Assembly: GCA_002269645.1 (NCBI GenBank)
Contig: NIVC01001037.1
Coordinates: 62,001 to 126,000 of the forward strand
Source of the DNA: Macrostomum lignano
Taxonomy: Eukaryota
Length of the DNA stretch: 64,000 nucleotides
Reading direction: 5' to 3'
Part shown: in pieces, positions 1-64,000 of the stretch
How positions within the stretch are numbered: position 1 is the stretch's first letter
Layout of the letters: each line of letters starts with the position of its first letter
Notes under the pieces: generated by a model
Seen by the model: only the letters and a program-made list of their open reading frames with translations
What the model was told of the DNA's origin: nothing
The model's database searches: none
Position numbers and translations under genes: made by a program

Positions 1-260
1 GGTAGGGCGTGGCCGTGGTTTTTTAATCCGTAAAATTCCACCCCAAATGACCTTGAGAGATTCCCCTGTCACTTTAAACCATACTACATGTACATTTATG
101 CTGTTTTGCTATGGAAAATTCCATGGATGTTGAATGACCTTGAGACAGTCTCTGTCATAGTGATCATAGACAGCTTCTGACTGTCTCAGCTCTTAGTGTG
201 CATTTTATATACAAATCATTCCTTTAAAGACAGATGAAGGTTTCAAGTGAGGAGTCTCAC

Positions 261-4403
<4,143 letters not shown>

Positions 4404-4635
4404 TTCGGGAAGCAAGTTTTTCTAAAATCTGCTTCCCACCTTTCAGTTGAACGTCTGTTGAAACCTGGAGCAGTTGTGCCGTGTTGTTTGTGTCTACCTG
4501 GACTGGTTACTGACAGACAAGTGCTAAGATTGCAGCTCCCCTACTCAAACCGGGCGCACTTATTAAATGCAGGTGCATTCATTGGATTGGAACTCAGAGG
4601 CCGGAAGGGGCGAGCGGGTCTTTTCTTAGAAACGG

Positions 4636-4645
4636 CCATAAATGG
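4636..4645. promoter_or_regulatory. CArG-box match (CCATAAATGG) upstream of the furin ATG
   Basis: Exact CC(A/T)6GG in a GC-rich island 230 nt upstream of the ATG; function untested. Confidence 0.3.
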
Positions 4646-4889
4646 AATGCGAAATAAAGCGCGACGAGATTTTGTTTGACGACAACTGCTGCCAGTCAGG
4701 ACGTGGTGGCTTAGCGCTTCAGCAGTCAGCGCCGCTGTCTCCTGGGTGGCGGCTGCCAGCCAATCCTGGCTGGGGGCGGGGGCTCTCCGCCTCTCTGCCT
4801 CTCTCCTTTTTCTCACCTGACTCCGTCTCCTGCCTTCTTCTCATCCTCTACTCGGCTGCTGATGCCGAAATCTCCCCTCATGCCTCTCT

Positions 4890-5175
4890 CAATTTCCTCT
4901 TTTTCTCTCTCCCTCTCTACTCTCCCTCTCTACCCCCTGTCTACTCTCCCCTATCTATTCTCCTATCTCTCTCCCTATCTACTCTCCCTCTTTGCTCTCC
5001 CTCTCCTCTCTTTACCTCTAGCCCTATTTCTCTACCCTCCCTCTCTACTCTCCGTCTCTGCTCTCTCTATCTCTCTCCCTCTCTAGTCCCCATCTACTCT
5101 CCCTCTACCTCTTTCCCTCTACTTCAAGTACCACTATAAATTTTAAACTCTTCTCTCAACTCTCCCTCTCTCTGC
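4890..5175. repeat. CT-rich low-complexity tract
   Basis: Degenerate CTCTA/CTCCC repeats. Confidence 0.85.
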
Positions 5176-6389
5176 CTTGCTGTTATACTGTCCTTCTGTC
5201 CTGCGCACTATGTGACCATCGGGAGAATCGAGTGTGCACCTTCAATAATCGATTCGATACCGGAAGTGGCAGTGCAGTGCTTTATGGTGGAATTGGGGGA
5301 GTTTTGGGCCACCGTAGCAATCTTGTTGGGATCAGCACAGACTAGAGATTTATATGCATAAAACCCGTGATTCAAGGCAAAGGTATGCTGCATATTCATG
5401 CCGAAACCTGCTAGTGATCCTATGCAACTGGGCATTAAAGTTGAGCTTGGAGCATAAAACTCCAACGGTTTTGCAGTGAAGCATTTTAGGGTACATTGAA
5501 TCCAATGAGTTTGGTATGCCTTTATTGGAATCTGTTTGATCAGCTTTTCCATGAATTTTCAGCGTTACAAAAATAATAACTGTATGGACTGTGTTGCTAG
5601 CTGCAGTCTACATGCCTGCAGTCGACGAGGAAAGATCGTATAACTTTAAAAAAATTTTGTACCAGCTAGACTTTTCTTTTTTGGTAGTCAAATAAGACTT
5701 CATCGATACACACAAGTTTTCATGTTACATTGTTACTGTGCATGCATCCATTGAAGTCGCGCCAAACAATAACAGAAATAAATCGATATCAAGAAGCTCG
5801 ATCAATCTGGATCGAGAGGTTCTATTAGCCGATAGAGAAAAGTTTGCATGCAAGTTCGACGTACCGTTTACATGTACACAAGCAGGTATATGTTTTATGT
5901 TCACGTAAATACATGTAAATATGTACGTACAGCAAGTATAGTTTACATGTACATGTACGAGTATTTAAAGCTCAGTAGTTTCAAAAATTACAATGTTAAA
6001 ACTTAAAACTACTAACTATCATACTTTGCTGAATTCGAAACGTTGCCTTTTCATTTTTTTTGTTTGCCAAGCACATGGACGTGTGTGGCAATGCACTGTA
6101 AAACGCTGCAATACGCGCGCGTGTACATGTAAAGTGTATTAATAAAGTCTTGCTTCGGATTTTTTAAGCATACATGTATAAGAGCAAGCTAGTGTAAAAG
6201 ACCTAAAAAAAATTAAACTCCGCGTGAATTATTGCTGAATCCCACCGGTGCTACACCAAATTTAAAAGGTTCAAAATTATATAAACTTGAATCAATTGCT
6301 AACTCTGGTTCGAGTCGAATTACTAATGAGTAGCATCTCGCGGACAAGCGATATAACACTAGGCGGAATTTGGCTAAGTCTCGCCCGTC

Positions 6390-6483
6390 CTAGAATTCCC
6401 TTGGGCTATTTGTCTCTCTAGGATTCTAGATTTCCGCTGAGCTATTTGTCTCTCTAGGACTCTAGATTTCCGCTGGGCTATTT
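6390..6483. repeat. 36-bp tandem repeat, about 2.6 copies
   Basis: CTAGATTTCCGCTGRGCTATTTGTCTCTCTAGGAYT starting at 6390, 6426 and 6462. Confidence 0.85.
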
Positions 6484-7689
6484 GCATATATTAGTAATCC
6501 TATTTCGTTATTAGTTATTTTGACATTATTACGTATACATGTATGTAATCCAAGGAGCCCTATCACACTAAGGACCACTGTAAATTAGTATAACTGTGTA
6601 ACTAAATGTTATAACTGTAGTATAATGTATTATGAGAGCTTAACTGTACACTTTAGGTGTATGAACTTACTGCACTTCAAAAGAATATTTAATTATTAAA
6701 CATACATGAAACACAATTCGCTCGTGTCTACAGCTTGCTTTTAACTTTTATGCAAATTTAGCTGTAAAGCATACCTTTTCACAGTGTCAATTTCCAATAA
6801 CTAGAAAAATCTAGTACAGTACGGCAACAGCACAGTCTCAGAGCGATTGTCTCTGCTCCGCGCGCGCAGTATTCTCCGTGAAAAGTTCCGTTTGGTCATA
6901 ATAGCCGAAAAATGTTTTTATAAGCCCCACAGTTTCCTACCAAACATAGATTCGTTACAAAATAATATGTTAAGTTGGCATTCTTGACTATAATCTAAGT
7001 TTTCCGAGAAAAATCTTGTTCGAGATCTCGAAAAGGGTAAAAATTAGCGCAAAATGCATTACTTGATTTTCTAGCAAAAGCCGGAGAGAATAGAAACAAA
7101 GAAAACTTTTTTTCGGTGAAAAAAATATTGAAGGCAAAATATTTTATTAAGTAGCAGCATTTTATTCTAGTTTATTAAAATTTACTGTGCTACATTATTT
7201 TTTATTTTGTATCATTAATTGCTCACACAATCGTCGTGTTACATCACGAGCTGTAATTGGCCTTGATGCGAACTGGTTTCGCATGACCTTATGTGAACGT
7301 GACTAAAAGTACTCTAGGTTCGGACGGTTGGACCCTACATTACCTTAAAAAAACCGAATTCTGTTAGCATTATTGTGATATTGGCATTGTCTACATACAT
7401 TGTCTACATATATACAAAATGTACAGTTGGATTGCATATGCTTATAAAATTAAAAATTAAAATATGGTAATAATCAGTCCTATCGTTGCGATCTTTACAT
7501 CTAAAACAAAAAATTGTAGGCCTAGCTGCTTAGTCCTGGCTAGAGTGCATCATGCTTGCAGCTTGTTTGCATAGGTAGGTCTAGCCATCTAGGTGTAGGT
7601 AGGCCTATCTAAAGCTAGAAATAATAATTTGGCCTAGCCAAGTAGGCCCCTGGCTTAGGCATAGGCAGGATTTTTTATGCAAATAGGCC

Positions 7690-8966
7690 TAGGGTGTAAT
7701 TTACACCCTGAAATTTGGATTTGCACCCACTTTTTTGGCACTGGATGCAACTTGTGCATCTGCATTTTTTGAGATCAAGATGCATGCAAGTCATTTTTTT
7801 AGCAAAAGTTACAAACAAAACATCATGCATAAATATTTGGCAGTGCTTATTTAGCCGGCACCGGTCAAATAAGCGCGTCACTATTTAGCCGGCAGTCCTG
7901 CCCCATTGCCAGTCAAATAAGCGCGTCACTATTTAGCTGGCAGTCCTACCCCAGTCCTACTGCCGGTCAAATAAGCCCGTCACTATTTAGCCAGCAGTCC
8001 TACCCCACTGCCGCGGTCAAATTAATAAGCTATAACCCATTCATCCAAGCGATCCTTGCCCTCTCGTGTGCTACAAACAGTAGGGCCTATACATGTACAG
8101 TATGGCCAGGGCCCACAACTAGGTGGGTGTCTGTCTCCAATTTTCAGGTTTATAGCTCCGCCTCCTACATGTATCTAATTCTGTACCTCCCACATCTATC
8201 CACTGCACTACGTGTTATATATGATATATATGTAAAAGTATTGGAGTAAAATAAGGCCTTTGATGAGTTTATGCGCCGTCGTTTGCTCTGCTTGCCTAGG
8301 CTATATGACTAAAGGCTAGTAGCTACATGTGCATGTCAAGGAATTTAAGTTCACTTGTTTCTAACCGGCCCTCGGGCGAAGATTGAAGCTTCCGCCCGGT
8401 TTTCATTGTTGTTTTCAAGCATTAATATTAAAATTGGAAAAGACACTATATACTCACTGGGGCAAAGGGTGGGGACTTTTCAATGTTGCTAAGTATACTT
8501 TCATGACAAGCAGTGCAGCTATAAAATGTATTAAATGTATTTTGACCAGCGTGGCCATTGGGGGCCAGGATTGCCGGCTAAATAGTGATGGGCTTATTTG
8601 ACCGGCAGTGGGGCAGGACTGCCGGCTAAATAGTGACGGGCTTATTTGACCGGCAGTGGGGCAGGACTGCCGGCTAAATAGTGACGGGCTTATTTGACCG
8701 GCAGTGGGGCAGGACTGCGGGCTAAATAGTGACGAGGTTATTTGACCGGTGCCGGCTAAATAGTAGCGAACTTATTCGGCCGGTGCCGGCTAAATAAGCA
8801 CTGCCTAAATATTTTGTTTCAATACTTTTTTGAATCTTCATTGAATACTTTCCCTAAATTTAGACCTAGATGCAAATGCAAGTTGCATCCTGGTTTTCAT
8901 ATTTGCATCCATTTTTTAAGCTTAAGATGCAAGCTTGCATCCGCATTTTTGGCAGAAAAAACCCTA
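7690..8966. mobile_element. Possible old hAT-like non-autonomous element (outer host of a nested insertion)
   Basis: TAGGGT...ACCCTA termini, 8-bp flanks AATAGGCC/CATAGGCC (7/8 match), ATGCAA/TTGCAT-type motifs in both arms. The TIR is only 6 bp. Confidence 0.45.
7839..8805. mobile_element. Non-autonomous TIR DNA transposon (MITE, hAT-like)
   Basis: Perfect 26-bp TIR GGCAGTGCTTATTTAGCCGGCACCGG (7839-7864 and 8780-8805). Inverted subterminal ~48-bp repeats in both arms. AAATATTT on both flanks (7831-7838 and 8807-8814). No coding region. Confidence 0.8.
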
Positions 8967-11437
8967 CATAGGCCTAATTCATTTTGCATATTAACTTAAC
9001 AGTTGAGGCTAGGCCCTAGGCTTAGTTCTATTTATTAAAATAACTTAGTACAACTTAACTTTTACAAAAGGGAGCCAAGATATTAAAAGTACTCAATTTG
9101 CTCTTAGAAGTTAGAGTATTCCTTTTAATGTGTTTAAATGAATTATAAAAAAATTACTTTGGTTATAGTCAATTCAGTAACAATAGGCCCTAGTAGTTGC
9201 TTTGGTGACATTCATTGTAGTAACAGGTTAGGGCCTTGCCCTATTCAATGCGGCAATTATCAAGTTTTATTTGTAACATTTTGACTCTAAAAATATTTTG
9301 TATCAAATTTGTATCAAAATATTTTAAATACAAATAAATACTTTTAAGAGACTTAAGCCTGATCAAGCACTAATTCTAAGCCTATGCTTCAAAACTTATT
9401 ATAATGTATCTGATACCAGAAAGTTATAATAAGGCAATAGGCCTAGCCTAGTCTATGGCCAAAATGTTTAAACATTTTTTTGACTAATAATAGGCCTATA
9501 CTATAATGTATAAAGCTTTTGCTATTCATTGGCAGTTTGCCTATAGACTAAAATACCTTTTATTTGTTTTTGTTAAGACTTGTTCACCCAGTGAGAAAAA
9601 GGTTGATGGCTCTGTCAATAATATTGTGGTCGTATCGTAGGCAAGCTGCCATCAAGATATATCAAGAAATGCTAGCAGCCTGCCAATGTTTTTCCCACTG
9701 GGAAGCTATAAACAATAAGCTATAGACAATATGACTTTTTAACTTTATATTTAACTTTTGTGCAATTAACCAGTAGCGCACTGAGCTTTTTTCCACACAT
9801 AGTCACTATTGATACCAATATAGCTAAAGTGGCAATATATGCTACTTATTTGCCACTTGATTTATTTTTTGAAAAACTTTTACTGAGCTCACTAAATAGT
9901 CCAAGGAGCTATGCAAAACCATAAGTTGACTATTTTGTTGTAGAAATATGTTGCAACAAAAATGCATGCTACTTCTCTGGTGGCAATTGCTGGTGGCCTG
10001 CCCAGGGCCCATTCTCACTTTCCTACTGGGCATTTGATAATGTTTTGACCATAGACTAGGCCTATTATAGCTTTTCAATGTTATATAAATTATAACAAGT
10101 TTTGAAGCATAGTACTATTAGTGCCTAATTATGTTTGTCTCTTAAAAATAGTTATTTGTACTTAATATAGTTTGTATAATACTTTTTAGAGTCAAAATAA
10201 TTTAACAAATGGAACTTGACAATTGCCCTTAATGTTTATAAATATAATAAGTAAAAAGTAGGCCCACTAGGCCTATTTAAAAAAAGAATGATAAGAGAAT
10301 GATAAAGCATTATTTATTATCATCAAAAGCAACTAAAGCTTAGGCCCTTATAAATATTAGACATTTAGCCTAGTATTCATTATATATTTGATTTAGCCCA
10401 AAGTAATTTATTACCAAAACAGATATTTGATATCAATCATATTGATTAAGGCCTATTTCCAAACTAGGCCTAAATCAACTAATTGTTACCAGAGACAAAA
10501 TAACTGGTTCTTGATTCATTTTTAATGTCTAAAGTATTTATTTAATCTTTAATGGCAATATCAATGACAATGATAATATAATTGTCTTTATTTATAAATA
10601 AATAGCGACTTACATGTGTGTGTTGCCTATAGAAATGGCCAGGTGATTCCCAAGGTTGCACACTTATGTATGCCAGGATATACACTAATGTGTGCTGAAA
10701 AATGATAAGTATCCTTGTTATATGTCAGGAAATCCTAGCATACATGTCACTTTCCAAACTATGGCATATATTATAAAGCTTATTTTTCATAATGAAATAT
10801 TGCTAAGTCATAAAAAGAGATATCCCTAATGGCATCATTTTTTGGTACAAGTATAAATGATATCATTTGAAGGGACTTTACTTAATTATCTTCCAAACAA
10901 TATATTTTAATGGATGACTGCAATTATTAAATTGTATAATTTATGATTTATCCAATATTTATTTTATGGATAATTGATAGATTGGTTATTAGATAAAAAA
11001 ACAAAAAAACTATGCTTAGGAAGATGTGAGTATTATTTTAGATTTGTTCATATTTCTAGTACTACTTAGTAGCTAGCACTTATTAAAAAGAGATTTTTAT
11101 CTTATTATCACATTATAAACATAACATACATGCGCAACTGCTAGTCGACCTGGCCAATACTACCTTAATTCGTGGTGGACCAGGGGTAAGTTGCAAAAAT
11201 GCCCATCCCAAAGAATACAGATATAGTACTAATGTAGTACTAACAAGCTGTCTTTTATTCAATGGGGGGCTCAATGAGGGTCAGCTGACCTCCACACAAA
11301 ATTTTTTAACAATGCTAACAATTGAATGCATTACGAATTCCAGTAAAGGGTGGCAACACCTGTGCTTCAACCGCACCATTTTTCTTAGCTTAGCTGCTAA
11401 GGATAGTCATTAGCCATTGATCAGCTCTATCCAGAGG

Positions 11438-14400
11438 ATGTCTGTCAGCCAGCCATCTAGTAGCAATGAAGATGCGGCCAGTGCGACTGCATCAGCGCAG
11501 CAGAGCTCTGCTGGTCCCAATGCCGGCGCTCCCGTGATGGATGCACCACTGCCTAAAGAGAATCCCTGGCTGAAGAAGATCATTGCCAGCGCCGAGCCTG
11601 GGCCGTCGGTCTTGAAGAAGAAGATGCCGGCCCCTGCTCATGCTCAGCAGCAGCAGCAATACCATCAGCAGAGACAGCAGAGACCTGTCAGGCAGCAGCA
11701 GCCAGCAGCTGAGCACAAGAAGCGTTTAGCCTTCGCCGATCAGCAGGAGTCGGCTGGCTTCAAAGCCAAGACCGCCGCCTCTGCCGCAGCCGCAGCCAGC
11801 GAGGACTGGCCAACGCTGAACCAGTCGTCAGCTTCTAACAACGCTGTTTCTGGCAAAGCCGCAAGCCTCGGCGAAGATCGCGCCAGCAAAAGTAATAAAG
11901 AAAATACCGCTTGGCAACAACTCGATCAAAAACTCGATCATGCTGGCCAAGAGCAGCAAGAAGCGGCTCCAGCAGGCAATGGCAGCTCTGTAATGCCGCC
12001 GCCCCGTCGTCAGCCTGGCCAGCCGATCCGCCCTGCCCGACCGTTCAAACGATTCGCTCGCACCGGGCGTGCAAAACAGCAGCAACAGCAGCACCAGCAG
12101 CTGCGTCAGAATCAGCTGGGTGCCAATAATCAACGCATCGCTCGGATGCACAACTTTCCTAACAACCGCCCGGCTGCTCGCAACGGCGCCTTCAGACGGT
12201 CGCACGGCGGCGGCCTCGGCGACAGCCTGAAGGATATCGAGATTTCTCGATGCGGTCAGTGGCTCAGAATGGAATGATCCCGATTTGGGCGGAGAGGGGG
12301 TCACGGTTAGACAGACAATCAGATAGACAGCCACAGGTAGACAGATTTACAGACACGGGTAGACAGACAAGCAGATAGACCGCCACAGGTAGACAGGTAG
12401 ATTTACAGACACGGGTAGACAGACAAGCAGATAGACCGCCACAGGTAGACAGGTAGATTTACAGACACGGGTAGACAGACAAGCAGATAGACACGGGTAA
12501 ACAGGCAGATTGACAGACAGGTAGACAGGCAGATTGACAGACACAGGTAGGCAGACACGATTTACAGGCAGATTGACAGACACAGGTAGACAGACAGATT
12601 TACAGACAGGTAGGCAGACAGATTTACAGGCAGATAGACAGGCACAGGTTGACAGGCAGATAGACAGGTACAGGTAGACAGGCAGATTGACATACACAGG
12701 TAGACAGGCAGATAGACAGACACAGGTAGATAGGCAGATTTACAGACATAGGTAGACAGGCAGATTTACAGACACAGGTAGATAGGCAGATTTACAGACA
12801 CAGGTAGACAGGCAGATTTACAGACACAGGTAGACAGGCAGATTTACAGACACAGGTAGACAGGCAGATTTACAGACACAGGTAGACAGGCAGATTTACA
12901 GACACAGGTAGACAGGCAGATTTACAGACACAGGTAGACAGGCAGATTTACAGACACAGGTAGACAGGCAGATTTACAGACACAGGTAGACAGGTAGACA
13001 GGCAGATTTACAGACACAGGTAGACAGGTAGACAGGCAGATTTACAGACACAGGTAGACAGGCAGATTTACAGACACAGGTAGACAGTCAGAATAGTAAA
13101 AAGTGGGCAGTGCGATTCCCAAGGTCGCAGATTCTGTACCTGCTATTTGCCCTCGTTCCCTCGCCAGTCGCTTCAACCAAATCGGACGAGAGCGACGACA
13201 ACCCGTACTACTGCCTGCCTTACTACGATGACCAGACCTTGCCGGCTTTCACTGGCAATGCTGTGGCTTCGAATATTACCGAGAACGGATCGCGTCAGCT
13301 GGGCGCCGCGCCTGGCGTGTACAAACCGGCCAATGTGATCGCCGATGGCGCCTTGCCCGGTGAGGCTTTGAGAAATTTAATGCATGGGACTAGCACAGGA
13401 ACCCAGGAAATAGAATAGCAATATTTAGTTATATAGAATAGCAATATTTAGTTGTATAGAATAGCAATATTTAGTTGTATAGAATAGCAATATTTAGTTA
13501 TATAGAATAGCAATATTTAGTTATATAGAATAGCAATATTTAGTTATATAGACTCCATAAGCCTATAGAAATCCGAGCAATACCCAATAAGCCTATAGAA
13601 ACCTGAGCAATACCCAATAAGCCTATAGAAACCTAAGCAATACACAATGAGCCTATAGAAACCTGAGCAATACCCAATGAGCCTATATGAATCTGAGCAT
13701 TACCCAATGAGCCTATGCTACCAGAAATCTGAGCGATTCCCTATGAGAGTTTATAATCATAGAAGATACCTTATGACCTAATTCATACACCTTTGGCGTC
13801 TCAATGCACTTTATAACGGAGCCTCCGTGAACGGATAGCTTGAGTTCGTTTTAACTGTCAAGATATTCTGTGTTTTTTTCTACTACTATTAGTAGTTGGC
13901 ACTGAAACCTGAAGCTCTGTTAACCCTTATGTATTATCTGGCAACTGCAGAGGGCCTGGCCCTGATGTACGCCAGCAGCGGTCACATGCAAGACTTCATG
14001 CCCATCGATGAGCTCGTCGACCCGGTCACGGGCACCAGATCCGTCATAGTTAACGGCTTGTTCTTCTTCCCGGAAAATTTCGACAGCGACGCCATGTGCG
14101 ACGTTGTGTTCACGCAGATTCGCAAGCAGATTGAGTTCTACTTCTCCGATGACAATCTCAATCACGACCTGTTCCTGCGCAGCATCATGGATAGCGAGGG
14201 CTACGTCAGCCTGCAGACGCTAGCGGGTTTCAATCGGGTCAACTATTTGAGCAGCGGCAATATTGAGGATGTGGCCGCTGCTATTGATGCTAGCCAGGAC
14301 CTGGAGCTGAGTCCGGATAGGACCAAGGTGAGGCTTTTGCCCAGCTTAGCGGCTGCTGGGTCAGCGGCTGGGATAAGGTGGGTCACAGTTGCTGATTGTT

Positions 14401-15595
14401 GGGTCAGCAGGTGAGATAAGATGAGTCACAGTCGCTAATCAGTGAGTCAGCAGGTGAGATAAGATGGGTCACAGTCACTGATCAGTGGGTCAGCAGGTGA
14501 GATAAGATGGGTCACAGTCACTGATCAGTGGGTCAGCAGGTGAGATAAGATGGGTCACAGTCACTGATCAGTGGGTCAGCAGGTGAGATAAGATGGGTCA
14601 CAGTCACTGATCAGTGGGTCAGCAGGTGAGATAAGATGGATCACAGTCACTGATCAGTGGGTCAGCAGGTGAGATAAGATGGGTCACAGTCGCTAATCAG
14701 TGAGTCAGCAGGTGAGATAAGATGGGTCACAGTCACTGATCTGTGAGTCAGCAGGTGAGATAAGATGGGTCACAGTCGCTAATCAGTGAGTCAGCAGGTG
14801 AGATGAGATGGGTCACAGTCGCTGATCAGCTGTGGGTCAGCAGGTGAGATAAGATGGGTCACAGTCGCTGATCAGCTGTTGGTCAGCAGGTCTGCCACAA
14901 TTTATGATCAAGTAGAGTCAGAATCAGGTCAGAGTGCTACAGGTGCTGGTACAAGAGATGATTATTATTTAATCGGAGCCGTCAATCAATCGCACTGCCC
15001 GCCTGTCCCAGGTGCGCCGGCGCGACAACCCGCACCTGTGGCCAATCGATCTGGACACGTACGAGCGCGACAAAGTTGATGCCGCTGTGCAGGAGAGCCT
15101 GGAGCAGCAGCTGCTGCAGCAACAGCGGCGGGAAGAGTCTCACGACGAGAATCAGATTGATGATGCCGAGGATCGCAACTATGATGAGGCTGGAGAGATT
15201 CTGGCCCCATCTGCGGCCGAGGTTAACAACAATGACGCGGGCGTTGGAGCCGAGCTGCCAGCTCTGAACATCGATGCTCCGGAGTTCGTGCCCGTGTGGG
15301 GCGGCGCTGCTCAAGGTTTGTTGGTGTCAAAATTTTATTTTCAACCTGTAACTGTCAGTTAAGCAGAGTTGGCAGTGGTTAGTACACTCCGAATGCAGTC
15401 TAGTTGAAGCAATTCATGAACCCTGATTGTTTTTTTATTTCGCTGGTCAATTTTAGTTGCTAGCCGGCCGGAGCCGCAGCAAGAGGAGTTGCCTGCAAAC
15501 GATGCAGCGCAGCATTTCTCGGCCAGTCTGCCTCAGGATATTGGCCGATGTGAGTGAAGATCTGTATCTACTGCTTAGTTAGTCAGTCAGTTAGC

Positions 15596-15629
<34 letters not shown>

Positions 15630-15749
15630 ATCAGTTAGTGAGCTAGTTAGTTAGTTAGCTAGTTGGTTAGTTAGTTGGTTAGTTAGTTAGTTGGTTAGTT
15701 AGTTAGTTGGTTAGTTGGTTAGTTAGTTAGTTGGTTAGTTAGTTAGTTG

Positions 15750-15802
<53 letters not shown>

Positions 15803-15931
15803 CTAGTGAGTTAGTTAGTTAGCTAGTTAGTTAGTTAGTTAGTTAGTCAGTTAGCTAGTTAGTTAGCTAGTGAGTTAGTTAGTTAGTTAGCTAATCAGTT
15901 AGTTAGCTAGTGAGTTAGTTAGTTAGTTAGC

Positions 15932-15971
<40 letters not shown>

Positions 15972-18900
15972 CAGTTAGCTAGTTAGTTAGCTAGTGAGTT
16001 AGTTAGCTAGTGAGTTAGTTAGTTAGTTAGCTAGTTGATTAGTTAGTTAGTCAGTTAGCTAGTTAGTTAGCTAGTGAGTTAGTTAGTTAGTTTGCTAGTT
16101 ACTTAGTTAGCTAGCTAGTTAGTTAGTTAGCTAGTTACTTAGTTAGTTAGCTAGCTAGTTAGTTAGCTGGCTAGTTAGTTAGTTAGTTAGCTAGCTAGTT
16201 AGTTAGTTAATTAGCTAGTTACTTAGTTAGTTAGTAATTTCAAGTAAACGAATCTAACTAACTAACTAACTAAAGAGTCTAAGTCTAACTAAAGAGTTAG
16301 TTAGTTAGTTAGTTAGTTAGATTCGTTTACTTGAAATTACTCAACATAGAGTAGAGAGATACAAGAAATTCCAATAAAAAATCATGGCGACGTTCCGTTC
16401 CCATAGCAACCGCATCGGACTCGAGGACAGCGCAGACGGGCTCAGACGCCGACAGTCAGGAGTGGACGCAGGTGGTGCAACGTCGGCGTTCCAGAAGGCG
16501 CTCTGGCGGCGGCGGAGTTTCCGGTTCCAGCGCTTCCGCCCCGCAGCAGGCGCAGCAGCAGCAGGACGAGCTGGACTTCATGTTCGACTGCGAGACCGAG
16601 CCGTCCGCCTCGTTGCAGCCGCCTCCTGGCTCGGCGTCCGGCCGCGGTGGTGGCAGCGCCGGCGGCGGCGGCGGCAGCAGCCGGTCCCGGGCGATCTCAA
16701 CTACCGAGGACGAAGTGTCCGAGTCCGATCTCAACCGGCTCATCATTGTGGCGCCCTACGGCGGCGGTGGCGCTTCGGGATCGGGCGGTTCAGCGGCTGG
16801 CGCTTTGCAGCAGCGGCACGGAGGCGGCGGCAGCGGCGCCACGGCGAAGCACCCGGGCGGAGACCGGCGCTCGGCGGCTGACCACGTGCCCAGGTGCAAC
16901 CGAATGACTCACGAACTCGCCAGGCAGATTGACGACGGCTTGGTGAACTACGAGGCGGAGATCTGGCGCGTTGCTGGCGCCAGCGGCGGGTCGGCTGCCG
17001 CGGCAGCGGAAATCTCGCCATCGTCGTCGGTGACATCGTCGGCCGCTTCAATCGGCGGCGGGCATCGCAAAGTGCAGCTGGTATCGGAGGAGAGGCTTCG
17101 GGCGGCGCAGAGAAGCCTGTCGGGCTCGCGGGAGCATCTGCAGCCTCCGCAGCAGCCGCCGCCCCCGCCGCCGCCGCCGCCGCCGCCACCGCCCCCTTCC
17201 TCCGCCTACTCAGCGATGGGCCAGGCTGGCCGCCCCTCCGGCCGGTTCTTTCCCGTGTACGCCGAGAAGCAGGCCAGCCAGCCGCCAAGGGAGGGCGCAC
17301 CCAGGAAGCAGAAGACTCGGCACAGCGCTAACCCGCCCCAGGAGCAGAGCATTGGCTACGTGTTCGACGTCAGGGAGCACCGGGTTCGGTCCAGGACCTC
17401 CTCTACTAGCAGCAACTACAGGTGCAGAAGGCGGTAGAGGAATGCAGCATAATTATCCCTGAGCTTCACAAACTGATTGAGCTTCACAACCCTGGGCTTC
17501 ACAAACCCTGAGCTTCACAACCCTGAGCTTCACAAACCCTGAGATTCACAGACCCTCAGCTTCACAAACCCTGAGCTTCACAACCCTCAGCTTCACAAAC
17601 CCTGAACTTCACAAACTGATTGAGATTCACAAACCCTGATCTTCACAAACCCTGAGATTCACAAACCCTGAGATTCACAAACCCTCAGATTCACAACCAT
17701 GTAATGAGCGGGATATACGATTCAATTATTATTATAAAGAAATACTGTTTTACACCACGTCAAATTCACCGCTCGTTAACAACTGCCCATTCAACTGTTG
17801 GAATCTCTATCCCTCTGCCTTCATCCAGCGAGTTCAGCTCCGTGGCCTCCAGCCTGCCCAACAATCTGCCCAGCTGCGTGCCCCAGTGCCCGCCTGCCAC
17901 CGGCGTGCACCCTTCGCAGGTGCTGCTTCAGGAGCAGGGCTTCAACTTTGTCGATTATAACCATTATCATAGGCGCTGTCTGCAAGGTGAGCATTGACCA
18001 TTGGATAGTCTCAACTTTATCGTCAGATATTCCCACCTTTTAGTTAAGATTATCTCACCCTCTATTCACATCTCACCCTCTATTCACATCTCACCCTCTA
18101 TTCAAATTTCGCCTACATTCACATCTCACCCTCCATTCACATCTCACATCTTACCCTCCATTGACATCTCACACTCCATTCATATCTCACCCTCTATTTC
18201 ACATCTCATCCTCTATTCACATCTCATCCTCCATTCACATTCAAATCCTCTATTCACATCTAACCCTACATTCACATCTCACAGTCCATTCACATCTCAC
18301 CCTCTATTCACATCTCATCCTCCATTCACATCTCACTCTCCATTCTCATCACGCCGCCCTTCACCGCCGCCAGACCGCGAGAAGGAAGGCCCGGGCCACT
18401 CGCAAGAGATGAACACCCTGTACCGGTTCTGGTCATTCTTCCTGCGCGACAACTTCAACTGGAAGATGTACCACGAGTTCCGCCGGGTGGCTCTGGAGGA
18501 CAGCGCCGCCGGGCACCGCTACGGCCTGGAGTGCCTGTTCCGCTTCTATTCCTACGGCCTGGAGAAGCGCTTCCGCAAGGACATCTTCCGCGACTTCAAC
18601 GAGGAGACGCTGAAAGACTTCAAATCTGGCCAGCTGTACGGTCTGGAGAAGTTCTGGGCGCTGTTTAGATACTCGACTATCGATCCCGATGCTCTGGAGA
18701 TGAGCCCCGTGCTCAGGGAGGCCCTGACTCGCTACACTTCTATTGAGCACTTTAGAAGCGATAAGGTACGTCACGGAGTCTTTGTTCGTCTGTTTTTGCT
18801 AATTATGCTTTTAGAGTCTTTGTCCAATATGATTGATGCCTAGCATCATGTAGTTTTGAGGTCTTTGTCCAATCTGATTGATACCTACTATCATGTAGTT

Positions 18901-19502
18901 TTGAGGTCTTTCTCCAATCTGATTGATACCTACCATCATGCAGCTTTGAGGTCTTTGTCCAATCTGATTGAATGCTGCCATCAGATTCTGTAGCTTTGAG
19001 GTCTTTGTCCAATCTGATTGATACCTACTATCATGTAGTTTTGAGGTCTTTCTCCAATCTGATTGATACCTACCATCATGCAGCTTTGAGGTCTTTGTCC
19101 AATCTGATTGAATGCTGCCATCAGATTCTGTAGTCTTTGTACCGGTACTATAGGTAACCTATAGGTACCTATAAACTAGCTATTTTCTCCCAGTCTTCCC
19201 AATGCCAGTCGAGCTGTTAAATCCCCACTCCCCAATCCCCACCCCAAAACCCGCAGTTCATCCCGCCCCAGGGCTTCTTCGTCCGCAAGCGCAACCGGAA
19301 CTCGCGCTGCTACAGCGAGTCCGAGGGCGCAGCCGCCGCTGTTGCCGCAGCGGCAGCAGCCGCCGTCAACAACGGGCCAAGCAACGGAGGCGCGAAACAA
19401 AGACTCAGCGTTGGCCAATCAGCGCCGGCCACGCGCTCGGCATCCGCGGCAGCGTCTGGCGCGGCCACGCCCGTGCTGGGCAGCAGCGCGCCCTCCAATT
19501 GA
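11438..19502 (+). CDS. LARP1: La-related protein 1 (about 1197 aa). Exons 11438-12254, 13168-13359, 13951-14327, 15012-15315, 15457-15549, 16407-17421, 17829-17986, 18374-18765, 19257-19502
   Basis: La motif ([47 protein letters not shown]), PAM2 ([10 protein letters not shown]), LARP1 blocks [23 protein letters not shown] and [12 protein letters not shown], and the DM15 domain ([44 protein letters not shown]). All introns are GT-AG and phase-consistent. The start codon is less certain because an acceptor-like CAG lies at 11432-11434. Confidence 0.95.
12305..13088. repeat. GACA/GGTA-derived minisatellite converging on a 26-mer (GACAGGCAGATTTACAGACACAGGTA), LARP1 intron 1
   Basis: Tandem copies; degenerate at the left, homogeneous at the right. 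Confidence 0.95.
13410..13715. repeat. Adjacent related 23-mer (TATAGAATAGCAATATTTAGTTR) and 30-mer (AAGCCTATAGAAACCTGAGCAATACCCAAT) arrays, LARP1 intron 2
   Basis: Both share TATAGAA..GCAATA. Confidence 0.9.
14368..14892. repeat. 43-bp minisatellite, about 12 copies, LARP1 intron 3
   Basis: GGGTCAGCAGGTGAGATAAGATGGGTCACAGTCACTGATCAGT. Confidence 0.95.
15575..16341. repeat. (TTAG)n/(CTAG) microsatellite ending in a 41-bp-arm inverted repeat, LARP1 intron 5
   Basis: Tetramer array; arms 16233-16273 and 16301-16341. Confidence 0.95.
17455..17700. repeat. 16-bp minisatellite (AAACCCTGAGCTTCAC), LARP1 intron 6
   Basis: Tandem copies. Confidence 0.92.
18045..18350. repeat. 18-bp minisatellite (ACATCTCACCCTCTATTC), LARP1 intron 7
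   Basis: Tandem copies; produces a spurious N-terminal extension of ORF 18001-18843. Confidence 0.92.
18815..19135. repeat. 45-50-bp repeat with a 140-bp higher-order duplication, LARP1 intron 8
   Basis: The block starting at 18901 recurs at 19041. Confidence 0.92.
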
Positions 19503-20867
19503 GTCTTTGTTGCTGTTTGTTTATCTTGATTGGATTTTTGACGGTTTGAGTTCCGGTACATGGACTGCTAATGCGGGATTAGCTGGACTGGAAACTGACG
19601 CAAGTGAAGTGGCCGCATAATCATTTACCAACTGCCATTCGCTTAGAGAGTTTATTTTTTCTGCAGAAATTTCCTTCCAGTCCAGCTGCTGTTTGTTGTC
19701 CATGTTTTATTTAAAAGTTTCTTTTTCCGGAATTAATTTTGCACATAACGAACAGCGTATTTTTGAATATTTTTTTCTTCGAGCGAATCGTGCGAAACCG
19801 AAGACAAAAAGGCGGCATGACTTTTTTCTGTAATTTTTCGGCTAATTAACTTTTTGAAATAGTTGGTCCGCGCTATCCTACTGTAAGTAGCTGCACAGTT
19901 GAACATATTTAATTTTAACTTCTATGCGTGTTTCTTTGTCTTGGACTCTTGGAATAATAAAATTTCTCCCTACCCTCTGGTTTCGGTTGTTCGCCGTGCT
20001 GTGGAGACCTGCGGCCCTTGTTCACCTGTAATTGTTTGTTTTTTTACAATTTTACTTATTTCAAATGCTTTTTCAATAACAAACAGCTCGCGTAACTTTT
20101 GTTAATTATAATATAAAATTTCTTCAAATTCTTGGCGCCTTAATTAATACAAAAACAACTGCCACAGTCCCTGAGATCCCTGGACCGCATGCTTGGTACC
20201 GTCTTCCCAAATTTTTTTAATTAACCTCGAGCTGACACAAATAGGACTTAACTTGCAATAGCGGTAATTCTGTTTCTACTGCAACTTTTCTGCTTGAAGT
20301 CTGCTTTTTAGAAGAATTAAAATTTAAATTGCTGTGCATCATTTCAATAATATTAATAATATGTTGCATAGATGATTTGTCCTTGTTTATCAATTACCGC
20401 ATCGCTTTTCATTGTCCCATGCTTATATTGCCTATTGATTTGTGTTAGGGATATCGTGTCAACTTCTATACTTGATTGAGTGTTTTAGAGTAAGTACCTG
20501 ATATGATGTAAAGTTATGTAATCTCTTGCTTCAGGTTTTAGTCGCTATCATTACTCATAAGTCTTACTTTTCCGAGATAAAAAATTAACCCACTCTAACT
20601 GACTACTGTTTCCCGCTCCAGTCAGTAGTATAATTGTATCGGTTTTTTCTTGCTGCGAATTTAGGCCGCACTGTTTTTGCATGCCAACTAGTGCTGCTAA
20701 GTCTGTTGCTTTAATTAATCTGTTGCTTTGCCGCTGTTCAGGTAAATAAAATTGCTAGCTAAAAGTTTTGGGAGTATTTTGTCACTTCTCCCCCTCCCTT
20801 CTTTGGTGGCTGATCCGCTGAAATCCTCGAGCAATTCTGTTTGCTAATTTGAGTTTAAGAGGATACT

Positions 20868-22460
20868 GACTGTCATAAGCTATCTCAGGCTGTGTCATAA
20901 GCTGTCACGATGTGTCATAAGCTATGTCAGGCTGTTTCATAAGCTATGTCAGGCTGTGTCATAAGCTATGTCAGGCTGTGTCATAAGCTATGTCAGGCTG
21001 TGTCATAAGCTGTCAGGCTGTTTCATAAGCTATGTCAGGCTGTGTCATAAGCTATGTCAGGCTGTGTCATAAGCTATGTCAGGCTGTGTCATAAGCTATG
21101 TCAGGCTGTGTCATAAGCTGTGTCAGGCTGTGTCATAAGCTATGTCAGGCTGTGTCATAAGCTGTGTCAGGCTGTGTCATAAGCTGTGTCAGGCTGTGTC
21201 ATAAGCTGTGTCAGGCTGTGTCATAAGCTGTGTCAGGCTGTGTCATAAGCTATGTCAGGCTGTGTCATAATCTATGTCAGGCTGTGTCATAATCTATGTC
21301 AGGCTGTGTCATAAGCTGTGTCAGGCTGTGTCATAATCTATGTCAGGCTGTGTCATAAGCTGTGTCAGGCTGTGTCATAAGCTGTGTCAGGCTGTGTCAT
21401 AAGCTATGTCAGGCTGTGTCATAAGCTATCTCAGGCTGTGTCATAAGCTATGTCAGGCTGTGTCATAATCTATGTCAGGCTGTGTCATAATCTATGTCAG
21501 GCTGTGTCATAAGCTGTGTCAGGCTGTGTCATAATCTATGTCAGGCTGTGTCATAAGCTGTGTCAGGCTGTGTCATAAGCTGTGTCAGGCTGTGTCATAA
21601 GCTGTGTCAGGCTGTGTCATAAGCTGTGTCAGGCTGTGTCATAAGCTATGTCAGGCTGTGTCATAATCTATGTCAGGCTGTGTCATAATCTATGTCAGGC
21701 TGTGTCATAAGCTGTGTCAGGCTGTGTCATAATCTATGTCAGGCTGTGTCATAAGCTGTGTCAGGCTGTGTCATAAGCTGTGTCAGGCTGTGTCATAAGC
21801 TATGTCAGGCTGTGTCATAAGCTGTGTCAGGCTGTGTCATAAGCTGTGTCAGGCTGTGTCATAAGCTATGTCAGGCTGTGTCATAATCTATGTCAGGCTG
21901 TGTCATAATCTATGTCAGGCTGTGTCATAAGCTGTGTCAGGCTGTGTCATAAGCTGTGTCAGGCTGTGTCATAAGCTGTGTCAGGCTGTGTCATAAGCTA
22001 TGTCAGGCTGTGCCATAAGATATGTCAGGCTGTGTCATAAGCTATGTCAGGCTGTGTCATAATCTATGTCAGGCTGTGTCATAATCTATGTCAGGCTGTG
22101 TCATAAGCTGTGTCAGGCTGTGTCATAAGCTGTGTCAGGCTGTGTCATAAGCTGTGTCAGGCTGTGTCATAAGCTATGTCAGGCTGTGTCATAATCTATG
22201 TCAGGCTGTGTCATAATCTATGTCAGGCTGTGTCATAAGCTGTGTCAGGCTGTGTCATAAGCTGTGTCAGGCTGTGTCATAAGCTATGTCAGGCTGTGTC
22301 ATAAGCTGTGTCAGGCTGTGTCATAAGCTGTGTCAGGCTGTGTCATAAGCTATGTCAGGCTGTGTCATAATCTATGTCAGGCTGTGTCATAATCTATGTC
22401 AGGCTGTGTCATAAGCTGTGTCAGGCTGTGTCATAAGCTGTGTCAGGCTGTTATAAGCTG
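20868..22460. repeat. 22-bp minisatellite (TGTGTCATAAGCTRTGTCAGGC), about 70 copies, intergenic
   Basis: Highly homogeneous tandem array. Confidence 0.98.
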
Positions 22461-23159
22461 TCAAACTGTCATAAGTTTGACATGATATCAAGCTTTGTAT
22501 AAGCTTTCCAGAGCTGTGTCAAGCTATCATAAGCTGTCATAGTTTGTATGTATTACGATCATCAGCTGTCATGAGAGCCTGTGTCCGGTGGTGCCGTAGG
22601 CGAATGTCGAAAGCACAATCGGAGTCGTTAAGCTTGCGCTCAATAGATCTGTCCATCTTTTATTTAAATCGCAACATATCGGTAGCCAGTATCGGTTATT
22701 TGATGTCACTCCCTCCAGTTGCTGCAGATGCACTTTTCTGGCTCAGTTTCAATAGGAGGGGGCAGACTGACAAGAGAGCTTGGTGGGGAGAAACCCAGTC
22801 TAGGGGGAAAACGATCCCAAGCTCCCTCAGTTCTTCCCTTGTTGTTTTCAACAATAAAATTGCAGTCTTTGAGGACAGTGAGACAGCAGACTGGCTCGCT
22901 ATTCAGTTCGGGTTTATATTGTCTCAGTCACGAACCGCTTGGAGATTTGCTTGTCCACCTGTCAGTCTCGCTGGTAGTCCTTCCGATTGTTCGCGATTTT
23001 CACGAATCGAGACTTTTTATCGGAGGTGGCTTGTGTGAGTGGGATGGAAGCATTTGACCATTTTTGTTGCCATTTAATAGTTACATGAAATTATGGTGCC
23101 ATCTGACATCTAGTTAGTAATACTTATTAGGGTGCCCACTGACAACCCTCAAGGCAACC

Positions 23160-24588
23160 CTCTAGCATCTATTTATGGCATATGGCATAATCTGACACTA
23201 ATTATGGCATCATCTGACACCAATATGTGGCATCATCTGACACCTATTTGTGGCATTATCTGACACCAATTATGGCATCATCTGACACCTATTTTTGGCA
23301 TTATCTGACACCTATTTGTGGCATTATCTGACACTAATTATGGCATTATCTGACACCTATTTGTGGCATCATCTGACACCTATTTTTGGCATTATCTGAC
23401 ACCTATTTTTGGCATTATCTGACACCTATTTGTGGCATTATCTGACACTAATTATGGCATTATCTGACACCTATTTGTGGCATTATCTGACACCTATTTG
23501 TGGCATTATCTGACACCTATTTGTGGCATCATCTGACACCTGTTTGTGGAATTATCTGACACCTATTCATGGCATCATCTGACACCTATTTGTGGCATTA
23601 TCTGACACCTATTTGTGGCATTATCTGACACCAATTATGGCATCATCTGACACCTATTTTTGGCATTATCTGACACCTATTTTTGGCATTATCTGACACC
23701 TATTTGTGGCATTATCTGACACTAATTATGGCATTATCTGACACCTATTTATGGCATCATCTGACACCTATTTTTGGCATTATCTGACACCTATTTTTGG
23801 CATTATCTGACACCTATTTTTGGCATTATCTGACACCTATTTGTGGCATTATCTGACACCTATTTGTGGCATTATCTGACACCTGTTTGTGGCATTTTCT
23901 GACACCAATTTGTGGCATTATCTGACACTAATTATGGCATTATCTGACACCTATTTGTGGCATTATCTGACACCTATTTGTGGCATTATCTGACACCTAT
24001 TTGTGGCATTTTCTGACACCAATTTGTGGCATTATCTGACACTAATTATGGCATTATCTGACACCTATTTTTGGCATTATCTGACACCTATTTGTGGCAT
24101 TATCTGACACCTATTTGTGGCATTATCTGACACCTATTTGTGGCATTTTCTGACACCAATTTGTGGCATTATCTGACACTAATTATGGCATTATCTGACA
24201 CCTATTTGTGGCATTATCTGACACCTATTTGTGGCATTATCTGACACCTATTTGTGGCATCATCTGACACCTATTTGTGGAATTATCTGACACCTATTCA
24301 TGGCATCATCTGACACCTATTTGTGGCATTATCTGACACCTATTCATGGCATCATCTGACACCTATTTGTGGCATTATCTGACACCTATTTGTGGCATTT
24401 TCTGACACCAATTATGGCATCATCTGACACCTATTCATGGCATCATCTGACACCTATTTGTGGCATTATCTGACACCTATTCATGGCATCATCTGACACC
24501 TATTTGTGGCATTATCTGACACCTATTTGTGGCATTTTCTGACACCAATTTGTGGCATCATCTGACACCTGTTTGTGGCATTATCTGT
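23160..24588. repeat. 23-bp minisatellite (TTATCTGACACCTATTTGTGGCA), about 60 copies, upstream of RBM24
   Basis: Tandem array. Confidence 0.98.
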
Positions 24589-25205
24589 AGAATGTTGGCA
24601 TAGTCTGACCCCCTACTACACATATCGCCATATTTTTTAAAGATCGGGAAAAAACAGTCCCTAAAACTTCAAACACAGACTGAAGCATTTCCGCCACAAT
24701 TATCTGGCAAAGCCAAATGCTCATAGTGCCTATAAACAACTTTGTTGATGAGCATATATACCGCGCGCTACAGCTTTTGGCCAGCCTCTCTGACACGCAT
24801 CTTAGACTAGACTGTAATTCTAATGACCTGAACAAATTTATTGGCCCAATCTTGTTTCAGCCAATGGGCAGAGGGCGTCAGATGCGTAGGCAGTTGTAGG
24901 TCTGCTCTGTCTGCCAGCAATTGTGTGTGCTGGTGGCTCCTGCGCCCCCCCTCCCCTCCCCTCCAAGGGGGCAGAGGGCCGCCCGATGACGGAGGGGTGT
25001 TGTTTCGGCGGAGGCTGGGGTGGCCGCTGGTGGGGCTGGAAATTGTTTTGCAACTGTGTAGCCGCCGCATCCGAGGGCCAGCCGGCCGGGTGTGGAATAA
25101 AAGGTGCCCTAACCCTGCTTTTCCGCTGTGCAGCAGCAGCTCTCTTTGGCTGACAGCCCCAACCGCAAGTTCGCCCAGGAAAAAGCAGCAGCAGGTTCAG
25201 CGACA

Positions 25206-28200
25206 ATGTCTTCCAACTCGTCATCGCCGCTGGTGCACCAGAAGGACACAACCTACACGAAGATCTTCGTGGGCGGCCTGCCGTACCACACCACGGACGA
25301 GACGCTGAGGAAATACTTTGAGCAGTTCGGCGACCTGGACGAAGCGGTGGTCATCACGGATAGGAACACAAATAAGAGCCGGGGCTACGGATTCGTGAGT
25401 AGCCGCCGGGACTGGGACAGCCGGGCTGAGATTGCGAGATTTTGGAGTGAGATAGCAAGATTTCGGAGTGAGCTTACGAGATTCTGGAGTGAAATTGTGA
25501 GATTTTGCAGTAAGATTGTGAGATTTCAGAGTGATATTGCGAGATTTTGGAGTGAGATTGAGAGATTCTGGAGTGAGATTGCGAGATTTCATAGTGAGAT
25601 TGTGAGATTTCAGAGTGAGACTGTGAGATTTCAGAGTGAGATTGTGAGATTTCAGAGTGAGACTGTGAGATTGTGAGATTTCAGAGTCAGACTGTGAGAT
25701 TTCAGAGTGAGATTGTGAGATTTCAGAGTGAGACTGTGTGATTTCAGAGTGAGACTGTGAGATTTCAGAGTGAGACTGTGAGATTGTGAGATTTCAGAGG
25801 GAGACTGTGAGATTTCTGAGTGAGACTGTGAGATTGTGAGATTTCAGAGTGAAATTATGAGATTGAGACTGAGTGAGAGTTGAAGTGAGATCCTCACCTG
25901 TGGTTGTGAGACTTTAGGAAGAATAGTGAGGCAACCGGAGCCCAGACTTCAATATCTACAGGTGGAAAAAGTTAGAATACAAATTTCGAATGCTGCACAG
26001 TTAATAGCGAAACAGTTCCAGCGGAGCACCTGTGCGATGGCGCCCCAGTCTGGATAATGCAACTGCAAAATAAACTGCCTCTGTGGGTCAATTAGGCAGG
26101 CCGGGAACCTGCAGAGCTGCCCCATGGCTGCAGCGGACTTACCAACCAGCCTCCAACCCCCATCCCAAACCGCCCCTGTTGCTGCCCGCCGCATTCCCTC
26201 CGCCTGTGAGGCTGCGTGAGATGAGGCTTGAAGTTATTGTTCCACCAACGTTGCCGCCCGCGTCCTCAATGCAAATTTCTGCAGTTTAACTGAGGCTGGA
26301 GAGCCCGCAGCCTCCTGTCTCCCTCTCTGCCCCCCCTCTCCTTCCCACCCCTTCCCCTGCTACTGTTCTGTCAGCCGCTGGGAGCCATACAATCATCATT
26401 TTTAATAGTTTTATATTTTCAGCTAAACACTATTTCTCTTCTAAAAGCTGCAAATCTGCCTGATTCAGCTTTTGGCTTGCCCGATGGCCCACTGGTAACA
26501 CCTGCAGACAGTCCAAGACTTTGCCATCAATAAAAGCAAAGGTTAATTGCCCGCCTGACCCCGGGGGGGGCAGCCCCCTAGCCAGTTTCTTCAGCCGTTG
26601 CTGATGGAGCTGCGGGCACCAAAAGCGGAAAACTTTGTACAGCCCCAGTCGGTTGATAAGAGAACAAACCATTTTCTGCTTTCTGTGCCGGGCTGGTCTG
26701 ACCCAAAATCCTACGCCGGCACAATTATCCCCGCTTTCTTCCCCTTCCCACTCTCGTCCCCTGTCGGCCGAGTCTGTACACTTGAACAGCGAAGCGCGAA
26801 AGCCAAGGGGATTTTGGAAGATTTCGTGTGCGTCATGCGTCACAACTGCGCCTAGGGGGGGGGGGGCTCCCAGCAGACCCTCCAGCAGCCCCCAGTCCGA
26901 GAGTATTATCAGACTGAACCTTCTGTACCTCTTGTACCTTTTTTGGAGGCTTCGCGTTTGTTAGCAATCCAGCTTTTTGCATTTTTTGCTTCAATGTTGC
27001 AGAAGTAACAACTGGCATGCCTTTTAAGCTGATCCTTTTTAACCGATGCTTACTGACGGTTTCCCTCCGATTCTCTGCCCCGACAAATTTGAAATGAGAA
27101 ATACTTTCGCTTTGACGCTGGTATTGGCTTGGTTCTGACACTGGTATTGGCTTGGTTCTGACACTGGTATTGGCTTGGTTCTGACACTAGTATTGGCTTG
27201 GTCCTGACACTGGTATTGGCTTGGTCCTGACACTGGTATTGGCTTGGTCCTGACACTGGTATTGGCTTGGTCCTGACACTGGTATTGGCTTGGTCCTGAC
27301 ACTGGTATTGGCTTGGTCCTGACACTGGTATTGGCTTGGTCCTGACACTGGTATTGGCTTGGTCCTGACACTGGTATTGGCTTGGTCCTGACACTGGTAT
27401 TGGCTTGGTCCTGACACTGGTATTGGCTTGGTTCTGACACTGGTATTGGCTTGGTCCTGACACTGGTATTGGCTTGGTCCTGACACTTGTATTGGCTTGG
27501 TCCTGACACTGGTATTGGCTTGGTCCTGACACTGGTATTGGCTTGGTCCTGACACTGGTATTGGCTTGGTCCTGACACTGGTATTGGCTTGGTTCTGACA
27601 CTGGTATTGGCTTGGTCCTGACACTGGTATTGGCTTGGTTCTGACACTGGTATTGGCTTGGTTCTGACACTGGTATTGGCTTGGTTCTGACACTGGTATT
27701 GGCTTGGTTCTGACACTGGTATTGGCTTGGTTCTGACACTGGTATTGGCTTGGTTCTGACACTGGTATTGGCTTGGTTCTGACACTGGTATTGGCTTGGT
27801 CCTGACACTGGTATTGGCTTGGTTCTGACACTGGTATTGGCTTGGTTCTGACACTGGTATTGGCTTGGTTCTGACACTGGTATTGGCTTGGTCCTGACAC
27901 TGGTATTGGCTTGGTCCTGACACTTGAATTGGCTTGGTCCTGACACTGGTATTGGCTTGGTCCTGACACTTGAATTGGCTTGGTCCTGACACTGGTATTA
28001 GCCTGGTCCTGATACTTGAATTGGCTTGGTCCTGACACTGGTATTGGCTTGGTCCTGACACTGGCATTGGCTTGGTCCTGACACTGGTATTGGCTTGGTC
28101 CTGACACTGGTATTGGCTTGGTCCTGACACTTGAATTGGCTTGGTCCTGACACTGGTATTGGCTTGGTCCTGACACTGGTATTGGCTTGGTCCTGACACT

Positions 28201-30138
28201 GGTATTGGCTTGGTCCTGACACTAGTATTGGCTTGGTCCTGACACTTGAATTGGCTTGGTCCTGACACTGGTATTAGCCTGGTCCTGATACTTGAATTGG
28301 CTTGGTCCTGACACTGGTATTGGCTTGGTCCTGACACTGGTATTGGCTTGGTCCTGACACTGGTATTGGCTTGGTCCTGACACTAGTATTGGCTTGGTCC
28401 TGACACTTGAATTGGCTTGGTCCTGACACTGGTATTAGCCTGGTCCTGATACTTGAATTGGCTTGGTCCTGACACTGGTATTGGCTTGGTCCTGACACTG
28501 GTATTGGCTTGGTCCTGACACTGGTATTGGCTTGGTCCTGACACTTGAATTGGCTTGGTCCTGACACTGGTATTGGCTTGGTCCTGACACTGGTATTGGC
28601 TTGGTCCTGACACTAGTATTGGCTTGGTCCTGACACTAGTATTGGCTTGGTCCTAACACTGGTATTGGCTTGGTCCTGAGGTTCACACCTGAGCGACTAA
28701 GCTGATTCCGGCCATCCAGTCCAGCAGTTAAACTTGTTAAGTTTGAGATCAGAAAAATGATGAGGGAGAGAGGCTGGGGAGACTGGCCGCCCCGCAGTTG
28801 CACAGGCGGCAGCTCAGGCCTGTGACAGACGGCCAGTGGGGTCTGCCAATTAAAAAAACCAAAAAATTTTTATTGATGAATTGTTGTCTCCAGTGCTCAT
28901 CAGTTAATTATTATTCAGCAATTTATTTTGTTGAAAATGTTGACCAAGCAGCCGTGTGTGTGCGGCAGGGAGCAGCCACGCTCGAGGTGGTCAGGGCTCA
29001 GCTTTTATCCCAGACTGGGTTGGGAGCAAAGATGAGAGATGGGCCTGCTGCTAGCGCCTGACCGGGTGAAGTGGGATCGGAGTCAGGGTGCTGTGTCAGT
29101 GGGAGTCAGTGCTGTGTCTGTGGGAGTCAGTGCTGTGTCAGTGGGAGTCAGTGCTGTGTCTGTGGGAGTCAGTGCTGTGTCAGTGGGAGTCAGGGTGCTG
29201 TGTCTGTGGGAGTCAGGGTGCTGTGTCAGTGGGAGTCAGGGTGCTGTGTCAGTGGGAGTCAGGGTGCTGTGTCAGTGGGAGTCAGGGTGCTGTGTCAGTG
29301 GGAGTCAGGGTGCTGTGTCAGTGGGAGTCAGGGTGCTGTGTCAGTGGGAGTCAGTGCTGTGTCAGTGGGAGTCAGGGTGCTGTGTCAGTGGGAGTCAGTG
29401 CTGTGTCAGTGGGAGTCAGTGCTGTGTCTGTGGGAGTCAGTGCTGTGTCAGTGGGAGTCAGGGTGCTGTGTCAGTGGGAGTCAGGGTGCTGTGTCAGTGG
29501 GGGTCAGTGCTGTGTCAGAGATGTGCTAGGTTTAGCAGGAGTTATGAGGTTGTGTCAGTTTGAGCAATATTTCCTTGTCAGTGGATGTCAGAGAAGCCCC
29601 TAGCTGCAATCGTGAGTTTCAAATCCGCTGCCGCAGGTGACCATGAAGCGGGCCGAAGACGCCTTCAGAGCCATCCAGGAGCCGAACCCGTGCATTGACG
29701 GCCGCAAAGCCAACGTGAACCTGGCGGTGATCGGCGCCAAACCCAGGAGCATCCCTAACGGTGAGCGGCTGCGTGATTGGGGATCCGCGATGCTCTGCTG
29801 GCAGCGTCTTCGCCTGGCACCTCCTCTCTCTCTGTGCCTCTCTGCCTCTCTGCCTCTCTGCCTCTCTGCCTCTCTGCCTCTCTGCCTCTGCCTCTCTGCC
29901 TCTCTGCCTCTGCCTCTCTGCCTCTGCCTCTCTGCCTCTGCCTCTCTGCCTCTGCCTCTCTGCCTCTGCCTCTCTGCCTCTCACCCTCTCCCTCTCTACC
30001 TCTCTGCCTCTCACCCTCTCTCTCACTCTCTCCCTCTCTCCCTCCCTCCCTCTCTACCTCTCACCCTCTCCCTCTATCCCTCTCTGCCTCTCACCCTCTC
30101 CCTCTCTCCCACTCTCCCTGTCTCCCTCTCCCCCTCTC

Positions 30139-30185
<47 letters not shown>

Positions 30186-33100
30186 TTCTGCCTCTCTGTC
30201 TCTCACCCTCTCCCTCTCTCCCTCTCTCCCTCTCTTCCTCTCTCCCTCTCCTTATCTACCTCTCTTCCTTCTCTCTCTGTTTCTCTTTCTCTCGCCTCTC
30301 TCTCTCTACTCTTTTCCTCTTCCTTTTCCTCGCACCATCTCCCTCTCCTCCTCCCTCTCTTCTTCTCTTTTTAACCTCACCTCGATCTCTTATCTCAGTT
30401 CGTCTCTTTTGGGTAACGCATTAAGAAGCGCCTTGTCTCCATTCTGATTTCAATCGATCCTCATTTTCCCAGATTCTGGGGATCAGCATTTTAAAAAAGC
30501 AGAGCTACCTCAGCTGCCCCAGCTGCCGTTTCTTGCTGCTTTTGTTGTCCTGCCGTGCTCTGAGCATTTCCGCTCTGCCGGGGGTTGGGGGTTCTCAAAA
30601 CTTCCTCAAGCTAGTCTTATCCCTAACCCTAAGGCAGCCTAATAAGCTGCCCCAGTCCAGACAGCCTGAAGACTTCGGTCGGTTTGCGCGTGGACAAAGG
30701 ATATATTTTTTACAAGGGGAAGCGAGCAAGGAAGAGGGGGAGAGACGAGAAAGAAGATCTTTAGAAGTTTCATGTCGGCACTCAGCAAGCCATGCTGCTT
30801 GAGCTGTCCGGGTTTTGAGCAGCCTTTGAGATATTGGCGTCATTTTTATATGCAGTACCTGCACACATGGACTTGACTGGGTAGCCTTTGTTGGCTGCAT
30901 CTCCGGGGAGCGGACACCTCCGCCTGCGCGAGGCTTGTCAACGGGAAACCCCTTCTTGGCGTCCGGTTCTGGTGCGGAGCCCGCGAGCGGTGATTTTTTT
31001 AGGCACGCGGATGCCAGCCCTGCCTTGCAGGCTCCGCGCCTCGCGAAATGTTGATTCTTATTCACAGAAAATACCCGCAACTGTGGATGCCCTTTAACAG
31101 AGCGTGGTTATCTAAGCAGTATAATATTAAACACTTTTACCCTCTCCGATCTTCTCTTACCCTCTATGATCCTGTCTTACCCTCTATGATCCTGTCTTAC
31201 CCTCTATGATCCTGTCTTACCCTCTATGATCCTGTCTTACCCTCTATGATCCTGTCTTACCCTCTATGATCCTGTCTTACCCTCTATGATCCTGTCTTAC
31301 CCTCTATGATCCTGTCTTACCCTCTATGATCCTGTCTTACCCTCTATGATCCTGTCTTACCCTCTATGATCCTGTCTTACTCTCTATAATCCTCTCTCAC
31401 CCTCTTTGATCCTCTCTTGCCCTCTATGATCCTCTCTTACCCTCTATGATCCTCTCTTATCATCAATAATCCTCTCTTATCATCAATAATCCTCTCTTAC
31501 CCTCTATGATCCTCACATCCTCTCTGATCCTCTCATCCTCTATTATCCTCTCTTACCCTCTATGATCCTCTCTTACCCTCTCTGATCCTCTCTTACCCTC
31601 TCTAATCCTTTTCTGCCCTCCCTGATCCTCTCTTACCCTCTCTAATCCTCTCCTACCCTCTCTGATCCTCTCTTATCCTCTCTGATCCTCTCCTACCCTC
31701 TATGATCCTCTCTTACCCTCCCTGATCCTCTCCTACCCTCACTGATTCTCTCCTACCTTCTCTGATCCTCTCTTACCCTCTATGATCCTCTCTTACCCTC
31801 CCTGATCCTCTCCTACCCTCTCAAATTCTCTCTTACTCTCCTTAATTCTATCCTATCCTCTCTAATATTATCCTGCCTCTCTGATCCTCTCCTACCCTCT
31901 CTGATCCCCTCCTACCTTCTCTGATCCTGTCCATGCCACTGTGGATACTGTTAAAGTCTGTCCTAATCACAAACATATTTCCATCTCCCCTTTCATTTTT
32001 CCTGTTGAGCAATGAATTTGAAATTTCCCTACTGCAGCAACGAATCCCCACTAGAAATCACTATCGCTGGTTTTCTGCCCTTGAGTTCAAAATTTTAAGA
32101 CGAAGGTCCGTTGATTAAATTTTAGCCTTTAGCAGAGGCTTTTCGAATGACTTTGAGCCTTGTCGGCTGTGGAGGCAGCTGGAGAGGAGAGATCAGAGAG
32201 AGATGATGGAGCTGGGGAGCTGCTGTGGAGGGGATCAGAGAGCAACAAGTTTCACCAGGGGATGCCCGCAAAGACAGACGGCCTTCACTGACTTGTGCGG
32301 CCTCTAATCCGAGCTCTAGAGACAAGGTGGGCCCAGCCTCCGCCCCGGCTTCGCTAATCCCCATCTAGCTCGTGCTGCATCCCACTGCCCGTGTCTCTCC
32401 TCACTCATGAACTCACTCAAGAACTCACTCATGAACTCACACATGAACTCACTCACTCATGAACTCACACATGAACTCACTCAAGAACTCACTCATGAAC
32501 TCACACATGAACTCACTCACTCATGAACTCACTCACTCATGAACTCACTCACTCATGAACTCACTCACTCATGAACTCACTCACTCATGAACTCACTCAA
32601 GAACTCACTCATGAACTCACACATGAACTCACTCAAGAACTCACTCTTGAACTCACACATGAACTCACACATGAACTCACTCATGAACTCACTCATGAAC
32701 TCACTCACTCTTGAACTCACACATGAACTCACACATGAACTCATGAACTCACTCATGAACTCATGAACTCACTCATGAACTCACTCACTCTTGAACTCAC
32801 ACATGAACTCACACATGAACTCACACATGAACTCACTCAAGAACTCACTCAAGAACTCACTCATGAACTCCTGAACTCACTCATGAACTCATGAACTCAC
32901 TCACTCTTGAACTCACACATGAACTCACACATGAACTCACACATGAACTCACTCAAGAACTCACTCAAGAACTCACTCATGAACTCATGAACTCACTCAT
33001 GAACTCATGAACTCACTCATGAACTCATGAACTCACTCATGAACTCACACATGAACTCACACATGAACTCACTCATGAACTCACACATGAACTCACTCAT

Positions 33101-36100
33101 GAACTCACACATGAACTCACTCACTCATGAACTCACTCATGAATTCACTCATGATCTCACTCACGGACTCACTCATGACTCACTTATGAAATTACTCATT
33201 ATCTCACTCATGAACTCACTCATGAAATCACTCATAAAATCACTCTTAAACTTTCTTGTTAACTCACTAACACTCTCTGAGTCTACATAAAACGTATTCA
33301 GAGAAGATCCAAACCAACGAACTCTAATAATAGAAAGCCAGCTAAAAGCAGGTGAACCAAATGCGGTGCAATTTCATCATAGAATAAAAATCTGAAACTT
33401 CAAGCACTGCAACACGCCGCACCATTCAGAGCAGAGCTGCTCAAATGAACCCGCCATAGATAGTGTGGGAAAGACACAGGCTCGAGGCACAAGATAAGAT
33501 GAGCAATCTTTAGCCATAAAGCTCGAGAGTGAGGAGGCGGCCTTACATCTTGTCTAAGCCGGCAACTGTTCTCTTCTTCATCATTCTGAGCACTCTCTTT
33601 GCCTCTCTGTCTGTTGAGCCTTGTTGTTTTGCGAGTATTCAGGGGGAAGCTGCTGTCTACAGTTCGAGAGCTGCTCCGACAGAAGCAGACAGTCTCATTG
33701 TCCTCCCTGCCAACAGCGAAATGGCGCTGCAGGGTAGCGCTGTGCCCGGCCGGGCAGATCGGTCCGTGAGTCATGGAGTCTCAGTGGGTCTCTATTAAAA
33801 TTATCTGCCCTGTAGCAATCTACCTATCTGTCCTAATGCTCTCAAAGTGCAATTTAACCACGTGTTTTATTGGGCGGGGGTTGTTGAGGTGGTTTTACAG
33901 CCTGCTTTTGTATCAATAGTTGAGCAGTTCGAAATGCAAAATCTCTGCTTGGTTGGGGTGGGTTTTAGTTGTAGAATTTGTAGCAGATGAAGAGTTTAAA
34001 AATACTGCTTGTCCTTCTAGTGAGCCTGAAGCATATTTGGACAGGGTTTTTTACCTGTTGGAGTGGGTTTTTTACCTGTTGGAGTGGGTTTTTACCTGTT
34101 GGAGTGGGTTTTTTACCTGTTGGAGTGGGTTTTTACCTGTTGGACTGGGTTTTTATCTGTTGGAGTGGGTTTTTTACCTGTTGGAGTGGGTTTTTACCTG
34201 TTGGATAGGGTTTTTTACCTGTTGGAGTGGGTTTTTAACTGTTGGACTGCGTTTTTACCTGTTGGACTGCGTTTTTACCTGTTGGACTGGGTTTTTTACC
34301 TGATGGAGTGGGTTTTTACCTGTTGGAGTGGGTTTTTACCTGTTGGAGTGGGTTTTTTACCTGTTGGAGTGGGTTTTAACTGTTGGACTGCGTTTTTACC
34401 TGTTGGAGTGGGTTTTTTACCTGTTGGAATGGGTTTGTACCTGTTGGATAGGGTTTTTACCTGTTGGAGTGGGTTTTTAACCTGTTGGAGGGGTTTTTAC
34501 CTGTTGGAATGGGTTTGTACCTGTTGGATAGGGTTTTTTAACTGTTGGACTGGGTTTTTACCTGTTGGAGTGGGTTTTTACCTGTTGGACTGGGTTTTTA
34601 CCTGTTGGAGTGGGTTTTTACCTGTTGGACTGGGTTTTTACCTGTTGGAGTGGGTTTTTACCTGTTGGACTGGGTTTTTACCTGTTGGAGTGGGTTTTTA
34701 ACTGTTAGACTGGGTTTTTACCTGTTAGAGTGGGTTTTTACCTGTTGGAGTGGGTTTTTACCTGTTGGATAGGGTTTTTACCTGTTGGATAGGGTTTTTT
34801 ACCTGTTGGACTGGGTTTTTACCTGTTGGACTGGGTTTTTACCTGTTGGAGGGGTTTTTACCTGTTGGAGTGGGTTTTTACCTTTTAGACTGGGTTTTTA
34901 CCTGTTGGACAGGGTTTTAACTGTTACACAGAGTTTTACCTGTTGGACAGGGTTTTAACTGTTACACAGAGTTTTACCTGTTAGACAGGGTTGCAACACG
35001 TTGAATTAGAACAAGGTTGTAGTGCTTCATTAACAAGAAACGCACGTTAATTACGAATTTAACAATATAATTGCATCCTTGAACTGCTTCGCCTGTCAAT
35101 TCCAGCGCACCTACAGGCCCTGGCACTGGCGAGGATGCAGCAGAGCGTGCCGAATCCTGCGGGGTAAGTGAGGGGCCGCTACGCTGGGTGCAGATTCCAG
35201 CAGTCCCAGCTGTACTGATCTCTGTGCTTGAGACCAACTCTACAAGTGTACTCACCACATCAGGACTAATCCTCCTCTGACCTGATCCTCCGTCACTTCG
35301 AACTAATTTTATACCTTCCCTGACCCTCTCCTACCCTCCCTGACCCTCTCCTACCCGCCCTGACCCTCTCCTACCCTCCCTGACCCTCTCCTACCCTCCC
35401 TGACCCTTTCCTACCCTCCCTAACCCTCTCCTACCCTCCCTAACCCTCTCCTACCCTCCCTGACCCTCTCCTACCTTGACCCTCTCCTACCTTGAACCTC
35501 TCCTACCCTCCCTGACCCTCTCCTACCCTCCCTGACCCTCTCCTACCCGCCCTGACCCTCTCCTACCCGCCCTGACCCTCTCCTACCCTCCCTGACCCTC
35601 TCCTACCCGCCCTGACCCTGACCCTCTCCTACCCGCCCTGACCCTCTCCTACCTTGACCCTCTCCTACCTTGACCCTCTCCTACCCTCCATGACCCTCTC
35701 CTACCCTCCCTGACCCTCTCCTACCCGCCCTGACCCTCTCCTACCTTGAACCTCTCCTACCATGACCCTCTCCTACCCTCCCTGACCCTCTCCTACCCTC
35801 CCTGACCCTCTCCTTACCCTCCTTAACCCTCTCTCACCCTCCCTGACCCTTTCCTACTCTCCCTGACCCTCTCCTACCCTCCCTGACCCTCTCCTACCTT
35901 GACCCTCTCCTACCTTGACCCTCTCCTACCTTGACCCTCTCCTACCCTCCCTGACCCTCTCCTACCCTCCCTGACCCTCTCCTACCCTCCCTGACCCTCT
36001 CCTACCCTCCCTAACCCTCTCCTACCCTCCCTAACCCTCTCCTACCCTCCCTGACCCTCTCCTACCCTCCCTGACCCTCTCCTACCTTGACCCTCTCCTA

Positions 36101-39100
36101 CCTTGAACCTCTCCTACCCTCCCTGACCCTCTCCTGCCCTCCCTGACCCTCTCCTACCGTCCCTAACCCTCTCCTACCCTCCCTGACCCTCTATTACCCT
36201 CCCTGAGCCTCTATTACCCTCCCTGAGCCTCTATTACCCTCCCTGAGCCTCTATTACCCTCCCTGACCCTCGATCATACCCTCCCTGACCTTCGATCATA
36301 CCCTCCCTGACCTTCGATCATACCCTCCCTGACCCTCGATCATACCCTCCCTGACCCTCTATTACCCTCCCTGAGCCTCTTTTACCCTCCCTGAGCCTCT
36401 ATTACCCTCCCTGAGCCTCTATTACCCTCCCGGACCCTCTATTACCCTCCCTGAGCCTCTATTACCCTCCCTGAGCCTCTATTACCCTCCCTGAGCCTCT
36501 ATTACCCTCCCTGACCCTCGATCATACCCTCCCTGACCCTCGATCATACCCTCCCTGACCCTCTCCTACCCTCCCTGACCCCATCCTACCCTCCCTGACC
36601 CTCTCCTACCCTCCCTGACCCTCTCCTTCCCTTTCTGATCTTCTCCTACCCCTCTGATCCTCCCCTACCCTCCCTGATTTACTCTACCTTCTTTCTACGC
36701 CAGCAACTTGTTATGTTTACAAAATGACAAATAATTATTCAATCACAGTCGAAGCCGATAGCAGATAATTGCTGGCCAATGCCACCAATACCATCACAAG
36801 CTGTAAGCTCGTTAAAAAAGCATTGAAGTGCGTGCAGTGCGTTCGTAGCTGATGAAATTTGTCAGCCCACTTTTTATACATCGAAACGTGAAAGGACAAT
36901 TAATTAAATTCCACTCTTTTGCGCTTGCAGTTTAGTCCTGTTTGAAGTACAGAGTGTCGCCTAATTCTCAAGCGTTATCATTTTTACTATATAAATTCAC
37001 TCCTTGTCGGTGCCGGGTTGCACTTAGCATGGCAGTTTAACATGGGGTCACAGGGTGAATGACGGATATTGGTGGCAGCCTGTATTTTATTTCCGAGTCT
37101 AATTGGAGATCTGCAATTAATGTAGAGAGATGGAGCTAAAGATGGAGGGGAGACTGAGGAAGAGGAGGAAGACAAGGAGAAGATTAAGATAGGGAGAGAG
37201 GGGAGAGTTTAGAGAGAGAGAGGAGAGAAGGGAAAGATGGTAGAGAGGGGGGAGAGTGTAGAGAGACTGAGAGGGGTAGAGAGGGAGAGAGAGAGGGGAT
37301 GAGAGGCGGAGAGAGGCTAGAGAGGGAGAGAGAGGGGAAGAGAGGGGGAGAGAGGGTAGAGAGGGGGAGAGAGGGGAAGAGAGCGGGAGAGAGGGTAGAG
37401 AGGGGGAGAGAGGGGAAGAGAGGGGGAGAGAGGGTAGAGAGGGGGAGAGAGGGGAAGAGAGCGGGAGAGAGGGTAGAGAGGGGGAGAGAGGGTAGAGCGG
37501 GGGAGAGAGGGTAGAGCGGGGGAGAGAGGGTAGAGCGGGGGAGAGAAGGGTAGAGCGGGGGAGAGAAGGGTAGAGAGGGGAGAGAGGGTAAAGAGGGGCG
37601 AGAGGGTAGAGAGGGGCGAGAGGGTAGAGAGGGGGAGAGAGGGTAGAGCGGGGGAGAGAAGGGTAGAGAGGGGGAGAGAGGGTAGAGAGGGGGCGAGAGG
37701 GTAGAGAGGGGCGAGAGGGTAGAGAGGGGGAGAGAGGGTAGAGCGGGGGAGAGAGGGTAGAGCGGGGGAGAGAAGGGTAGAGAGGGAGAGAGAGGGTAGA
37801 GAGGTGGCGAGAGGGAATGAGTATGGGGCAGATTAAGGAAACATGAATCAAGGAAGGGTGGTTCGAGTCAGCGGCGGGCCCCTTTTTCTGTGTGATTCTG
37901 TTTTGCTGTTGCTGTTCACACCATAACAGAGGCAGGAAGCTCTCATTTTGTGAACCCGAGGGACCCGGACTCCAGTGCGAACTTCCTCAGCATTTTGTGC
38001 CGTGCGGGTTTCCTGTCATTACATGTACTTTTCCAACTGTTACTGTGTCCCAAACCATCGCTTCAATAGTAATTATAAGTGTGCGCGTGTTTGTGTTGCC
38101 GTGAAAATATTTTGCTGTAGTCACGTGACTTTCCTTCACTATTGAACCTCAGCGGTGGTCTTGGGTGTAGCGAGACTTGCTCTGAAATTCTGGTCCCGAC
38201 GATGAGAGGAGGGCATCAAGGGTGAGAGAAAAGATGAAGCTGAGATGAGGGACAGAGCCTGAGATGAAGGACAGAAGCTGAGATGAGGGACAGAAGCTGA
38301 GATGAGGGACAGAAGCTGAGATGAGGGACAGAAGCTGAGATAAGGGACAGAAGCCGAGATGGGGGACAGAAGCTGAGATGAAGGACAGAAGCTGAGATGA
38401 GGGACAGAAGCTGAGATGAGGGACAGAAGCTGAGATGAGGGACAGAAGCTGAGATGAGGGACAGAAGCTGAGATGAAGAACAGAAGCTGGGATGAAGGAA
38501 AGAGGCTGAGATGAAGGAAAGAGATGAGATGTCTAAGATGCAACCTAGAGTTCCTGAACTCTTAGACTAGCAAAGTTTTAAGACTGTGGAATCTGCAGCC
38601 GCTTCCCAATGTAGCGGAGATTAAGGATTTGATGGAGATCGAGGGGCAGCTGGCCTGTGCTGAAGAGTTTTTGGTTGAACCGCTTTCTAGACAGACAGAC
38701 AGACAGGCAGACAGGAGGAATGGACCCCGGATCGGGGCTGAAGATCTTGCAGAACTGATGACTCATGTTGGTTCCCCCGCCGAACATGCCACTTCCATAC
38801 CAGGCTGGTCAGTCTTACAGTCATATATTTTACTGCCCCTATTCCGGGAACAAGGTCTGCCTATCATCTAGAAATTGTCTGCTTCTGCGGTTTAACTGCG
38901 GCCTTCTTCAGGTCCCCCCCCGACTGCCCGGGTGGCCCGGCTGCGCCTTTTAACTTCGCGGGATAAATGGAATAAGTTAGCCGAAAGTGCGAATATAAGG
39001 AGCTGCGGCGGGCAACTTCTAATGGATGACGGATGCAATTGCGCGCAGAAGGGATTGGGGAATGATAGGCAGGCTGGCTTGTGGGCGCTGACCTTGCCTG

Positions 39101-39816
39101 CGCTGGCGGGCGATAGCGGTGCAAGAAGGGATAGTAAATAATTAGTAATGACGTCATTGAACTGCTTGCTTATGAGGGCACGGCGCTTTTAGATTGAGAC
39201 ATAATCTAGCAGTTAGACTATGACGTCATCATCTAGCAGTTAGACTGTGCCGTCATAATCCAGTTAAACAATGTCGTCATCATCTAGCAGTTAGACTATG
39301 ACGTCATCATCTAGCATTTTGACGATGATGTAATTTACCTTGTTAGATAATGACGTCATCTAGCAGTTGGACGATGACGTCATTTTCCCATCGCTATTTG
39401 ACAATTAAGTTATTTAGTAGTGAGAGAATGACTTCATCTAGATGCAAGACTGTGACGTCATCTGTCATATAAGACTGTGATGTAATCGAACTGGAAGATT
39501 AAGAACTCATCTTACGGCTACATTGCGACGTGCTGTACATTTGATAGAATGGCGTCCAGTGACACATAATTCCTACTTTCAAGTAGTATGGCGAGTTAGC
39601 GAGCGATTCGACCTGATTTCACTCCCTGATTCTTACAGCCTGCAGCAGATGGCCTCAGCCTACGGCTACCAGCAGCAGGCGGTAATGTCGCCGGCCAGCC
39701 TCATGGCTTTGTCGGCGGCGCCACAGCTTGCTGGGGGCGCCGGCAATTCGTCCGCTACCGCCACGGCCAGCTTCCTGGCAGACTACGCCGCCACCGTGGC
39801 AGCCGCTCAGCAGTTT

Positions 39817-39855
<39 letters not shown>

Positions 39856-40368
39856 TTATACTCTGGTCTGTCCGACTCTGCCATGCTGCAGCTCGCTCAG
39901 GTGGGTGACTGGGACAGCGGGCTTGATGCGGTCTGGGGTTCGAGTCACAGAAATCTTTTCAGCTTACCTCTACCTTTTTAGAATCTCACCCATCTCACAG
40001 GTCTTTATAGCATCTATCTCGCTAGAATCCCACGGCTCTCAACGCAATCTCACCCTTTATCTAATTGGAATATCACCATTTATGTTTATGTATGTCTCAC
40101 CCTTACAGGTACAGCATCTCACTAATGTTTCTCACAGATCTCACCCGTCCCCCATCAGGCCTCCTACCTGCCCCAGTACTACGCCGCTGCCTCGATGCAG
40201 AGCGGCGGCGGCACTGGCGGCCTGCAGAGTCTGGCCGGCGGCGGCGCCTCCACGGTCAGCGTGGCCGGTCAGGGCTCAGCTTCCGCTGCGGCTGCGGCGG
40301 CTGCGGCTGCGGCAGCTGCCGTACAAAACGGCTTCCTACTGACCGGAGCCCAGGAGCGGGCGCAGTAG
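25206..40368 (+). CDS. RBM24: RBM24/RBM38/SUP-12 family single-RRM RNA-binding protein (280 aa). Exons 25206-25394, 29637-29760, 35106-35163, 39639-39900, 40159-40368
   Basis: [26 protein letters not shown]|[25 protein letters not shown] is the family RRM. It is followed by an Ala/Gln/Tyr-rich tail ending QERAQ*, similar to the family's DRMQ* terminus. Intron phases 0,1,2,0 all fit only if the 58-nt exon is included. Confidence 0.93.
25425..25880. repeat. 21-bp minisatellite (GAGTGAGATTGTGAGATTTCA), about 21 copies, RBM24 intron 1
   Basis: Starts ~30 nt after the donor at 25395. Confidence 0.95.
27113..28680. repeat. 23-bp minisatellite (CTGACACTGGTATTGGCTTGGTY), about 68 copies, RBM24 intron 1
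   Basis: Tandem array; source of the spurious minus-strand ORFs. Confidence 0.98.
29078..29520. repeat. 20/22-bp minisatellite (GTCAGTGGGAGTCAG(GG)TGCTGT), RBM24 intron 1
   Basis: Tandem array. Confidence 0.95.
29822..30370. repeat. (CTGCCT/CTCTGCCT)n and CT-rich tract, RBM24 intron 2
   Basis: Low-complexity pyrimidine tract. Confidence 0.92.
31135..31930. repeat. 20-bp minisatellite (TGATCCTSTCTTACCCTCTA and variants), RBM24 intron 2
   Basis: Perfect copies at the left, decayed at the right. Confidence 0.95.
32395..33280. repeat. Mosaic ATGAACTCAC(TC/AC) 8/12/16-bp array, RBM24 intron 2
   Basis: Tandem array. Confidence 0.95.
34035..34985. repeat. 20-21-bp minisatellite (TTTTACCTGTTGGAGTGGGT), about 45 copies, RBM24 intron 2
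   Basis: Tandem array. Confidence 0.96.
35310..36680. repeat. 20-bp minisatellite (CCCTCCCTGACCCTCTCCTA and variants), RBM24 intron 3
   Basis: Tandem array. Confidence 0.96.
37140..37815. repeat. Purine-rich (GAGAGGGTAGAGMGGGG) array, RBM24 intron 3
   Basis: AG-rich tandem units. Confidence 0.92.
38220..38540. repeat. 19-bp minisatellite (GCTGAGATGAGGGACAGAA), RBM24 intron 3
   Basis: Tandem array. Confidence 0.95.
39149..39460. promoter_or_regulatory. Cluster of six perfect CRE palindromes (TGACGTCA) in a degenerate ~27-bp repeat, RBM24 intron 3
   Basis: TGACGTCA at 39149, 39221, 39299, 39351, 39375 and 39453; function inferred only. Confidence 0.5.
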
Positions 40369-40489
40369 CCGCTGGGTGCTGCCACGGCCGGCCCAGAAAG
40401 CCTAAAGTTCATTTTGCAGATTGCATAAGGCTGCTGGGGCAGTCTTCATCGGGTTCAGCTGACTTATTAACTAACTCGTGTGTACTTTT

Positions 40490-41205
40490 GTATTGATCCT
40501 TCAGCGGGTGCCGCTACCCTCTCTGATCCTTCAGCGGGTGCCGCTATCCTCCCTGATCCTTCAGCGGGTGCCGCTACCCTCTCTGATCCTTCAGCGGGTG
40601 CCGCTATCCTCCCTGATCCTTCAGCGGGTGCCGCTACCCTCTCTGATCCTTCAGCGGGTGCCGCTATCCTCCCTGATCCTTCAGCGGGTGCCGCTACCCT
40701 CTCTAATCCTTCAGCGGGTGCCGCTACCCTCTCTGATCCTTCAGCGGGTGCCGCTACCCTCTCTGATCCTTCAGCGGCTGCCGCTACCCTCCCTGATCCT
40801 TCAGCGGGTGCCGCTACCCTCCCTGATCCTTCAGCGGGTGCCGCTATCCTCCCTGATTCTTCAGCGGCTGCCGCTACCCTCCCTGATCCTTCAGCGGGTG
40901 CCGCTACCCTCTCTGATCCTTCAGCGGGTGCCGCTACCCTCCCTGATCCTTCAGCGGGTGCCGCTACCCTCTCTAATCCTTCAGCGGGTGCCGCTACCCT
41001 CTCTGATCCTTCAGCGGGTGCCGCTACCCTCTCTGATCCTTCAGCGGCTGCCGCTACCCTCCCTGATCCTTCAGCGGGTGCCGCTACCCTCCCTGATCCT
41101 TCAGCGGGTGCCGCTATCCTCCCTGATTCTTCAGCGGCTGCCGCTACCCTCCCTGATCCTTCAGCGGGTGCCGCTACCCTCCCTGATCCTTCAGCGGGTG
41201 CCGCG
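40490..41205. repeat. 30-bp minisatellite (GATCCTTCAGCGGGTGCCGCTACCCTCYCT), about 24 copies, in the probable RBM24 3' UTR
   Basis: Lies between the stop (40368) and AATAAA (41302-41307). Confidence 0.97.
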
Positions 41206-41301
41206 TACGCATGTAATTATAGAAAATCGTCTTAAAATTAAACTCGGAGATACGATACTACTAATCACAGTAGTCCAGTTTGCATCTGTTTGTGTAGATA
41301 A

Positions 41302-41307
41302 AATAAA
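41302..41307 (+). terminator. Candidate polyadenylation signal for RBM24
   Basis: First AATAAA I found downstream of the stop; a second is at 41589. Confidence 0.4.
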
Positions 41308-41684
41308 AAATGTAGTTCAATTATGACCAGCACTCAATTGTTCGGATCACGCTAGACAAGAATTACTACTAAGCACACAGTAGTGTGAATCCCTAATGCT
41401 CGTTATCTGCTAAATTATTTATGAAAAAAATTTTACTTTTGTATTTGATGTAACTTTTATTCTCGAAATTGCCATTTTCGCTGATCGAACACGCGTCTTG
41501 CTGCTAACTACAGCTGCTCACAAGTAGCATGCGCAAATTTTTTTCTCATTTTTAGACCCGCGTAGGAATGGACAGTTTTTTAATTTATAATAAATTGATG
41601 GCTGCTTTATACAGAAACTTGTCACCCCGCTCGTTTCTTCATGTATTGAAATTGAAATTGAAAACTCCTACTGAATATGGAACC

Positions 41685-42605
41685 TGTCTCTCCGCTCCCT
41701 GATCAGTCCCTGAGTCTGTCTCTCCGCTCCCTGATCAGTCCCTGAGTCTGTCTCTCCGCTCCCTGATCAGTCCCTGAGTCTGTCTCTCCGCTCCCTGATC
41801 AGTCCCTGAGTCTGTCTCTCCGCTCCCTGATCAGTCCCTGAGTCTGCAGCTCCGTTTCCCTGATCAGTCCCTGAATCTGCAGCTCCACTTCCCTGATCAG
41901 TCCCAGAGTCTGCAGCTCCGCTTCCCTGATCAGTCCCTGAGTCTGCAGCTCCGCTTCCCTGATCAGTCCCTGAGTCTGCCTCTCAGCTCCCTGATCAGTC
42001 CCTGAAGCTGCCTCTCCGCTTCCCTGATCAGTCCCTGAAGCTGCCTCTCCGCTTCCCTGATCAGTCCCTGAAGCTGCCTCTCCGCTTCCCTGATCAGTCC
42101 CTGAGTCTGCCTCTCCGCTCCCTGATCAGTCCCTGAGTCTGCCTCTCAGCTCCCTGATCAGTCCCTGAAGCTGCCTCTCCGCTTCCCTGATCAGTCCCTG
42201 AAGCTGCAGCTCCGCTCCCTGATCAGTCCCTGAGTCTGCCTCTCAGCTCCCTGATCAGTCCCTGAGTCTGTCTCTCCGCTCCCTGATCAGTCCCTGAGTC
42301 TGTCTCTCCGCTCCCTGATCAGTCCCTGAGTCTGTCTCTCCGCTCCCTGATCAGTCCCTGAGTCTGTCTCTCCGCTCCCTGATCAGTCCCTGAGTCTGTC
42401 TCTCCGCTCCCTGATCAGTCCCTGAGTCTGTCTCTCCGCTCCCTGATCAGTCCCTGAGTCTGCAGCTCCGCTTCCCTGATCAGTCCCTGAATCTGCAGCT
42501 CCGCTTCCCTGATCAGTCCCTGAGTCTGCAGCTCCGCTTCCCTGATCAGTCCCTGAGTCTGCAGCTCCGCTTCCCTGATCAGTCCCTGAGTCTGCAGCTC
42601 CGCTC
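41685..42605. repeat. 32/33-bp minisatellite (CCTGATCAGTCCCTGAGTCTGTCTCTCCGCTC and variants), between the convergent RBM24 and ZnF genes
   Basis: Tandem array. Confidence 0.96.
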
Positions 42606-43139
42606 CCTTAGGCTCCCGCCTTAGTTAAAAGAAGCGAGCTGATGGAGAGCTATTGAACACAATTATGAAATAATCAAGGTCACAAGGGTACAGTTTATTT
42701 TAACAAAAAATCAAAGTACCCGAGAACGCGCGCCGGTGCTTAGCAGATCAGCTTCCAAACAGTTGGAATCAAGGAACTTTCAAGTAATTATTAACAATTA
42801 ATTAACATCAGGTTTTAAAACACAGGATTTGAGACAAGAATGAACAGAGAATTATTATTAATCAAACAGAATGAGTCAAGAATTTAAAACCGACACAGCA
42901 TCATGTTTTTACATTGGATGAAGCAAAAGTTAGGAAATGAACTCTGTTGATTTCTGTGCTATTGTTGTTATATTGGAAAATTAATATAAAAATATAAAAA
43001 ACAGGTTAGCAACGACAGTTAACATCAGGAAGTAAATTTAATAGCGGCCAGCAACTGGAAAATTTACACAGAAATTCTCTGGGAAAAGTTCAAATAAACT
43101 TATCAGAAAATTGCAGACAAACAGATTGGACAAGTTGAG

Positions 43140-44785
43140 ATTAGAGGGCGTTTGTTGCAGAGATTTGAAGGCGATTCTTGAGGAGATTGGAGGGTGATTC
43201 TTGCAGAGATTGGAGGGTGATTCTTGAGGAGATTGGAGGGCGATTCTTGAGGAGATTGGAGGGTGATTCTTGCAGAGATTGGAGGGCGATTCTTGCAGAG
43301 ATTGGAGGGCGATTTTTGAGGAGATTGGAGGGTGATTCTTGAGGAGATTGGAGGGCGATTCTTGAGGAGATTGGAGGGTGATTCTTGCAGAGATTGGAGG
43401 GCGATTCTTGCAGAGATTGGAGGGCGATTTTTGAGGAGATTGGAGGGCTATTCCTGCAGAGATTGGAGGGCGATTCCTGCAGAGATTTGTAGGGCTATTC
43501 CTGCAGAGATTGGAGGGCGATTCCTGCAGAGGTTGGAGGGCGATTCCTGCAGAGATTGGAGGGCGATTCCTGCAGAGATTGGAGGGCGATTCCTGCAGAG
43601 ATTGGAGGGCGATTCCTGCAGAGATTTGTAGGGCTATTCCTGCAGAGATTGGAGGGCGATTCCTGCAGAGATTTGTAGGGCTATTCCTGCAGAGATTGGA
43701 GGGCGATTCTTGCAGAGATTTGTAGGGCTATTCCTGCAGAGATTGGAGGGCGATTCCTGCAGAGGTTGGAGGGCGATTCCTGCAGAGATTGGAGGGCGAT
43801 TCCTGCAGAGATTGGAGGGCGATTCCTGCAGAGATTGGAGGGCGATTCCTGCAGAGATTTGTAGGGCTATTCCTGCAGAGATTGGAGGGCGATTCCTGCA
43901 GAGATTTGTAGGGCTATTCCTGCAGAGATTGGAGGGCGATTCTTGCAGAGATTTGTAGGGCTATTCCTGCAGAGATTGGAGGGCGATTCCTGCAGAGGTT
44001 GGAGGGCGATTCCTGCAGAGGTTGGAGGGCGATTCCTGCAGAGATTGGAGGGCGATTCCTGCAGAGATTGGAGGGCGATTCCTGCAGAGATTTGTAGGGC
44101 CATTCCTGCAGAGATTGGAGGGCGATTCCTGCAGAGATTTGTAGGGCTATTCCTGCAGAGATTGGAGGGCGATTCTTGCAGAGATTTGTAGGGCTATTCC
44201 TGCAGAGATTGGAGGGCGATTCCTGCAGAGGTTGGAGGGCGATTCCTGCAGAGATTGGAGGGCGATTCCTGCAGAGATTGGAGGGCGATTCCTGCAGAGA
44301 TTTGTAGGGCTATTCCTGCAGAGATTGGAGGGCGATTCCTGCAGAGATTTGTAGGGCTATTCCTGCAGAGATTGGAGGGCGATTCTTGCAGAGATTTGTA
44401 GGGCTATTCCTGCAGAGATTGGAGGGCGATTCCTGCAGAGGTTGGAGGGCGATTCCTGCAGAGATTGGAGGGCGATTCCTGCAGAGATTGGAGGGCGATT
44501 CCTGCAGAGATTGGAGGGCGATTCCTGCAGAGATTTGTAGGGCTATTCCTGCAGAGATTGGAGGGCGATTCCTGCAGAGATTTGTAGGGCTATTCCTGCA
44601 GAGATTGGAGGGCGATTCTTGCAGAGATTTGTAGGGCTATTCCTGCAGAGATTGGAGGGCGATTCTTGCAGAGATTTGTAGGGCTATTCCTGCAGAGATT
44701 GGAGGGCGATTCCTGCAGAGATTTGAGGGCAATTCTTGCAGAGATTTGGAGGGCGATTCTTTTAGAGATTGGAGGGCTATTTTTG
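43140..44785. repeat. 23/24-bp satellite (GGAGGGCGATTCCTGCAGAGATT, TGTAGGGCTATTCCTGCAGAGATT) with a ~233-bp higher-order unit
   Basis: Near-identical 82-aa pseudo-ORFs recur at 43710, 43943 and 44386. Confidence 0.96.
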
Positions 44786-44972
44786 CGGAGATAAATTGCG
44801 CTGTTTCAAAGACAGGTGACTCTGAAGTCGTTAAACAGTAAAAACTACTCAATGCAAAAAGACAGCAAACTGTGGATTCAAATTTGTGACACCCCAGAAC
44901 ACACGAACTTGACTTGTACAAGCAGAAACTAATAAAAGTACAAAAATCGGTCTCAGAAGTCTCATTCTACAA

Positions 44973-47900
44973 TCATTTCCCGCCCGGGGCTCGAATCGGC
45001 AGTCCCTGAATGGCGTCCCTGTACGCCTGCGGCGGCCGCGTCTTTGGCCGGTCGCCCGGGTGCGCCTCGGTGAAGTGCGTGTCCAGAACTTCGCGCGACC
45101 AGTAGGAGCGCCGGCACAGGTGGCAGTGGTGCGGGAACACGCCCAGGTGGTACTGCACAATGTGATCCTTCAGGCTGTTCAAGCTGCTGGAGGAGCTGGT
45201 GCACACCGAGCAGTGGTAGGTCACCCCGCCGAAGTTGCCACGCTTGCGCACCACCCAGCACTTGGCCAGAGGCGCCGGGTCCACCGCCCGGTCCAGCGAG
45301 TCCGGCATCAGCAGCAGCTCCTTGCCGTTCACCATCACGCTGGCTGGCTGGGCGGCCGCCGTCTCGGCGCCTTCCTCTTCATCGTCCTGCTCCTCATCGT
45401 CTTCCTGGGCTTCGGTCTCAGCCTCCTCCTCTTCCTCATCGCCAGCCTCTTCCTCCGCTTCGCCGTCTTCGCCGTCTTCCTCAGCGCCGTCGTCCTCGAT
45501 AATCTGCATCTCGGCATCGTCAGCATAGTCTTCCTCATCAGCCTCCTCCTCGTTCCCTTCTTCATCGTCTCCAGCCTCCCCAGCCTCCTCATCATTGTCG
45601 CCGTTATCAGCTCCGTCCTCGTAATCTTCCTCTTCATCATCTTGTTCCTGGTCTTCTTCTTCCGACATCGATCGGGGCCGCTTCCTGCTGCCGGAAGAAG
45701 AATTGCCAGAGGCCGAGGCAGCTGCGGAGGCGGCGGCGGCGGCAGCGGCGGCTTCTCGACGAGTCTTGGCGGCCGCGATGGCGGCGGCGGAGCGCTGCAG
45801 AATCCGCTTGGCCTGACTGGACGGCTTGACGTCCACGCGGTTCATGGCGTAGCGATAGGCCGAGTACTGCAGCAGGTGGAACTCGCGCTGCGGGTGCTCC
45901 AGCAGGTGGTGCCGGAACACGTGGTTCCTGACCGCGTACAGCTTGCCACACACGCTGCACTTGTGCCCGGGAATGCGCAGGTGGTCGCGCACGATGTGGC
46001 CCCGGACTGGGCCAACATTGTGGGAGCCGAACTCGCACCAGCTGCAGGTGAACTGGCACCTGCCCGGCGGCAGCGGCTTCTCCGACTCGTCAGCCTGGAT
46101 GACGAAACAGGTTGTGGGGATCTGCGGCCGGTCGGACGAGCACTGCATCTCTGGCGGGACGCCCGCGCTGGACGATGTCGAATCCTCCGCGTCCTCGCCT
46201 GGCTCGTCGGCTGAGGCCACGGAGGTCACGAGTTCCTGGTCGGAGCCGGCGCCCGTGGTTTTGATTTTTATTCGAAGACCTTTATTGGGCGAGGCGGCGA
46301 CGCTGCCGGTGGCCGAGGCAGGCGACACCGAGGCTGCGGGGGTGCCGCTCTGGAACGGAGATTTAAGGTAGATTTAGGGTGGATTCTCGGGTAGATTTAG
46401 GGTGGATTCTCGGGTAGATTTAGGGTGGATTCTCGGGTAGATTTAGGGTGGATTCTCGGGTAGATTTAGGGTGGATTCTCAGGTAGATTGAGGGTCGATT
46501 CTCAGGTATATTCCCAGGTACTCGTAGATTTAGGGTAGATTTTCGGGTATACTCTCAGGTAGATTTAGGGTCGATTCTTGGGTAGATTTAGGGTTGATTC
46601 TCAGGTAGATTTAGGGTCGATTCTTGGGTAGATTTAGGGTTGATTCTCAGGTAGATTTAGGGTCGATTCTTGGGTAGATTTAGGGTTGATTCTCAGGTAG
46701 ATTTAGGGTCGATTCTCAGCTAGATTTAGGGTAGATTCTCAGATAGATTTAGGGTATATTCTCAGATAGATTTAGGGTAGATTCTCGAATAGATTTAGGG
46801 TAGATTCTCAGATAGATTTAGGGTAGATTCTCAGCTAGATTTAGGGTCGATTCTCTGAGATTTAGGGCAGATTCTTAGGTAGATTTAGGGTCGATTCCAA
46901 GGTAGATTTGAGGTTGATTTCCAGGTAAATTAAGGGTGGATTTGGGTAAGATTTTGGGTGTGATTTGGGTAGACAAGTTACTTTCATTGTAGGTTTAGGT
47001 AAGATGCAGATTTTGATGATTGAAATCAAAAATCAACTCACAGAGGCGGCTCTGGCGGGTCGGAGCGGCACCATGCTGGGAAATGCGGCATCATAAGAGG
47101 CGGTGGACGCAGCGGCAGCGGCGGAAACGGCAGCTGCAGACGAAACAGCCGACAAGGCCTCGGTGGCAGCGCCGCCCCTGCCGAGTTTTTCCTCGTTCGG
47201 TCCGACCGTGCCCTTCCACTTGAGTCTGGCCAGCTGGATGAGCAGCGGGTCGGGCAGCAGGCGGTTGTCGTCTCTGCTCAGGCGGCTGGCGTGCAGGCAG
47301 GCCGTCTTGAACCTGTCCGGCACCTTGGCGTGCACGCCCAGGATGTGCTTGCGAATGTCGCCCATGCCGTGCGGGCTGGAGGCGGAGCAGCCGGAGCAAC
47401 GGAACACCCGCTTGTTATCCGACACTGTGCGAGTCACGGCCACCTTGTAGGTGCTGTAGTACTCCATCTTCTCGCGCAGAATCTCCATGGTTTCCGAGTC
47501 GCAAGCTCCCTCAATGAGGACCTGAACACAGCGCCAAAGGCGGATGGGAAACCTTTGTTCAGATGGGTTAGTGGGTCCGATAGGGACTGGGGATAAGTCA
47601 GCGTTGGATCAGGGACTGTCGGTGGGTCAGAATGGGTCAGTTTTGGATCAGGGACTGTCGGTGGGTCAGGAGAGGATGGGTCAGTCTTAGATCAGGGACT
47701 GTCGGTGGGTCAGGATGGGTCAGTGTTGGATCAGAGACTTCGGTGGGTCAGGATGGGTCAGTGTTGGATCAGGGACTGTCGGTGGGTCAGGATATGTCAG
47801 TCTTGAATTAGGGGATGTCGGTGGGTCAGGATAGGTCAGTGTTGGATCAGGGACTGTCGGTGGGTCAGGACATGTCAGTCTTGGATTAGGGGATGTCGGT

Positions 47901-50900
47901 GGGTCAGGATAGGTCAGTGTTGGATCAGGGACTGTCGGTGGGTCAGGATAGGTCAGTGTTGAATCAGGGAATGTCGGTGGGTCAGGATGGTCAGTGTCGA
48001 AATTCGGCAGGAAATAATTCCCAAGACAAGTGAGCGATACGTCAGACTCTCACCTGCAGCGCGCTAAACGAATACGGCAGTTCGACCGCCCGCTCCAGCT
48101 CGCCTTCTTCTTCCAAAACCCGCAGGCTTGCCAGCCGCTGCTCCTGGGTGGCCACCTCATGGGGCTGGATTGGCGGCTCCGACCTGCCCAGGCCGCCGCC
48201 CAGCATAGTCGGCGTTGAAGTTGACAGGCCGCCAGCCGACGAGGCGCCGGCGGGCGACGCGGTCGGCGATATTGCGGCGGCGCGGTGCTCGGAGTCGGCA
48301 ATGAGGCCCAGGGCGGCTGTTGGAGCGAATTTGTGGATGCGTGAGGCTGGGACTAGGAGGCTGACCCAGCAACTGGGGATCTGGGAGGCTGGTCCAGCAA
48401 CTGGGGATCTGGGAGACTGACCCAGCAACTGGGGATCTGGGAGGCTGGTCCAGCAACTGAGGATCTGGGAGGCTGGCCCAGCAACGGGAGATCTGGGAGG
48501 CTTCCCCAGCAACTGGGGATCTGGGAGGCTGGCCCAGCAACTGGGGATCTAGGAGGCTGACCCAGCAACTGGGGATCTAGGAGGCTGGCCCAGCAGCTGA
48601 GGAAATGGGAGGCTGGCCCAGCAACTGAGGATCTGGGAGGCTGGCCCAGCAACTGGAGATCAGGGAGGCTGGCCCAGCAACTGGGGATCTGGGAGGCTGG
48701 CCCAGCAACTGAGGATCTGGGAGGCTGGCTCAGCAACTGGGGATCTGGGAGGCTGGCCCAGCAGCTGGGGATCTGGGAGGCTGGCCCAGCAGCTGGGGAT
48801 CTGGGAGGCTGGCCCAGCAACTGGGGATCTGGGAGGCTGACCCAGCAACTGGGGATCTGAGAGGCTGGCCCAGCAACTGGGGATCTGGGAGGCTGCCCCA
48901 GCAACTGGGGATCTGGGAGGCTGGCCCAGCAACTGGGGATCTGGGAGGCTGGCTCAGCAACTGAGGATCTGGGAGGCTGGCCCAGCAACTGGGGATCTGG
49001 GAGGCTGACCCAGCAACTGGGGATCTGGGAGGCTGACCCAGCAACTGGGGATCTGGGAGGCTGGCCCAGCAACTGAGGATCTGAGAGGCTGGCCCAGCAA
49101 CTGAGGATCTGGGAGGCTGGCCCAGCAACTGAGGATCTGGGAGGCTGGCCCAGCAACTGAGGATCTGGGAGGCTGGCCCAGCAACTGAGGATCTGGGAGG
49201 CTGGCCCAGCAACTGAGGATCTGGGAGGCTGGCCCAGCAACTAAGGATCTGGGAGGCTGGCCCAGCAACTGGGGATCTTTCAATTTACAAGTGTGCATTA
49301 CTAGGCTCCATAAAGCTACGAATAGGAAAAGGGCCGGTCACAAAAACACAGCGTGAGCAGCAGCGCACCGGATGAGCTGGACTTGAGCAGCTTGCCGGTC
49401 TCGCCAGGCCACACCGGGTGCGAGCTGTACAGCAGGGAGGAGAACTCCGGCTGCTGCTGCTTCTTCCCCGCATCGTCGCCGCGCTGCTGCGATTCGCCCG
49501 TCAGCATCGAGCAGGAGTCCTCGCCAGGGCCGCAGCCGCTCTCGTCCAGTCGAGAGTTCTGGTTGCTAAGCGCGCTGTCGTCAAGGGAACGAGGCGCGGA
49601 AGCAAAATTCGTGGAAGCCTTGGCCGGCCGCTCGTTGGCCAGCCGGAGCAGCATCTCGTCCGCGTACAGATGCCAGTTGTTCTCCCGCGAGATGCGGCTG
49701 GCCTGACAGCAGGTGGTCAGCATCTCGTGCGAGATTCTGGCGTGGACGCCCATCACGTGACGCCTGGCGTCGGCCAGGGTGCTGGGGCGGACGCTGTTGC
49801 CCGGCCGGCGCACCGTGTGGAAGACGCGGCCGCAGATGCACTTGTACGCCACGGTTTTTCCGCGGGCAATCTGCCTGACCAGCTGGTACTTGGAGTAGGC
49901 CCGCATCTTCGCCACCAGACTGTCCTGGTGCGGCCGGTCGCTGGCGTCCCGGAGCAGATGGCGGAGCACCGCCTCAGAGAAGGGCAGGTTGATCACCTGG
50001 TGGGGAGGCGACGGACAGACACTCCTAGAGTCCGTTCTGCTTATTGACATTCAGTCTGGCACTCTTAGATTCAGTCTGACACTCTCAGATTCAGTCTGGC
50101 ACTCTCAGATTCAGTCTGGCACTCTCAGATTCAGTCTGGCACTCTCCGATTCAGTCTGGCACTCTCAGATTCAGTCTAGCACTCTCAGATTCAGTCTGGC
50201 ACTCTTAGATTCAGTCTGGCACTCTCCGATTCAGTCTGGCACTCTCCGATTCAGTCTAGCACTCTCAGATTCAGTCTGGCACTCTTAAATTCAGTCTGGC
50301 ACTCTTAGATTCAATCTGGCACTCTCAGATCCAGTCTGGCACTCTTAGATTCAGTCTGGCACTCTTAAATTCAGTCTGGCACTCTCCTATTCAATATTTC
50401 AGTCTCCTATCTAATGTCATTTTTTCGTTTGATCTGGCACTGATACTCAATCTGTCACTATTCTATTCAATCTGTCACTCCGCACACCAGAAAATCTCGC
50501 GAGTTCGCACCTCCTCCTCGTCAACCCCGTCGGCCTCCTCAAAGTGGCTGGGGTTCTGGCCGAAGTGCAGCATGGCGCCTTTCCCAGCCGTATCGGTGAA
50601 GCCCGTCGATGAAGAAGCGGTGACAGCGGAACCCGCCGCAGTGACGCCGTCCACCGAGGACGGCGTTGACGGCGGCTTCAGCTGTTGAGACAAGCTGGAC
50701 GGAGGCTCCAGCACCGCGGCAGCGTCCGGGTCAAGCATCATCACATCCTCGGCGTCCTCAGACGAACCGGCGGCCCTGGGGTCGGACTGGCGAACCCGAA
50801 CGAATTCCCTAGCGAGCCGGATGAGCTTGTCGTCGGAGAGCAGGGTGTACTCAGCCGGGTCCAGGCGGGACGCCTGCAGGCAGTAGCGGAAGTGCTTGGT

Positions 50901-51144
50901 TGAAATGCCGCAGTGGGCGCCCAGGATGTGCTTGCGAACGTCGGCCAGAGCGTGCGGCGAAGCGTAATTGCAGGAGCCGCACAGGTACTTCTTGCCGTTG
51001 CGGGCATCCACTATCACGTACAGAGTGGAGTAGGTGGCCATCTTGGCGATGAGGTACTCCTGCAGTGCGGAGGGGAAGCTGGACTTGGGACTGCGGTGTC
51101 TTAAGATGTGCCTGCCTGCCTGTCTGTCTGTCTGTCTGTCTTAG

Positions 51145-51221
<77 letters not shown>

Positions 51222-51265
51222 GACCGTCTGTCCGTCTCTCTTTAATGTCTTTCTGTCTGTCTTAG

Positions 51266-51310
<45 letters not shown>

Positions 51311-51352
51311 TTAATGTCTTTCTGTCTGTCTGTCTGTCTTAGTGTCTGTCCA

Positions 51353-51387
<35 letters not shown>

Positions 51388-54300
51388 GCCTGTCTGTCCC
51401 TCTGTCTTAGTGTCTTGGTGCCGTACTGTCTGTCTGTTGGTGTGTCTTTAAATGCAAACCATCAAACATCCAGAAGCAGCCAATCAATCACCTGCGACTC
51501 CCTGCTGAAGTGCTGGGTCAGCTGCCTGAGCACGGCGGTACTGTACGGCAGCGGCACCCGGTGGCGAAAGGCGTCGATGCGCACCGGCCGTGGCAGGCTG
51601 CGCTCGTTCTCGGGCTCGGATTTGCGAACCTGCGGTAAGCGGCAGATTATAATGAGCGAGTGTACTACTGCCGCTTGGCGGATGTAGTAGTATGCGAGGG
51701 ACATGAAAAATGCAGTATACAGTGAAACAGTGAATTTTTGGCGGGGTTGATCAGAGATTATTGGGTAGGGTTGTTGAGTAGACTATTTGATAGGGTTGAG
51801 TAGACTGTTGGGTAGGATTGGGTAGATTATTGGCTGGGGTTGGGTAGACTACTGGATAGGGTTGGGTAGACTGTTGGGTAGGGTTGAGTAGACTGTTGGG
51901 TAGGGTTGAGTAGACTGTTGGGTAGGGTTGGGTAGACTATTAGGTGGGGTTGGGTAGACAATTGGGTGGGGTTGGGTAGACTGTTGGGTAGGTTTGGGTA
52001 GACTATTGGGTGGGGTTGGGTAGACAATTGGGTGGGGTTGGGTAGACTATTGGGTGGGGTTGGGTAGACTATTGGGTGGGGTTGGGTAGACTATTGGGTG
52101 GGGTTGGGTAGACTATTGGGTGGGGTTGGGTAGACTATTGGGTGGGGTTGGGTAGACTATTGGGTGGGGTTGGGTAGACGATCAGGTGGGGTTGGGTAGA
52201 CTATTGGATGGGGTTGGGTAGACGATTGGGTGGGGTTGGGTAGACTATTGGGTGGGGTTGGGTAGACTGTTGGGTAGGTTTGGGTAGACTATTGGGTGGG
52301 GTTGGGTAGACTATTGGGTGGGGTTGGGTAGACGATCAGGTAGGTTTGGGTAGACTATTGGGTGGGGTTGGGTAGACGATTGGGTGGGGTTGGGTAGACT
52401 ATTGGGTGGGGTTGGGTAGACTGTTGGGTAGGTTTGGGTAGACTATTGGGTGGGGTTGGGTAGACTATTGGGTGGGGTTGGGTAGACGATTGGGTGGGGT
52501 TAGGTAGACCCACCAGGGTGATGGCGCCGGCTTTGTTGCTACCCGGAACCGGCTGAGTGAACTTCAGGCAATCTCGCACGGTGTCTCTCGGTATGCCCAG
52601 ATGAACGCTAAGCAGATGCCGTTTAAAATCGCCCAGGCCGTAGGGAAAGGCCCGCTTGCATTCCGGGCACTCCGGGATGCGGCGCTGGTTCTCGCGGCCC
52701 AGGATTTTCACTCGATAGCCGCAGAACAGCTTCATCTTGGCGATGAGGGTCTCCGTGGCGGCCGTAGCCGGCCTGGCGGCCCTGTAGGCCTCCTCGTGGA
52801 ACGGGAAACTCACGTACTCGGTGGTTTCGCTGGACACGTCTAGACGGGGCACTTTTGTACCGTCGGCTGTTGCTGGACCGGCTGCGGCGGCATTGGCGGC
52901 GGCTGGTGACGCAGAGATGAGGGAGGCGAGCGCTGAGCTGGGCTGCTCATCCAGTGGCCGCTTCCGAACCAGCTGCAGGAGCTGCTGCTGCTGCTGAGGC
53001 TGCGGCTGTGGCGGCGGTGGCGGCGGCGGCGGCAGCTCCTCAACGAGCGTCTTGGCCAGCATTACGCGAGAAGTGCGAATGTCTTCTTGGAGCAGAGTGG
53101 CCTGAAATAAAAGTTGAAATTTGAAACTTTCCACTGAGGATCAGGGGAGGATTCCACTGAGGATCAGGGGTGGATTTCACTGAGGATCAGGGGTGGATTT
53201 CACTGAGGATCAGGGGAGGATTCCACTGAGAATCTCGGGAGCGGATTCCACTGAAGATCAGGGGAGGATTCCACTGATGATCAGGGGCGGATTCCACTGA
53301 TGATCAGGGGCGGATTCCACTGAGGATCAGGGGAGGATTCCACTGATGATCAGGGGCGGATTCCACTGATGATCAGGGGCGGATTCCACTGAAGATCAGG
53401 GGAGGATTCCACTGAGGATCAGAGGCGGATTCCACTGAGAATCTCGGGAGCGGATTCCATTGAAGATCAGGGGCGGATTCCACTGATGATCAGGGGCGGA
53501 TTCCCAGTTATAACCCGAGTTGGCAGTGCAGCAGAGGACAATAAAATGAGTCGAAGACTCCAGCCCGAAGAAAGGGTTGCGCCACTGAATTTCCCCGCAA
53601 GCCTCGCTGCCCTGTGAAGAATTCAACGAGTCGTTCGCGGGCACGATGACGTCACAATGAATGACGTCATTCTAATCGAAATGAAGCCCCCAGAAAGCCC
53701 AAGAGGACCGGACAATGATAGAATGAACTCTGGCACAATTGCCCAACAACAAGCCTGCGCAACACTCGACCCTGTTCCACACAACCCCTGCCTCTCTTCC
53801 TGTCGAGTCGAGCCAAATGCAGACGAGACCCGGTCGATGCGGACCGGACAGTCAGTGCAACTCAGTACCACTCACCCACACTGACCGGCCAGTCATTCAG
53901 CGCGGTATCTCCCTCCCTCTCTCCCTCTATAGGGGAGCATTCTGTTCATCCAGACCCGGCCATCTGCGCGGTCCTTCGACAAGCAAGCAGCGGCCGCCCA
54001 AGGCCCCGGCAGTGTTCCACGCCAGCCATGGAGCTTCATCCGTTTTGCCTGCCTTTCCCGCCAACCCCTAGCGCGGCCGGGTTCCTCCCCCACCCACACC
54101 ACAGGCCTTCACTGCAGTCAAGGCCCGGCCGCTGTCGCGCTGCAATCATCCGCTGTGCTTCCTCTCCTCTCTCTCTCTCTTTCTCTCACTGCAGACAGAC
54201 TCCTGGAGAGCCTGGAGCTTCAACCGCCGGCCTGCGTCCGTCGGGACGGGGTGAGGATGGAGGAAAGAGAGACGACCGGGGGGCCCCAAGGACGAATGCA

Positions 54301-56560
54301 GCCCCGACAGTGAAGGGGCAGGCAGGCGGGCAGGCAGAGACGGGCAGGGCCGCTGCGTGTGGAAATGGAAGAGAGGAGAGGAGAGATGGAGGCACTGAAG
54401 GCAGGCAGGCCGGGGGACCCCGCCCGATTCAGGGCTGCCTCGGCGTTGGAGAGGCAGGCAAGCAGGCAGGCAGGCGGGGCTTTGAGGTGAAAAAGGAGGC
54501 TCTGCCCGATACAGCCAGCCAGAGCCCACAGCCGAAGCCACAGCAGGCGCGGTCGTGACGCTGACTGGGGGGGGGGGGCCGCGGCAAGGCCAAATGAGGC
54601 AGGCCTCTGGACCTTGGCGGCTGGGCGGGGGCAGAGAAGCAGAAGAGAGACCGAGGAGGAGAAAGAGGAGCCGGGGGGCGGGTAGGAGGCGGACAGGCAG
54701 GAGCTGAGCTGACTCACTCGATCTCGGCATTCAAACAGACAGCGCAGCGCAGGCAGGAGATGCAGCGAGAATGCGAATAGACAGGCGGGCGCACAGGAAG
54801 CAGCAGCAGGTGCAAAGACTGTTGATGCCGCAGATGCTTTTCCGCCAGCCCTCAGCTTCTATCGCTGAATCTTGCCTTTCCCATTCTGTCTGGATCGTCT
54901 CTGATTGCGCCCCGGCGACGCAGCTGCGAAATCTCGCCAAGAGAAGAAGAAAATGAATTAAGAATTTTCCAGAAATTTCTGTCATCGTGGCCGGTGCAAA
55001 AGAAACCGCGCCCCAAAAGAAATCGAAGAGGCGAGACCCGCGAGCGAGGGCCACAGGCCCGCCCGCGGCACACAGGAAGGGGAGCGGGGAGGTGGGGAAA
55101 CGCACGCGCAGGGCACAGGCTAGTGGAAAGGCCTGAACAGAGGAAATGGAAGTCAAGCCCCGTCCAGCTTAGAAGGGTGTCGCTAAAGGAGGTCATAAAT
55201 GCACAACCGCCCGAGTTGAACTGAGTTGAATGCTCTGGCTTCCTTCAATGCGTCTGAGTTTCCACTCTCACGGTGGGCGCCAAATGTTGAGCTGGAGCAC
55301 AACTCACGCAATGTGTACATAGAGAGAGCAGCCACACACAGTTATAGCATTGCTGAAATCATTCAGCGCATTTCTACTTTCCACCTTCGCTACAAGCGTA
55401 TGCCGCGCAGACAGTCACACACACGCACGCACAGACTGTCAAGCGGCTGACAATCCGGCCCAGCAGACACTGACGGGGTAAGAAAGGCAGGCAGGCGGCC
55501 AGTCCAATGCGCGAGTGCGTACACAACGCGACAGCCACGCAGCGCCCGGCCAGCAGTGACACAGCCCAGCCTGCTAGAATTTAGGTGGGGTGGCGGCAGC
55601 GGCTGGAGGACCCGCGCGAGGCCCGCCTAAGCTTCTAGTCTCTCTCCACTGCCTGTCGCCCTCTCTCACTCGGGGGTCCGCAACCTCCCCGATTCTCTCT
55701 CGCTGAGCGGCGCAGTTGCAGGCTGCAGCCAGCGGCTGGGGAGAGGAGGTCGCTGCAATCTCTCGATGCGGTCCCGGCCTCTGGGAAACAGTGTGAGAGA
55801 GGCAGAGAAGCTCTCTCTGTCAGGCAGGCCGCACGCAGCAGCGCGGGTGTTCTCTCTCTCTCTCTCTCTCAGCCTGCCTCTCCTCTCCGTGGCTCGGCCC
55901 CCGGGGCAGTCCAGACCGCGGGGCTTCCGCTCCCGCGTTCCACCTCAACACAGCGGCAGGTTGCAAAATCTGGGCCAAGGCCGCTGATTGCCTCTCCGAC
56001 CTCCGTCACCTCCGTCACCTCCGTCACCCCCCTCCGCCGTCTCCTCCGCCGCGGCGCTCTCTCGACCCGACCGTCGTTGGTCAGTCAGCAAGCAATGGTT
56101 CCGCTGTAACCTTCCGCCTACTTCAAGTTAAGCCTTGCCTAGGTAAAGCCTGAAGACACTGTTATAATCCGCATTAGGGGTCGGCTCGACTGACTTATGC
56201 CAGGTTGCCAGGTTACTAGCGGGCGGCCAGACTGCACAGATTCTATAGCTAGAGCTAGAAGGCCAAGGCAATGGGTGACTTGGACTGCGACTGACTGCTG
56301 AGCTTCATTCTCTCTCAAGCGATCGAGCGGGCAGGAGGCCCACCGCCGCCACCGCCGCTGCCGCCGTGGCACGCGCGCACACAGAGAGAATTCTCTCTGT
56401 CTCGCTCTCTCTTGAATTCCTTCCTTCTCTCTTCTCTCTGCCTGCCCGCCTGCCTCTTCGTCGGTCGCGTCAGCCAGCCAGCCAGCCAAGGCGGGCGGGC
56501 ACGGCAGCTTTGAGAGTCCCCGAGGCCAAGAAGAGCCTCGAAGCGTAGCAATATAGAAAT

Positions 56561-56594
<34 letters not shown>

Positions 56595-59500
56595 GCGCAG
56601 CACACGCGAGCGGGCAGTCGCCGCCCCACCCCAACCGCCTCCCTTCAGCCAGCTCGATCTTCTTTCTTTCGAGGCCTTGCCTGGCCCGCCTGCCCGACAG
56701 ACGAAGCCTCCCCGAGGCAGCCAAGGCAGCCAGCAGTCGGGGCAAAGGCACACAAGCGCAGATAAACTCGGCGGCCCACCTCAATCAAGCTGCACACACA
56801 CACACACACACTGCGCGACATGCCTCTTCAACAACAGAGTGCTGCACTGGTCGAGCAGTCAGTTAACCTGCCTGCCGCCCGCTTTAGCCAGCAGCAGCAG
56901 CAGGTCTAAAATTAAATGACCACTTAGTTACTAGTTGGTGAATTGATATGATCGAATATTGCCTGATTTTCATGCTCTATATATAGGTTAATATGCAGGT
57001 GTGTTTGAGCACTGCTTTGAGACCACTGCTGATGACAGGGCAGGGCCTCCGCTAAACTCGAGAGTTCCAGTGCCCGATGAAGGCAGATAGGTGGCCAATA
57101 ATGACGATATTAAATTTGGAGATTAATATGATGTACTGGCTGTGCATAATAAGAATAATTCCTTTACATACCGAAAGCGAATTGCCCTCTCATTGGGACT
57201 CGTCACCAACAGTCGTGAGAATCGCCCTTAATAGCCTTAAGAATCGCCTCCCACCTCCAGGACAGCCTTTAGAATCGGCCCACTCAGGACAGCCTTGAGA
57301 AGCGCCCCACTCAGGACAGCCTTGAGAAGCGCCCCACTCAGGACAGCCTTGAGAAGCGCCCCACTCAGGACAGCCTTGAGAAGCGCCCCACTCAGGACAG
57401 CCTTGAGAAGCGCCCCACTCAGGACAGCCTTGAGAAGCGCCCCACTTCAGGACAGCCTTGAGAAGCGCCCCACTCAGGACAGCCTTGAGAAGCGCCCCAC
57501 TCAGGACAGCCTTGAGAATCGCCCCCCTCCAGTACAGCCTTGAGAATCGCCCCCAGTACAGCTTTAAGAATCGCCCCCCCCCCAGTAAAGCTTGAGAATC
57601 GCTCTATTCCCCTCAGGACAGCCTTGAGAATCGCCCCACTCAGGACAGCCTTAAGAATCGCCCTCAACAGCCTTGAATCACGCCATGACTGCCAGACACT
57701 GAGCTAATTAGCATACCGTAAGCAAATGAAAGCTCATCTCACCTCGGGACTGTCAGGATGCGCAGACGCAATGTGCTCCAGAATCAATGCAGCATCCGTG
57801 GCCGCGGCGCCGCACTCTGAGCAGTGGCACAGTGTATAAGCAACAACGCTGGCTCCAGCCTCCCCAGCATCATCAGATTGCCTAGCGAAGCCACTGCCAC
57901 GACAGTCGGAGCAGAGATGCCGCAGGAATTTGCCCCAATCCACGGTGGCGAACTGGCAGGCCGGGCAGCGCAGGCCGAACACGGGCGGTCCGGCGGGTTT
58001 CTCCGGATCGGCGGCATCGGATTTGACAGTCAGACTGGCTGACGGCGGGTCGGCGAGAGGCGGCAGGCTCAGATAAGACACTGGCCGGGCAGCGCACGCC
58101 AGGTAGTCAATGCTGGCTATGGCCGTGGCCGGCTGGCTCGGGTGCCGCTTGGCCAGATGGCGCTGCACTGCCAGCTTGCTGGCGCTCTTCACCAGACAGC
58201 CGGGCACCTCGCAATGGTACAGCGGCCGGACGCTCTCCTCCAGGTGGGCTGGGCGAAGTAATCAGGCATGTACTTTTAGATGGAATCGGGGCTATCGGTA
58301 TAGAGAATATGATTGATTGTGCTCGACTCTTAGGCTTAAAGATTAGGGGTGATTCTCAGTGCTTGAGACTAGGGGTGATTCTCAGTGCTTGAGATTCTCA
58401 GGGCGATTCTCAGTGCTTGAGACTAGGGGTGATTCTCAGTGCTTGAGACTAGGGGTGATTCTCAGTGCTTGAGACTAGGGGCGATTCTCAGTGCTTGAGA
58501 CTAGGGGTGATTCTCAGAGTGCTTGAGACTAGGGGTGATTCTCAGTGCTTGAGATTCTCAGGGCGATTCTCAGTGCTTGAGACTAGGGGTGATTCTCAGT
58601 GCTTGAGACTAGGGGTGATTCTCAGTGCTTGAGACTAGGGGCGATTCTCAGTGCTTGAGACTAGCGGTGATTCTCAGAGTGCTTGAGACTAGGGGTGATT
58701 CTCAGTGCTTGAGACTAGGGGAGATTCTCGGTGCTTGAGACTAGGGGCGATTCTCAGTGCTTGAGACTAGGGGTGATTTTCAGTGCTTGAGACTAGGGGT
58801 GATTCTCAGTGCTTGAGACTAGGGGTGATTCTCAGTGCTTGAGACTAGGGGTGATTCTCAGTGCTTGAGACTAGGGGTGATTCTCAGTGCTTGAGACTAG
58901 GGGAGATTCTCAGTGCTTGAGATTGGGAACGATTCTTAATGCTTGAGATTCTCAGGGTGATTCTCAGTGCTTGAGATTAGAGGCGATATCAAAGGTAGAG
59001 AATAGGGGCGATACTCAAAGGTAGAGAATAGGGGCGATTCTCAAAGGTAGAGAATAGGGGCGATACTCAAAGGTAGAGAATAGGGGCGATTCTCAAAGGT
59101 AGAGAATAGGGGCGATTCTCAAAGGTAGAGATTAGGGGCGATTATCAAAGGTAGAGAATAGGGGCGATATCAAAGGTAGATAATAGGGGCGATACTCAAA
59201 GGTAGAGAATAGGGGCGATACTCAAAGGTAGAGAATAGGGGCGATTCTCAAAGGTAGAGAATAGGGGCGATTCTCAAAGGTAGATAATAGGGACGATTCT
59301 CAAAGGTAGAGAATAGGGGCGATTCTCAAAGGTAGAGAATAGGGGCGATACTCAAAGGTAGAGAATAGGGGCGATTCTCAAAGGTAGAGAATAGGGGCGA
59401 TTCTCAAAGGTAGAGATTAGGGGCGATATCAAAGGTAGATAATAGGGGCGATATTCAAAGGTAGAGAATAGGGGCGATACTCAAAGGTAGAGAATAGGGG

Positions 59501-60855
59501 CGATACTCAAAGGTAGAGAATAGGGGCGATTCTCAAAGGTAGAGAATAGGGGCGATATCAAAGGTAGATAATAGGGGCGATACTCAAAGGTAGAGAATAG
59601 GGGCGATTCTCAAAGGTAGAGAATAGGGGCGATATCAAAGGTAGATAATAGGGGCGATACTCAAAGGTAGAGAATAGGGGCGATACTCAAAGGTAGAGAA
59701 TAGGGGCGATTCTCAAAGGTAGAGAATAGGGGCGATACTCAAAGGTAGAGAATAGGGGCGATTCTCAAAGGTAGAGAATAGGGGCGATTCTCAAAGGTAG
59801 AGATTAGGGGCGATATCAAAGGTAGATAATAGGGGCGATATTCAAAGGTAGAGAATAGGGGCGATACTCAAAGGTAGAGAATAGGGGCGATACTCAAAGG
59901 TAGAGAATAGGGGCGATTCTCAAAGGTAGAGAATAGGGGCGATATCAAAGGTAGATAATAGGGGCGATACTCAAAGGTAGAGAATAGGGGCGATTCTCAA
60001 AGGTAGAGAATAGGGGCGATACTCAAAGGTAGAGAATAGGGACGATTCTCAAAGGTAGAGAATAGGGGCGATTCTCAAAGGTAGAGAATAGGGGCGATTC
60101 TCAAAGGTAGATAATAGGGACGATACTCAAAGGTAGATAATAGGGACGATTCTCAAAGGTAGATAATAGGGACGATTCTCAAAGGTAGATAATAGGGACG
60201 ATTCTCAAAGGTAGATAATAGGGGCGATTCTCAAAGGTAGATAATAGGGACGATACTCAAAGGTAGATAATAGGGACGATTCTCAAAGGTAGATAATAGG
60301 GACGATACTCAAAGGTAGATAATAGGGACGATTCTCAAAGGTAGATAATAGGGGCGAACCAGTTGATTTCCAGAGCATCAGAGGCCAAGCCCAGTGCAGG
60401 CCAGTGCTGGCAAGACGAGGCTCACCTGCAAGTTGCACGGCGCTGCCGAACACCTGGCCGCAGCAGCCGCAGGCGCAGTCCTCCATCCGGCCGCTGTGCA
60501 GCCCGTGGCAATGATCGAGAAAGGCGGTCTTGTCCTCCAGATAGGCTGAGCAGTGAGGACACGGGTACAGGTCCTGGGCGGTGGCTGCGGAGAAGTGACG
60601 CAGCTGGTGCTCGCCAATGTCAGCAGCGGGAACCTGGGTGAGGCAGTAGGGACACACGGACTCGACAGCGTTGTGCTCTGCGGCTGCGTGCTTGCCTAGC
60701 TGGCTGGGGTCCCAGGTTGAGTAAGCCAGGCAGAAGCCGCAGACACAGCAGGCGCTGGCAGACTCGAGTCGGTGCGCCAGCTGCTCATATTTGGCGTGCT
60801 GCGAGTCCTTGTCGAGCAGGGCGGCCCGCTGCTTGCGGAGCTTTGACACTGTCAG
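44973..60855 (-). CDS. Large multi-C2H2 zinc-finger protein (at least 1652 aa, about 15 fingers, 5' exon not found). Exons 60426-60855, 57743-58248, 52514-53101, 51492-51629, 50511-51059, 49369-49996, 48054-48316, 47042-47521, 44973-46349
   Basis: Nine exons joined by GT-AG introns give one open frame (phases 1,0,0,0,0,1,0,0). Many CxxC..HxxxxH motifs, an acidic D/E tract and an RKRPR NLS-like motif in the last exon. The first exon found has an acceptor (ccatcatccag|CTG) and no start ATG. Confidence 0.85.
46362..46965. repeat. 23-bp minisatellite (GTAGATTTAGGGTSGATTCTCRG), last ZnF intron
   Basis: Tandem array containing TTAGGG. Confidence 0.94.
47575..48000. repeat. 39-bp minisatellite (GGATCAGGGACTGTCGGTGGGTCAGGATAGGTCAGTGTT), ZnF intron
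   Basis: Tandem array. Confidence 0.93.
48345..49278. repeat. 28-bp minisatellite (CCAGCAACTGRGGATCTGGGAGGCTGGC), about 33 copies, ZnF intron
   Basis: Tandem array. Confidence 0.96.
50045..50395. repeat. 20-bp minisatellite (TTCAGTCTGGCACTCTCAGA), ZnF intron
   Basis: Tandem array. Confidence 0.95.
51110..51440. repeat. (GTCT)n microsatellite, ZnF intron
   Basis: Interrupted tetramer run. Confidence 0.95.
51760..52508. repeat. 22-bp G-rich minisatellite (GGGTAGACTATTGGGTGGGGTT), ZnF intron
   Basis: Tandem array with three G-runs per unit. Confidence 0.95.
53135..53505. repeat. 23-bp minisatellite (CCACTGAKGATCAGGGGCGGATT), ZnF intron
   Basis: Tandem array. Confidence 0.94.
57225..57675. 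repeat. 27-bp minisatellite (CCACTCAGGACAGCCTTGAGAAKCGCC), ZnF intron
   Basis: Tandem array. Confidence 0.94.
58335..60356. repeat. Two abutting homologous 26-bp arrays: CTCAGTGCTTGAGACTAGGGGTGATT (to ~58980) and CTCAAAGGTAGAGAATAGGGGCGATT (to 60356)
   Basis: Same period and same frame, diverged in the middle of the unit. Confidence 0.97.
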
Positions 60856-63797
60856 CTGGATGATGGGGCAAAGTCAATGATTGTAATCTTATAATTTATT
60901 TATATTAAGGGAATACTAATAGTTTATATTAATATAGAGAATTTACTTCTACTAATAAATAAAGTACATATATTTACAAGCATGCATATATGTTGCCTAT
61001 TTGAGCCAACTAGCAGAATCCCCAAGTTATTCCGAAAATCAAATTATTTTACTACTAAACCCTTGTGTTTTTAATGAAAAACTATTGTTTTGACTTTTAA
61101 TAGTTTAACTTTCATTTTATATGGATATTGCTACATATACAGACCTAAATTAGTCTAGTCTTTGGGTTTACTTATGTGGCAAATGGATTTCTGGCAATAT
61201 GGCTAGTTTATATTTTGGTATCCAAATATACACTAGGCAGCTATCCAAAATGCATAGTCCATATCATGCTTGGAGTTACACCAGAAGAAAACTGATGAAA
61301 TTTTATCATTTATGCTTGACTTATGTTAGGCTTAAGCACTGCATGCTAGGCATAATGCTTAGACTAAGGGAGGGGGTGCAGGGCAATTTGTACAAACATT
61401 TTTCAATTCAAAAAGTTTCATGTTTCCACTTGTATATTATAGTTAAAACTCTATAAATACTAAAGTATAAAAAAATGTAAAAGTTGTTGCATTATAGTAC
61501 AATTTCTAGATTTTGAACTTTGTTTTTTACTTTCTATAAATAATAAAATATAGTTAGTTCTTTGAATTCTTCATTTTATTAGGCTTACAAAATAAGGTAA
61601 TTTTTAACCAATACATGGTTAGGCCTATTATATGCCAGGCCAGAAGATAATATAGTTGTTTTTATGCTCTAGCCATTTGTGCCAATCTACTTTTCTATCA
61701 ATTCTTTTGCTAGGCATTAATACTAAGGCTAATTTTTTTCTAGATTTCTAGATGCTAGTTTTCTAGTATAATTTTAACAAAATGGACTATGGTCCAAAAT
61801 ATAACCAAAGTGCCTAGAATATTTGTATATATAAATAATAACTATGCAATTTAAAATTATTTAGAATAAGTTGGATTTTGTGCTTTTGAAAAAAAATATT
61901 GACCATAATTAGGCCTAGCATAAAGAATGTTTTAGTTAATATTAGGCCTAAGTTTAAAAATTTGATCTAATATTATTTTGATCTATAACTTTCTAAAATA
62001 TAATTTTAATTGGCTTATATTATAGTTGCACTGTTAACATAGGACTTATACTTCTAAAAAGAACAAAATGTTATTGATTAAGTGATAGTTTAAGCAATAT
62101 TCAACGAAGTCTAAGATTAGACTTTAGACATAGGCCTAGGAAATCATGATTATGTGCATAGGCTTTTGTGAGTTTTTTAGGTTATTATATTTTTACATAT
62201 ATAGTAGGGCCTACAATTTTTTTCAATTTAAAAGCAGAGGCATATCAATAGAGCCTAGCTATATTTTGAATTTATTTAGTTTTAAAATATTTTTAAATTA
62301 AAAATGCAGCTCTTTGTCATAGGCCTAGAACATATGGCATTTGTAGGCTGCATCTTTTTATCTTAAGATTTATATGGGTGTGGATCTAGAATAGGGGACA
62401 TCAATCACTAAGGTAGGGCCTACATTGTACACGTAATGTATTATGTATATAATATTTATAGGCTTATGCTTTTGCTTATATACTATTTATTTTAGGGCCT
62501 ACAGGCTACAACCTACAAAAATGTGCACAGGCTAGGCCTAAGCTGTAAACAGGTGCCAGATCAAGTTCAGTACAGGTACAGAAATCTAATAATTTTATAT
62601 ATTTACCTCCATAAAAGACGACGACGAGTCACTTATTGTGTGGTTATCTTTAGAATTTTTGTCACCCGTACCATTCATACGACTAAATGGAAGCATATCG
62701 ACTTCTCGAGCAGATAATATTGCTCAAGAATTATTATTACAAAGTTATTGCCGTATCTATTATTAAAAAGTATTGGAATGACAGCAAGAAAAACGATTAC
62801 TTAATTAAAGAAAGAGAAAACAGACTTGAAGAATCATTTAGAGAGGCTTATTATCTCAAAACAAAATATTTCTCTAGACTTAGTGGATCAGCCAAGACTT
62901 AAGATTTTCTGAACACTTTGACTCAAGGGCACGCCAGTACATATACATTACACACTAGAAACGTGTGAAAATTTCTCGCATGCGGTCACAATTCCCCAAG
63001 TTAAATTTACTTCGCAGCTGTGTTCACGTGGTATAACAAGCATATTTTGTGTGAATTGCTTAAAACCAATAAAATCAGCTTTATGAAAACTGTATGTAAG
63101 AAATCAGCAGATTAGTATAAAATGCGATTGATATTAAAGCATCAAAGACTTGCAAAGAAAAAATCGCATTTACGTAACTTTGAGGAATTGTGATATCGTG
63201 GGGCTACATTATCGGTTTGTGGAGCAGCACGATACCTTCCAAATTCGTAAAAAATATTATTTTGATGCATTCTATTGTTCTATACAACACAGAGATGATC
63301 ACAAAGGTCAAGTACAGCTATCTAAACGTATAATTCTTCAGTGAATTTAGGGCGACCGATTAGCCAGATGGTCTTCCAATTCAATAACAGCAATTCTGAG
63401 ATCAGAACACATAGTTTCAGAGTAGTACCTTCTTTTATCTAATAAGTCCTTGTTTGTGCTACAAACGTTATAATATCACACATACAAGTATACGAGCTAC
63501 ATGTACAAACGTATGTACATGTACATGTGTTCAATTAATATAGAAGTAAATTTATACAATTCAATTCATTATTTTAGTGTTAGTTAATTTATAAAATGAT
63601 TTTTTAAAATAACATAACAGATAATAATAGGGTAAAAATTTTTCACGGAAGTTGAAAATGGAGTAGATGAGATGTCAGTGACCGCTATAATTATCTTCAG
63701 CTGCAGGGGCAAATGCATTTTCCAGCCGATGAGGAGCCGCGCTGCCTGGATACGCCCAGCTAGCCTGGCGTCGGTATGAGTGTGCTGCTAAAATGAG

Positions 63798-64000
63798 CAG
63801 TGTTGGGCACCAGTCCGTTAATAAGCGTTAAAGCGTTAAGATTTTTCATTAACGCTAACGGACTGCCGTTAAGCTTTTTTTGAACTAACGGATTGTTAAC
63901 GAATTTGCGTTAATAATTTTGTGAGTTACCGAAAAATTCATCGTTAACGTTAATGGCAATGTCAAATGACCAAAGACGCAAAGAAAGACCAAAATTTAAG
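63798..64000. mobile_element. Possible left end of a hAT-like non-autonomous element (runs off the window)
   Basis: CAGTGTTGGG start followed by dense CGTTA/TAACG subterminal motifs; the other end is not visible. Confidence 0.4.

What the first reader, a model, noticed from the sequence alone, without database searches (positions are those of the whole stretch)
47225..52825. Four copies of an unrecognised ~100-120-aa extended zinc-finger module in the ZnF gene
After splicing, four segments align: A (~52825-52565), B (51580-50810, intron-split), C (49996-49640) and D (48085-47225, intron-split). Shared pattern: [LF]P[YF]..L..L..(n)..L.[AE]KM..[YF]..Y.V..(n)..C-x1-2-C..(n)..[GA]D.[RK][KR]H[ILV][LM].[VA]H..[IV]..(n)..C, with the extra Cys exactly 11 residues after the second His in all four copies (HLLSVHLGIPRDTVRDC, HILGAHCGISTKHFRYC, HVMGVHARISHEMLTTC, HILGVHAKVPDRFKTAC). 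B-D then continue with ASR[LI]..L..D..L..LA. Conserved flanks much longer than an ordinary C2H2 finger suggest a larger folded domain with a zinc knuckle inside. Intron positions differ between copies, suggesting old duplications. I cannot assign it to a named family. This is the strongest candidate for an undescribed system in the window.
Basis: partly seen in the sequence, partly recalled or inferred. Interest (0 to 1): 0.8.

Follow-up and report, generated by a model that had tools for sequence, protein, structure and literature searches.

The report
Flatworm-only extended zinc-finger domain, four copies
A large flatworm zinc-finger gene carries four copies of a roughly 120-residue domain built around a zinc finger; the domain matches no described family or solved structure, is found only in flatworms (including human parasites), and its function is unknown.

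Summary
After GT-AG splicing of a minus-strand gene (about 60855 to 44973), four modules of about 115-135 aa sit at the stated coordinates.

- **Similarity:** pairwise BLASTP E-values range from 3e-6 to 5e-23 over 73-122 residues. For B, C and D the flanks alone, without the finger core, are still significant. A is the divergent copy and lacks the last helix.
- **Fold:** AlphaFold2 predicts a compact domain (module D pLDDT 92.5, pTM 0.84). It has the order β-α-α-β-β(Cx2C)-α(Hx4H)-α-α. A and B predicted together are two well-folded domains joined by a disordered linker.
- **No known relatives:** no Pfam model passes threshold, there is no PDB sequence match, and Foldseek finds nothing in PDB (best E 0.4-0.8, TM below 0.3).
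- **Distribution:** a profile search of 1.84 billion cluster representatives gave 42 hits. Every hit that carries a source name is a flatworm (Macrostomum, trematodes, cestodes, monogeneans).
- **Age:** modules cluster by position across species, so the four-fold duplication predates the split of these classes.
- **Correction:** the "extra Cys at +11" is universal only in modules B and C. It is Ala in most D orthologues and often Leu in A, so it is not a general zinc ligand.

Function is inferred only. The modules are net basic on acidic linkers and their recognition-helix residues are nearly identical. I read this as a multivalent nucleic-acid or chromatin scaffold. Verdict: a new variant of the C2H2 kind.

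The parts
52565..52819 (-). Module A, the structured part (EYVSFPFHEE...RDTVRDCL). The Cys/His core CPECKRAFPYGLGDFKRHLLSVH lies at 52601-52669. This is the most divergent copy and has no fifth helix.
   Evidence: HMM envelope. Coordinates. AF2 tandem model residues 6-90 have pLDDT of about 90 with the order E-H-H-E-E-H-H.
50787..51584 (-). Module B, split by a phase-0 intron (exon parts 51584-51492 and 51059-50787). The core CGSCNYASPHALADVRKHILGAH lies at 50913-50981.
   Evidence: AF2 tandem residues 123-244 have pLDDT of about 92-96. The stretch from ...ALADVRKHI through HCGISTK.FR.CLQASRLD is largely invariant in the A-B regions of 13 species.
49604..49996 (-). Module C, in one exon with the intron immediately 5' of VINLPF. 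The core CICGRVFHTVRRPGNSVRPSTLADARRHVMGVH lies at 49742-49840. It has C-x1-C and a 12-residue insertion.
47207..48104 (-). Module D, split by a phase-0 intron after ALQ (exon parts 48104-48054 and 47521-47207). The core CSGCSASSPHGMGDIRKHILGVH lies at 47330-47398.
   Evidence: AF2 gives pLDDT 92.5 and pTM 0.84.
57743..60855 (-). Two 5' exons of the same gene (60855-60426 and 58248-57743). They encode about seven isolated C2H2-like fingers. The first coding exon with the ATG was not found.
   Evidence: tblastn of the paralogue P0005 and of orthologues. Sequence and splice sites.
52514..53101 (-). Exon carrying a proline/glutamine-rich low-complexity stretch followed by module A.
44973..46349 (-). 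Last exon. It holds two pairs of ordinary C2H2-like fingers (46082-45855 and 45266-45060), a 103-residue tract that is 62% Asp/Glu (45671-45363), a KRPR motif and the stop codon.

Best explanation
The four segments are paralogous copies of an undescribed zinc-binding protein domain of about 115-135 residues, restricted to flatworms.

**Predicted anatomy.** A C2H2-type finger (Cx2C, 13 residues, Hx4H, presumably one zinc) sits in the middle of the domain. An N-terminal strand (..LP[YF]S), two helices (the second carrying KM..YS) and a strand ([YF]xV) extend the finger's hairpin into a small sheet. Two further helices follow the zinc helix, carrying the C..ASR[LI] and L..D..L..LA motifs.

**Where it sits.** The window is from Macrostomum lignano or a very close relative. 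The copies lie as independently folded beads on disordered, acidic or low-complexity linkers in a protein of more than 1650 residues. That protein also has about seven isolated fingers at the N-terminus, two finger pairs at the C-terminus and a long acidic tract.

**Likely function (inferred, not shown).** The protein is probably a nuclear scaffold whose four net-basic modules give multivalent binding to nucleic acid or chromatin. They are unlikely to read DNA triplets as classical tandem fingers do. The residues at the classical base-contacting helix positions are nearly the same in all four modules and in all species: small residues at -1 and +2, an invariant Asp at +3, and Lys/Arg at +5 and +6. 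What differs between the modules is their flanks, and each module's flank is strongly conserved in its own way. This suggests four specialised, non-redundant binding units.
For: **Repeat and gene structure**
- One open frame across nine GT-AG exons.
- Pairwise BLASTP E-values of 3e-6 to 5e-23.
- Flanks alone are significant for B, C and D.

**Fold**
- AF2 on module D gives pLDDT 92.5 and pTM 0.84, with elements E2-9, H14-20, H27-40, E44-50, E56-60, H71-82, H87-96 and H109-123.
- In the A-B tandem both modules reach pLDDT of about 90 or more in the same order of elements. The linker (residues 97-117) is below 50 and pTM is 0.53, which indicates independent beads.

**No described relative**
- Pfam hits are all below threshold.
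- PDB sequence profile searches give a best E of 0.15-0.46.
- Foldseek against PDB gives best E 0.84 and 0.39 with TM below 0.3. The only sensible local hit is 35-37 residues of the Kaiso finger at about 2.8 Å.

**Distribution**
- 42 hits at E<=1e-3 among 1.84 billion representatives.
- All named hits are Platyhelminthes.

**Age and constraint**
- Four modules in the same order in most full-length orthologues.
- Modules cluster by position across species.
- C60, C63, D73, H77 and H82 are invariant in 65 modules, and there are long class-specific invariant stretches.

**Charge**
- Mean module net charge is +3.8 (position 1), +10.1 (position 2), +4.9 (position 3) and +8.9 (position 4).
- In the window protein the two long inter-module linkers have net charge -9 and -7, and the C-terminal remainder -49.
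Against: - The fold is a prediction. Model coordinates could not be inspected, so the zinc-site geometry is unverified and zinc binding is untested.
- Module C's C-x1-C knuckle and 12-residue insertion are unusual for a zinc site.
- No AlphaFold DB or HHpred search was possible, so remote homologues outside flatworms, or an existing unannotated structural cluster, cannot be excluded.
- The functional reading rests only on charge, conservation pattern and architecture. A positive net charge is weak evidence, and isolated Hx4H fingers often mediate protein-protein contacts instead.
- Nuclear localisation is inferred from a single KRPR motif and the finger content.
- The splice junctions lack RNA-seq confirmation.
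- The taxonomy of several hits (Logan and ENA contigs, including the divergent P0029 and P0034) is unknown.
Confidence: 0.6

Rival explanations
1. The modules are protein-protein interaction domains, for example recruiting a repeated or oligomeric partner or mediating self-association. On this reading any DNA or RNA binding is left to the plain fingers at the two ends of the protein.
For: - The fingers are isolated, have Hx4H spacing and lack TGEKP-type linkers.
- The would-be base-contacting positions are identical in all modules.
- Each module class has its own long invariant surface motifs, for example HCGISTKHFR.CLQASRLD in B. That pattern fits conserved partner interfaces.
- Ordinary finger pairs are available elsewhere in the protein.
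Against: - The modules are consistently net basic, with means of +4 to +10, while the linkers are acidic. That favours polyanion binding.
- No partner or interaction motif has been identified, and nothing was tested.
Confidence: 0.25
2. The modules are ordinary, or BED-like and transposase-derived, C2H2 fingers. The apparent long domain would then be just conserved linker sequence, or a known extended finger type missed by the searches, so nothing new is present.
For: - The ligand pattern Cx2C...Hx4H and the hydrophobic and aromatic residues before the knuckle resemble BED and other atypical fingers. This resemblance is from memory.
- There are weak sub-threshold hits to zf-C2H2_4 and to the ZNF451 and ZNF462 finger models.
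- There is a local Foldseek match to the Kaiso finger.
- One orthologue isoform, P0054, carries CENP-B_N and HTH_Tnp_Tc5 domains of the kind found in pogo-type transposases (the pogo link is from memory).
Against: - zf-BED does not appear at E<=1 for any of the 28 modules or the window exons.
- No transposase domain is present.
- The flanks are predicted as helices and strands at pLDDT of 90 or more, not as linker.
- The flanks alone are significantly similar between B, C and D.
- No PDB structure, BED fingers included, matched by Foldseek at E<=0.001.
Confidence: 0.1
3. The feature is an artefact. On this reading it is a mis-spliced or pseudogenised locus in a repeat-rich region, and the similarity comes from recent local duplication.
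For: Every intron is filled with minisatellites. Several public M. lignano gene models of this gene or its paralogues (P0001, P0009) are visibly frame-shifted.
Against: - There is one uninterrupted reading frame across nine canonical GT-AG exons.
- Identity between the copies is only 25-41%.
- Orthologues in distant flatworm classes have the same four modules in the same order.
- Orthologues conserve many columns without change.
Confidence: 0.02

Closest known systems
Classical C2H2 (Krüppel/TFIIIA-type) zinc finger (Pfam PF00096, PF13894)
   Same: It has two Cys and two His in the order Cx2C...Hx4H. The predicted hairpin plus helix carries them, with a hydrophobic residue at helix +4. There are weak sub-threshold Pfam hits and a local structural match of 35-37 residues at about 2.8 Å to the Kaiso finger.
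   Different: - The folded unit is about 115-135 residues rather than about 25-30, with three extra helices or more and extra strands.
- The Cys-His spacer is 13 residues (25 in module C) rather than 12.
- Module C has C-x1-C.
- There are no TGEKP linkers and no tandem array. The modules are separated by 6-150 residues of disordered linker.
- Helix positions -1, +2, +3 and +6 are the same in all copies instead of varying.
- All Pfam scores are below the gathering thresholds.
BED-type zinc finger (Pfam PF02892; hAT transposases, ZBED, BEAF, DREF)
   Same: From memory, BED also has Cx2C...Hx3-5H, usually as 'HLxxxH' (Hx4H). It has aromatic or hydrophobic residues in a strand before the knuckle, is larger than a classical finger (about 50-60 residues) and occurs as single units.
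   Different: - There is no zf-BED hit at E<=1 for any module.
- There is no Foldseek hit to any solved structure.
- The module is twice as long, with conserved LP[YF]S and KM..YS elements and C-terminal helices that BED lacks.
- No transposase is associated with it.
Atypical isolated fingers of large vertebrate proteins (ZNF451, ZNF462, ZNF512; Pfam PF23107, PF23225, PF23075; PDB 2ctd)
   Same: These are also Hx4H fingers, scattered singly or in pairs through long, largely disordered proteins. They give the recurrent best weak hits here, at E 0.006-0.14.
   Different: All the hits are non-significant and cover only the 25-30 residue core. None covers the flanks. There is no evidence of orthology.
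ZFP-1 / ZFP-1-1 family of flatworm-specific zinc-finger regulators (Wendt et al. 2018, PMC5927768)
   Same: This is precedent for zinc-finger proteins that are restricted to flatworms, conserved from macrostomids to flukes and tapeworms, and functionally important (epidermal and tegument lineage specification).
   Different: According to the paper, ZFP-1 proteins have three canonical tandem C2H2 fingers with DNA-reading motifs (QRSNLQR, RKDHLxR) and little conservation elsewhere. The present family has four extended modules plus isolated fingers and shares no such motifs. It is a different family.
Ros/MucR prokaryotic C2H2 domain
   Same: From memory, this is another case in which a Cys2His2 site is embedded in a larger globular domain with its own hydrophobic core, rather than forming a mini-domain.
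   Different: It is bacterial, about 58 residues, with a different topology and ligand spacing. Foldseek gave no match. It is an analogy only.

Membership tests
Classical C2H2 zinc finger (PF00096/PF13894; PROSITE PS00028) | Ligand pattern C-x2-4-C ... H-x3-5-H | tested here: met
   A, B and D have C-x2-C and H-x4-H. C has H-x4-H but C-x1-C, which is outside the pattern. C60, C63, H77 and H82 are invariant in 65 modules.
Classical C2H2 zinc finger (PF00096/PF13894; PROSITE PS00028) | 12-residue spacer between the second Cys and the first His | tested here: not met
   The spacer is 13 residues in A, B and D and 25 in C.
Classical C2H2 zinc finger (PF00096/PF13894; PROSITE PS00028) | Score above Pfam's gathering threshold for a C2H2 model | tested here: not met
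   The best scores are 14-17 bits against cut-offs of 25-40 bits. The best E-value among the 28 modules is 0.0011.
Classical C2H2 zinc finger (PF00096/PF13894; PROSITE PS00028) | ββα fold around one zinc ion | tested here: inconclusive
   The AF2 secondary structure places the Cys pair at the turn after strand E56-60 and the His pair in helix H71-82. There is a local Foldseek match to the Kaiso finger, but its E-value of 3.6 is not significant. Coordinates and zinc could not be examined.
Classical C2H2 zinc finger (PF00096/PF13894; PROSITE PS00028) | Autonomous unit of about 25-30 residues, typically in tandem arrays with short conserved linkers | tested here: not met
   The ordered unit is about 85 residues (A) to about 122 residues (B, D). 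The modules are separated by disordered linkers.
BED zinc finger (PF02892) | Match to the zf-BED profile | tested here: not met
   zf-BED is absent from the hits at E<=1 for the window exons and for all 28 modules.
BED zinc finger (PF02892) | Structural similarity to solved BED domains | tested here: not met
   Foldseek found no PDB match at E<=0.001 for either model.
Unnamed flatworm four-module zinc-finger protein family (for example S. haematobium MS3_00006590, C. sinensis CSKR_107249, O. felineus CRM22_010490, H. microstoma CDS27594.1) | Four extended modules in the fixed order A-B-C-D, each orthologous by position | tested here: met
   The window protein has four full-length profile matches in order. 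Each clusters with the same-position module of the other species.
Unnamed flatworm four-module zinc-finger protein family (for example S. haematobium MS3_00006590, C. sinensis CSKR_107249, O. felineus CRM22_010490, H. microstoma CDS27594.1) | Flanking N-terminal isolated fingers and a C-terminal finger pair | tested here: met
   tblastn of P0005, P0018 and P0040 places the N-terminal finger exon at about 58250-57740, and P0005 also places the one at 60855-60577. P0005 and P0002 place the C-terminal fingers in the last exon. The frame is continuous.
ZFP-1 family (flatworm-specific, PMC5927768) | Three tandem canonical C2H2 fingers with QRSNLQR / RKDHLxR helices | tested here: not met
   No such motifs or tandem triplet appear in the spliced protein.

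The most novel reading that the evidence does not exclude
The module is a new protein fold that arose in the flatworm lineage by building a full globular domain around a C2H2 finger. Its four-module protein would be an essential chromatin or RNA regulator found only in flatworms, and therefore a parasite-selective target. It is conserved nearly residue-for-residue in Schistosoma, Clonorchis/Opisthorchis, Paragonimus and tapeworms, and no counterpart was detected outside flatworms, so none in the vertebrate hosts.
Probability: 0.3. Interest if true: 0.7.

Novelty: new variant of a known kind. Interest (0 to 1): 0.55.

Why it matters
Domains restricted to one lineage, deeply conserved and entirely uncharacterised are rare entry points into phylum-specific biology.

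This one is present in free-living Macrostomum, a laboratory model for regeneration and stem cells. It is also present in many medically and veterinarily important fluke genera and in tapeworms. Stretches of 30 or more residues are unchanged between classes, which implies strong and ancient constraint.

Structurally, it would show how a 30-residue zinc finger can be extended into a domain of about 120 residues. Practically, a conserved protein found only in flatworms is a candidate for RNAi phenotyping in Macrostomum, planarians or schistosomes and possibly for selective targeting. It would also justify a new Pfam/InterPro entry, which would annotate proteins currently labelled only as "C2H2-type domain-containing".

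Tried and rejected
- **Pfam:** scans of the window exons, of 28 modules and of full-length orthologues up to 1834 aa gave only sub-threshold generic finger hits. P0019, at 1780 aa, gave no family at all at E<=0.1.
- **PDB sequence profile searches:** two profiles gave only noise, namely GDF2/BMP9, MP42 and ZNF512 at E of 0.15 or worse.
- **Foldseek:** two models against PDB and one against BFVD gave nothing significant.
- Trimming module C to its exon solved this.
- **Search with the divergent relative P0029:** this was meant to learn its taxon. It returned only one further unnamed Logan protein, and its contig carries no other gene, so its taxon remains unknown.
- **Third word-indexed search, with a broadened 26-module profile:** only 570 candidates were scored. 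It gave two further flatworm fragments, from Trichobilharzia and Protopolystoma, and no extension beyond flatworms.
- **Literature:** searches for flatworm zinc-finger work and for six orthologue locus tags found no paper on this family. The ZFP-1 family was considered and rejected as different.
- **Extra Cys as a fifth ligand or alternative zinc ligand:** rejected on conservation.
- **A and B as a rigid pair:** rejected on pTM 0.53 and a linker with pLDDT below 50.

Full report
**1. What is in the sequence**

The region is part of a multi-exon gene on the minus strand. Reading the reverse strand and joining canonical GT-AG sites gives these exons: 53101-52514, 51629-51492, 51059-50511, 49996-49369, 48316-48054, 47521-47042 and 46349-44973, which carries the stop.

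Two further 5' exons, 60855-60426 and 58248-57743, were located with tblastn of relatives and by inspecting the splice sites. All nine exons together read as one frame with a single terminal stop. The exon with the start codon was not found.

Nearly every intron is filled by its own minisatellite. This explains the many spurious repeat "ORFs".

**2. The four copies**

A profile built from them finds four full-length matches in the spliced protein and only weak, core-only matches to the ordinary fingers of the last exon.

- Pairwise BLASTP between the window's modules gives E = 2.7e-6 (A-C) to 4.7e-23 (B-D) over 73-122 residues at 25-41% identity.
- With the Cys...His core cut out, the N-flanks and C-flanks of B, C and D still match each other at E 1e-7 to 4e-4. 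A's flanks are only marginal on their own.
- Window coordinates of the modules and their ligand cores are and agree with the finding.
- The quoted H...C strings, with Cys 11 residues after the second His, are exact.
- Intron positions differ between copies as stated.
- Module C is unusual. It has C-x1-C and a 12-residue insertion before the helix.

**3. Organism and relatives**

The best database hit is a Macrostomum lignano protein, 91% identical over the aligned part. The differences look like gene-model errors. Other hits are hypothetical or "C2H2-type domain-containing" proteins, all unannotated and with no precomputed Pfam domain. They come from:

- trematodes: Fasciolopsis, Echinostoma, Opisthorchis, Heterobilharzia;
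- a cestode: Dibothriocephalus.

A profile of 28 modules (A3) was scored against all 1.84 billion 50%-identity representatives. It found 42 proteins at E<=1e-3, 33 at E<=1e-10 and 21 at E<=1e-30. The tail of the list is generic multi-finger proteins that match only the core.

Every hit that carries a source name is a flatworm:

- trematodes: Schistosoma (several species), Trichobilharzia, Clonorchis, Opisthorchis, Paragonimus, Dicrocoelium, Calicophoron;
- cestodes: Hymenolepis, Mesocestoides, Spirometra;
- monogeneans: Cichlidogyrus, Protopolystoma.

A few divergent members come from unnamed assemblies: P0029 and P0059 from Logan ERR14224706, plus P0034 and P0042. Their taxon could not be determined.

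Most full-length orthologues have four modules in the same order. In an average-linkage clustering of 71 modules, all first modules group together (in two groups, matching two paralogue lineages present in trematodes). The same holds for all second, all third and all fourth modules. The four-fold duplication is therefore older than the split between Macrostomorpha and Neodermata.

**4. Is it a larger folded domain?**

AlphaFold2 on module D with the 28-module alignment gives mean pLDDT 92.5 and pTM 0.84. It has 108 of 127 residues at 90 or above, and the elements are E2-9, H14-20, H27-40, E44-50, E56-60, H71-82, H87-96 and H109-123. The Cys pair sits at the turn after E56-60 and the His pair lies in H71-82. 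A finger-like hairpin and helix is thus embedded in a β-α-α-β-β-α-α-α domain.

A second prediction covered the window's A-linker-B stretch (247 aa, 13 orthologues). Both modules come out at pLDDT of about 90 or more with the same order of elements. A has no fifth helix. Residues 97-117 are below pLDDT 50 and pTM is 0.53. The modules therefore look like independent beads on a flexible linker.

Two caveats apply: these are predictions, and I could not inspect coordinates or zinc geometry.

**5. Comparison with what is known**

- No Pfam model reaches its threshold for the window exons, for any of the 28 modules or for full-length orthologues.
- The recurrent weak hits are zf-C2H2_4 and the ZNF451 and ZNF462 finger models, and they cover only the core. 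zf-BED does not appear at all.
- Profile searches of PDB sequences give nothing better than E 0.15.
- Foldseek of both models against PDB gives best E-values of 0.84 and 0.39 with TM below 0.3. The only biologically sensible alignments are 35-37 residues of the Kaiso finger at about 2.8 Å. BFVD gives nothing.
- Literature searches found no paper on this family.
- The known flatworm-specific ZFP-1 family is different. It has three canonical tandem fingers with DNA-reading motifs.

**6. Conservation pattern and what it suggests**

Across 65 modules, C60, C63, D73, H77 and H82 (module D numbering) are invariant and M37 is 94% conserved. L10, P11, S13, K36, Y40, R75, G80, S97 and R98 are conserved at 74% or more.

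The extra Cys at position 93 is 100% conserved in modules B and C. It is Ala in 88% of D modules and most often Leu in A. It is therefore not a general ligand, and the Macrostomum pattern of "all four copies" is partly lineage-specific.

Each positional class has long stretches of its own invariant residues. Module B's ...ALADVRKHI...HCGISTK.FR.CLQASRLD region, for example, is largely invariant across the A-B regions of 13 species.

With the first His at helix position +7, the classical base-contacting positions are small residues at -1 and +2, an invariant Asp at +3 and Lys/Arg at +6. These are essentially the same in all four classes. That is not what triplet-reading tandem fingers look like.

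The modules are net basic. Mean net charge by position is +3.8, +10.1, +4.9 and +8.9. In the window protein, the two long inter-module linkers are acidic (net -9 and -7) and the C-terminal remainder is net -49, with a 103-residue tract that is 62% Asp/Glu.

**7. Most likely mechanism**

*Shown or strongly supported:* a flatworm-restricted family of extended zinc-finger domains, present as four ancient, specialised, independently folding copies in a large multi-finger protein.

*Inferred:*
- Each module binds one zinc through Cys2His2.
- The protein is nuclear. It has many fingers, a KRPR motif and an acidic tract.
- The basic modules provide multivalent, non-triplet binding to nucleic acid or chromatin.

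The main rival is that the modules are protein-interaction domains. I cannot separate these two readings with sequence tools. I put about 0.8 on the structural and evolutionary statement and about 0.35 on the nucleic-acid/chromatin reading. The overall confidence given reflects both.

**8. Novelty and score**

The core belongs to a known kind (C2H2-type). The domain of about 120 residues around it has no described family and no solved structural counterpart, and it is confined to one phylum. I rate it a new variant of a known kind.

It is not a spectacular surprise, since lineage-specific domains exist. It is nevertheless a clean, well-supported and previously unannotated domain family. It is extremely conserved in a phylum that includes major human parasites and regeneration models, and it is directly testable. 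Interest: 0.55.

The main open risk to novelty is that AlphaFold DB and HHpred comparisons, which were not available here, might reveal distant relatives.

Noticed in passing
window 44000-60357 (introns and 3' flank of the zinc-finger gene): Almost every intron is dominated by its own minisatellite. Examples are a 23-bp unit x34 at 44000-44792, 28 bp x33 at 48349-49278, 22 bp x34 at 51755-52509, 26 bp x77 at 58340-60357 and (CTGT)n at 51112-51407. Several units share a GGGCGATTC / GAATCGCCC core, which suggests a related repeat family that colonises introns.
   Followed up: partly
window 752-2531 (-), 13896-18843 (+), 25128-25676 (+): The neighbouring genes are subtilase S8 (proprotein-convertase-like) exons, a LARP1 orthologue (La domain and LARP1_HEAT region) and an RRM protein. 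Their introns are also repeat-filled.
   Followed up: partly
window 45363-45671 (-): The last exon contains a 103-residue tract that is 62% Asp/Glu. It lies between the two C-terminal finger pairs and is preceded by an alanine run and a KRPR motif.
   Followed up: no
orthologue P0054 (Opisthorchis felineus TGZ55107.1), residues 6-130: One annotated isoform of the fluke orthologue starts with CENP-B_N and HTH_Tnp_Tc5 DNA-binding domains. This is either a real fusion with a transposase-derived (pogo-type, from memory) DNA-binding region or a gene-model artefact.
   Followed up: no
L001 (Logan ERR14224706 contig, 485-3214); P0029, P0059, P0034: These are highly divergent relatives with three recognisable modules plus plain fingers, from unnamed assemblies.
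   Followed up: partly
trematode and monogenean proteins P0011, P0013, P0014, P0021-23, P0039, P0040: Flukes carry two paralogous four-module genes. One has a first module of the 'VSFPFDE' type, like the window. The other has a 'YVQLYFNEAAF' type with long inter-module linkers and a conserved RSRRSMILKSKRPCPT C-terminus. A monogenean (Cichlidogyrus, P0040) has the second type. The M. lignano paralogue P0005 appears to lack modules A and B.
   Followed up: partly
window 53500-57700 (4.6-kb intron between exons 58248-57743 and 53101-52514): This is an unusually long, GC-rich (57-62%) intron that is mostly not minisatellite. It contains a dinucleotide run, seen as 'CVCVCV' in the ORF translations near 56.3-56.6 kb. 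It was not examined for a nested gene or a regulatory element.
   Followed up: no
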